Made by a program: the position numbers and the translations under genes. Under the pieces are notes generated by a model, which saw nothing but the letters and a program-made list of their open reading frames with translations, ran no database searches and was not told the DNA's origin. Source: Malacoraja senta (taxonomy: Eukaryota). Taken from it: a DNA stretch of 64,000 nucleotides. Each line of letters begins with the position of its first letter. Position 1 is the stretch's first letter. The stretch spans positions 2,420,001 through 2,484,000 of the forward strand of contig CM075993.1 in the NCBI GenBank assembly GCA_038087875.1, given 5' to 3'. This document shows, piece after piece, positions 1-64,000 of this stretch.

Positions 1-29
1 ACCAGCATCTGCAGTTCCTTCCTACTATC

Positions 30-225
30 TACCTCATTGGAGACTATCATTTATCGGACGCTATTTGCTTTATCTTGCACTAAACATTATTCTCTTATCA
101 TGTATCTGTCCAGTGTGAATGGCTCGATCGTAATCATGTATTGTCTTTCCGCTGACTCGATAGCACGCAACAAAGGCTTTTCACTGTACCTCGGTACACG
201 TGACAATAAACTAAAACTGAAACTA
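30..225 (+). mobile_element. Recurrent retroposon 3' end (Rex1/L2-type, inferred)
   Basis: cttgcactaaac...gctgact...tcactgtacctcggtacacgtgacaataaactaaac; copies at about 2325-2485(-), 5455-5730(-), 10455-10615(+), 24205-24475(+), 56410-56630(-). Confidence 0.6.
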
Positions 226-1020
226 GAATCATAGAAACATAGACAATAGGTGCAGGAGTAGGCCATTCGGCCCTTCGAGCCAGCACCACCATTCAATATG
301 ATCATGGCTGATCATCCAAAACCAGTACCCCGTTCCTGCTTTAGGTAGAATGGCAGTGCAGGTTCGAAGGGCCGAATGGCCTACTCCTGCACCTATTTTC
401 TATGTTTCTATGTTTCTATGTTTCTCCCCATATCCCTTGATTCCCTTAGCTCTAAGAGCTAAATCTAAATCTAATTGGTCTCCACTGCCTTGTGTGGCAG
501 GGAATTCCATAGATTCAGAGGGAAGTCTGTCCAAGTCAACCAGCAAGTTGAGAATATGGTGAATGCAGGGAAAATTTAAAGTTGAAATTGGTGAGTAAAA
601 TGAGCAAATAAACAGTTGATGCCCTTCAGTGGAAAAAATATAACGAAATGCAATTTGGAAATAAGGATTAGGTTGAAAACTGCTCATAACTGCTAAGGCT
701 TCCACTGGAGTCACAAGGGCTTTAGTGTGGAGGGCGTTAAAAGTGACAGCTAAAGCGAAAAAAGTATTAAAATTGGAAATGAAATCCTTAGCTTTGTATC
801 CAGAGGCAGAAAATACAGATGCAAGTATACAATACCAGACTGTTTTGTCACCTTGCACCATTTTGTATGCTCTTTAGCATATTAAAACAGTCGAATTGGT
901 GCCATGCAGATGGGATAATATTTAGGCGTTACAATTATGAAGGAAGGTACTGGAAATTTTCCTCTAAATGAGATGGGCTGATGAAAGATCATGGAAAAAT
1001 AACGTGATGGTTTACTTGCG

Positions 1021-1218
1021 TAGGAAGGAACTGCAGATGCTGGCTTAAACCGGAGATACACACCAAAAGCTGGAGTAACGCAGCAGGACAGCAGCATCTC
1101 TGGAGAGAAGGAATGGGTGACGTCACCCGTTCCTTCTCTCCAGAGATGCTGCCTGAGTTACACCAGCTTTTTTGCATCTATCTTCGGTTTAAGCCAGCAT
1201 CTGCAGTTCCTTCCTACA
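1021..1218. repeat. Fold-back palindrome of Penelope-end repeat
   Basis: About 100-bp inverted arms with axis inside gggtgacgtcaccc (1115-1128). Similar fold-backs at about 8868-9078, 13888-14072, 14718-14878, 15567-15770, 25374-25520, 27116-27260, 29120-29418, 30075-30250, 32810-33060, 37062-37280, 38937-39155, 51235-51520. Confidence 0.88.
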
Positions 1219-1632
1219 CCTCTAAGAATTGTGTATGTTTCAATGAGATCATCTCCCATTCTACTCTGTTTAAGAAGGAACTGCAGATGCTGGAAAATCA
1301 GTCTGAAGAAGGGTTTCGGCCCAAAACGTTGCCTATTTCCTTCGCTCCATAGATGCTGCTGCACCCGCTGAATTTTTCCAGTACTTTTGTCTCCCATTCT
1401 ACTCTGCTCTGCAGTGTATAAGTCTGCTTTATATCACATTAAATGACAACCTCCCAACCCTGAGATCCCTAATGACCATTGGTGTCCCGCCTAGTTGCAA
1501 TCATTGCATGTGGCGATATGCACTGTGCAATCATCCTACTTATATTTGAATATCACTGTACCTTAATTGGTACACGTGACAATAAAAGACCTTTGAAATC
1601 TTTATATTAGATGGCTCCTGTGGTCTATAATG

Positions 1633-2260
1633 ACATAGAAACATAGAAACATAGAAAATAGGTGCAGGAGTAGGCCATCCCATCCCTGCCTTCTCTCCAT
1701 ACCCCCTGATCCCTTTAGCCACAAGGGCCACATCTAACTCCCTCTTAAATATAGCCAATGAACTGGCCTCAATTACCTTCTGTGGCAGAGAATTCCACAG
1801 ATTCACCACTCTCTGTGTAAAAAATGATTTTCTCATCTCGGTCCTAAAAGACTTCCCTCTTATCCTTAAACTGTGACCCCTTGTTCTGGACTTCCCCAAC
1901 ATCGGGAATAATCTTCCTGCATCTAGCCTGTCCAACCCCTTAAGAATTTTGTAAGTTTCTATAAGATCCCCCCTCAATCTTCTAAATTCTAGCGTGTACA
2001 AGCCGAGTCTATCCAGTCTTTCTTCATATGAAAGTCCTGCCATCCCAGGAATCAATCTGGTGAACCTTCTCTGTACTCCCTCTATGGCAAGAATGTCTTT
2101 CCTCAGATTAGGAGACCAAAACTGTATGCAATACTCCAGGTGTGGTCTCACCAAGACCCTGTACAACTGCAGTAGAACCTCCCTGCTCTTATACTCAAAT
2201 CCTTTTGCTATGAATGCTAACATACCATTTGCTTTCTTCACTGCCTGCTGCACCTGCATG
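1633..2260 (-). mobile_element. CR1-clade LINE 3' fragment
   Basis: ORF2 C-terminus (LYRVLVRPHLEYC, RRLRGDLIETYKI, RTRGHSL, FFTQRVVNLWNSLP) and (tttctatg)n tail. Confidence 0.92.
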
Positions 2261-2498
2261 CCCTCATTACATCTGCATTACAAAGTGGTGTTGCTTGTTT
2301 TTGACTTAGTGCTGGACAGATTTTAGTTTAGTTTAGACTATAATTTATTATTATTCTCATGTGTACTGAGGTACAGTCCAAAGCTTTTTTGTTGCGTGCT
2401 ATCCAGTCAGTGGAAAGACCGTACATGATTACAATCAAGCTGCCCACAGTGTACAGATACTGGATGAAGGAAATAATGTTTAGTTTCATATATGATTT

Positions 2499-2850
2499 AT
2501 GAATATTGATTTCTCTAACTTCAAGTAACCCCTGCATCCCCTCTCTCTCTCCATCCTCCCCCACCCAAGTCACACCAGCTTTTTATTCCCACCTATCAAG
2601 CATCTAACAATAGCCTGTTTCCTTTATCATTTGGACTTTCTTGCATATCTTTTATTCATTTGTTCTATATCTCATTACATCACTGTCTATATCACTCATT
2701 TCCCTTTCCCACGACTTTCAGTCTGAAGAAGGGTCTTGACCCGAAACATCACCCATTCCTTCTCTCCAGTGATGCTGCCTGTCCCGCTGAGTTACTCCGG
2801 CATTTTGTGTCTGTCTTCGGTTTAAACCAGCATCTGAAGTTCCTTCCTCT
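2499..2850 (+). mobile_element. Penelope-like element 3' end
   Basis: Starts MNIDFSNFK*, pyrimidine-rich UTR, ctgaagaagggtcttgacccgaaac at 2723-2747, then the common terminal repeat. Similar piece at 16590-16852. Confidence 0.78.
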
Positions 2851-3875
2851 ACAATATTCCTACACAATATAGAAGCCTCCACCTTCTTTAAAAGGTCTAA
2901 AGAAGGGATTCCAATTCTTTCTCCATCACCCATTCCTTCTCTCCAGAGATGCTGCCTGTCCCGCTGAGTTACTCCAGCATTTCATATCTATCTTCGTCGT
3001 AAACCAACATCAGTAGTTCCTTCCTAAACTTTAAGTCTCTCTGAAGGAAATGTATGGAGGGAGGGGAAGGTGTGTGTAACAATCCACGACACATGGTCGT
3101 GCCAAATTCCATCTGTTACTCCAATGGCAGAATCTTGAGATCACACATAGGACTCATCAGTCATATCAGGATCAACAGAGCTTCAGTGCAAAAAAGTCTT
3201 GCACAACAAGTCTAGCTCAGAAGAAGTGTGGTATGTTTTGTGTCTTTGAAGAGCCCATAACCATGAGATATTAGATGTAACGTTTTCGAATGAATCGCAT
3301 ATTATTCTCTGCTCTGCTGTTGCTCTTTGATAACATATGATTAATTAACCTCTTCTGGCCGTCAGCAGTCTCATAGATATTAGGCATTTATATTTTATAA
3401 TATATTTACTAGGGCAGATTTATTTTTAACATTCAAAGCTAAACAGATTCAATAAGCTACGTCATGTTGAAATAAATTAATCCTTGGTTCATCTGAACAG
3501 TATTTCAAACAAATGTTTGGAAGTAATAAATTGCTTTGAAATTTTTTAGCTATTGTTTTTCAAAGCAGTGGGAATTTCGCACACAGTGGATATCAAGAAG
3601 GAGAAGAAAGATCTCGATCTGAAACATCGCCTATTCCTTTTCTCCAGAGATGCTGCCTAACCCGCTGAGTTACTCCAGCTTTTTGTGTATGTCACGGCGC
3701 CAGAGACCCGGGTCCGATCCTGACTACTGGTGCTGTCTGTACGGAGTTTGCACGTTCTCCCGTGTGGGTTTTCTCCAGCTCCTCCAGATTCCTCCCACAT
3801 GCCAAAGACGTTGCAGTTTTAGTTTTAGATTTTTAGTTTTAGAGGGACAGCGCAGAAACGGGCCCTTCGCCCATC

Positions 3876-4450
3876 AATAGACAATAGACAATAGGTGCAG
3901 GAGTAGGCCAATCGGCCCTTCGAGCCAGCACCGCCATTCAATGTGATCATGGCTGATCATCCCCAATCAGTACCCCATTCCTGCCTTCTCCCCATATCCC
4001 CTGACTCCGCTATTTTTAAGAGCCCTATCTCGCTCTCTCTTGAAAGCATCCAGAGAACCTGCCTCCACCGCCCTCTGAGGCAGGGAATTCCACAGACTCA
4101 CCACTCTCTGTGAGAAAAAGTGTTTCCTCGTCTCCGTTCTAAATGGCTTACTCCTTATTCTTAAACTGTGGCCCCTGGTTCTGGACTCCCCCAACATCGG
4201 GCACATGTTTCCTGCCTCTAGCGTGTCCAAGCCCTTAACAATCTTATATGTTTCAATGAGATCCCCTCTCATCCTACTAACCTCCAGAGTGTACAAGGCC
4301 AGCTGCTCCATTCTCTCAGCATATGACAGTCCCGCCATCCCGGGAATTAACCTTGTAAACCTACGCTGCACTCCGTCAATAGCAAGAATGTCCTTCCTCA
4401 AATTAGGGGACCAAAACTGCACACAATACCCCAGGTGTGGTCTCAATAGG
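3876..4450 (-). mobile_element. CR1-clade LINE 3' fragment (second subfamily, ctattgt tail), nested in SINEs
   Basis: ORF 3967-4446 with the same CR1 motifs; tail aatagacaatagac. Confidence 0.92.
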
Positions 4451-6217
4451 GCTCTGTCTCCATCGTGTCCTCATCGACCAACGATCCCCGCACATCAGGG
4501 GCAATTCACACTTATACCAAACCAATTAACCTACAAACCTGCACGTCTTTTGGAGTGTGGGAGGAAACTGAAGATCTCGGAGAAAACCTATGTGGTCACG
4601 GGGAGAACGTACAAACTCCGTACAGACAGCACCCGTAGTCGGGATCGAACCCGGGTCTCTGACGCTGCAAGTGCTGTAAGGCAGCAACTCTACCGCTGCG
4701 CCACCGTGAATTAATTGGCTTCAGTAAAGATGGTGAATTTCTGTCTCCCTTGTGTATGTAGGATGGAACTAGTGTACGGGTGATCGCTAGTCGGCGTGGA
4801 CTCGATGGGCTGAAGGGCCAGTGTCTATGCTATATTTCTAGACTCGAAAGTCTAAAACTCTCAAAGCGTGTTGATTGGAATTGTTACAGCATTGAATGTG
4901 ATCCGTGAAACAGTTCGACCTTCAACCAGGACAACAAAACAAATTCATAGGAGGGGGGACTTCATTGAAAAGTACAGAGTAGTGAAAGGCTTGGATAGAG
5001 TGGATGTGGAGAGGATGTTTCCACTAGTGGGAGAGTCTAGGACCAGAGGTCACAGCCTCAGAATTAATGGACGTTCCTTTAGGAAGGAGATGAAGAGGAA
5101 TTTCTTTAGTCAGAGGGTGATGAATCTGTGGAATTCTTTGCCACAGATGGATCTGGAGGCCGTCAATGGATATTTTAAAGACCAGACATACAGTGTTATT
5201 TATGTCTGCTATATTCTGTTGTGCTGAAGCAAAGCAAGAATTTCATTGCCCCTATCTGGGACACATGACAATAAACTCTCTTGAATCTTGAATCCTTGAT
5301 TCTTGATTAGTGCGGGTGTCAGAGGTTATGGGGAGAAGACAGGAGAATGGGGTTAGGAGGGAAAGATAGATCAGCCATGATTGAATGACGGAGTAGACTT
5401 GATGGGCCGAATGGCCTAATTCTGCTCCTATCACTTATCATGATCTTATGAAGCCATCCACAGTATACAGATACAGGATAAAGGGAATAGTGTTTAGTGC
5501 AAGTCAGTAAAGTCCCATAAAGGATGGTCCGAGGGTCTCCAATGTAGGTCAGGACCACTCTCTAGTTGGTGATAGGATGGTTCAGTTTCTGATAACAGCT
5601 GGGAAGAAACTGTCCCTGAATCTGGAGGTGTGCGTTTTCACACTTCGCTCCCTCTTGCCTGACGGGAGAGTGGGGAAGAGGGAGTGACCGGGGGTGAGAC
5701 TGGTCCTTGATGATGCTGCTGGCCTTGCTGAGGCTTGACAGTTTCGGCCTCCCGCCAACACTGTGAACAGTAGGTCCTGTCCCTACTGTTGTACTGCTCT
5801 ATGCTCTATATTCTACATATACTGGAGATTTACCAATTTTTCTTCATCACCAGCTTAACTGGCTGTTAATCTCATTCATTTTGGGTGGCGTTCAGTTTTA
5901 CACAGATTGGCTGCTCAGTTGTCTCTGTTTGCCTCCCCGTATGTGAAACGCTAAAGGTAACGAGCAGAACAGCAACCAGAAAGACAGATGGTACCTTGGC
6001 TTAAATTACCGGCGGATGGAATACAGGGGAAAGGAAGTCCTACAAGAGCTCTACAGGGGGTTGGTGAAACGTCTCCCAAACTCCTGTGTACAATATGGTC
6101 TCTTTATTTAGGCAGGGATCTACAGGGAGACTACATAACCAACCTTCCTTGGATTAATTCCTGGGGTAAAAGAATCATCATATAAAGAAAATGGGCAGAA
6201 TGTGTCTACATTCTCTT

Positions 6218-6828
6218 AGAGTCATAGAGTGATACAGTGTGGAAACAGGCCCTTCGGCCCAACTTGCCCACACCGGCCAACATGTCCCAGCTACACTAGT
6301 CATAGAGTGATTCAGTGTGGAAACAGGCCCTTCGGCCCAACTTGCCCACACCGGCCAACATGTCCAGCTACACTAGTCATAGAGTGATTCAGTGTGGAAA
6401 CAGGCCCTTCGGCCCAACTTGCCCACACCGGCCAACATGTCCCAGCTACACTAGTCATAGAGTGATTCAGTGTGGAAACAGGCCCTTCGGCCCAACTTGC
6501 CCACACCGGCCAACATGTCCCAGCTACACTCGTCCCGCCTGCCTGCATTTGGTCCATGTCCCTCCAAACCTGTCCTATCCATGTGCCTGTCTAACTGCTT
6601 CTTAAACGTTGTGATAGTCCCAGCCTTAACTACCTCCTCTGGCAGCTTGTTCCAAACACCCACCACCCTTTGTGTGAAAAGGTTACCCCTCAGATTCCTA
6701 TTAAATATTTCTCCCTTCACCTTGAACCTATGTCCTCTGGTCCTTAATTCACCTACTCTGAGTAAGAGACGTTGTGCATCTACCCGATCTATTCCTCTCA
6801 TGATTTTTATACATCTCTATAAGATCAC
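6218..6828 (-). mobile_element. CR1-clade LINE 3' fragment with its terminal 78 bp reiterated four times
   Basis: ORF 6451-6801 (MRGIDRVD..RTRGH..FTQRVVGVWNKLP); units start 6220, 6298, 6375, 6453. Confidence 0.9.
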
Positions 6829-7123
6829 GATGTTGGGGAAGTCCAGGACAAGGGGTCACAGCTTAAGGATAAGGGGGAAATCCTTTAAGACCGAGATGAG
6901 GAAAAACTTTTTCACACAGAGAGTGGTGAATCTCTGGAACTCTCTGCCACAGAGGGTAGTTGAGGCCAGTTCATTGGCTATATTTAAGAGGGAGTTAGAT
7001 GTGGCCCTTGTGGCTAAAGGGATCAGGGGGTATGGAGAGAAGGCAGGTACGGGATACTGAGTTGGATGATCAGCCATGATCATATTGAATGGCGGTGCAA
7101 GGCTCGAAAGGGCCGAATGGCCC
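6829..7123 (+). mobile_element. CR1-clade LINE 3' fragment running into gap
   Basis: MLGKSRTRGHSLRIRGKSFKTEMRKNFFTQRVVNLWNSLP plus 3' UTR. Confidence 0.9.
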
Positions 7124-7323
7124 NNNNNNNNNNNNNNNNNNNNNNNNNNNNNNNNNNNNNNNNNNNNNNNNNNNNNNNNNNNNNNNNNNNNNNNNNNNNN
7201 NNNNNNNNNNNNNNNNNNNNNNNNNNNNNNNNNNNNNNNNNNNNNNNNNNNNNNNNNNNNNNNNNNNNNNNNNNNNNNNNNNNNNNNNNNNNNNNNNNNN
7301 NNNNNNNNNNNNNNNNNNNNNNN
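7124..7323. other. Assembly gap (200 N)
   Basis: Run of N. Confidence 1.
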
Positions 7324-7562
7324 ATTATTTCTGTTTGCTCTTTGTGGTAAGTTAAGATTACACAGAATGCTAATCCTTTTTTTTTGTTAAAGGTAATGGT
7401 GGTTTCTTTGAAAAGTTACATTGGAATCAAGCTTGTGATTGCAATGTAAATCAGCGATTTCTATGAGATTGGTCCTCGTTCATCATTTCTCAACAGATTG
7501 TGATTGTCAGCTCTGATTTCTATCGGTTACATATGATGTTTTTAACGGTGATACCATCGTTA

Positions 7563-7928
7563 TGGCCCTGTCCCACCTAGGCTATTTTTAGGCGACTGTC
7601 ATAGTCGTAGCAGGTCGCTGAAAATACGGTGACAGGACCCCCCCTTCGACATACAATTTGAAATAGAATCATTACTTTCACAAGAAAAATAAACGAAGTC
7701 AGCACCGGTGACAACCTACGTTAACTTGGCGACAACCTACGACAACACCTACGTCAGGAGAAGTCAAGCTACGCTCATTGGCGTCAAGCCAACTGTCGCT
7801 GACTGTCTCCGAAAAGTTTTGAACGTTTCAAAATCCAGCGGCGATCAGAAAAACGCTACGATTCTTTGGGCGACTGAGGAGAAGTCATCCGTAGTCGCCT
7901 AAAAAATCGCCTAAGTGGGACAGGGACA
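7563..7928. mobile_element. PIF/Harbinger-type MITE
   Basis: TIR tggccctgtcccacctagg / cctaagtgggacagggaca; flanks TTA and TAA. Confidence 0.75.
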
Positions 7929-8033
7929 TAAGTAACTACCAGCAGCTGCCAGTTATCAGGCTTCAATAGTGGACGCAGCCCAGACCATCACACAAGCCAA
8001 ACTCCCTTCTATTGACTCCATTTATACCTCATG

Positions 8034-8061
8034 CTGAAGAAGGGTCTCGACCCGAAACGTC
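8034..8061 (+). ncRNA. Minimal type I hammerhead ribozyme motif (Penelope-associated, subfamily A)
   Basis: CTGAAGA-A-GGGT-CTCG-ACCC-GAAAC-GTC: both conserved core boxes, 4-bp stem II, GUC triplet; stem I weak or absent in this copy. Activity not shown. Confidence 0.55.
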
Positions 8062-9966
8062 ACCCATTCCTTCTCTCCAGAGTTGCTGTCTGTCCCGCTG
8101 AGTTATTCCAGCATTTTGTGTCTATCTGTAAATTGTCCCTGGTGTGTAGGATAGAACGAATGTACAGGTGATCGATGGTCGGCAAGGAGGACTCGGTGTG
8201 CCGAATGGCCTGTTTGGTCAGCATGGGCAAGATGGGCCGAAGGGCCTGTTTCCACGCTGTATCTCTAAATAAAACTAGTGTAGATGGGGCATGTTGGTCA
8301 GCATGGGCAAGATGGGCTGAAGGGCCTGTTTGCATGCTGTATGGTTCGATGACTCTAAACTCTTCCAAATCCATTGGCGGCATAAGCAAATAACTCAATG
8401 CTTACTCCTAGTTCAGCATCTCAAGCAAAGATGTTAATTACACTCATGTACAAATATTATTCTAAGTCAAAGTTTTATAATTATCAAAGATTCAGCGTCC
8501 ATGACTGATGTCTGAGACCTTTAAGATAATGAACTAGTTATTCTCGATGTAGGGAAGGTATTTTCAGTTCTGAATCAAAACTAGGCCTCATAAATATGTG
8601 ATAAGCACCAGTAAATCCCAAGACATATTCCGGAATTTTCTTTTTCTAATCCAGAGGGTTGAAAGCAGAAATAAGTTAGCTCAAGGAAAATAGTTTAGAT
8701 GAGAAAAACAGTAAATCTTACGATAATCTGGATCTTAAGATAATCTAGATAAACAACTGATGGAGTCACAGTGTCAGAGTCAAACAGTGTGGCCTTTCGG
8801 CCCAACTTGCCATGCCATTTAACATGCTCCATTTCGCTCCATTCCCGATAGCTCCATTTCTCTGAAGATAGACACAAAAAGCTGGAGTAACTCAGCGGGG
8901 ACAGGCAGCATCTCTGGAGAGAAGGAAGGAATGGGTGACGTTTCAGGTCGAGACCTTTCTTCCGACCCGAAACGTCACCCATTCCTTCTCTCCAGAGATG
9001 CTGCCCTGTCCAGCTGAGTTACTCCAGCTTTATGTGTCTACTTTCGGTTTAAACCAGCATCTGCAGTTCCTTCCTACGCAGTCATCTAACAAAGCCCTCA
9101 ACTCCATTGGTCCTAGCTGCCCACGTCTGGCCCACATCCCTTTAAACCTGTCCTGTTCTATATACCTGTCCAAATATTTCTTAAATATTGTGATAGCACC
9201 CGCCTCAAGTACCTCCTCTGGCAGCTTGTTCCATACAGCTGTTGTGCAAAAAAGGCAGTGTGTGAGGGTGGTCTTTGTCCTGCCATTAATGCCTTGGTGA
9301 GAGAGCTATTAGTTTTCACAGCAGGACTCCATTTTGAAAATTAATAGGGGAAGAGCAATTCAGTTTGAGTTTGATTGGACTGTAAATTGTGACTCTAAAT
9401 GCCTTTTAACCAGTGATTGGGTCTACACTCTGGTGAGGTTGAGTATAGACTTATTGGTGCCTTCCCAATCAATATATACCAATCAATATATACCAATCAA
9501 TATATATAGAAAAGCAATACCGGGCAGGCTTATGTCCTTACTTTGAGTGCATGGATCATTCGTTCACATAATGTATGAATCACTAGTTAGACCAGCATTT
9601 ATTATCTTTATTTATTGTCCATGAGACAAATTGCTAGGTTGTGGCTGGGGAGCAGTCGAGTCAAACAAAGGGATGGGTTGCTGAAGGAGGGGGTGATACT
9701 GAGAGGGATAGTGAGGGGTAAGGGGTGAGGTGGGTCGATTGGGCAAAGGGTCGACATGGAAAAAATTCTCGGATGAATCTTGAAGAGCACTTTTAACAGT
9801 TCATGTTAAAAAAAGTAGGTGAATCCAGGATCAGAGGCCATAGACTCGGAATAAAAGGTTGTACCTTTGGAAAGGAAATGAGAAGGAATTTCTTTACTCA
9901 GAGGACGTGAATCTGTGGATTCAACCAGCAGTCGACCAGCGGGGTACCTTGAGTGGGACTTTGAGA

Positions 9967-10260
9967 ATACCTTAAGAATAAGGGGTAGCCATTTAGAACG
10001 GAGACGAGGAAACACTTTTTCACACAGAGAGTTGTGAGTCTGTGGAATTCTCTGCCTCAGAGGGCGGTGAGGCCGGTTCTCTGGATACTTTCAAGAGAGA
10101 ACTTGATAGGGCTCTTAAAGATAGCGGCGTCAGGGGATATGGGGAGAAGGCAGGAACGGGGTACTGATTGGGGATGATCAGCCATGATCACATTGAATGG
10201 TAGTGCTGGCTCGAAGGGCCGAATGGCCTACTCCTGCACCTATTGTATATTGTCTATTGA
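9967..10260 (+). mobile_element. CR1-clade LINE 3' end
   Basis: FFTQRVVSLWNSLPQR-coding sequence and gggccgaatggcctactcctgcacctattg tail. Confidence 0.85.
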
Positions 10261-11009
10261 CTTGAACCCAGTAAACTTTTACTTCGAAAGCAAATGTGTT
10301 TCAAGCCACCTCCTGAAATGGCCGACTAGCTGTATTATGACTGCCATGTAAATCCTCAGGTTTCTCCATTCTCAACCCTATTCAAGTGGTGGACAGTTGG
10401 AAAAATTTAATAAGGCCAATATTTGTGGACAGGCAATAATCTTGCACTAAAGACTTTATCTTGCACTAAACGTATTCCCATTATCATGTATCTATCCACT
10501 GTAAATATCTTGGATTGTAATCATGTGTTGTCTTTCTGCTGACTGGTTAGCACGCAACGAAAGCTTCACACTGTACCTCAGTACACGTGACAATAAACTG
10601 AACTGAAATTGAACATTAGTCTTAACACTAACCCAAAAAAATGAAGACCAAAACAAAAGAATCATTGTTGATGAAGGCATGCTTCGCTAAAGATAAATTC
10701 AGAGCTCGATGTCAATGTTCGAAAGCTCCCTGTTTCTCCTCCACATGCAATGCTGGAATTGGTGAAATTGTTAAATTAATAACAACTGGTATTTAATATG
10801 TGAAAGCTTCAAACTCAGCCTGAGTTTTGCGACTTCTCGATCAATATTTCATCTGGTAACTATTAAATATTTTTGTGCCAGATTCGGTTTTACTGCAAGC
10901 GGACTGGTGTGAGATATCGTGGACAACTTCTCCACATTTCATTTAAAAAAAATCGATACAGGCAGGATGTAAATTTAAATTTAGTAACAAAACTAAGGTT
11001 TACGTCGAT

Positions 11010-11310
11010 ATGTATGTATAGTCCCTTCGGCCCACTGGGTCCGCGCTGACCAGCGATCCCCACAACTAAACACTATCCTACACACACACTAGGGACAATT
11101 TTTACACATACACCAAGCCAATTAACCTACATACCTGCACGTCTTTGGAGTGTGGGAGGAAACCGAAGATCTCGGAGAAAACCCACATAGGTCAAGGGGA
11201 GAACGTACAAACTCCGTACAGACAGCACCCGTAGTCGGGATCGAACCCGGATCTCCGGCGCTGCATTCGCTGTAAGGCAGCAACCCTACCGCTGCGCCAC
11301 CGTGACCGCC
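11010..11310 (-). mobile_element. tRNA-derived SINE, same family
   Basis: A/B boxes and core as at 31734-32053. Confidence 0.87.
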
Positions 11311-11762
11311 CTATACACGTGTATATATGTATGTATATATATTTTGTTTGTTTATTATTATTTGTTTTACTAAGTACAATGTCTACATTTGTGTTGTGCT
11401 GCTGCAAGTAAGAATTTCATCATTCTGTTTAGGGACAAATGTCAAGAAAACACTCTTGATTCTTGGCCCCTCAATGGTAGAGTTTTGGGGAGAATTGATG
11501 AGAATGTGGCAAGAATAATTCATAGAAATTCATAGAAGATTAGTGTAAATCGTTGGCTCAGTCTGTTAGACGTAAAGCAATTGGAGAGAGTATACATGAA
11601 GAATCCCTCTTAATTTTTTAATATAAAAGTTGACAGCTCAAACCTGGACCTCACACATAATTTAGTTTCAATGTGAAATTAAGCTCCGTCTGCCTGTTCA
11701 GCTGGATGTTAATTATCTTTCAAAACCATGTGAAGAAGACCAAGAGATGTTGGCCTGACTAA

Positions 11763-11978
11763 AGGGCCTGTCCCACTTGGCCGTCATTTGCACGTCATGC
11801 AGGTGGCGCGCGAAGATTTTGTATATCACAAAATCCTGCAACGCAGCGAGCGGCCGCGCGTCACTGCCTATGTCATCACGCACCATGCGCGCGTAATGGG
11901 CATCACGTGTGTGTCACGACGTGCGTAAATGATGTCGCGTAAATTACGCGCAAATGATGGCCAAGTGGGACAGGCCCT
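11763..11978. mobile_element. PIF/Harbinger-type MITE
   Basis: TIR agggcctgtcccacttggcc / ggccaagtgggacaggccct, TAA on both sides. Confidence 0.85.
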
Positions 11979-12635
11979 TAAAGTTACTGAACTCCATGTA
12001 ATATCTCAAAGAATGAAAGATTAATCTACCGGAAGCAGCTTTGTGGCATCCAGCTCACAAATCAAGAGAATTCATCTCGTAATCTGTTTATTAATTGAGC
12101 GGAAATTAGGAGCCCCATTTCACCAAATTAAAGCACAAGGTACAACATGCTTTGGCTAAACGCTTATTACGAAGAGCTTAACAATTCTTAATGCAAAAGG
12201 TGGCTCGTTTGAGCGGAGAGTTTGACAAAATTGCAGAGTGAACTAATGCTGCTGATAGTGATTGAAGATAAAATACTATCAAGTTGGAGAAAGATACAGC
12301 ACTGAAACAGATCCTTCTTGCTGGGCTGACCATTAATCAACAATGTTCTCCGCACACGGGGGTGGCACGGTGGAGCAGCGGTAGAGTTGCTGCCTCACAG
12401 TGCCAGTGACCCAGGTTCGATCCTGACTACTGGGTGATGTCTGTAGGGAGTTTGTACGTTCTCCATGTGGATCTTCTCTGGTGCATGGGGAAACCGGAGC
12501 ACCCTGAGAAAACCCACAAGGTCACAGGGAGAACAAACTCACTCTGTACAGTCAGCACCCACAGTCAGGATCAAACCCGGGTCTCTGGCGCTGTGAGGCA
12601 GCAACTCCACTGCTGCGCCACCGTGCCGCCCACGT

Positions 12636-14420
12636 GTGGAGACACAGGAGATAGGCAAGGTGTTAAAAGAATATTTCTCATTGTTATTTACCATGGAGAA
12701 AGACATAGATCTAGCAGGCACGGAAATCGTTGTCAAAACATGCGGGGGACACAATTTTTTGGCGCCCGCACGCGTGCATGCCAGACCTGGTTGGTGGCCG
12801 ACTCCGAACTCCAGCAACAGCAGCTTCATCCTCCACGAATCGTGGGGCTTGAATCGGCCCGTTCGCCGGGTCTTTCATTGGCCAGCATCGGGAGCCTCGA
12901 TTGCCTTGATGCAGCAGTTTGATTTTAAGCCGCGCCGGGCGCTTAAAAGCCCCGCGAACGGGCTGATTCAGCCCTTAGAAAGCGTCCGATAAAGTCCGGA
13001 TTACAAAACATGGGAGGGATTGTCCCCACCTCTCAAAGCAGGGGCGGACGTGTCCCCCCTGTCCCCCCTGTCCCCCCCCCCAGGATTTCCGCCCCTGGAT
13101 ACTAGGGAACTGGGGAAGTTAATAGTGATATCTTGAAGAGAGTCCACATCTCAGAAGAGGATTTTCTGGAGTCTTAAAAGGCATGAAGGTAGCTAGATCC
13201 CCAGGATCTGATCAAGAGTATCCTAGAACTGGGTGGGAAGTTGGGAAAGAAATTGCAGTGCCCCTTGGCAGAGATATTTGTATCATTGTTAGGCACGGGT
13301 GAGGTGCTGGTAGACTGGAGGGTGGTAAATGTGCCTCTATATTACGGCATGAGCAAGTTGGGCTGAAGGGTTATTGTCCACGCTGTATGGCTCAATTTAA
13401 TCAAGGAACAGTCTGGCAACTGCAGATCAGTAAGCCTTGCATCAGTGGTGGGTACGTCATTGGAAGGGATTCTGAGAGACAGGATCTACATGCATTTGTA
13501 AAGGCACACGTTAGTCAGAGGGTGGTTAGTCTATCGCAATGTCCACAGAGGGCTGTGGAGGCCAAGTCAATGGATATTTTTAAGGCAGAGATGGATAGAT
13601 TCTTGATTAGTTACAGGTGTCAGGGGAGAAGGCTGGAGAGTGGAGTTAGGAGGGAGAGATAGATCAGCCATGATTGAATGGCAGAGTAGACTTGATGGGC
13701 CGAATGGCCTAATTCTGTTCCTATCACTAACAATCATGACTAAATAGGGAAAGTCAGATTTGGCTTCAAGTGTGAGGAATCTTGTCTTGTGAGTCTGAAG
13801 ACAGGTGTCAGAGGTTATGGGGAGAAGGCAGGAGAATGGGGTTAGGAGGGAGAGATAGATCAGCCATGATGAAATGGTGGAGTAGATCTGCGGGTGCAGC
13901 AGCATCTATGGAGCGAAGGAAATAGGCAACATTTCGGGCCGAAACCCTTCCGGGTTTCGTCCCGAAACGTTGCCTATTTCCTTCAAGGTTTCGGCCCGAA
14001 ACGTTGCCTATTTCCTTCGCTCCATAGATGCTGCCGCACCCGCTGAGTTTCTCCAGCACTTTTGTCTACCTTGTCTTGTGAATTTGGTTGAGTTATTTTG
14101 AGAGGCAACTGAGAAGAATGATGAAGGGAGTGCAGTAGACGTTGTTTACATGGACTTTAGCAAAGGCCTTTGACAAGGTCTAGAAGGTTAGATCACCTGG
14201 AATCAAGAGCAAGCTAGCCAATTAGATACAACATCGGCTTGAAGGTATGAGATAGAGAGCAGTGGTAGAGAGTTATTTTTCACACTGGGGGCCTGTAAGA
14301 AATGATGTGCCACTGGGACTGGTGCTCTGTCCACTGTTGTTCATTATTTATATTAACGATTTGGATGTGAAGATACGTGAGATGATGAGTAGGTTTTCAG
14401 ATACCATTAACATTTGACGT
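12636..14420 (+). mobile_element. Old degraded CR1 ORF2 (RT region), split by several later insertions
   Basis: Pieces read ETQEIGKVLKEYF, SPGSDQEYPR, DWRV, GSAVDVVYMDFSK..FDKV, IYINDLD across frameshifts. Confidence 0.72.
12715..13097. mobile_element. hAT-type MITE inserted in an old CR1 ORF2
   Basis: TIR caggcacggaaatc / gatttccgcccctg (12/14); TSD gat(a)ctag / gatactag; CR1 reading EYFSLLFTMEKDID|TRELG resumes after it. Confidence 0.75.
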
Positions 14421-15630
14421 TTTACGTTCAGCACCGGGCCTGCACTTGCTGCAGATTGGAGGAACGAGGGGGGGCCTCGTTGAAACTTACCGAACAGTGA
14501 AAGGCCTGGATAGAGTGGACGTGGAGAGGATGTTTCCACCAGTGGGAGAGTCAAGGACTAGAGGTCACAGCCTCAGAATTAAAGGACATTCGTTTAGGAA
14601 GGAGATGAGGAGGAATGTCTTCAGTCAGAGGTCGCTAAACCTGTGGAATTCTTTGCCACAGATGGCTGTGGAGGCCAAGTCAATGGATATTTTTAAGGCA
14701 GGGAAAGATAGATTCTTAGGTACACAAAAATGCTGGAGAAACTCAGCGGGTGCAGCAGCATCTATGGAGCGAAGGAAATAGGTAACGTTTCGGGCCGAAA
14801 CCCTTCTGCACCCGCTGAGTTCCTCCAGCATTTTTGTGTACCTTCGATTTTCCAGCATCTGCAGTTCCTTCTTTAACAAAGATAGATTCTTGATTTGTAC
14901 GGGTGCCAGCGGTTATAGGGAGAAGGCATAACCTTCCAATAACCTTTTACATATATACCAAGCCAATTAACCTATCAACCTGTACGTCTTTGGAGTGTAG
15001 GAGGATATCGAAGACCCCGGAGAAATCCAACGCAGGTCACGGGGAGAACGTACAAACTCCGTACAGACAGCAGATCAAACCCGGGTCTCTGGCGCTGTGA
15101 GGCAGTAGCTGTACCACTGCGCCACTGTGCCGTCATGTAACCTTTCCTCTCTCCTGGATTAACGACCAAGAATCTACAGTCTCCTCGATAATATTATGCA
15201 CAGAAATAACGCATAATCACATCGCAGGTCAACAAAATTATTATTCACACTTTTATTATATCATGTTAATTTTGCAGCTGCTTTGGTGGGATTATAGCAA
15301 CATGGACAATAAATCAAATTTGCATTTTATTGACTACCAACATAGGCAACTTGCATCTGATTTAAAGTTGTGTTAACGGTTTCTGAAGAGGAATTGCTAA
15401 TTAAGAATGCGTGACAGATCTTGCAAGAATCCCTCTTCACTAATTTCAGTTTCCTTGTATTGCTGATTAAACTGAAGATGCTGATTCATAAAATCATGCC
15501 ATTGTTAAACAGGCAGCAGCAAAATATTCAGGAAGGTTACCTCACTATTCATCCCCATTGCCTTTGGTCGACACAAAATGCTGGAGTAACTCAGTGGGAC
15601 AGGCAGCATCTCTGGAGAGAAGGAATGGGT

Positions 15631-15660
15631 GACGTTTCGGGTCGAGACCCTTCTTCAGAC
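15631..15660 (-). ncRNA. Minimal hammerhead ribozyme motif (subfamily A) at the apex of a fold-back repeat
   Basis: Reverse complement gtCTGAAGAaGGGTctcgACCCGAAACGTC. Confidence 0.6.
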
Positions 15661-15769
15661 TCCACCCGAAACGTCACCCATTCCTTCTCTCCAGAGATGC
15701 TGCCTGTCCCACTGAGTTACTCCAGCTTTTTGTGTCTATCTTCGGTTTAAACCAGCATCAGCAGTTCCC

Positions 15770-16071
15770 TCTGGAAGGTGACTCTGGATTGTCAAAGCTG
15801 CCACAGCCAGACATAAAAACAGTTTTTACCCACGAGTAGCTGCTCTACTCAACAGCCAAAAATCTGTAGCCTCCCTTTGATCTGGTATTTTGTTGGTTCA
15901 CATGCTTGATCAATGGTGTTTTATCATTAATGTTTTATTATTATTAATGTTTAGTGTTTTCTGAGTCATTCGTAACTGTCACTGTATGTCATGTTGTTAC
16001 TTGTGGGCGGAGCACCAAGGCAAATTCCTTGTATGTGAATACTTGGCCAATAAACTTACTTACTTACTTAC
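15770..16071 (+). mobile_element. Rex1/L2-type LINE 3' end with (ttac)n tail, inserted in a Penelope-end repeat
   Basis: Reads roughly SGR*LWIVKAATARHKNSFYPRVAALLNS, then UTR and caataaacttacttactta; host gcagttcc|ttcctacac rejoins. Confidence 0.6.
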
Positions 16072-17920
16072 TTCCTACACACTAACAGCCTCTGGCGATG
16101 TATTCATATTGCAGATCTGAAACATTTTTCATTTTATCCCTGGAGAGCAGGAGGATGAGGGGGGTGATACAAAGACCTATAAGATAATGAGGGGAATAGA
16201 TCGGGTAGATACACAGAGCCCGTTACCCAGAATAGGGGAATTAAGAACCAGAGATCTGAAGACGGGTCTCAACTCGAAACGTCACCCATACCTTCTCGAA
16301 GCATCTTCTTTCCAAATAAAGACATCAAACTCTCAAAAATCACCTCATCACTCAAACTCTCATTTCTCTTTTGCTCAAGGCTCTCTAAGTAATCTAGATA
16401 CTAAATTAAAATTTAATGGTGGTGCTGGCTCAAAGGGCCGAATGGCGGTGGTGGCTCGAAGGGCCGAATGGCCTACTTCTGCACCTATTGTCTATTGTCT
16501 AAAAGATTCTCGTTGACAATCTTTTTAACTTTGGGCTTTTCATCCATTTGATGCTTCTCCACAGACCTGTTAATGAAAGATATGCAAAACGTTGTGTCTG
16601 TATAACTCATTATCACCTAGGCCACTGCCAACAATGGACCATTGTGGGCTCCACCTTTCCCTGATCATCGTTACATTTTGCATGTCTTTCATTCATTCGT
16701 TCTATAACTCTCTATATCACCGTCTATATCTCTCGTTTCCCTTTCCCCTGACTCTCAGTTTGAAGAAGGGTGTCGACCCGAAATGTCACCTATTCCTTTT
16801 CTCCAGAGATGCTGCCTGACTTTCTGAGTTACTCCAGATTTGTGTGTCTATCTAAAGCATTGCACTACCCTGATATTAATTTAATTTCCCAACAATAACA
16901 TTCCCTGTGCATATTCCTAATTATTACTGCCTGAAGCCAAATATACTTGGGTCAACGGAGGGGTAGGGAGGAGCATAACGTGATGCATTGTTTTGATGGT
17001 CCATACTGCGGTTTCTGGATGGGAAAGGTACAGGTCCCAGAAACTATTGAGGAGGATAAACTTTGTTCTTGCACGATTTTCTCCCAAGTATCACAGTCAT
17101 CTCTGCCAGTTCAACTGTTTGACTGCTCCACTTCATGGTGAGATTATGTTCCAAAGTAAATGGAACTGTGAAAAAGGAAAGAAGAGTATAATGATGATTA
17201 TCTAGTACATTACGTACCTGCGAAAAAAGCAATTGTGATGCCTTTCTCATCAGTTTGGTCATTGGGTTGCACAGCATGGATCCATTGAATACTTGCTGAC
17301 CATCGAGCACCATGATGGTCAACCATCAAGGTAAACGTTGGATTACACTAACCCAACACCAATCCTGTTTTATTCCCCCCACAATCCCATCAACTTCCCT
17401 CCCCACCCCACCCCCTCTCATTCCGCCACTCATCCACACAATGACGTTTGTTAGTTTCGTTTAGAGACGCACCGTGTCAACAGGCCTTTCGACCCCACCG
17501 AGTCCACACTGACCATCGATCACAGGTTCACAATAGTTCAATGTTATCGCTCTTTCACATCCACTCCTTACACACCAGGGGCAATTCTACAAGAGGCCAA
17601 TTAATCTTTGGGATGTGGGAGGAAACCAGAGCAGGAGAATGGGGTTGAGTTGGAAAAAAATAGACCAACCATATATCGGCAAAGTAGACTTGATGGGCTG
17701 AATGGCCTCTAATTCTGCACTGATGTCTTACGCTCTTAGAATAAGTCTGGACCTTGGTGAATGTACTCAACTGGGTTGGGGTAAATTACAACATCATTGG
17801 AGAGCAACTTGGGAGCAACTGTTGTTGCTTAAGTCCTCACCTGAGATGTGGGTTTTGTGTAAAGACCAGTTGATCACAGGTCTGGACCGCTATGCCCCAG
17901 TAAAGCAGAGGGACAATTTT

Positions 17921-18655
17921 GGCATGGCAAGGCAAGGCAATGCAAGGCAAGGCAAGGCATGGCATGGCATGACATGGCATGGCATGGCAAGGCAAGGCAA
18001 GGCATGGCATGGCAAGGTAAGGTAAGGCATGGCATGGCATGGCATGGCAAGGTAAGGTAAGGCATGGCATGGCATGGCAAGGCAAGACAAGGCAAGGCAA
18101 GGCAAGGCAAGGCAAGGCAAGGCATGGCATGGCATGACATGGCATGGCATGGCAAGGCATGGCAAGGCAAGGCAAGGCAAGGCAAGGCATGGCATGGCAA
18201 GGTAAGGTAAGGCATGGCATGGCATGGCAAGGCAAGGCAAGGCATGGCATGGCATGGCAAGGCAATGCATGGCATGGCATGGCATGGCAAGGCAAGGCAA
18301 GGCATGGCATGGCAAGGTAAGGTAAGGCATGGCATGGCATGGCATGGCATGGCAAGGCAAGGCAAGGCATGGCAAGGCAAGGCAAGGTAAGGCATGGCAT
18401 GGCATGGCAAGGCAAGGCAAGGCATGGCAAGGCAAGGCAAGGCAATGCATGGCATGGCATGGCATGGCAAGGCAAGGCAAGGCAAGGCAAGGTAAGATAA
18501 GGTAAGGCATGGCATGGCATGGCAAGGCATGGCAAGGCAAGGCAAGGCATGGCATGGCATGGCAAGGCAAGGCAAGGCATGGCATGGCATGGCAAGGCAT
18601 GGCAAGGCAAGGCAAGGCATGGCATGGCATGGCATGGCAAGGCAAGGCAAGGCAT
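17921..18655. repeat. Pentamer satellite (GGCAA/GGCAT/GGTAA)n, 735 bp
   Basis: Unbroken 5-bp phase over 147 units. Confidence 0.97.
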
Positions 18656-18958
18656 CTTTAGCCACTTTCTGACATCACAAAGATTTCCTTTGAATGACTA
18701 TTTCTGAAGTGCGTGCCACAAATGCCGGCACGGTGGCGCAGCGGTAGAGTTGCTGCCTTACAGCACCAGAGACCCGGGTTCGATCCCAACTACGGGTGCT
18801 GTCTGTACAGAGTTTGTACGTTCTCCCCGTGACCTGCGTGGGTTTTCTCCAGGTGCTCCGGTTTCCTGCCACATTTCAAAGGTACAGGTTTGTAGGTTAA
18901 TTGGCTTGGTATAATTGTAAAATGTCCCCAGTGTGTGTAGGATAATGTTAGTGTGTGG

Positions 18959-20610
18959 CAGGGCCCTCTTAACGCATGGGCACGCTGGCAGTTGCCCGGG
19001 GCCCCACGAGCATAGGGGCCCATGCTAATCTATGTATGTCGTGATTTGCTGCCAATTATATAAATACTATACTACACTAAACTATAAATATTTGTTATTG
19101 GCAAAATGCATATTTAGCATGTGTTTTACTAAAGATAATGAACAATATTAATGTGAATTTTTATGCTAACAAGTGGACCTTGGCATCCGCCTCTGAGTTA
19201 GTATCACGGTCACCTCTGCAACCACACGTGCACGTACGTGTACATATCTCACACGCTACATAACTGGAAATCCTGGAAAAGGGAGCCCATCGTATTTATC
19301 CGCAAACATTTGTGAGGAATTTATTGAATTAAGCCCCTGTCCCACGATGCGAGTTTGCCCAAGAGCTCTCCCGAGTAAAAAAAAAAAAATCAAACTCGTG
19401 GTACTTCATCACGAGTATTTTTTTACTCTTGGACATTTTTCACAGTGTTGAAAAAACTTCACGAGTTACCGCGTTTCCCAAGAACCTGCCGTTAGCATTA
19501 CGAGCCGTTACGAGACATCCACGAGCTCCGATGTAGTCGTGGTAAGTAGTACATTCTACGTACTTTACCACGAGTTTGATTTTTTTCTTTAAACTCGGAA
19601 GAGCTCTTGGGTAAACTCGCATTGTGGGACAAGGGGCTTTAACGGGACAACGTTCTTTGTGCTATTCTTGAAGAAATAAAAGAGTCAAAAGTATGATTCA
19701 ATAAGTGTGGATTCCACTCCAGACATCTCACACACTGATCAACTGACATTTACTGTCCGGTACATTAGAGGATGTGAGCCTGTGGAACGTTTCATGAAGT
19801 TCATCCCCATCTTTTCTCATGGAGCAAATAATCTAGCAGACACTGTTGTGGATTTCCTTAATGAGAACAAAATTCCACTATCAAACTGCCGTGGTCAGTC
19901 GCGTGACAATGCCTCAAATATGTCTGGATGCTATACTGGATTGCAAGCATGGATTCATCACCTGAATGAGTTTGCCATCTATGTCCCCTGTGCTGGACAC
20001 AGTCTGAACTTGGTGGGTGTAAAAGCGGCAGAGTGTTGTCTACAGACTAACATCTGTTAGTTCAGTGTCTGTATTCCTTTTTCTCTGCTTCTACACATCG
20101 ATGGAATGTTCTGGCATCATCTTTAGGAAAAAACGTTGTGGCCAAGCGTCTGTCTGACACGAGATGGCCGTCACATTTTGATGCTGTTCATGCTCTGTAC
20201 GGGGGTTTGGAGAAAATTAAACATGCACTGGATTCTGCGTCAGCTGGCACTGAACAGGAAGTGAACACAATGCGAGAGGCAGAAGGATTGAGCGATAAAA
20301 TGGAGAGCCTGGAAACGATCTTCCTCACAATTCTTTGGAATGACATTCTTGAAAGAGTGAACAGAACAAGTCAGGTCCTGCAGTCAGAGGATGTGAACAC
20401 ACTTGTTGCCATGAATCTTCTTGAGTCTCTGAAAACCTATCTTCAGGAATTTACAGACTAATTTAGCGAATACGAATTGAAAGCCAGGAGTAGGTGTCTA
20501 GATTCAGATTATAGCCATGTGAAAAAACGGGAACCAAAACGAAATGTGTAGATCAGGGCCCCAGTGCACAGCTTTGCTCGGGGGCCTATAATGCTGTTAA
20601 GTCGGCCCTT
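18959..20610 (+). mobile_element. hAT DNA transposon, internally deleted, with transposase remnant (ZMYM1/PRKRIR-like hAT type)
   Basis: TIRs cagggccctcttaac / gttaagtcggccctt (12/15), 8-bp TSD gtgtgtgg / gtgtgcgg; ORFs 19707-20060 and 20138-20461 contain DSTPDISHTDQL, CRGQSRDNASNMSG, YVPCAGHSLNL, LSDTRW; stops present, C-terminal dimerisation domain not seen. Confidence 0.9.
19332..19638. mobile_element. PIF/Harbinger-type MITE inserted in the hAT transposase frame
   Basis: TIR agcccctgtcccac / gtgggacaaggggct, long inverted arms, TTA TSD both sides. Confidence 0.85.
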
Positions 20611-21136
20611 GTGTGCGGGGTAATTGCTGAATGGTGCGGACTCGGTGGGCCGAAGGGCCTGTTTCCGCACTGTATCCTGAAACTAAACTAAATGAGACAA
20701 AAAAATACTGATGTATATTCACGGAACTGCTGAGTAATTTTTCTTCAACTTTAACTCACTCTCCACGGCTGCCTGTCCTGCTGTTTCCCTGATGTAGATT
20801 GTCAGTTTAATATTAAATCACCGATCTTCAGTTCAGTGGCTTCATATCCACTGGCAACGGAGAGGCAGACACTGCTTTATTTAATTTAACATCTTAACAG
20901 GCAGCAGAGCAGCGTTCTGCCGTACATCTTGACGATAATATAATCTCATATCAGCTCCTGCAGCAACCACTCTCTGAGATCCTCGACTGAAATTGTCAAT
21001 TTTATGTCAATTTTTGGAGCATTCTGAGTTGTTTTCACTACATCATGACCACACATGGTCCGAATGTCCTTTCATCTTGTTAGAAAGAGGACACAGGCAA
21101 TTAGTTGGTTGGCATGGATTTGAATTCCAATTGCAA

Positions 21137-21462
21137 GGTGGCACAGCGGTAGAGTTGCTGCTTTACAGCGCCAGGGACCCGGGTTCGATCCTGACCACGG
21201 GTGCTGTCTGTACGGAGTTTGTACGTTCTCCCTGCGACCTGCGTGAGTTTTTTTTACGATCTTCGGTTTCCTCCCACACTCCAAAGACGTACAGGTTTGT
21301 AGGTTAATTGGCTTGGTGTGTGTGTAAATTGTCCCTTGTGTGTGTTTGTGTGTAGGGTAGTGTTAATGTGCAGGGATCGCTGGTCGGTGCGGGCTCGGTG
21401 GGCCGAAGGGCCTGTTTCCGTACTGTATCACTAAACTAAACTAAATTAAACTAAACTAAAAC
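21137..21462 (+). mobile_element. tRNA-derived SINE, same family
   Basis: A/B boxes, core, (ctaaa)n tail. Further copies at about 4475-4708(-), 14940-15132(-), 22012-22233(-), 28390-28560(+), 31245-31462(-), 32457-32745(+), 35778-36105(+), 36545-36873(+), 42540-42655(-), 42715-43015(+), 60958-61225(-), 61240-61385(+), 63870-64000(-). Confidence 0.87.
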
Positions 21463-22294
21463 CAATGGGATGTGAGCTACCCAAGTGGACTAGGAGGCGC
21501 TGTTTCTTCAGTCGTCTTGTGGCCTCTTACTGTCAATGGAGGAGACCCAGGACAGGAAGGTCAGTGTGTGAGAATGGGAAGAGGAGTTAAAATGGTTGGC
21601 AACCGGGAGATCCAGCAGACCTTGGCTGTTCTCCTGTTTCTTTATCTTTATTTATATCCGAGTTATCGGGTTCATAAAGAAGTGGTCAACAAACTAGTTT
21701 TATTCATTCTAAAAGATCTAAAGGATTAGGCAAATCAGGCTGTGAATTGGAGCAGGAGTTAAAGCGACTGGTGATTCCTGAAGTGTCCTTGCATTGATGC
21801 TGTTTCCATAGCAACGGTGGACAGCAGAAGAGGCATCCAACCTATAGCGGGTGACATCGTCACTATAATTTGTACAGCAAAGTAACACTGGATGGGAATA
21901 ACAGAACAAAACCTGCCAGAGGCACCTACATCAGAAGCGAGGAATAGATTTCTAAATAAATAAAACTGCAGCATTACTAGGTGGCACGGTGGCGCAGGGA
22001 TAGAGCTACTGTCTACACACACTAGGGACAATTTAACCATCATACCAAGCCAATTAACCTACAAACCTGTACGTCTTTGGAGTGTGGGAGGAACCCGAAG
22101 ATCTCGGAGAAAACCCACGCGGTCACGGGGAGAACGTACAAACTCCGTACAGACAGCACCCGTGGTCGGGATCGAACCCGGGTCTCTGGCGCTGTGAGGC
22201 AGCAACTCTACCGCTGCGCACCTTGTGCCGCCCCTGAGCAGGTGTTTTGCGCAGGATTCCGGCATCTGCAGCCTCTTGTGTCACCATATTCTAA

Positions 22295-22611
22295 AGGGCC
22301 TGTCCCACTGTACGAAAATTCAAGAGCTCTCCCGAGTAAAAAAAAATATCAAACTAGTGGTAAGCATGTAGAATGTACGTAGCGGGTACGTCGGAGCTCG
22401 GGGACGTCTCTTAGCGGCTCGTAACGCTAACGGCAGGTACTCGTGAAACGCGGTAAGCTCGTGAAGACTCATGAAGATTTTTCAACATGTTGAAAAATGT
22501 CCACGAGAGCCCCGAGTACCTACGAGCGGCTATTACCGTAATTCTCCGAGTTCGAATCAGGGGAAACTCGGGAGAACTCTTTGAATGAACTCGTACAGTG
22601 GGACAGGCCAT
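22295..22611. mobile_element. PIF/Harbinger-type MITE
   Basis: TIR agggcctgtcccactgtacga / tcgtacagtgggacaggccat, TAA TSD; internal palindrome ttttcaacatgttgaaaa. Confidence 0.85.
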
Positions 22612-23519
22612 TAATGATCCACTGTGGAATCTCTGCCTACTTTGGTTGTCACCCTCTCTCTGACAGGCGTTTTGTGAGACCCTCGCCCACTGCTTCCCCC
22701 TCTGTTCCCTTGTTCTTCGAACATGTTCTAATCCGGACTCACTACCACAGTCACGTGTCTTTCCCTGGTTCAATCTGACGAAGAGTCCCGATCAGAAACA
22801 TTGTCTGTCCATTTCCCTCCACAGATGCTGCCTGACCCGCAGAGTTCCTCCAGCAGTTTGTTTTATTGCTCTGTGTTGGGCAAAGGGTGGTTTGTGAAGT
22901 AAGCATGATCCGTTTGTAACTGCAGAGACTCAAGTTACCAAACGGTTGTTTACTGCATCGAAGTCTGCAATTCCCCTGGGACTTGATAATCAAGAAGAAA
23001 AAAACGTATTAACTTCCCAACAAAAGAACCTTAGATTCTTTTTCTCTGGAACGCCAGAGGTTGAAGGGATCTGATAGGAGCAAGTAAAACTATGCCAGGC
23101 AGAGATAGGGTCTTTAAGTCAGATTTGTAGGTTAATTTGGCTTTGGTATAAATTATATAGATTGTCCCTAGTATGTGGAATGGTGCTAGTGTGTGGGGAT
23201 CGCTGGTCGGCACGGACACGGTGGGCCAAAGGGCCTGTTTCCACTCTCTATCTCTGAACTTTTTCATCTTGCGTATGGCGTGCACAGCCTAAAGTTGTCG
23301 GACCACTTGTTCTATTTGATCTTATTTGCATTCGTTGAAACATGGCGGACCACGTGAAGGTTGCAATCTCCCACCCCATCTCTGAACTGTACTGACATTA
23401 CGTAAAAGTTGCACATAAAATTCTGTAATTCAGTTTAAAGATGAAAGACCATGCAATAAAAGCAAGACAATAGTACAAAGCACAATTAGAAATAAAAGTA
23501 AGTTTGAGGTAGTGCAAGA

Positions 23520-23878
23520 GTGGACTGGACAAGCTAGATGCAGGAATAATGTTCCCCATGTTGGGCGAGTCCAGAACCAGGGGCCACAGTCTTAGAATAA
23601 AGGGGAAGCCATTTAAGACTGAGGTGAGAAAAAACGTTTTCACCCAGAGAGTTATGAATTTGTGGAATTCCCTGCCACAGAGGGCAGTGGAGGCCAAGTC
23701 ACTGGATGGATTTATGAGAGAGTTAGATAGAGCTCTAGGGGCTTGTGGAGTCAAGGGATATGGGGAGAAGGCAGACACCTGTTATTGATTGGGGACGATC
23801 AGCCATGATCACAATGAATGGCGGTGCTGGCTCGAAGGGCCGAATAGCCTCCTCCTGCACCTATTTTCTATGTTTCTA
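23520..23878 (+). mobile_element. CR1-clade LINE 3' end
   Basis: ORF 23549-23788 and tail. Confidence 0.88.
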
Positions 23879-26286
23879 AGAGGTGGTCCATGATATTCTA
23901 ACACCTCTGTAACTGTGAATAAATTATGTAGAATATTTAAATGCTTTAATCTTCTTCTTTTCGTGTCCATCTTGTTACAAATGTTGGCCTCGCTGTCATC
24001 ATCCGTCCTGAAAAGGACGCATGCTTCCGGCGACAATCAGTGGAAGCCATCACTTGTCGCAATAGATGATGGTGGTAGCAGAATTAGCTCGGGATACTTC
24101 CAGTTTCCAGCCCCGCGACGTGGACGCTCCTGCTATGGGGCCAATGCTTTAATTATATGTCAATATTCCTGTTTCACTCTAGTTCCTCATTGAGTGAAAC
24201 TCTTTTACCTTGCACTAAACGTTATTCCCTTATCCCTGAAGAAGGGTCTCGACCCGAAACTTCACCTATTCCTTCGCTCCATAGATGCTGCCTCACCCGC
24301 TGAGTTTCTCCACCTTCCAGCATCTGCAGTTCTTTCTTAAACACTCCCTTATCATGTATCTATACACTGTAAATGGATTGAATGTAATCACGTATTGTCT
24401 TCCCGCTGACTAGATAGCACACAACAAAAACTTTTCACTGTACCTCGGTACACGTGACAATAAACTAAGCTCAACTTTTCCTTTAAGACCTTTATTACAG
24501 CAGATGATTAATACATAATGCATTAAGGAAAAGTATATTTACTGTGATAATACTATTCAAATATAATATCTACACTTCTATTAGTATACCAGTGAGGCCT
24601 CTTTTTGTAGGTACTTGAGTTAATGAACCCTTGTTTTGCTTTTACATAATCAATCAATATTCTTGTCTTCAAAGTGTTTTTTATTGTACTGTTGCCTATG
24701 TTTAATTCTTGTTGCAATCACATCTCCATAACATCACCTAGAATTATTCTCTTTAACATATGATAAGACTGATGAACTAAAATTGATAAATTTTGCTTCA
24801 AGAGTCATGTGTTTAACTTTCACATACACGGGACGATGACTTCTTTCTTACTGAAGCTATACAAGCAATCAATAAACATGCAATAAATTGTAATATACTA
24901 AATTATCAGTTATACTAGGTGTTAAAGAAAGCACCACAAAGATCAGGCAAGGTAATCAAGGTAATGAAGAGTGTCAAAAACAGTGATCACTGGGAATCCT
25001 AGATTGCTCAACCAACAAAGATTTATCTACTCCTTAGAAAACAGAATTTTCCTGTGATGTGTTGTTTACTGTTGCAGGCACTTATGTATTTTTCTTTCTT
25101 CTGAATAATCTCATAACAATTATAAATCGTGCACCTCCGTAAAAATACAGATCAGTAAACACAGCCCAATTCCACAGCCCCATTACCGATCAGCAGATGT
25201 CCTGTTACCCTTTCCACCTGTTTTTTTAAAATTGTTTTCGCATTGCCGTTTGTCCTTTGACAACAAAGAACAGAACCTGACGACAGTAGGCTGCAGGAAG
25301 GGCCAGGTACACATGCTCAATATCAACCTTCTTTAAAGCACAGAATTATTTAGACACATGAAGAGGACTTTGAGGTAGACAAAAGTTCTGGAGAAACTCA
25401 GCGGGTGCAGCAGCATCTATGGATTTCCTTCGCTCCATAGAAGCTGCTGCACCCGCTGAGTTTCTCCAGCACTTTTGTCTACCTTTGATTTTCCAGCATC
25501 TGCAGTTCCTTCTTAAACAAGAGGACTTTGAGCATTATTAGGCACTCTACCTGTCCCTATCTTCTGCTGTCGTCGTGAAGCTTAGTCATTTATTTTTGAC
25601 ATGGGTAACCAGGTCATCATAAAGCAAGCCAAAATATCTTGTGCAATCTATAATGCCTAGTGTATAATAGTTTGGTGCTGAGGTAGGGTTGTGGTTTGGA
25701 TTGTGTCGGGTGGTTCAAGATTCTGATCGTTGATGAGAAGAAGAAGCTCTTCTCGAACCTGTGGAACCTGGACGTAGCAGTCTCAGGCCCCTACACCTAC
25801 TGGAGAAATTGAGAAAGAAATTTGAGAAAGAGCAGAACAGTGCTCCCTAGTGTCCTGGTCAATAATTTATCCCTCAATTAAAAAAAAATATTAAATGAGA
25901 TCATGTTTTTGTGGGAGCCTGCTGTGCACAAACTGGTTCCCTCAGCATCAACCTTCAAAGTACCTCACTGGCTTTGGGATGTGGAAGAAGCTATATAAAA
26001 AGCAGGGCGCATTCAAAGTGTTCAGCAAATGTCAGACAGCATCTGTGCTGTCCTTGCGGAGTTTGCACGTTCTTCTTGTGACCGTGTGGGTTTCCTCCGA
26101 GTGCTCCGGTTTCCTCCTACATACCAAAGACGTGCGGGTTTGTAGGTTAATCTCCCTCTGTACATTGTCCCGACTGTGTAGAAAGTGGGAGAGCATAGAA
26201 CCTGTGAACCAGTAGATACTACAAAGACTTGTGGGCATTGGTCTTATCTTTTTGCAATATTATTAGCGGGTGTGTCTATCTATATC

Positions 26287-26287
<1 letters not shown>

Positions 26288-26380
<93 letters not shown>

Positions 26381-26478
26381 TTTAATATATGTATATACAT
26401 GTATACACACCAACACATATATGTATATATATATGTATAATATATATGTGTGTGTGTTTGCAGATATATGTATATACT
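26288..26478. repeat. (TG)n microsatellite followed by TA/CA-rich tract
   Basis: Direct reading. Confidence 0.95.
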
Positions 26479-26595
26479 AAACCTTTCATTTCCATTCATT
26501 ATATTGTTTACAGAGTACTATGTTTCCAAGTTCTGTTGTGCTGCCTCAAGTAAGGATTTCATTGCTCTATTTGGGACATATGGCAATAAAACTCG

Positions 26596-27020
26596 CTAGA
26601 ATTTAGGAGATTGAGAGGGGATCTTATAGAAACGTACAAAATTCTTATGGGGTTGGACAGGCTAGATGCAGGAAGATTGTTCCCGATGTTGGGGAAGTCC
26701 AGGACAAGGGGTCACAGCTTAAGGATAAGGGGGAAATCCTTTAAGACCGAGATGAGGAAAAACTTTTTCACACAGAGAGTGGTGAATCTCTGGAACTCTC
26801 TGCCACAGAGGGTAGTTGACGCCAGTTCATTGGCTATATTTAAGAGGGAGTTAGATGTGGCCCTTGTGACTAAGGGGATCAGGGGGTATGGAGAGAAGGC
26901 CGGTACAGGATACTGAGTTGGATGATCAGCCATGATCATATTGAATGGCGGTGCAGGCTCGAAGGGCCGAATGGCCTACTCCTGCACCTATTGTCTATGT
27001 ATCTATTCTATGTATCTATG
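26596..27020 (+). mobile_element. CR1-clade LINE 3' end
   Basis: ORF 26611-26916 and tail. Confidence 0.9.
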
Positions 27021-27289
27021 TAAAACATTCTTGACTCTTGACTCTTGAACTCACAGTGAATAGTTTTACGGTCTAGATGTTTGGAGTATACAATTGGACG
27101 AACATAGTATTATATGGTAGACAAAAATGCTGGAGAAACTCAGCGGTTGAGGCAACATCTATGTCTTCCTTCGCTCCATAGATGCTGCCTCAATCGCTGA
27201 GTTTCTCCAGCATTTTTGTCTACCTTCGATTTTCCAGCATCTGTAGTTCCTTCTTAAACATATGTATGCTTTGTGCTTTTCTGGCCATT

Positions 27290-27628
27290 CATGTCATAAG
27301 AAATAGTAGAATTAGGCTATTCGGCCCATCTAGTCTACTCATGGTTGATCTATCTCTCCCGCCTAACCCCATTCTCCTGCCTTCTCCCCATGACCTCTGA
27401 TACCCGTACTAATTAAGAATCTATCTATCTCTGCCTTAAAAATATCCACTGACTTGGCCTCCACGGCCTTCTGTGGAAAATAATTCCACAGATTCACCAC
27501 CCTCTGACTAAATAAATTTCTCCTCATCTCTTTCCTAAAAGAACGTCCTTTAATTCTGAGGCTGTGACCTCTAGTCCTTGACTCTCCCACTTGTGGAAAC
27601 ATCCTCTCCACATCCAATCTATCCAAGC
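27290..27628 (-). mobile_element. CR1-clade LINE 3' end (third subfamily)
   Basis: LDRLDVERMFPQVGESRTRGHSL..FSQRVVNLWN; relatives at about 4950-5435 (+) and 14455-14720 (+). Confidence 0.85.
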
Positions 27629-28115
27629 TGTGCTTGAACAGAGAGGAACATGTGCTATAATTTAAGATCCCTGCATGTAGTTCTTGGCTTATGCTAACCT
27701 GCTGGGCTAGCCTTTCTCTTGACAACTCCCTGGGAATCCAGCCTACCATCTCCGGATGTGACTGAGGGCTCTCAAAATAGCATTGTATCTGCCACTACAT
27801 GACAGGAGCACTGAAGCATATCTGAAGACTAAGCATGGAGGAATGTTAATGGCAGCACTGAGGATTTCAAGCAATCAATTACATCATTGAAATACCTTCA
27901 CCTTTGAGCCCCAAAAGGTCATTCAGTTCTGTGATTCCAGTGCGCTAAATAACACAAGACAGATTTGGACAACGGAATTTCTAAAGAAGAGGATGTTAGA
28001 TTGCTTCCTGCACTGAAATTAGTTTCTTCCGCAAATGTATTGATCTTCTAATCAATAAAGGACTGTCTGGCACGAAGCTAACAAATTATGCTGTTATTTT
28101 TTTTTTCGTTCATAG

Positions 28116-28322
<207 letters not shown>

Positions 28323-29124
28323 TAAAGCTGATCACAAGCAGACTCTCTGCTGCTCCACAAGGTACCGAAGATAGACACGATAGAAGATAGGGCGGCACAG
28401 TGTCGCAGCGGTAGAGTCGCTGCCTTACAGCGCTTGCAGCGCTGGAGATCCGGGTTCAATCCCGACTACGGGTGCTGTCTGTGCCGAGTTTGTACCTTCT
28501 CCCCGTGACCTGCGTGGGCTTTCTCCGAGATCTTCGGTTTCCTCCCGCACTCCAAAGACACAATGCTGGAGTAACTCAGCGAGACAGGCAGCATCTCTGG
28601 AGAGAAGGAATGGGTGACATTTTGGGTTGAGACCCTTCCTCAGACTGTCTACTCCCCCTTTGCCTCCCATAGTTTTATATACTTCTATCAGGTCGTCAAA
28701 ATCTTGAAACAGGTACAAGAGCTCATCGAGTGCACGCTGACTATTGATCTCCCATTCACACTAGTTCTACGTTATCCCACTTTATAATCCACAGGCGTAC
28801 TTTTACAGTGTCCAATTAGCCTACAAACCACTCGTCTTTGGGTTGTGGGAGGAAACCGGAGCACCTGTAGGAAACCCACGAGGTCACAGGGAGAATGTGC
28901 AAACTCCACACAGACAGCACCGAAGTCAAGAGTTAAGAGTGTTTATTGCCATATGTACCAAAACAGGACAATGACATTCTTGAACATTGAATTCTCCCAA
29001 TTCTGCTAGCCCTTGCTGTCCCCTCCCCTTCATCAGCCCTCTGGTTGTCTCCTCCCCTCCCCCAGCCCTCAGGCTCCTCCTCCGCCTTTTTCCTTTTTTC
29101 CTTTCTTCTCCCCACCCCCTATCA

Positions 29125-29156
29125 GTCTGAAGAAGGGTTTCGGCCCGAAACGTTGC
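29125..29156 (+). ncRNA. Minimal hammerhead ribozyme motif (subfamily B)
   Basis: gtCTGAAGAaGGGTttcgGCCCGAAACGTTgc: UUCG-capped stem II, palindromic AACGTT in place of stem III. Confidence 0.6.
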
Positions 29157-30699
29157 CTATTTCCTTCGCTCCATAGATGCTGCTGCACCCGCTGAGTTTC
29201 TCCAGCATTTTTGTGTACCTGCTGGAGAAACTCAGCGGGTGCAGCAGCATCTATGGAGCGAAGGAAATAGGCAACGTTTCGGCCCGAAACCCTTCCGGGT
29301 TTCGTCCCGAAACGTTGCCTATTTCCTTCAGGGTTTCGGCCCGAAACGTTGCCTATTTCCTTCGCTCCATAGATGCTGCTGCACCCGCTGAGTTTCTCCA
29401 GCATTTTTGTGTACCTTCTCGATTGTCAGGATTGAAGCCCGGTCTCTGGTGCTATGAGCACTAGAGCATTGTCTTCACACTGATGCCATAAGCTGTGCAG
29501 GAATTTTAATATTAGTCAAAGCCCCCTGATAACAATCCTGTAACATTGCTAAGATAGACACAAAATCTGGAGTAACTCGGCAGGTCAGACAACATCTCTG
29601 GAGAAAAGGAATAGGTGACATTTCGGGTTGAGACCCTTCTTCAGACTGGGATAACATTGCTATCTGCTCTGGAATTCTGCTCGTATTTCGCTAATGTTCC
29701 TTTCTGAGATTGAGATAAGAACAGGCATGGAATGATGCAGATAATGGCATTGATGGGCTGCCATTTTACACTTGCCTTCAATGGATTTTCCGGTCACTTC
29801 TCATGGCACTTAGCTAATCCTTCACGACTTCAGCCTTGTCTAAAGATTAGATGCATCTTCAATGTGTTGGAGTGCCTGACAATACAAAGTGTTTCTGCCA
29901 CAGTAAGACCTTTTTGGGGAAAATGCCTCAAATTGAGCGATGCATCTGACTGATATGAGATTTATTTGAGAAAGACTTGCTTTCTGTGTCCCTTCCACTC
30001 AAAAGGTGCTGGGAAACATACTTCGTGAAAACAGGCCATTCAACCCATTGAGTCCATGCTGACCAGAAAGCAAAGATAGACACAAAAAGCTGGAGTAACT
30101 CAGCGGGACAGGCAGCATCTCTGGAGAGAAGGAATGGGTGACGTTTTGGGTCGAGACCCTTCTCCAGAGATGCTGCCTGTCCCGCTGAGTTTCTTTAGCA
30201 TTTTGTGTCTATCTTGGATTTAAACCAGTATCTGCAGTTCTTTCCTACGCATTTTGACCATAAAGCACCCATTTACATTAATCCCTTGTCGACAAAAATG
30301 CTGGAGAAACTCAGTGGGTGAGGCAGCATCTATGGAGCGAAGGAAATAGGCAACGTTTCGAGCCGAAACCCTTCTTCAGACATTAACCCCTGATTTATTC
30401 TCGCCATATTCCCATGGACTTTCACTAGACTTTACCATCCCTCTACACGTGGCAAGACTTAGAGCAGCCAATCTGCCAATCGATTTCATGCCTTTGGGAT
30501 GTGGGAGGAAAGTGGACCATCTGGTCACAGGGAGGGTGTGCAAACTCCACACAGACAGCACTAGAGCAGTTGGGATTGAGTCCAGATCACCGGAGTAGTG
30601 AGCTAGCAGCCGTCCTACTCGCAACGTTCTGCACCTTTCATTTAGTTTAGTTTAGTTTAGTTTAGAGATACGGAAACAGCACCTTAGGGCCGCCGGATC

Positions 30700-31245
30700 A
30701 ATAGACAATAGACAATAGACAATAGACAATAGGTGCAGGAGTAGGCCATTTGGCCCTTCGAGCCAGCACCGCCATTCAATGTGATCATGACTGATCATCC
30801 CCAATCAGTACCCCGTTCTTGCCTTCTCCCCATATCCCCTGACTCCGCTATTTTTAAGAGCCCTATCTAGCTCTCTCTTGAAAGCATCCAGAGAACCTGC
30901 CTCCACCGCCCTCTGAGGCAGAGAATTTCACAGACTCATCACTCTCTGTGAGAAAAAGTGTTTCCTCGTCTCTGTTCTAAATGGCTTACCCCTTATTCTT
31001 AAACTGTGGCCCCTGGTTCTGGACTCCCCCAATATCGGGAACATGTTTCCTGCCTCTAGCGTGTCCAAACCTTTAACAATCTTATATGTTTCAATGAGAT
31101 CCCCTCCCATCCTTCTAAACTCCAGCGTGTACAAGCCCAGCTGCTCCATTCTCTCAGCATATGACAGTCCCGCCATCCCGGGAATTAACCTTGTAAGCCT
31201 ACGCTGCACTCCCTCAATAGGAAGAATGTCCTTCGTCAAATTAGG
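30700..31245 (-). mobile_element. CR1-clade LINE 3' fragment inserted in a SINE
   Basis: ORF 30928-31281 motifs; (aatagac)n tail. Confidence 0.9.
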
Positions 31246-31733
31246 AGTCCTCGCCGACCAGCGATCCCCATGCACCAGCACTATCCTACACTAGTGACCA
31301 TTTACAATCTTTTATGTGGGAGGTAACCGGAGCACCCAGGAAAAGCCCACGCAGTCGCGGGGATAACCTAAAGTCATAGAGACAGCACCAGTCGCCAGGA
31401 TCGAACCCTGGTCTCTGCATCGTTAAGGCAGCAACTCTACCGCTGCGCCACCATGCCGCCCCATTTTGTTGTAACGAAGGAACACAGAGCAAACCTAAGT
31501 TATGCCTGTCGGCAGAAGTCTTATTGCTAATCAACTTCATCCAAACAAAAAAGAGATAGACACAAAAAGCTGAAGTAACTCAGCGGGTCAGACAGTGTCT
31601 CTGTAGAGACGGAATATGAATAAGATAAAAGAGATTATCTGATCATTGCTATTTGTTGCCATTCCATTTATATGAGCATTCCATTAGCTGTATATTACTT
31701 TTCAGTGACCATAAGGGGGTAGAGGGTACTATA

Positions 31734-32053
31734 TTTTAGTTTAGTTTAGAGATATAGCGCGGAAACAGGCCCTTCGGCCCACCGGGTTCCGTGCCGACCA
31801 GCGATCCCGGTACATTAACACTATCCTACACCAACTAGGGACAATTTTTACATTTACCAAGCCAATTAACCTACAAACCTGCACGTCTTTGGAATGTGGG
31901 AGGAAACCGAATATCTCAGAGAAAACCCACGCAGGTCACGGGGAGAACGTGCAAACTCCGTACAGACAGCACCCGTAGTCGGGATCGAACCCGGGTCTCC
32001 GGCGCTGCATTCGCTATAAGGCAGCAACTCTACTGCTGCGCCACCGTGACCGC
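31734..32053 (-). mobile_element. Full-length tRNA-derived SINE (V-SINE/HE1-like)
   Basis: Head ggtggcgcagcagtagag (A box) and gggttcgatcc (B box), core ggtttcctcccaca, LINE-like 3' gggccgaagggcctgtttcc, (taaac)n tail. Confidence 0.88.
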
Positions 32054-34134
32054 CATATATACGTGCAATGAATGAATGAATGATGTTTTATTGTCACATG
32101 AGCCTCTCGCTACCCGACAGAAACTGGTTTAGTTAAATATCACATCGTTCATCCAGAAAGGAGTAGGGAATTTAGGGAAAAATGTGGAGCAGGTGGAGTT
32201 AGGTGACAGATCAAACATAACGTCGGTGAATGACAGGACAGGTTTGTGGAGCAAAATAGCCTTTGTTCCTTCTTGCTATTTTCCAATGTACAGCTGGGAG
32301 GTTTGTAAACAGTGTCGCTAATATTAGCTGTGGAAGAGCAGATCAGGTTGCATCTTACTGGTGTGGATTAGCTTCAACAGCATGCCGGAAATATTTTCAC
32401 CGTTATGCATTGTGTGAGTTTTCCACTGACTTTGTTTTTAGGATTTACAAGGAATAGGGCGCAGTGTTAGAGTTGCTGCCTTTCAGCGTTTACAGCTCTG
32501 GAGAACCGGGTTCGATCCCGACTACGGGTTCTGTCTGTACAAAGTTTATATCTCCCCCACCCCCCCCGTGACTGCGTGGATTTTCTCCGAGATCTTCGGT
32601 TTCTTCCCACGCTCCAAAGGCATACAGGTTTGTAGGTTAATTGACTTGGTATAAGTGTAAATTGTCCCTGGTGTTAATGTGCGGGGAGCGCTGGTTGGCG
32701 CGGACTCGATGGGCGAAGGGCCTGTTTCCACGCTGTATCTCTAAATCAACAAAAATGTTGAGATCCTCCCGCCTGTGGTGTCCTCTCCTGCCACCGAAAG
32801 GGTTATGTGTAGGAAAGAACTGCAGAAGGTAGACAAAAGTGCTGGAGAAACTCAGCGGGTGCGGCAGCATCTATGGAGCGAAGGAAATAGGCAACGTTTC
32901 GGGACGAAACGTTGCCTATTTCCTTCGCTCCATAGAAGAAGGGTTTCGGCCCGAAACGTTGCCTATTTCCTTCGCTCCATAGATGCTGCCGCACCCGCTG
33001 AGTTTCTCCAGCACTTTTGTCTACCTTCGATTTTCCAGCATCTGCTGTTCCTTCTTCAACATTTTGAAAGAACTGCAGATGCTGGCTTAACTCACAAAAT
33101 GCTGGAGTAACTCAGCGGGTGAGGCAGCATCCCTGGAGAGAAGGAACGAGCGACGTTTCAGGTCGCGGCCCTTCTTCAGACCGAAAAGTGTTATATTAAC
33201 TCCTCTGCAAACTTGCCAATGCATTCGCTAACTCATCCAGTGTAGAAGTCCGTGTGCATCGTCAGTAATGGGCAACTCAGCTCAGCGGGTCAGGCAGCAT
33301 CTCTGGAGAAAAGGAATAGGTGACGTTCCGATCGTGAAGAGTGGAGGAGGACTGATTGTACTTTGTGCCTTCCACCACAGTGAAGAATGTTGTGGTGGAT
33401 GTTTGTGTTAAATCTTGTGTGTTCTTTTTTGATTGTACCGCTGCTGGCAAATTCATTTCACTGCCCTTATATGTGTATGTATGTGATGAATAAAACTGAT
33501 TGGTTGATTGATTGATTGAAGAAGGGTCTCGACCCGAAACGTCACCTATTCCATTTCTCCAGAGATGCTACCTGTCCTGCTGAGTTCATAAGTTGACAGG
33601 TTTTAGGGGTGGAATTAGGCCATTTGGCCCATCGAGTCTACTCCGCCGTTCAATCATGGCTGATCTCTGCCTCCTAATCCCATTCTCCAGCCTTCTCCCC
33701 ATAACCCTTGACACCCGTTTTAATCAAGAATTTGTCTATCTCTGCCTTTAAACTATCCACTGACTTGGCCTCCACAGCTCGAGAGTTAATCCAGCTTTTT
33801 GTGTCTGTCTACTGATGAAGATTCACTGGATATAAGGAAAGAGTTCACCAAATGATGTCTTGCATCCATATTAATAAGTTATTTTCTCTTGTTATGCAGT
33901 AGGATTTTAACTTAGAATGAGTCGAGAACCAGGGGCCACAGTTTAAGAATAAAGGGGAGGCCATTTAAAACTGAGGTGTGAAAAAACATTTTCACCCAAA
34001 GAGTTGTGAATTTGTGGAATTCTCTGCCACATAGGGCAGTGGAGGCCAATTCACTGGATGAATTTAAAAGAGAGTTAGATAGAGCTCTAGTGGCTAGTGG
34101 AATCAAGGGATATGGTGAGAAGGCAGGTTTACTA

Positions 34135-34670
34135 ATTAGAGATTAGAGATTAGAGATTCCTTTATTTGTCATTCAGACCTTTCGGTCTGAACGAAATTTC
34201 GTTGCCTGCAGTCATACATATAATAATAAATAACAAAACACACAATAAACACAAATTAACATCCACCACAGTGAGTTCACCAGGCACCTCCTCACTGTGA
34301 TGGAGGCAAAAGTCTTAAAGTCTCTGTCTCTTCCCGCTTTGTTCTTCCTCTGCGCTGAGGCGATCCAGGCTTCTGACGTTGTGACCCCGCCGGGTGATGG
34401 TAAGTCAGTCCCGCGGCTGAATCCGTGCTCCGTCCACGACGGGCCGGTTCAAACTCCGCGGCCCGGGGTGGCCGAAGCTGCCGAAGCTGCCGCCCTCCAG
34501 TCCAGCGGACGCAGCTGTAGTTGCGGGAGCCCCAGAAAAACAGGTCACCCACCTGTGACCTGCGAGCTCCCGACGATGTCGTCCACCGGGCCCGCGGCCG
34601 AGCCTCCGGATTCAGGTCGCCACCGGTGTCCTCGGTCGCCACCTCCGGAACGCCACCGCAGCCCCGAAGT
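34135..34670 (-). mobile_element. GC-rich non-coding retroposon with (tctaatc)n tail, inserted in a CR1 3' end
   Basis: Shares atccaccacagtgagt..cacctcctcactgtgatgga and ggttcaaactccgcggcccggg with 35028-35330; CR1 resumes at 34671. Confidence 0.6.
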
Positions 34671-37245
34671 TCAGCCATGATCACAGTGAATGGCGGTGCA
34701 GGCTCGAAGGGCCAAATGGCCTCCTCCTGCACCTATTTTCTATGTTTCTAAGAACGGACAGTAAACATGATGGTTTTTGTTTCATGAAATCTTTTGACAG
34801 GCCTGAGGTGTAGGGAGAGGTTGGGTAGGCTAGGATTTTATTCTTTGGAGCGCAGGAGGATGAGGAGTGATCTTACAGAGATGTACAAGATTATCAGGGG
34901 AATAGTAGGGGAATGAAAAACCAGGGCACATAGGTTTCAGGTAAGAGGGCAAAGATGTAAGAGGAACATCACGGGCATCCTTTTCACACAGTGGGTGGTG
35001 GGTGTATGGAACAAGCAGCCAGAGGAGTATCCTTTATTGTCATTCAGACATTTCAGTCTGAACGAAATTGTAAACCTTGCAGTCATAACATAGAATAAAA
35101 TAACAAAACACACACTTAACACAGTTTACCATCCACCACAGTGAGTCTACCAGACACCTCCTCACTGTGATGGAAGGCAAAAGTCTTAAAGTCCTTGTCT
35201 CTTCCCTCCTCATCTCCCTCTGCATTGAGGCGATCCAGCTTCCGACGTAGGGACCCTGCCGGGTGATGGTAAGTCCAGCGGCCGCATCCGAGCTCCGCGA
35301 ATGGGCTGGTTCAAACTCCGCGGCCCGGGATATGTGAATGGGAAAGGTTTAGAGGGATACGGGCCAAATGTGGACAGGTGGGACTAGTGTAGATGGGGCA
35401 GTTTGGTTGGCATGGACAAGTTGGGCCGAAGGGCCTGTTTCCACACTGCGTGACTCTAAAATATACCCATTTAATTGATTGCAGAATGTGACTGAGATCA
35501 ACTAGCCTGTAGGAATAATCTACAAAGAAGATGCACAAAGTAAGCTATTCAGCCCCTGAAACATGTTGCTGTCTATAAATGTTGTGAGGAATGATCTTTG
35601 ACCTAACTCCACATTGCCCTTTCTCCATATTCCTGAAACCCTGGTCCATCAATTCCCAGTGTGGAACGTACAACCAATCTTGAGTTTACCATCAGTAATA
35701 ATACCATCATACTCCTCAGTGCCATCATCGTAGTATAGTGCTTAGTACCCCTGCATGTCACGTGGGAGACCAGTGTTGGGCGGCATGGTAGAGTTGCTGC
35801 CTCACAGCGCCAGAGACCCAGGTAGAGTTGCTGCCTCACGACGCCAGAGACCCTGACTACGGGTGCTGTCTGTACGGAGTTTGCACGTTCTCACCGTGAC
35901 CTCGTGGGTTTTCTCCTGGTGCTCTGGTTTCCTCCCACACTCCAAAGACGTGCAGGTTTGTAGGTTAATTGGCTTCTGTAAATTGACCCTACTGTGTATT
36001 GGGGTAGGACTAGTGTGCGGGGATCGCTGGTTGGCGTGGACTCGGTGGGCCGAAGGGCCTGTTTCCATGCAGTATCTCTAAACTAAACAAAAAAAAACTA
36101 AACTAATGCCACAGGAGTTTCGCTTAAGTCATTGTGTAATTATGGCACAAAAACATCACAGAAAACACTTCATCGTGAAAGAGTATAAATTCAATTTTAC
36201 TGTATTTGGAGACTTGCTGTCAAATTAGACTGTAAAAGTAAAGGAAGGTATGTGATCTGTGCAGAGGGATCCTCTCCAAGTGCAGTTTGCACACAAATGA
36301 TAAACATTAAAGTGGAAAATGATAAATAATACCAGAGGGAATTGACTGAATATTGGCTTTATCGAAAATTTATGACCTCTTGATTCATTTGGCACCACGG
36401 GTTGAATGTTACAGCAAAAAATAGATTGGGCACAGAGGCAGAAAATGGCTTAAATAAATCAACAAACTTGCAAAAAGCTCTTTACAGCAATGAGTCGCCT
36501 CACTGCATTTTACACAGGAGGACAGCTAGAGAGGGGGGGTGGGGGGTCGGTTCGCTGGAGCAGCGGTAGAGTTGCTGCCCTACAGTTGCGTGCAATGCCA
36601 GAGACTCGGGTTCGATCCCGACTACGGGTGCTTGTCCATACGGAATTTTGTACGTTCTCCCTGTGTGGAGGTCTTCAATTTCCTCCCACATTCCAAAGAT
36701 GTATGCGTTTGTAGGTTAATTGGCATGGTATGAAATGTTTTCAAAAAATTGTCCCTAGTGTGTGTGTGTGTGGGACAGTGTTAATGTGCAGGGATCGCTG
36801 GTCGGCGCGGACTCGTTGGGCCGAAAGGTCTGTTTCCCCGCTGTATCTCTAAACTAAACTAAACTAAACTAAAGGGGTCAGGAGGTGACAGCAGATCCCA
36901 AAATCCTTTGGATAGTTATTTCTCCAAAGATCATATTGTCTAGAATTTGCGTCTAACCCTCCTCTGATGGGATGAAGAGCTGCAGTGAGACCACAGACAA
37001 TCCTTCTGAAGAAATCCCCAAGCTGGACGAAAACACTAAGTTAGAGGGAATGTTGTATGATGAAGGAACTGCAGATGTCGGTTTGCACCAAAGATAGACA
37101 CAAAATGCTGGAGTAACTCGGCGGGACAGGCAGCATCTCTGGAGAGAAGGAATGGGTGACGTTTCAGTCTGAAGCAGGGTCTCGACCAGAAACATCACCC
37201 ATTCCTTCTCTCCAGAGATGCTGCCTGTCCCGCTGAGTTACTCCT

Positions 37246-37340
37246 GCATTTTGTGTCTATCTTCAGTTTAAACCAGCATTTTGTGTCTATCTTCAGTTTA
37301 AACCAGCATTTTGTGTCTATCTTCAGCTTAAACCAGCATT
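37246..37340. repeat. 30-bp tandem repeat x3 derived from the Penelope-end repeat
   Basis: gcattttgtgtctatcttcagtttaaacca repeated. Confidence 0.9.
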
Positions 37341-37807
37341 AGATATATCTTATATATCTACATATAAGATACAGTATATGTAGAATATCTTACACATATT
37401 CTACCTTTGATAGCTTCATATATGAAACCATATCATATCCAATAGTTATCATATGTTTTGAAGACCTTCTGTTCATGAATATTGCTTTCTCTTGATGATT
37501 TTTCCCAATGCTACAATAGTATCTGCTCTTCAAAAGCACGTCATTGACTATGAAGTTTTTGGGGGGGGGTTGTTAAGGTATTTAACTTCCTTTGGACAAC
37601 TAACTTTTTAAACAGTAGTTAAATATTAGTCTTATCAAAAGAAATCCCGTGGATTATAGGCTGGCAATAATGGTGAACCTCTATAAACGAGGTCTATCTA
37701 AAACCGACTATAATAACTATGATGATGGGTCTCGACCCGAAACGTCACCCATTCCTTCTCTCCAGAGATGCTGCCTGTCCCGCTGAGTTACTGCAGCATG
37801 TTGGGTC

Positions 37808-38199
37808 CAAAGATCCTATAGCGGAGCAAGATAGACCACTCCTTCTAAATGTAATGGGCTTATGTGTAGTATGCGACGGAGCGGAACGTGGGCCTTTTTT
37901 TCATCCATTTCAGTTACCCGACCCGACCCGACCCGCAGTGTACTCAACGTTTCGGGGGAACAGTTTGTGTTAATAAATTATAATTCTGAAAATGAGGAGA
38001 AGATTTTTACCAAATAACTTTTATTTTTACGAGGATGTTTCCGTAACCGGCTTCCGTCTCTGCACTGCGCTACGGGATCTTTGGTGCGGAGACGGAAGCC
38101 GGTTACGGAAATGGGGCCGAAAATTACCCACGAATCTGCCCGTGACCGTACTACGTCTTTTTCGTCGAGTGGACTATCTTGCTCGCTATAGGATCTTTG
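37808..38199. mobile_element. Non-autonomous DNA transposon with 8-bp TSD (P- or hAT-type ends)
   Basis: TIR caaagatcctatagcg(g)agcaagatag(a/t)ccactc at both ends; TSD gttgggtc (37800-37807) / gttgtgtc (38200-38207); internal ~28-bp stem 38038-38111. Confidence 0.8.
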
Positions 38200-39349
38200 G
38201 TTGTGTCTATCTTCAGTGCAAACCAGCATCTGCAGTTCCCTCCTACACTTTCTACCTTAACACCATTAAATATAACAAGTTATATTGTCGAAGATCTGCA
38301 CGTGGAGAATCCTCGCAGAAAATAAAGGGGCGAAAAACTCCAGGTACTAGTTTTTGAAGTTTGGTAACAAACATTCGTGTTAAAAAAAGCTCACTTTATT
38401 CCTTTTATTAAAAGAACAAATTGATTGTTCCTTTTACATAATTCACAGCATTGTTCCTCTGCAGAGAAAAGAATGACTTTGTTCAATTGTGAAGATTCTG
38501 TTTGTTCAACAAAGACTTGTTAAGTACCTATTTTTACTGGGACCATTGCCATTTTATTTGTGTCAGCCAGTGTTTAAATCTACAAAGTGTTGGCATGTGT
38601 GTCTGGGAAAGTCATCATCAAGGCATCGACAGAAGTATTGGTTTCTTATTTTGTGGTGTTTAAATAAGCTCGGAACAATATCACGCTCAGTACATCTTTG
38701 CACTTAGATTTCATTGCCGTTTCTCCCACTCTGCCAGCTCACTTCGGAGGAGATTTGGAAGAAACAAAACAAGTATTTCTGTCAAAAACTAAAGGGTCAA
38801 TGTTACTGGAGAAAGCCCATGGAAATTCCTGCTGCTTGGCTTTGGTTTCATTCCCAGCTTAGGTTTCATATGCAAAGGTGAACGACCCGCTGCAGCGTTG
38901 GAAATTGTGCCCCAGAACCAGCCATGTCTCAGGTGAAGGAAGGAACTGCAGATGCTGGTTTAAACCGAAGATGGACATAAAAAGCTGGAGTAACTCAGCG
39001 GGACGGGCAGCATCTGCGGAGGGAAGGAATGGGTGACGTATTGGGTCGAGACTCTTCTTCAGACAAAGGGTCTCGACCTGAACGTCAACCATTCATCCTC
39101 TCCAGAGATGCTGCTTGTCCCGCTGAGTTACTCCAGCTTTTTGTGCCTATCTTCACGTCTCAGGTTGAAGCTGTTCCAGCACAGTAACAGCACTGGCATG
39201 TACGTCAGGATGCGAAAATTGTCCTTTTTCATAAACGATGCAACATAGAACACAGCACAGCACAAGAACATCCCCCTTGGCCCACGGTGGCCAAAGCAAA
39301 CTTGATGTTGAGTTAATCTAATTTCTGCAAGTGTGTGATCCATAATCAT

Positions 39350-39520
39350 CCATTGGGCAGTAAGTTTGCCAAATGAAATATGAGATGCTGTTCCTCCAAT
39401 TTGCATTTAGCCTCACTCTGACAATGGAGGAGACCTCGGACAGAAAGGTCAGTGTGGGAATGGGAAGGAGACTTAAAGTGTTTAGCAACTGGGAGATCAG
39501 GTAGGTCCAGGCAGACTGAT
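39350..39520 (-). mobile_element. Penelope-like element, GIY-YIG endonuclease C-terminal fragment
   Basis: ORF 39346-39552: PVAKHFKSPSHSH..LEEQHLIFHLANLLPNG, the H-F-x3-H ... E ... P-x-G-x-N end typical of Penelope GIY-YIG domains. Related fragments at 21472-21625 (-), 52182-52250 (+), 62115-62200 (-). Confidence 0.8.
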
Positions 39521-40292
39521 ATACATTCTCCTGCTTGTGACCCTAAAAACAAGTTATGTTTATGCGGGAGTTAAGTGCATTGGATAAGACATGGGTGTGT
39601 CAACCTCCGATGCTCCAGAGAAAACAATCGTACATTCATTAGCGTTGTAGTGTTCACAAAAATATCTTTATACCTGGCACCCTATCAAACAACTGATTTC
39701 TTTACATGCTCTTTGTACCCTTCCATATCTCTAGACTCCCTCTCCCCTGACTCTCAGTCAGAAGAAGGGTCTCGACCTGAAACGTCACCCGTTCCCTCTC
39801 TCCAGAGAAGCTGCCTGTCCCGCTGAGTTACTCCAGCATTTTGTGTCTATCTTCGGTGTAAACCAGCATCTGCACTTTCTTCCTACACGTTTTGTCTGCT
39901 CCAATGCGAAATCTCCTCCAGGTACGGCTACTTTGAAGAGGTTCTCCTCCTCTCTCCGGCGAAAGTTCTGCAACACCCTCTCTCGCTGAAACCACCTCTG
40001 TGATTCCTTCTGCTCTACGGCTCATTTCCTTGACCAATGTCTGCTTTGATCTGTCCTTTTCACACCTTACATGTTCTTTGTACCTTTCCATATCTCTTGC
40101 CTCCCTCTCCCTGACTCTCAATCTGAAGAAGCAAAGCAAGAAGTTCATTGTCCTATCTGGGACACATGACAATAAACTCTCTTGAATCTTGAACCTTGAA
40201 TCTTGACCTGAAACGCCACCCATTCCTTCTCTCCAGAGACGCTGCCTGTCGCGTTGAGTTACTCCAGCAATTTGAGTCTACCTTCGGTGTAA

Positions 40293-42186
40293 AACCCCTG
40301 TCTCACTGCGCGAGCTGACCCACGAGGTACCCCGAGTTTAAAACAAATTGAACTCGTGATAATCACGTACAATTAACGTAGCGGGAACGTCGGAACTCGT
40401 GGACGCAACTTAGCGACTCTTGGCGCTAACGGCAGGTACCCGTGAAACTTGTTAACTCTTGAAAAAGTTCAAACATGTTTAAACTTTTCCATGAGTAAAA
40501 TGTACTCTTGAGGTTAAAATTTGAAACATTTAAACTCGTTGTAAGAACGTAGTGGCCCGTGCGTTTACCTTTGTGACTCGTGAGTCTACCGTGGGAACTC
40601 TTTTTAGAAACAATAATCAGGAACAGAAATATCAGTTACTTGGATAAGTATGGATCAGTTAAGGAACACCAACATAGACTTTTTAAAGACAAATTCTGCT
40701 TAACAAAGTTAAGCAAGTTATTGATAAGGTGACAGAGTGGGTTGAAAAGAAAAAATTGCTTGAAGTTTATATATTGATTTTGTGTATTTGGGACTGAGCT
40801 CACAACCTTAAGACAAACCAGTATTGAGGAACAGCGTGAGAACATTTTATGACACTTCATGGCAGCCTAATCTGAGGTTTGCCAGTCACGTCCAGAAGCC
40901 ATCTCTACCAGTGCTGTTGAAGAAGACAGGGATGTGTTCACCTCTCCTGCACCCCTGTTCCGTAGGACAACACCAACTCTTTCATTATGCGGATGTTAAA
41001 GGCTGGGTTTTATTCTCAAGCCATGATGCCAGATTCCCGATCTCTTTACTGAACTTTACTGAATCAAAGGGTTCTATAGGAGGTGCTGCCTCAAAAAGGC
41101 AGCCAGCATTGTCATGGACCCACACTACCCTGGCCATGCTCTCATTTCATTCCTGCTTTCACCCCCCTTCACCACTCAGTTATACAGAGCTGCAGCCTGC
41201 TTTGCAATCTGAATATGGAGACGGCCGTCTTAGTGGAGCAGAATCACCATTTGATGAAGGGACAGACCTGGGAGATTAGTTCCGTTATCCCTCTGATGTT
41301 CATTCTTATCTGTATGTTTATGTTGTTTTTTGCCAGTTTGATCATATTTTAGTATCTTTTGGATACTCCCACTTTTTCTAATAGCTTAAAGTGTTGACAA
41401 GCTTTTTACTAATCCGTTTGATTCTCATTGTTTGTTTACTTCATTGCACAATAAAGGAGAATTCTTTGCTATCAAGATCAAATTGATGTCTGGAAGTCTT
41501 CATTTTAATATCACTACAAAGTCTCATGACTTGAATGTAATATTCCTTTCATCATAAAACAAAATAGAGGAATGCAAAATATATTCACATCTTGATTCTC
41601 ACAATCATTTGTGAGAGTTAAGGACTCTGGTGCCTCATATGCTGTGCTTTTTAAATGTTAGAAAGTGTCACCTCTCTGTAGATCAGAAAATAAAACAAAC
41701 AGCACGGTGAATGAGAAAGAAAGTCTTTATTAATCTTGTTCAATATCATAAACGCTTTTTTGCACATATTGAGAAAAGGAGCACCACAGCAAACAACACA
41801 GTGGTCTGAAAAAGGGCTTCTCAAACATGCAAATCAACAAATGAAGCACAAATAAAAGTATTTCCACTATATACTAATTCAGCTGAGAAATGCACAAGCC
41901 TAGATTCAGGCAATAAAAGAGACAATGCAATGCGCTCAATGACAAGTTTTGAGATCTACCATCAGATAAGCAGATGCATTGTTGCCTCAAGATTAACGGG
42001 AGAGGAACCTGGTACACTCGGGAGACGAACTTGGAACATCGCAGAAATGAGAAGTAAACGGCAAACTTAGACATACCCGTGGGAACTCGGTTAAACTCTT
42101 GATCATAAACTTGGAGTCTCGTACGCAACCACGAGTCTTTCACTCGGGGTCACTCGTGGGTCAACTCGCACAGTGAGACAGGGCTT
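40293..42186. mobile_element. Long non-autonomous PIF/Harbinger-type element (1.9 kb)
   Basis: About 45-bp TIRs (aacccctgtctcactgcgcgagctgacccacgag... / ...ctcgtgggtcaactcgcacagtgagacagggctt), TAA TSD at 40290-40292 and 42187-42189; interrupts a Penelope-end repeat that rejoins across it. Confidence 0.82.
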
Positions 42187-43690
42187 TAAAGCAGCACCTG
42201 CAGTCCCTTCCTACAGATCTCCTTTCCTTCTGTGTAACCGGTTCATGACTAAGTGATGAATCCTACAAAGGGAACGAAAGGCTTCAGGTTCCCTTTGGTT
42301 GAAAACTACTCGGCGATCCCGATCAAGAATTCAAACCCACGGACGAACAGAATTGAAACCTGTCACACGGCCTCGGGGAAAGATGAAGGAATGAAAACCT
42401 CCTGGTTACAGTCTTTGAAATGCAAATAAATCGAATCACAAATGCAAAAGATGTGCGGCATTCCATTTGTCAGTTCCAGAGGTTTGACGCATTCCGAATT
42501 TTGGAGGCAAATTGACTAGACTAGAGACTAGACTAACCAACGCTGTCGCAGGGAGGACATGTGAACTCCACGCCAACAGCACCTGAGATCAGGATCGAAC
42601 CCGGGTCTCCGGTGCGGTAAGGCAGCAGCTCTACCGCTGCCCCACCGTGCCGCCTTTGAATAAACACTGATATCGCCAGAGGTGGCACATCCAGGAAAAT
42701 AGAACACGTAAAACGGTGGCATGGTGGCGCAGCGGTAGAGTTGCTGCCTTACAGCGCTTGCAACGCCAGAGACCTGGGTTCGATCCCGACTATGGGTGCT
42801 GTCTGCACGGAGTTTGTACGTTCTCTGCGTGGGTTTTCTCCGAGATCTTTGGTTCCCTCCCACACTCCAAAGACGTACAGGTTTGTAGGTTAATTGGCTT
42901 GGGTTTGTATACTTGGTATAAGTGTAAATTGTCCCTAGTGTGTGTAGGATAGTGTTAGTGTGCAGGGATCGCTGGCCGGTTTCCGCGCTGTATCTCTAAA
43001 CTAAACTAAACTAAAAGAAAAGTCTCTGTACTAGAAATATAAATGATATTGTCATGGGCTCCCTGCTGCGTTCTAACCTACAGAGAGGCAGTAGTCCGTA
43101 CCACATCATATTGGCGGGGAGATTGGCGATCTCCCACCCATTGTTTGTCAGTAACGAGATGTGCCTCGGTGAGATAGTCACCATGGGAGACAGTGGTGTC
43201 CAGGCATTCGCCTGGCTGAACTGATGAACACTTCTTCCTTGCACCTCACGTGCCTCAACTGGACAGCGGGCGGTGTGTTAGATGAGATTGCCAATGGTCC
43301 CTATCGCTTGGAGCCCAAGTGCAAGTGGCACATTGTGTGGAGCTCCCAGGGGGGGTGACTGATTGAACGGGGAAGTGTAATGACATGGCGACGTTGTGAT
43401 TCCAGTCCTTGATCTCACTGCTTGCCGGTACAAGCAAGGACACAATACTATGTGTGTAGAAATGAAACCGTGGATGCTGGTTTATACTGAAGATAGACAC
43501 AATAAGGTGCTGGTGTAACTCAGCGGGCCAGGCAGCATCTCTGATGGATATATATAGATACACACACATGCACACACAGAAGCACACGCAAACACACACA
43601 CAGACGCACATACACGCGCACACAGACACACACACGGCAAGCACACCCAGACATACACACACATCGACACACACACATATATATATAAAA

Positions 43691-44675
43691 CTAGACTAAG
43701 TGGGACCCGTTGGGTCCCAGGTTCACATGGGAGCGCAGGTCTCCCAACGCAATATTCCACCTCTCTACCAATTCCAATATTGGTCGCCAGTGGGCAGGGG
43801 GAGGGGGGGGGATCTTTCAGGAGCGCTAGCATGGGTGTTGTGGGTCAAGTCAAGTCAAGCACAGTGAGTGCAGGGCCAACAATCCATTTCAATCCATTTC
43901 AAGTCAAGTCAATTCATTCCATTTCAAGTCAAGTCAAGTCAAGTCAAGTCAATCCATTCCATTTCAAGTCAAGTCAATCCACTTCAAGTCAAGTCAAGTC
44001 AATCCACTTCAAGTCAAGTCAATCCATTTCAAGGTCAGGCCAAACGACTAATTGCATTGTCATTTCATTTCCAATTTTGCATTGCAGTTTCACGCACGGG
44101 CTGGGCAGGCCAAACAACTCATTGCATTGTCATTTCATTTCCAATTTTGCATTGCAGTTTCAAGCACGGGCACGGCAGGCCAAACAACTCATGGCATTGT
44201 CATTTCATTTCCAATTTTGCATTGCAGTTTCAAGCACAGGCAGGGCAGGCCAAACAACTCATGGCATTGTCATTAAGGGCTTACAAATCGTTTATTGCAA
44301 GTACATTGCAGACTCACAGTTCAGTTGATTCACAGCATAGAATCACAGTTGTGGCCTCTCCCTCATGATCTTCCAGAGTGACTGACTCACATCCAGGCAT
44401 CTGGGGTTCTATAGTCCTGCCCCCCCCCCCCCGAAGGGGCGTTACCTTCATCATGGTGATTGACAGGTGAGAGGACCAAGCAGCTGATCTCAAGATTTTT
44501 TAAACACTCATAACTTTTTTATTTTTAATCGATCGGAAAATTCCTCGGGGCCGCCTCAGCGGAGGAGGACTGTGAGTAAGATGGCCAAAGATCATAGCGA
44601 TATAAGGTCGCGTTTTTTCTAAAATCAATATACAGCACAGACAGGGTCAAGATGAAACTTTTATTTATATATAGA
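43691..44675 (-). mobile_element. Non-autonomous Helitron (rolling-circle element), 985 bp
   Basis: On the minus strand it starts A|TCTATATATAAATAAAAG (44675) and ends TGGGACCC-AAC-GGGTCCCA hairpin (43701-43719), short spacer, CTAG|T (43691); inserted between A and T, no TSD. Confidence 0.85.
43845..44275. repeat. Tandem arrays inside the Helitron: (TCAAG)n-rich tract and about 4 copies of a ~59-bp unit
   Basis: tcaagtcaag runs 43845-44035; unit ggcaggccaaacaactcat(t/g)gcattgtcatttcatttccaattttgcattgcagtttca... repeated 44036-44275. Confidence 0.9.
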
Positions 44676-44787
44676 TCGATATATATATATACACTGAACT
44701 TTTTCTTTGCTGTTCATTATGTACTGTGACACAAAGTGCTGGAGTAACTCAGCGGATCAGGCAGCATCTCCGATGGATATATCTAGA

Positions 44788-45207
<420 letters not shown>

Positions 45208-45544
45208 ATATATATATCCAGTACACAGAACTTTTTCTTTGTTGGTTATTATTTACTATGGGTTTTACAGACGATTATGTTTAAATATCAGTTGTGCTCC
45301 CGTAAATACGAATTTGGGCCACATGACAATATTAAGACGTTTTACTCTATATGGCGCCACTATTCCTGCAGTAGGTCCTCTGCTCTGCACTACATTAAGA
45401 AAAGAGATTACCAGGAAGACCAAAAAGGTTGTCCTCAGAGTATCCTTGAAAGTACTACCACCGTGTACATCCTCTGGGAATCCCTGGTCATCCCACGCCC
45501 ATTTTATGATCCGATAATTGCTTCCTCTTTACTGCGCAGAAAGA

Positions 45545-47119
45545 TTTTTTAATTTTTAATTTTTAATTTTTTAAAATTTTAATTTATTAGAAGTACATTA
45601 CATTACAACCAATTACATTAGTACTCATCACGTATATCTTATTACAATTAATGTACTCCGTCCTTTTTTACACTGATAAAAAGGAAAGGCTGAGATTAAG
45701 AAAAAAGAGAAAGTGAAGGAAAATAGTGAAGGTGTAAAAACGTGACAACAAGAAAGAACAGAGACCCTGTAGAAAAGAAATTAAAAAGAAAGGATTAAGA
45801 GATAGACCCTAAAGAAGAAAGAAAAGAGAAAGAGGAAAAAAGAGAAAAACAAATACTTTGTTATAAGCATCACACAAATGGGATATACCAACTCTCCAGC
45901 TTTCATCCCCCTTTACCTGACCTCAGTTTTTTTTTAAAGTACTTTTGCACCCTATACTTGTAATAATTCTATAAATGCAGACCACGTCAGGTGGAAGTGA
46001 TCTGGTTTACCTGCCAGGAGGAGTCTTATCTCTTCTAGGTGTAATGTTTCAAACATATTTGAAATCCACATGTTTATAGTTGGTATTGGAGCGTTTTTCC
46101 AGAATTTTAGGATTAACTTTTTTCCAGTTATTAACCCGTAATCTATTAATTTCTTTTGAAACACATTTAGTTCAGGACTATCTTCTGTTCTTCCGAAGAT
46201 AATCCATTCTGCTTTTGGTATCAGTTTTATTTTAAATAATTTTGTAAAGATTTCAAAAATGTCAATCCAAAATTTTTGAATTTTTGTACAAAAAACAAAT
46301 GAGTGCGCTATAGTAGCATCTTGAGATTGACATTTATCACAAATAGATGATACATTGGGGAAAATTTTATTAATTTTAGTTTTTGAATAATATAATCTAT
46401 GTAACATTTTAAATTGTATTAAAGTGTGTCTTACATTAATCGAACATTTATGCACGTTTAATAAATGTTCTTTCCACCTTTCCTTTGAGATTTTAATAGC
46501 TAATTCTTGTTCCCAGTCTCTTCTAATACCTTCCGTAGATGGTATTTCTACATTTAAGATAATATTATACAAATATGATATTAAGTTTGCTGATTCAGCT
46601 TTTATCTGCATTGCTTCATCCAATACATCTGCTGGGATATTATAATGATCTCTTGTATATTTTTTCAAATAGTCACATATTTGAAAATATTTAAAATATT
46701 GATTATTTCCCAGTTTATATTTTATTTGTAATTGTTGGAATGATAGTAATTTTCCAGTTTCATACAAGTCACCGAACGTTTTAATTCCTAGTCTATCCCA
46801 TTGTATAAAAGATTTGTCTGTAATAGAGGGATTAAACGAAGGGTTATTAACTATTGGAGATAAAAGCGATAGATTTCTTAATTTTAAATTTTGTTTTATT
46901 TGTTTCCAAGTTCTGATTGTACTATGTATAATTGGGTTTTTGTTATAATTTATGTTATTCACTTTCATTGGTGAGAGGAGGATCGCTCCAATATTACCAG
47001 AGGAGCAGTCCTCTCTCTCCATTACAATCCAGTCCACTTGCTGGGTAGAGTTGTCCATCAGTTGGATCATATTTTTAATATTTACTGACCAATAATAATA
47101 CATTAAGTTAGGGAGTGCT
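45545..47119 (-). mobile_element. Second, 5'-truncated copy of the same L1-clade 3' end, directly in tandem
   Basis: ORF 45952-47103 is colinear with 47516-48667 (offset 1564); similar 3' UTR and A-rich tail at about 45545-45590. Confidence 0.92.
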
Positions 47120-50100
47120 TTTTTTTTTTTTTTAATTTGTATTTTATTAGAAGTACATTACATTACAACCACATACATTAGTACTTGTCATTTATATCTT
47201 CTTACAATTAATGTACTCCATTTATTTTTTACACTAGAAAAGGAAAAGATTGAAAGAAAGAAGAAAGTGAAGGAAAAAGTGGAAGTGTAGGAAATGTGAC
47301 AACAAAAAAGGACAAAGACCCTATAAGAGCAAAATTAAAAACAAAAGAAAAATAGTTAAGAAATAGACCCTAGGAAAAAAAGAAAGAGAGAAAGAGGAAA
47401 AAGAGAGAAACAAATATTTTTATGAGCATTACGCAAAATGGACATACCAACTCTTCAACTATCCCCCCTTACCTGACCTCAATTTTTTTTATTTTTTTTT
47501 AAGTACTTTTGCACCTTATGTTTGTAATAATTCTATAAATGCAGACCACGTCAGGTGGAAATGATCTGGTTTACCTGCTAGGAGGAGTCTTATCTCTTCT
47601 AGGTGTAATGTTTCAAACATATTTGAAATCCACATATTTATAGTTGGTATTGGAGCCTTCTTCCAAAATTTTAGAATTAGCTTTTTTCCAGTTATTAACC
47701 CATAGTCCATTAGTTTCTTTTGAAACACATTTAATTCTGGACCATCTTCCGTTATACCGAAGATAATCCATTCTGCTTTGGGTATCAGTCTTGTTTTAAA
47801 TAACTTTGTAAAGATTTCAAAAATTTCATTCCAAAATTTTTGAATTTTTGTACAAGAAACGAATGAGTGCGTTATAGTAGCTTCTTGGGATTGACATTTA
47901 TCACAAATAGATGATACATTTGGGAAAATTTTATGAATTTTAGTTTTCGAATAATATAATCTATGTAAAATTTTAAATTGTATTAAAGTGTGTCTTACAT
48001 TAATCGAGCATTTATGCACATTTAATAAGTATTCATTCCAACTTTCCTTTGAAATTTTAATAGCTAACTCTTGTTCCCAGTGTCTTCTGATACCCTCCGT
48101 AGATGGTATTTCTACATTTAAGATAATATTATACAAATATGATATTAAGTTTGCTGATTCAGCTTTTATCTGCATTGCTTCATCCAATACATCTGCAGGG
48201 ATATTATAATGATCTTTTGTATATTTTTTCAAATAGTCACATATTTGAAAATATTTAAAATATTGATTATTTCCCAGTTTATATTTTATTTGTAATTGTT
48301 GGAATGATAGTAATTTTCCAGTTTCATACAAGTCACCGAACGTTTTAATTCCTAGTCTATCCCATTGTATAAAAGATTTGTCTGTAATAGAGGGATTAAA
48401 CGAAGGGTTATTAACTATTGGAGATAAAAGCGATAGATTTCTTAATTTTAAATTTTGTTTTATTTGTTTCCAAGTTCTGATTGTACTATGTATAATTGGG
48501 TTTTTGTTATAATTTATGTTATTCACTTTCATTGGTGAGAGGAGGATCGCTCCAATATTACCAGAGGAGCAGTCCTCTCTCTCCATTACAATCCAGTCCA
48601 CTTGCTGGGTAGAGTTGTCCATCAGTTGGATCATATTTTTAATATTTACTGACCAATAATAATACATTAAGTTAGGGAGTGCTAAGCCCCCTAATACTTT
48701 AGCTTAGTTCAAGTGTGTTCTTTGTATTCTATGGGATTTATAATCCCATATAAAATTAGTAATGTCTGAGTCCAATTTTAAAAACCCCATCTTTGGTAGG
48801 TATATAGGAATCGATTGAAATAGGTATAAAATTTGTGGTAAGAAGATCATTTTTATTGCATTTATTCGGCCTATTAAAGACATCGGAAGCGTTTTCCAAA
48901 ATTTAATTAATGTATTTAATTTATTAAGTAGAGGATCATAATTTGCTTTGAACATGCCTTGATATGTTCTGGTGATTTCAATACCCAAGTATTTAAATTT
49001 TTCTGTAGCTATTTTAAAAGGGAATTTTAAAAGATGTGTTGAGTCTTTCGGTTTTATTGACATAATTTCACTTTTATTCCAATTTATTCTGTATCCAGAA
49101 AAGGATCCAAAGTCCTCAATTAGATTTAATATGTTTGGTATAGTAATTTGAGGTTTTGTAATGTACAATAATATATCATCCGCGTATAAAGATATTTTAT
49201 TATTTGAGTATTTAATATTATACCCATGGATATCTGGTTGTGTTCTAATTTTTTCTGCTAAAGGTTCAATTATGAGAGCAAACAACTGTGGTGATAATGA
49301 GCGCCCTTGCTGTTTCCCCTTGATAGTTGAAATTTCGAGGATAGTATGTTATTAGTTAATATTCTAGCTGTAGGTTTATTATATAATAATTTAATCCATA
49401 AAATAAAATTCTCTCCCAGTTGGAATTTTTGTAATACTTTATCCATATAATTCCATTCTACTTGGTCAAATGCTTTTTCAGCGTCCAGCGAAATAATTGA
49501 TAATTCTTGTTCTTCAATTTTCTGTGAGTGCATTAGATTGAGTAGACGCCTCATATTATTAGATGAATATCTCTCAGGGATAAACCCCATCTGATCTGGG
49601 TTTATTAATTTACTAATATATTTACTTAATCTTCTAGCTAATGTTTTCGCTAATATTTTTTGATCTGTATTTAACAATGCTATAGCTCTATATGAACCTG
49701 GTTCTTCTAGATCTTTGTCTTTTTTAAGTATTAGTGTGATCGTTGATTCAGCTAATGTATCAGGTAATATTTGTTTTTTAAAAGCATATTGATACATTTT
49801 TTGTAACCGTGGCATAATTTTGTCATAAAAGCTTTCATAAAATTTATTAGTAAATCCATCAGGACCTGGAGTTTTTCCATTCTTTAATGAATTTATTGTG
49901 TCTTCTAATTCCTTGATTGAAATTTGTGCACCCAATTCCTCTTGTTCCTTCAACTCTAACTTTGGAAGATTACAATTATCCAAGAACTCTGTAATTTTAT
50001 TGGAGTCCGTTGTCGTTTTACATGTGTACAAATTCTCATAAAATTGCGCAAATCTTTTTTTAATATCCTTCAGTATGGTTAGTAATTCCCCTCTATCTGA

Positions 50101-50749
50101 TTTAATCTTTTGGATCGTATGTTCTTTTTCTCGTTTTTTTAGCTGACGAGCAAAAAGTTTATGCGGTTTATCCCCAAATTCAAAGTGTTCCTGTTTTGTA
50201 ATTTGGAAAAGTCTTATAAGTTTGGCAGATAATAGTTTATTTAATTTAAATTTCAAAATTATTATTTTATTATGTTTATCTATTGATGGATCTTTAGCAT
50301 TATCTATATCCATTTGTCTAATAAGTTCTTCTAACTGTCTTTGTTCATTCTTATTCTTTTTATTTTGAAAAGCTTGGTATGAGATTATAACACCTCTAAT
50401 AAATGCTTTAAAAGATTCCCATAGTAAAGTAGGCGATATATCTGGAGTGTCATTTACTTCAAAAAAGAAGTCCATTTGTTCTTTTAAATATATACTCGCT
50501 TGCGGATCTTTTAGGATTTGAGAATTGAATCTCCAAAACGATTTATTCTTAGACATTCCTTCCAGTTTTAAAAAGAAAGTTAGTGGTGAATGGTCTGAAA
50601 TCAAATTTGTATGGTATGCTGGGTTCACAGTGTGAGGGATTAATTTTGTATCCACCAGGAAATAATCTATACGTGCGTATGTTTTGTGTCCCATTGAATA
50701 AAACGAGTATTCCCTGCCAGTCGGATTAGCAATTCTCCAAACATCTGTT
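47119..50749 (-). mobile_element. L1-clade LINE, ORF2 (end of endonuclease, RT, C-terminal Cys-rich region) plus 3' UTR and poly(A); disabled; 5' part lost in gap
   Basis: ORFs 49270-50694, 48704-49285, 47516-48667 give YARIDYFLV/SDHSP (APE), GKTPGPDGF, YRAIALLNTDQK, SLDAEKAFD, LYADD (RT), CDKC..H..C. One frameshift near 49310 and one in-frame TAA at 48704-48706. T-run 47119-47133 is the poly(A) tail. Confidence 0.93.
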
Positions 50750-50949
50750 NNNNNNNNNNNNNNNNNNNNNNNNNNNNNNNNNNNNNNNNNNNNNNNNNNN
50801 NNNNNNNNNNNNNNNNNNNNNNNNNNNNNNNNNNNNNNNNNNNNNNNNNNNNNNNNNNNNNNNNNNNNNNNNNNNNNNNNNNNNNNNNNNNNNNNNNNNN
50901 NNNNNNNNNNNNNNNNNNNNNNNNNNNNNNNNNNNNNNNNNNNNNNNNN
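50750..50949. other. Assembly gap (200 N)
   Basis: Run of N. Confidence 1.
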
Positions 50950-52254
50950 GCCCGAAACGTTGCCTTTTTCCTTCGGACCATAGATGCTGCCTCACCCGCT
51001 GAGTTTCTCCAGCACTTTTGTCTACCTTTGATTTTCCAGCATCTGCAGTTCCTTCTTAAACATCTTCCACCATCACTGTCTGTCTGCTTGCTTCCTTGAA
51101 GCCTATTCTCCATCCAGTCAGCTAGCTCTCCTTGGATCACCTGCGATCTAACCTTCCAGAGCAGCCTACCGTAAGTATTTACAAAAAACATTTGCATTTC
51201 CTTGATTTAACTGGCTCATGAAATACACTCGTAAGATAGACACAAAATGCTGGAGTAACTCAGCGGGACAGGCAGCATCTCTGGAGGGAAGGAATGGGTG
51301 ACGTTTTGTGTCGAGACCCTTCTTCAGACTACTTGAGATAGACACAAAGAGCAGGAGTAACTCAGCGGGACAGGCAGCATCTGTGGAGAACCCTTCTTAA
51401 GACTGACCCTACCCGAAACGTCACTTATTCCTTCTCTCCAGAGATGCTGCCTGTCCCGCTGAGTGACCCCAGTATTGTGTCTATCTTTGGTGTAAACCAG
51501 CATCTGCAGTTCCCTCCCACACAACTACACTAGTTAGCCATGCACCCTAAAAAGATTTTGGATGGCCATAGAACGCACTTGACGTAAGAGTGCCTGACAA
51601 CATGTATAACCTGCTGCAAAATAACCAGGGGCCACAAGTGCACATCTCGTTCAGACAACAGGGGAATTAATCGAATGGAATCAAAATCTAGTATCAACAT
51701 TGGCAAGAATGTAAATATCAGATTGTCACAAAGGCGACAGTTTTTCTTTTGCATCCTCTAGGGCAGTATATGTGTCATCCTTAATCAGTCTCAGCTACAG
51801 TATATATGACTCCAGGCCCATAGCACTCTGCTTAACCCTTTACTGACTCACAGTGATTGGACTTGGCTGCCTTTATCTTGCACTAAAGGTTATTCCCTTA
51901 TCATGTTTAGTTTAGTTTAGTTTTAGAGATATACAGCGCAGAAACAGGCCCTTTGGCCCACCGAGGCCGTGCCGACCAGCGATCCCCGTACATTAACACT
52001 ATGCAATTCAGACCTAAGGAAACTCCTCTTAATTTAGCCCAAATATGGTCTAATATAAGGAATACTGCTGCAATCTGATAAGTAAAGAAGGTGAGGTACA
52101 AAGAGACAGTGTGGAAACAGGCCCTTCGGCCCATCAAGTCCACTCTGACCTTCAGTTGCCCAATCGCATTAGTTCCATGGGCATTTCGCTTGGCAGCTTA
52201 CACCCCAGCGGTATGAACATTGACTTCTCCAACTTCGTAGCCCTTGCTTTCCTC

Positions 52255-52580
52255 TGGGGAAGTCCAGAACAAGGGGTCACAGTTTAAGGATAAGAGGGAA
52301 GTCTTTTAGGACCGAGATGAGAAAATCATTTTTTACACAGAGAGTGGTGAATCTGTGGAATTCTCTGCCACAGAAGGTAGTTGAGGCCAGTTCATTGGCT
52401 ATATTTAAGAGGGAGTTAGATGTGGCCCTTGTGGCTAAAGGAATCAGGGGGTATGGAGAGAAGGCAGGATGGGATACTGAGTTGGATGATCAGCCACGAT
52501 CATATCGAATGGCGGTGCAGGCTTGAAGGGCCGAATGGCCTACTCCTGCACCTATTTTCTATGTTTCTATGTTTCTATGT
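52255..52580 (+). mobile_element. CR1-clade LINE 3' end inserted in a Penelope fragment
   Basis: CR1 C-terminal coding motifs and (tttctatg)n tail. Confidence 0.88.
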
Positions 52581-52962
52581 TTCTCTCTCCATCCCTCCCC
52601 CTTCCCAGTTCTCCGACCAGTCTGACTGTCACCGACTACATTTTATCTCTGTTTACTTTGTTGTCACCTTCTCCCAGCGAACAACGATCTCAAGTCAAGT
52701 GAGTGAAGAGAGTTTTATTGTCATATGTCCCAGATAGGACAATGAAATTCTTGCTTGCTGCAGCACACAGAATATGTAAACATAGTACATAACGGAGAAC
52801 AAGAGTTTGGTGTGTGTATTTATACACATGCACAAATACTCAATAGATAAACAATAGAGTGCAATAAATAATAATAGTCTGTTATTTTCCTTGATATCCC
52901 CTTGGTCTCGTTATCACACCTTATACTTCCTTATCTCTGTATTTCCCTCTCCGCTGACTTCA

Positions 52963-52994
52963 GTCTGAGGAAGGGTCTCGACCCGAAACGTCAC
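52963..52994 (+). ncRNA. Minimal hammerhead ribozyme motif (subfamily A, CUGAGGA variant)
   Basis: gtCTGAGGAaGGGTctcgACCCGAAACGTCac; change falls at the variable N7 position. Confidence 0.55.
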
Positions 52995-54227
52995 CCATTC
53001 CTTCTCTCCAAAGATGCTCTCTGTCCCGCTGAGTTACTCCAGCTTTTTGTGTCTATCTTCGCATTAGTTCAATGTTATCTCATCCATTCCCTACACCCAA
53101 GGGATAATTTACAGAATCTACAAATCTACATCTTTGGGAAACCAGAGCACCAGGGAGGAAACCCACGTGGTTACTTGCATGCTTGCACATACGGTTTGAC
53201 ACTATTCTTATTACCTGATATTACGATTACTAGTTTATTGTATTATTGATTATTATAGATATGTCTCTGTGTGTTCAGGCTGTTCAACTGCAGGTGAAGG
53301 GTGTCAGGGGTTATGGGGAGAAGGCAGGAGAATGGGGTTAGGAGGGAGAGATAGATCAGCCATGATTGAATGGCGGAGTAGACTTGATGGGCCGAATGGC
53401 CTAATTCTACTCCCATCACTTATGACCTTAAGTAAGAAATTCATTGTTCCTTTGCCTGTACATATAATAATTAAATACACCTTACTTTTGACTGTCATTA
53501 AATGAGGCAGAATTCCTAAAGACTTTCTGACACAACATAAAGTTGTGGCAAGACGTACACAATACTCCAGCATTTTGTGCCTATCTTCGGTTTAAACCAG
53601 CATCTGCAGTTCCTTCCTACGCACAATGTCTGAAGAAGGGTTTTGACCCGAAACGTTGCCTATTTCCTTCGCTCCATAGATGCTGCCTCACCCGCTGAGT
53701 TTCTCCAGCATTTTTGTCTACCTTCGATTTTCCAGCATCTGCAGATCCTTCTAAACACAATATTCATTTTCTTTTCCAGAAAGCGATGGTGAAATATGGT
53801 CACATCAGCCTGTGTGATTCTTGATGCACCAAGTGTCTGACATATAGTTGGATCAAGATCATTAATGGCCGTTTCTTGAATGAGGCATGAAAATAGAATG
53901 TGGAATTGGTCACTGAAATGAATATCAAGCACTAAGTAATGAATTTAACTAGAAGAATCACAGTTTTAAATGCTAATTGCTCAGTGGCTGTTTATTTCAT
54001 TCCTTGTCACCCAATTCACTATGAATTTCCCCTCGCAATCCTTTGGACACAAGTTACGAAGTTGCTCCGTTAAAATTCACTGCAGATTGATGAATGACAT
54101 TTTTCTTTACAGCTCCTAAAGTAAGAGGAAGTCACACTGACAAAAATGGTGACAATAACTAGAATCGATCCTGGCATTTTCACACACATCATTAAATGGA
54201 GACGGCCGTGTTGCCTCACTCTCTTAA

Positions 54228-54254
54228 CTCTCTCTCTCTCTGTCTGTCTGTCTC

Positions 54255-54321
<67 letters not shown>

Positions 54322-54322
54322 G

Positions 54323-54402
<80 letters not shown>

Positions 54403-54531
54403 TCTCTCTCTCTTCATTTCCTTCTCTCTCTTCTGTCTGTTTGTCTGTCTGTCCCTATGCCTCTATGTCTCTCTATCACTCTCTCTTTCTATCTCTCTCT
54501 TTCTAGCTCTCTCTTTCTATCTATCTATCTT

Positions 54532-54601
<70 letters not shown>

Positions 54602-54612
54602 ATCTACCTATC

Positions 54613-54703
<91 letters not shown>

Positions 54704-54880
54704 CATCTATCTATCTGTCTGTCTCTCTCTCGCTGCCTCTCGCTGTCTGTCTACCTATCTACAGTATCTCTCTATCTATCTCTCATTGTTACTCCTTGTC
54801 CATCTCTCTTTATCTACCTCTCTCCCTATCTCTCTGCCCATCTCCCTCTCTCTCTCCCTATCTCCCTCTCTTTCCCTCCC
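54228..54880. repeat. Compound microsatellite (TCTG)n-(TC)n-(TCTA)n
   Basis: Direct reading. Confidence 0.97.
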
Positions 54881-55014
54881 TATATCTTTTCAACTATAAT
54901 GGAAATAAGTTTAATGCTTTAATTATTTTATCCTTTTAAAATGCTTCACTGCCAATTAAATACTCTTGAACTGTAAGAGTGGGAGAATGAATGGAATGGA
55001 GGTAGTTGTACACT

Positions 55015-55552
55015 GAGGAAGGACATTCTTGCCATAGAGGGAGTACAGAGAAGGTTCACCAGACTGATTCCTGGGATGACAGGACTTTCATATGAAGAAA
55101 GACTGGATAGACTCGGCTTGTACTCGCTGGAATTTAGAAGATTGAGGGGGGATCTTATAGAAACTTACAAAATTCTTAAGGGGTTGGACAGGCTAGATGC
55201 AGGAAGATTGTTCCCGATGTTGGGGAAGTCCAGAACAAGGGGTCACAGTTTAAGGGATAAGGGGAAATCTTTTAGGACCGAGATGAGGAAAACATTTTTC
55301 ACACAGAGTGGTGAATCTCTGGAATTCTCTGCCACAGAAGGTAGTTGAGGCCAGTTCATTGGCTATATTTAAGAGGGAGTTAGATGTGGCCCTTGTGGCT
55401 AAAGGGATCAGGGGGTATGGAGAGAAGGCAGGTACAGGATACTGAGTTGGATGATCAGCCATGATCATATTGAATGGCGGTGCAGGCTCGTAGGGCCGAA
55501 TGGCCTACTCCTGTACCTATTTTCTATGTTTCTATGTTCTATGTTTCTATGT
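55015..55552 (+). mobile_element. CR1-clade LINE 3' fragment
   Basis: ORF 55076-55348 plus frameshifted end and tail. Confidence 0.9.
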
Positions 55553-56939
55553 CTTCACCGATATCTATCAGAGTTCTGACTGTCACCTTCCTGAGTAAAG
55601 TATATTAATGATCCATAGCCAAACTACTAATGTTTTTTTTTATCATTCGATCTATTTTCATGGAAGTCCCTTAATTTTGGCATTTATTTCATCTTACATT
55701 TCAATTTCATTCCTCCTGTGGTAATGCCATGGTGGATTAAAGGATGTATGGTTTTGCATAAAGCCCAAGCAAGTTTTTGCCTTGACATTTACAACACATG
55801 CTTTACAAGTTCCAGTAACGGCAGTATTTACCTTGATCAGACATTAATTTCATATCTCACCACTTCAGAAAAAAATCCATCTCAGATAAATCGTTTGAAT
55901 AAAATTTAGCATTTCTTTCAGGAGATATTCTAATCAAAACATCTTTCCATCGCAATCAAATTCTACATTGATTATAGTATTTCATGTGGTTTTTGCTTCA
56001 TTTCAAACAGAGAGGCAGACTGGGATTTATACCGAACCTTGCGTGACCTTAGGACATCCCAACGCGATTTACAGGCATTGACGTACTTTCAAAGTGCAGT
56101 TACTGTTATAATATAGGAGATGAGACAGGCAATTACGTGCAGAACAGGTAACAAGCTCCAAGGAGATAAATAACCAAGTCTGCTGATGTTGGGTTGAAGA
56201 ATAAATATTGAATATAACGCTTCGAAAATAGTGTTATTGCGTCGTATCATAGAGTTGTACACTGTAAAATTGGGCCCTTCAGCCCATCATGTCAGTGTTG
56301 TTCTTTTAGTTCATATTCAGTATTAACATCGGCCTGCAGTAGGTACATATCCTTGTAGAAAGAAGGAACTGCAGGTGTTGGTTTATACCAAAGAAAGACA
56401 CAAAGTGCTTAGTTCTGTTTAGTTTATCGTCATGTGTACCGAGGTACAGTGAAAAGCTTTTGTTGCGTGCTAACCAGTCAGCAGAAAGACAATACATGAT
56501 TACAATCAATCCATTTATAGTGTACAGATACATGATAAGGGAATAACGTTCAGTGCAAAGTGAAGCCAGCAAAGTCCGATCAAGGATAGTCCGAGGGTCA
56601 TCAAAGAGGTAGATAGTAGTTAAGCACTGGAGTAACTCAGCGGATTAGGCAGTTACTCCAGCAGATATGTAACCTTGTTTGCCTTGCCAAAATATGTTCA
56701 TCTAAATATCTTTCAAACATAGTGATTGTATCTGACTCCACCACCTTCCCTGCCAGTTGAGTTCCAGAATTAAAACCAAACTCTGTGAAAAAAAATAGAC
56801 ACAAAAAGCTGGAGTAACTCAGCGGGACAGGCAGCATCTCTGGAGAGAAGGAACAGGTGACGTTTCGGGTCGGGACCCTTCTTCAGACCGAAGGATCTGA
56901 AAAAATACTCGCCTCTCAAATCACCTTTAAGACTCCTTA

Positions 56940-57332
56940 AGGGCCTGTCCCACTTACGGGACCTTTAGTGGCGACTGCCGGCACCCGTGATAGGTCGCAG
57001 AAATTTTCAACATGTTGAAAATTCAGCGGCAACCAGAAAGACGCTACGACTCTTTGGAGACCTCCTACAACCATAGGAGACCTCTCACGACCATACAGAC
57101 GACACCTGGCGACAACTCGCTGGTGACCTCTCACGACCATAGGAGACCTCTCACGACCATACAGATGACCCCTGGCGACCCCTGCGACCACTCCAAAGAG
57201 TCCTGGCGAGGTCTCCAAAGAGTCGTAGCGTTTTTCTGGACCCTGCTGAATTTTCAACATGTTGAAAATGTTGGCGACCTATCACGGGTGCCAGCAGTCG
57301 CCTGTAAAGGTCGCGGAAGTGGGACAGTCCCT
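56940..57332. mobile_element. PIF/Harbinger-type MITE, near-complete hairpin with internal direct repeats
   Basis: Same TIR; about 120-bp inverted arms each holding ttttcaacatgttgaaaa; centre has repeated gacctctcacgaccata motifs. Confidence 0.83.
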
Positions 57333-57490
57333 TTTCTCTCACCTTAAACCTATGCCTTGACTGTATTTTTAAAATATATATCACTACAATGGTGACAAAA
57401 TTGTAACTATCTAAGATACCTAAACCCCTTATAATTATACACCTTGCTATCATGTCTCACCTCAGCCTTTTTCTCACTCGAGAAAACTAA

Positions 57491-57748
57491 AGGGCCTGTC
57501 CCACGTGCATGCGACTGCATGCGGCAAGCGCGACCTGACATGGTCGCTTGAGCCATACGGCCTCGCGGGGCCGGTCCCACTTCGATCGCCGGAGCCGTAT
57601 GGAGTTGTGCGGAGCTGGTGCCGACATCGCGCGGGGCTCCGAAATAACTGACACTGTTCAAAAATTCCGCGCGGCAACGGCCTGCCGGCCCCGCTTCCGG
57701 TTTGGTCGCGCTTGCCACATGCAGTCGCATGCTCGTGGGACAGGCCCT
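57491..57748. mobile_element. PIF/Harbinger-type MITE, GC/CpG-rich
   Basis: TIR agggcctgtcccacg / cgtgggacaggccct with arms gcatgcgactgcatg; flanks TAA/TTA. Confidence 0.82.
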
Positions 57749-58081
57749 TTACTCAGACCAAATGATCTCCCCCCCCCATGTGCTCCTATCCAGGTAATGT
57801 CTTGGTGAAGATTGCAATTTTTTTTTGTTACAGTTGATGATAAGTTGATGTCTTCTGTCAAGGAAGGAACTGCAGGTGCTGGTTTACACCGACGACAGAC
57901 AAAAAATGCTGAAGTAGCTCGGAGGGACAGGCAGCATCTCTGGAGAGAAGGAATGGGTGACAATTTGGGTTGAGACCCTTCCTCAGACTCCAGTCAGGTG
58001 ATAGCAATGAGTCCCAGTTTACCTTCGACAACATTGTTGAGACGGAAGGAGATGACGGAGTCTGAGACAAAATCATCATGT

Positions 58082-58515
58082 CATAGAAATATAGAAACAT
58101 AGAAAATACGTGCAGGAGTAGGCCATTCGGCCCTTCGAGCCTGCACCGCCATTCAATATAATCATGGCTGGTCATCCAACTCAGTATCCTGTACCTGCCT
58201 TCTCTCCAACCCCCTGATCCCTTCGCCACAAGGGCCACATCTAACTCCCTCTTAAATATAGCCAATGAACTGGCCTCAACTACCTTCTGTGGCAGAGAGT
58301 TCCACAGATTCACCACTCTCTGTGTAAAAATGTTTTTCTCATCTCGGTCCTAAAGGATTTCCCCTTTATCCTTAAACTGTGACCCTTTGTTCTGGACTTC
58401 CCCAACATCGGGAACAATCTTCCTGCATCTAGCCTGTCCAACCCCTTAAGAATTTTGTAAGTTTCTATAAGATCCCCCCTCAATCTTCTAAATTCTAGCG
58501 AGTACAAGCCGAGTC
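58082..58515 (-). mobile_element. CR1-clade LINE 3' fragment
   Basis: ORFs 58310-58507 and 57858-58316. Confidence 0.9.
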
Positions 58516-59132
58516 ACCCAACGGGAGAGGATCTCGACCCGAAACGTCACCTATTCCCTTCGCTCCACAGATGCTGCCTCACCCGCTGAGTTTCTCCAGC
58601 ATTTTTGTCCACCTTCGATTTTTCCAGCAGTTCTTTCTTAAACATGTCACCCAACAGAAGGATACATACTCAACGAAAAGAGAAGAGCCTTTAAAGATGG
58701 AACAAACACACTGACTGGTGTGAGCGTGCATTAAAATACTTCATGCAAGCAATTTAGTTTGGAATTGATTTTTTGCTGGAGCAGAGAAGTTGTTGTTATG
58801 AGAGAGGCACTTCATGGCAAATAATATTTTGAATTGCCTATACCTGAAGTGCTTACAGAAGCTGTGTCTGTTCAGCAGAGTTGCTGCACAATTGTCTTAG
58901 GACTTCTTGAGTTTGTTTTGAGATATTCCTCTCTTGCCTTCGCGCAGTCAGTTCGCATCAGCCATTTCAAGAGACCATCATATTTGTCGCTAAATTGTTT
59001 TTTCACAAGGCCGTCCCTGGATGGGGCTATAATGTGAAAACCATCTGTGATTGACTGTCAAAGCGATTGGGACAACAGTAAATGGTCAGCTATTCTGAGA
59101 GCAGACCATCCAATAAAACACTTGTGGCGAAG

Positions 59133-59527
59133 GTAGACACAAAAAGCTGGAGTATCTCAGCTGGTCTGGCAGCATCTCTAGAGAAGAGGAACAGGTGACA
59201 TTCCGGGTCGAGGCCCTTCTTCGGACTGAGAGTCAGGGGAAAGGGAAACGGTGATGTAGAGAAGATATAGAACAAAAATGAATGAAAGATATGCAAAAAC
59301 GTAACGATGATAAAGGAAACAGGCCGTTGTTAGTTGTGGGCGAGGTGAAAATGAGTTACAGACAATGACACTCAACTTTGAACCTGTACAATGACTGTGA
59401 TGGGGGAGGGATGGAGAGAGAGGGGATGCAAAGGGTTACTTGAAGTTAAAGAAATCAATATCGCTGGGTTGTAAGCTGCCCTAGTGAAATATGAGCTGCC
59501 GTTCCTCCAATTTGCGTTTGGCCTCAC
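59133..59527 (-). mobile_element. Penelope-like element 3' end: ORF terminus, 3' UTR and hammerhead-motif repeat
   Basis: Minus strand reads SEAKRKLEERQLIFH*GSLQPSDIDFFNFK*, then UTR, then a degenerate ccgaagaagggcctcgacccggaatgtc motif; physically links the abundant short repeat to the Penelope ORF. Confidence 0.8.
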
Positions 59528-59534
59528 TAAACGC

Positions 59535-60022
59535 TTAGAGTCATAGAGTGATTCAAAGTGGAAACAGGCCCTTCGGCCCAACTTGCCCACACTGGCCAAC
59601 ATGTCCCAGCTGCACTAGTCCCACCTGCCTGAGTTTGGTCCATGTCATTCCAAACCTGTCCTATCCATGTACCTGTCCAACTGATTCTTAAATGTTGGGA
59701 TAGTCCCTGTCTCAACTACCTCCTCTGGCAGCTCGTTCCATATACCCACCACCCTTTGTGTGAAAAAGTTACCCCTCAGATTCCTTTTAAATCTTTTCCC
59801 CTTCACCGTAAACCCATGTCCTCTGGTTCTCAATTCCCCTACTCTGGGCAAGAGACTCTGTGCATCTACCCGATCTATTCCTCTCATGATTTTGTACACC
59901 TCTATAAGATCACCCCGCATCCTCCTGCACTCCAAGGAATAGAGACCCAGCCTACTCAACCTATCCCTATAGCTCACACCCTCTAGTCCTGGCAACATCA
60001 TCGTAAATCTTCTCTGTACCCA
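59535..60022 (-). mobile_element. CR1-clade LINE 3' fragment (6218 subfamily, single terminal unit)
   Basis: ORF 59645-60001; tail tagagtcatagagtg. Confidence 0.9.
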
Positions 60023-60472
60023 TTACTGGTGAAACACTGAAACACTTGTGGCAGTCTGTGTTGTGGATTGAAGGTTGCTTCAGGCCCACCTGAAAAAACA
60101 CTGCCACCTCTCAACTGCGACAAGGGAAGAAGACAAATGTGTCAAGCACTGTGTGGGTGGTCCGTGGTGAGATGGAATAGTCTGAAGGAAAACTTAGCCG
60201 AAGGCAAATGAAGTCAAGAATGTTTTGTTGCCATATGTCCTGAGACAGAGCATTGAAATTATTACTTGTTGCAGCAGTACAAAAGGTTTAATAGCCTGAT
60301 GGCTTTGGGGAAGTAGCTTTTCCTGAACCTGGACGTTGCAGTCATCAGGCTCCTGTACCTTCTACCTGAAGGTAGCGGGGAGATGAGTGTGTGGCCAGGA
60401 TGGTGTGGGTCCTTGATGATGCTGCCAGCTGTTTTGAGGCAGCGACTGCGATAGATCCCCTCGATGGAAGGA

Positions 60473-60625
60473 ATATAATATAATATAATATAATATAATA
60501 TAATGTATTATAATGTAATGTTATATAATATAATACAATACAATATAAATATAATATACTATAATGTATTATAATGTAATGTTATATAAATATACAATAC
60601 TATATAATATAATATAATATAATAT
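60473..60625. repeat. AT-rich low-complexity tract
   Basis: (aatat)n-like with a duplicated aatgtattataatgtaatgttatata block. Confidence 0.9.
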
Positions 60626-60633
60626 GATTCAAC

Positions 60634-60858
60634 ATGGCCTGTCCCACTTGGCGATTTTTTTGGCGACTGCCGGCATCATTGACTGACGTATCCGGTCACC
60701 GAAAATCTCGTGGCGTGATGACGTATTGGCGCGCGGTGTTTTTTCAAGTGTCACAACATTTTTTTTGTCGCCGCTGGATTTTGAATTGTTAAAATCTTTT
60801 GCCGACCCTGACATGACGCCGGCAGTCGCCGAAAAAATCGCCAAGTGGGACAGGTCCT
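60634..60858. mobile_element. PIF/Harbinger-type MITE
   Basis: ggcctgtcccacttggcgattttt...aaaaatcgccaagtgggacaggtcct inverted arms. Confidence 0.82.
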
Positions 60859-62200
60859 TAAAACCAGTTTCTGAAGTTCCTTGTTTCTACAAGATGAGTC
60901 CAAATGACTTGATGGGAAGAGTTACAAGCGTACTACAAGGGCGGAAGTTGATAATTTTTAGTTTAGAGATATAGTGTGTAAACAGGCCCTTCAGCCCACC
61001 GAGTCCACACTGACCAATGATCACCTGTATACTGGTTCTATCCTAGGGACAATTTACAGAAGCCAATTAACCAACATGTCTTTAGGATGTGGGAAGAAAC
61101 CGGAGCACCCGGAGAAAACCCACGCAGGTCAAAGGAAGAATGTACAAACTCCATACAAACAGCACCCGTAGTCAGGATCGAACCGGGGTCTCTGACGCTG
61201 TGAGGTAGCAACGCCACTGGTGTGGTACTGTGTCACCTTGGCAGCACGGTGGCACAGCGGTAGAGTTGCTGCCTCACAGCGCCAGAGACCCCGGTTCGCT
61301 CCTGACTACGGGTGCTGCATGTGTGGAGTTTGCACGTTCTCCCTCACACCGCGTGTGTTTTCTCCCACATTGCAAAGACGTGGACATTCCAGCATTCCAA
61401 CATCCCACATTCCAACCTCTCCCTGTAGCTCAGACCCTCGAGTCCTGGCAACATCCTCGTGAATCTTCTCTGAACCCTTCGCAGCTTGAGTCAGGAGATG
61501 AGAATTTTTTTCTCAGAGTGTTAGAAATCTTGTTGTTGCTATCATTGAACATATTCAGTGTTGAGATCGATTATTAGATTTTAAACGAACGCTGGCTTTA
61601 AAAGGAACTGACAGTAAAATGGATTTGAAGCCAATATTAGGTTAGCCTTGAATTGTTTGATTGTTGGAGCAGGCTTAAGGGGCTATATAATTGACACCAG
61701 CCCCTGAGTATGTCTTGTATGCCCATTACTCACGATACACACATTAACCACTCCAGTTCTGTCGGGCTTATAACACGTGCCCAGTGCAATAATATTGAAG
61801 ACAAATTACTCCGGAATCATTCCTGTAGTTAGCTATTTTGAGGGCTGTTAGCTGTTTTTTTTGTTAAGGTTTGTCATTAATTACCGCTAATCAAAAGTCA
61901 TCATGATGCATGTCTTTTCTGACTTTTCACCTCTTAACTGTAAAGGGCCTGTCCCACTTACGCGATTTTTTTCGGCGACTTGCCGGCACCCGTCATCGTC
62001 GCAGCAGGTTGCCGAAGATTTTCAACATGTTGAGAATCCAGCGGCGACCAGAAATAGGCACGACTCTTGAGCGACTACTCACGCTTCACCCCGCGGCCGC
62101 GACTGGTTTGGAGAACTAGGAAGGGGGAGGGATAGAGAGAGAGGGAAGCCAAGGGTCACTTGAAGTTAGAGAAGTCAATATTCATACTGCTGGGGTGTAA

Positions 62201-62656
62201 AGGGCCTGTCCCACTTGGGCGTCATTTGCGCGTTGGACATTGTGCCTTCCCCCACAGTGGAAATCATTGTGGGGGGATGATTTTTGTATGTAATTGTTTG
62301 TAATTGTATTTGTTAGTCTGTGTTCAAGATGGCGGTCGGAGGGGAGAGTGGACGCTGGCGTTAAATTGCCGCTGCTCTCTCCTCAAATTGTGCTTCTGAT
62401 TTTCTTTTTTTTGTGTTTTTGGAAGGAATTCTGTCCCTGATTTATGTATTGGTCTTTATAACCAATTTTTTTAAAATTCTGATTATATGTTTTCTATAAA
62501 TCTCTGTATGGTGTCCTTGAGACCTCGGTATAAGGCGCCCGTAAATAAAATCCATTATTATTATTATAGGCGGTCGCGCGCGGCACCCCAGGATGTACAA
62601 AATCTTCGCGTGCCATCTGCGTGACGCGCAAATGACGGCCAAGTGGGACAGGCCCT
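62201..62656. mobile_element. PIF/Harbinger-type MITE (11763 subfamily) with a secondary retroposon insertion at about 62233-62567
   Basis: TIRs and TAA TSD; the host Penelope fragment ctggggtg-taa-gctgtcc rejoins; the insert ends in (att)n. A truncated relative starts at 61944. Confidence 0.8.
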
Positions 62657-64000
62657 TAAGCTGTCCAAGTGTATTGGTTTATTACTAATAAGAGTACAGA
62701 GATACAAATAAAGATATTGTTTATATGTCACCCAGTCAAATCATACTGCACTTGTTCAATCAAGCCATGCGCAAGAATGAGGCAGGGATTATAATTTAGT
62801 GACCCAACTCATCCATGTCGACTGACATGCCCCGTCTAACATAGAATATATAGAAGATGGAACAGCAAAGCACAAGAACAGACCCTTCAGCCCATAATGT
62901 CTGTGCAAGACCAACACTTATCTGTCAGCACATAACCCATATCCCACCATTCACTGCATAGCTATAAGCGTACCCAAAATCGTTTAAATCCCACTAATGT
63001 ATCTGCTTCAACCATCACCCCTGGCAGTGTGTACCAGGCACACCTCAGTCTTGTGAAAAAAGACTTGCCTTACATCTTCAAACTTTAAACTTCAAGCAAG
63101 TCCAATTTTCCCACCTTTGGAAATTCCACACAGACAGAACCTGAGGTCAGGATTGAACCCAGGTCCCTGGCACCGTGAGACAGTAACTCTACTGCTGCGC
63201 CACTGTGCCGCCCTGATGTAAAACTTGTTACCCATTAACACCAGAACCCCTTCACAAGAGGACGACAGTGGCTTAAAATTGGGTTCATAAGTTCACAGTT
63301 CATAAATGATAGCAGAATTATGTCATTCAGCCCATCAAGTCTACTCCGCCATTCAATCATTGCTGATCTATCTCTCCCTCCTAACCCCATTCTCCTGCCT
63401 TCTCCCCGTAACCCCTGACACCCGTACTAATCAAGAATCTATCAATCTCTGCCTTAAAATTTTCCATTGATTTGGCCTCCACAGCCTTCTGTGGCACCAC
63501 TCTCTCAAGGGCAGTTGGGGATGAGGAATAAGCACTGGCTTCATCATCGATTCCCAAATCCTGCGAATGAATTGATGATAAAGACGTTAGATTGTCCTTA
63601 TAGAACAGAGTGTCCCTTGCCAGACCCGAGGCATGCCAAACGAAATCTACAGGGGGAAATGAAGATGACCAGAGTTGACAGTTCCATGGCTGGAGTGAAG
63701 ATCATATGTAAATCTGGCATTTAATCCCAGAATTATTCCAAGATATTGACCTTTATCTTGAATATTATGTTAAGAAAAAGGCTAGATAATTGCCTTCTGA
63801 ACTTTGAACCTGTGGCTGGAAAGTTTCGAAACTAAATAGCTATGAGGCAATTGCATATTTCGTTCTTTCGTTTTAGTTTTTAGTTTTAGAGATACAGCGC
63901 GGAAACAGGCTCTTCGGCCCACCGAGTCCGCACCGACCTGTGATCCCCACACATCAACACTGTCCTACACACACCAGGGACAATTTACACTTGTGCCAAG

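Follow-up and report, generated by a model that had tools for sequence, protein, structure and literature searches.

Many short copies of a minimal hammerhead motif in skate DNA: a Penelope-like pseudo-LTR repeat and a likely by-product of its copying

The 64,000 nt of Malacoraja senta DNA analyzed here (the window) contain a minimal hammerhead motif many times over. Does this abundance reflect ribozyme action, or the way in which the element carrying the motif is copied? The core pattern CTGANGA-N13-GAAAC has 12 matches in the window, whereas 100 dinucleotide shuffles averaged 0.02 matches and never gave more than one. The repeat that bears it is the 3′ end (pseudo-LTR) of Penelope-like retroelements (PLEs), in which such a minimal hammerhead motif is usual. 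That the repeat is so numerous is probably due to short cDNAs copied from uncut RNA, rather than to ribozyme action, and for this reading as a whole we estimate a probability of about 0.75.

The motif and the repeat that carries it

The motif at 29125–29156 (Table 1) begins with GT, CTGAAGA (29127–29133), an extra A and GGGT-TTCG-GCCC (29135–29146). Its 3′ half consists of GAAA (29147–29150), CGT, a T at position 17 of the standard numbering (29154) and GC. In RNA terms, these are a 2-bp helix I, CUGAAGA plus the extra A, a 4-bp helix II with a UUCG loop, GAAA and an ACGU palindrome, and the cut is predicted after 29154. Positions below are counted from C3 of the core (+1), with the predicted cut between +28 and +29.

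Table 1. Features of the repeat family in the window
Feature	Position	Strand	Remarks
Minimal type I hammerhead motif, subfamily B	29125–29156	+	core-pattern match
GIY-YIG frame end of subfamily B, NIEFSQFC*	28983–29009	+	last eight residues as in P0003; contigs run upstream into GIY-YIG-like codons
Pyrimidine-rich 3′ UTR, subfamily B	29010–29124	+	ends in pyrimidine tract plus CAG
Conserved downstream segment to first 3′-end cluster (about +94)	29157–29220	+	
Second insertion, head-to-head pair of 5′-truncated B copies	29220–29418		both without CUGA box
Typical short B copy	53628–53757	+	starts at motif 5′ edge, motif intact, ends at tail (+129)
Intact A motif	15629–15660	−	within head-to-head pair spanning 15570–15768
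Intact A motif (N7 = G)	52963–52994	+	665 nt from same-strand intact B motif at 53628
Intact A motif, loop CCCG	56857–56888	−	
Intact B motif	30350–30381	−	two G-U pairs in helix II
A motif, core and helices kept	29615–29646	−	palindrome now AUGU
A copy, core intact	8034–8127	+	without 5′ strand of helix I
Long A copy	59128–59527	−	broken GIY-YIG end, 3′ UTR, decayed motif
Long A copy	2499–2848	+	GIY-YIG end, 3′ UTR, motif with broken palindrome, tail
58-codon GIY-YIG C-terminal fragment	39349–39522	−	inverted beside A copy at 39725–39888

All sites cited in a preliminary description of this DNA are among the 12 core-pattern matches, although its spelling of the motif does not hold letter for letter: 52965 reads CTGAGGA, the loop at 56862 is CCCG, 53630 has TTTG plus ACCC, and 30355 has GCTC. 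The two subfamilies it distinguished are real: the 35 A pieces scored have a median identity of 92.9% to their own consensus, and the 17 B pieces one of 96.7%. Judged by sequence, subfamily A is the older and B the younger. Both consensuses retain the 11 core letters, H17, the extra A, G10.1-C11.1, the 4-bp helix II, the ACGU palindrome and the 2-bp helix I. The CUGANGA and GAAA boxes, together with U16.1 and H17, are present in both consensuses and in 12 of the 23 motif-spanning copies. After the extra nucleotide that follows A9, helix II opens with the 10.1-11.1 pair, which is G-C in 14/17 and G-U in 2/17 copies. Palindromic positions 15 and 16 stand in for helix III, and read ACGU in the A and B consensuses. 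Helix I is 2 bp long and paired in 94% of cells of the aligned copies; a longer stem I was looked for in A and B copies and none was found, so the earlier caution that only about 2 bp were visible was correct. A PLE-derived repeat with a minimal type I hammerhead, a palindrome at stem III and one additional nucleotide following A9, as the locus had been read, fits the published minimal hammerhead (min-HHR) consensus.

An Rfam scan of the window, with E values of up to 1 allowed, matched no hammerhead family. The same scan recorded an HDV-like ribozyme at 24077–24150 (−), matching CPEB3_ribozyme at 35.8 bits (gathering score 35; E 7.4e-06 for the whole window) and, as far as Rfam shows, present there as a single copy. 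By eye, it has P1 (6 bp, G-U first), P2 (8 bp), P3 and a CUAA joiner, with an apparently decayed P4; the predicted fold includes P1. A limited literature search found nothing on a CPEB3-like sequence in skates.

Counting pieces that score at least 25 against a subfamily consensus, the motif-bearing repeat comprises 64 distinct pieces and 5,820 bases, or ∼9% of the window; blast from five window copies yielded 70 merged matches. It is indeed the commonest short repeat here, with a self-hit depth of 51–69 versus at most 21 for the next family. The second commonest repeat is SINE-like, with ∼21 copies (e.g. 3692–3811, 4514–4708, 18726–18938, 21133–21445 and 42718–42975). An older third type of the motif-bearing repeat, whose motif has decayed and whose upstream UTR is distinct, lies at 22763–22861 (+), and loose contig ends at 29160–29161 also suggest more subfamilies with the same motif and a different linker. 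Elsewhere in the window are long L1-like ORF2 pieces at 45952–50991 (−), with RVT_1 and zf-RVT matches and the C-terminal 400 codons twice in tandem, and a five-base satellite of ∼850 nt at 17837–18697 that translates as Cys-Leu-Ala-Leu-Pro-Cys-His-Ala-Met-Pro repeats. A transposase remnant in two frames at 19680–20461 (+), the first with a weak DUF4371 match, is presumably hAT-like.

The link to a GIY-YIG frame, also proposed earlier, was borne out. The segment 59437–59528 (−) encodes SEAKRKLEERQLIFH*GSLQPSDIDFFNFK*, the copy at 2499 has the same end, and subfamily B has a frame end of its own, NIEFSQFC*. The motif is placed 115–300 nt after the GIY-YIG stop. Upstream of TCAGT, the B 3′ UTR is not alignable to A. 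NIEFSQFC also ends P0003, a protein of Leucoraja erinacea (little skate) that has an RVT_1 match, a weak GIY-YIG match and 68% identity to the 58-codon fragment in Table 1. That fragment has 79 relatives among 1.84 billion protein representatives; nine were looked up, and the eight with NCBI names are all from skates or rays. Pfam gave no match for the 58-residue fragment alone, and the GIY-YIG matches in 3 of 10 scanned relatives were all under the curated cut-off. Relatives P0007, P0025, P0026 and P0028 contain a CX3-4CxxC linker, in a region that the window copies do not span; according to Craig 2021, a CX2-5CxxC linker between RT and EN is a Neptune trait that Nematis shares.

Within the window, we saw neither a full-length parent element nor an RT domain of one, nor a transcript end. 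A longer-protein search returned one match, and no translated motif region from which helix I could be read in other taxa was present among the relative proteins fetched. Searches for outside DNA relatives of the repeat gave none in viral contigs and 58 matches in metagenomes, 0/58 being similar by blastn. The sole candidate among genome contigs was a bacterial coding sequence, and was rejected.

Where copies start and end

The 3′ ends of 63 pieces fall mainly into two groups, 28 at +84 to +97 and 25 at +121 to +130, with 10 elsewhere. These clusters, ∼34 nt apart, are the 30–40 nt PLE tail. Fourteen head-to-head pairs of 5′-truncated copies were found, and the tail is one-sided in 11 of them, a PLE pattern described by Craig 2021. 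Target duplications of 9–17 nt are clear at 5/14 pairs and 2/36 solo rows, and some boundaries are thus alignment-based. One pair, at 1020–1219, is joined exactly at the motif's ACGT palindrome and has tails on both partners. Two separate insertions (13872–14072 and 29220–29418) share the same complex junction, in which 34 nt are duplicated internally between the inverted partners; this points to copying of an already rearranged unit. Rfam microRNA matches at 29166–29329, 13922, 25386, 30093 and 32865 correspond to head-to-head pairs.

The 5′ ends show a different kind of clustering. We found 29 solo copies and left out two, one beside an N gap and one a duplicate alignment. Thirteen of the remaining 27 start in −6 to +3, eight in +4 to +55 and six further upstream, equivalent to 0.103 ends per nt in −6 to +3 versus 0.0067 inside. 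The −6 to +3 window was picked after viewing the data; in a best-window scan, 11 of 100,000 trials were as extreme. Without seven doubtful copies, 7/20 still start there (p = 1e-4). Among inverted-pair members the corresponding fraction is 7/27, and only one of the 27 solo starts lies near the predicted cut site.

Words of the repeat occur in sequencing runs of 12 studies. In the genome-like run X1 (80,679 contigs aligned), summed depth rises from 2.5–3.5 million upstream to 23–29 million over the motif; this contig depth is not a copy number, and the step is blurred by edge effects. Since A-type letters make up <10% in X1, the step is not mainly due to A aligned on B. Among the loose ends listed for X1, the one at 29125 (−1) comprises 229 contigs with unrelated flanks (agreement 0.33). 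RNA runs X18 and X19 contributed one contig each, on the pyrimidine tract only, X17 being a presumed RNA run; contigs here carry no ends or strand.

One way to account for the edge is splicing. The pyrimidine tract plus CAG would be a 3′ splice site (the junction considered lies between AG and TCTGAAGA), an upstream exon would lengthen helix I, and the pile-up would mark the acceptor. Completion of helix I by splicing has been proposed for D. virilis Penelope, in which helix I begins where the intron ends (Cervera 2014; Schostak 2008, PMC2377424). The six A and B copies that keep CAG have 20–23 pyrimidines in the preceding 25 nt, these sites are within the top 0.2–1.5% of the 3936 YAG sites in the window, and A–B homology begins at TCAGT, the word at the motif's 5′ edge. 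However, the entire UTR is pyrimidine-rich. In copies that start at the edge, the site's G, AG or CAG is retained and the left flanks are unrelated, with 5–18 pyrimidines in 25 compared to 20–23 for the element's own UTR, and no shared exon is seen. Moreover, there is no GT..AG among the 13 contig joints listed, in which only donors inside 28970–29125 are detectable. We consider completion by splicing possible but rather improbable.

Short copies might also stem from one or two non-autonomous masters, SINE-like or retrozyme, that happened to start at the motif edge. Copy length is fixed at 95–135 nt, as such masters would predict, and animal retrozymes are reported as PLE derivatives. On the other hand, A and B have the same 5′ edge, each with its own GIY-YIG end and UTR, and the tails and inverted pairs match insertions of autonomous PLEs. 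A tandem array of motif-bearing units is also absent from the window, none being found among the 70 merged matches. These data make a non-autonomous origin unlikely.

The explanation we favor, short cDNAs on uncut RNA, has three steps drawn by analogy with a Poseidon-clade element. The PLE protein would begin reverse transcription internally, at either tail site (about +95 or +129 from C3). Reverse transcription would continue back through the uncut hammerhead, and the cDNA would most often stop at the motif's 5′ edge, where there is likely an RNA start (TCAGT) or a splice acceptor. Each event would leave one half-ribozyme on a 95–135 nt piece. In the parent element, the motif may cut weakly after GUC or GUU, either as an ACGU-palindrome dimer or with help from the PLE protein. 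The word TCAGT resembles a Pol II initiator. The start-site reading of the edge is favored over the splice acceptor about two to one, and PLE promoters lie in the pLTR. Whichever reading of the edge holds, the number of motifs would reflect cDNA ends, not ribozyme function.

The analogy comes from an Anolis PLE (Frangieh 2024, PMC11167929). There, reverse transcription in vitro starts inside the RNA at two sites that match the tail, the hammerhead cuts only with protein, uncut RNA is the main template, and hammerhead mutants still insert.

We tentatively suggest a more specific version for the skate repeat, in which the motif's 5′ edge is an RNA start or splice acceptor and reverse transcription primes 95–130 nt downstream, so that any pLTR transcript could yield a 'strong-stop'-like cDNA with exactly one half-ribozyme. 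If true, this would explain the thousands of lone PLE hammerheads across animals and would allow the PLE promoter to be located using only genome data. It would also mean about one intact, cross-compatible half-ribozyme per 9 kb of skate genome, switchable by PLE protein or a second copy. The 5′-edge pile-up, if genome-wide, ties the published internal start of reverse transcription to the mass of lone hammerheads. The B family is young, very abundant (97% identity) and sharp-ended, and hence offers large numbers for testing the role of PLE hammerheads: copy starts distinguish a cut from an uncut RNA template, and cutting by lone copies would show as a strand bias in introns.

Conservation, decay and predicted fold

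The core is unchanged between subfamilies and stem II keeps its pairing (U-A to U-G), as had been noted earlier. A reading of the subfamily differences as selection on the fold finds no support here; both helix differences between A and B are one-sided. In an alignment of 17 window copies, 93.4% of cells pair and only one cell is changed on both sides, and the covariation score is no better than that of shuffles (242/500 as high). Between the A and B consensuses, 0/11 core versus 16/100 downstream positions differ (p = 0.36), which is not a significant excess of core conservation. Within subfamilies, non-CpG changes number 11/221 in the core versus 211/2644 downstream for A copies (p = 0.12), and 0/80 versus 66/1234 for B copies (p = 0.03), the latter downstream count being inflated by sub-lineage sites. 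The B result may hint at selection during amplification. The CpG at catalytic G12 decays neutrally (5/27 versus 21/114 downstream).

We also considered whether the motif is a dead relic, with a shrunken helix I and a sequence kept for another role, such as promoter or protein binding. The 2-bp helix I, the lack of any two-sided change between A and B and the nonsignificant consensus comparison are all in line with this idea, as is the finding that cleavage is dispensable for insertion in vitro (Frangieh, PMC11167929). Yet none of the 11 core letters, nor H17, the palindrome or either helix, has been lost from the A and B consensuses, and helix I is likewise 2 bp long in published min-HHRs of Culex, D. 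virilis and Oikopleura (PMC4209133). A relic of this kind is a possible account, though we lean against it.

To gauge the fold, we turned to ViennaRNA. The probability of helix II was ∼0.00 in native flanks and 0.05–0.14 in the shortest construct, and the double-hammerhead fold lay 15–30 kcal/mol above the best fold. The energy model thus disfavors the active fold; as a calculation without a known active min-HHR for comparison, this counts only as a caution. It is in line with the weak in vitro cutting published in 2014 and with the protein dependence described in 2024. The downstream pyrimidine tract is predicted to pair with the core, and we considered an evolved 'lock' of this sort. The cost of opening the monomer is 5–8 kcal/mol, and as high in 40–70% of 200 shuffles of the downstream sequence; with a cost no higher than for shuffled sequence, the lock was rejected.

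These results bear on the proposal of an active dimer ribozyme in many dispersed copies, whose same-strand neighbors, A with B included, would pair via ACGU and cut host or read-through RNAs. In its favor, the core and all helices are kept in 7 of the 23 motif-spanning copies, intact same-strand neighbors lie 665 nt (52965/53630) and 735 nt (29644/30379) apart, the helix I and III strands of A and B appear cross-compatible, and the B core gives the hint at p = 0.03. Against it are the folding predictions above, the neutral decay of the CpG and the poor cutting of published dimers (PMC4209133). We regard this proposal as quite unlikely.

Overall, on sequence grounds, evidence for selection or ribozyme activity appears weak, and most genomic copies are likely inert. 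The term 'expanded ribozyme-bearing family', used in the preliminary description, is apt for the sequence but not for ribozyme function: copies decay neutrally with the cut site still joined, which favors reading the expansion as a by-product of how PLEs are copied.

Comparison with known systems

Min-HHRs in the pseudo-LTRs of metazoan PLEs, dispersed as single motifs, have been in print since 2014 (Cervera and de la Pena 2014, PMC4209133), and the motif itself therefore adds a lineage, not a concept. In that paper, the min-HHR is type I with a CUGANGAH core, an extra base after A9, G10.1-C11.1 and GAAA-palindrome-UH without helix III, and it follows a GIY-YIG frame and occurs as dispersed singles, in the thousands; the skate motif is alike in these features. 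With 2 bp in helix I and 4 bp in helix II, it lies toward the lower limit of the published lengths, in which helix I is mostly 3–5 bp and 2 bp in some. Among the species seen in Table S1 and Fig. S3 of that paper, none is a cartilaginous fish. Among the papers listed by our literature searches, none dealt with skate PLE hammerheads or with a 5′-end pile-up at the motif.

D. virilis Penelope (Schostak 2008, PMC2377424; Cervera 2014) resembles the skate repeat in its 2-bp helix I, in an acceptor-like site 5′ of the core and in its tail (34 bp, compared to 34 nt in skate). Its helices II and III are longer, and its intron and start have been mapped, the start being 46 nt before a 75-nt intron, whereas the skate start and acceptor are putative. 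Non-LTR retrozymes (Li, Clavereau and Pollet 2026, bioRxiv 10.64898/2026.07.22.740005) are likewise PLE-derived with a type I hammerhead and are reported in one chondrichthyan; they are tandem units with a ribozyme in each, whereas skate copies are single or head-to-head.

Poseidon_Ac of Anolis carolinensis (PMC11167929) probably differs in clade, and it differs in layout. Its ORF starts at helix II, whereas the skate motif has N7 = A and no ATG in the core, and ray relatives of the skate element have a CX3-4CxxC linker, which is Neptune-type, not Poseidon. The likeness lies in the two end points that delimit the tail, ∼65–100 nt downstream of the hammerhead, and in the use of uncut RNA as a template, reported for Poseidon_Ac and proposed here for the skate repeat.
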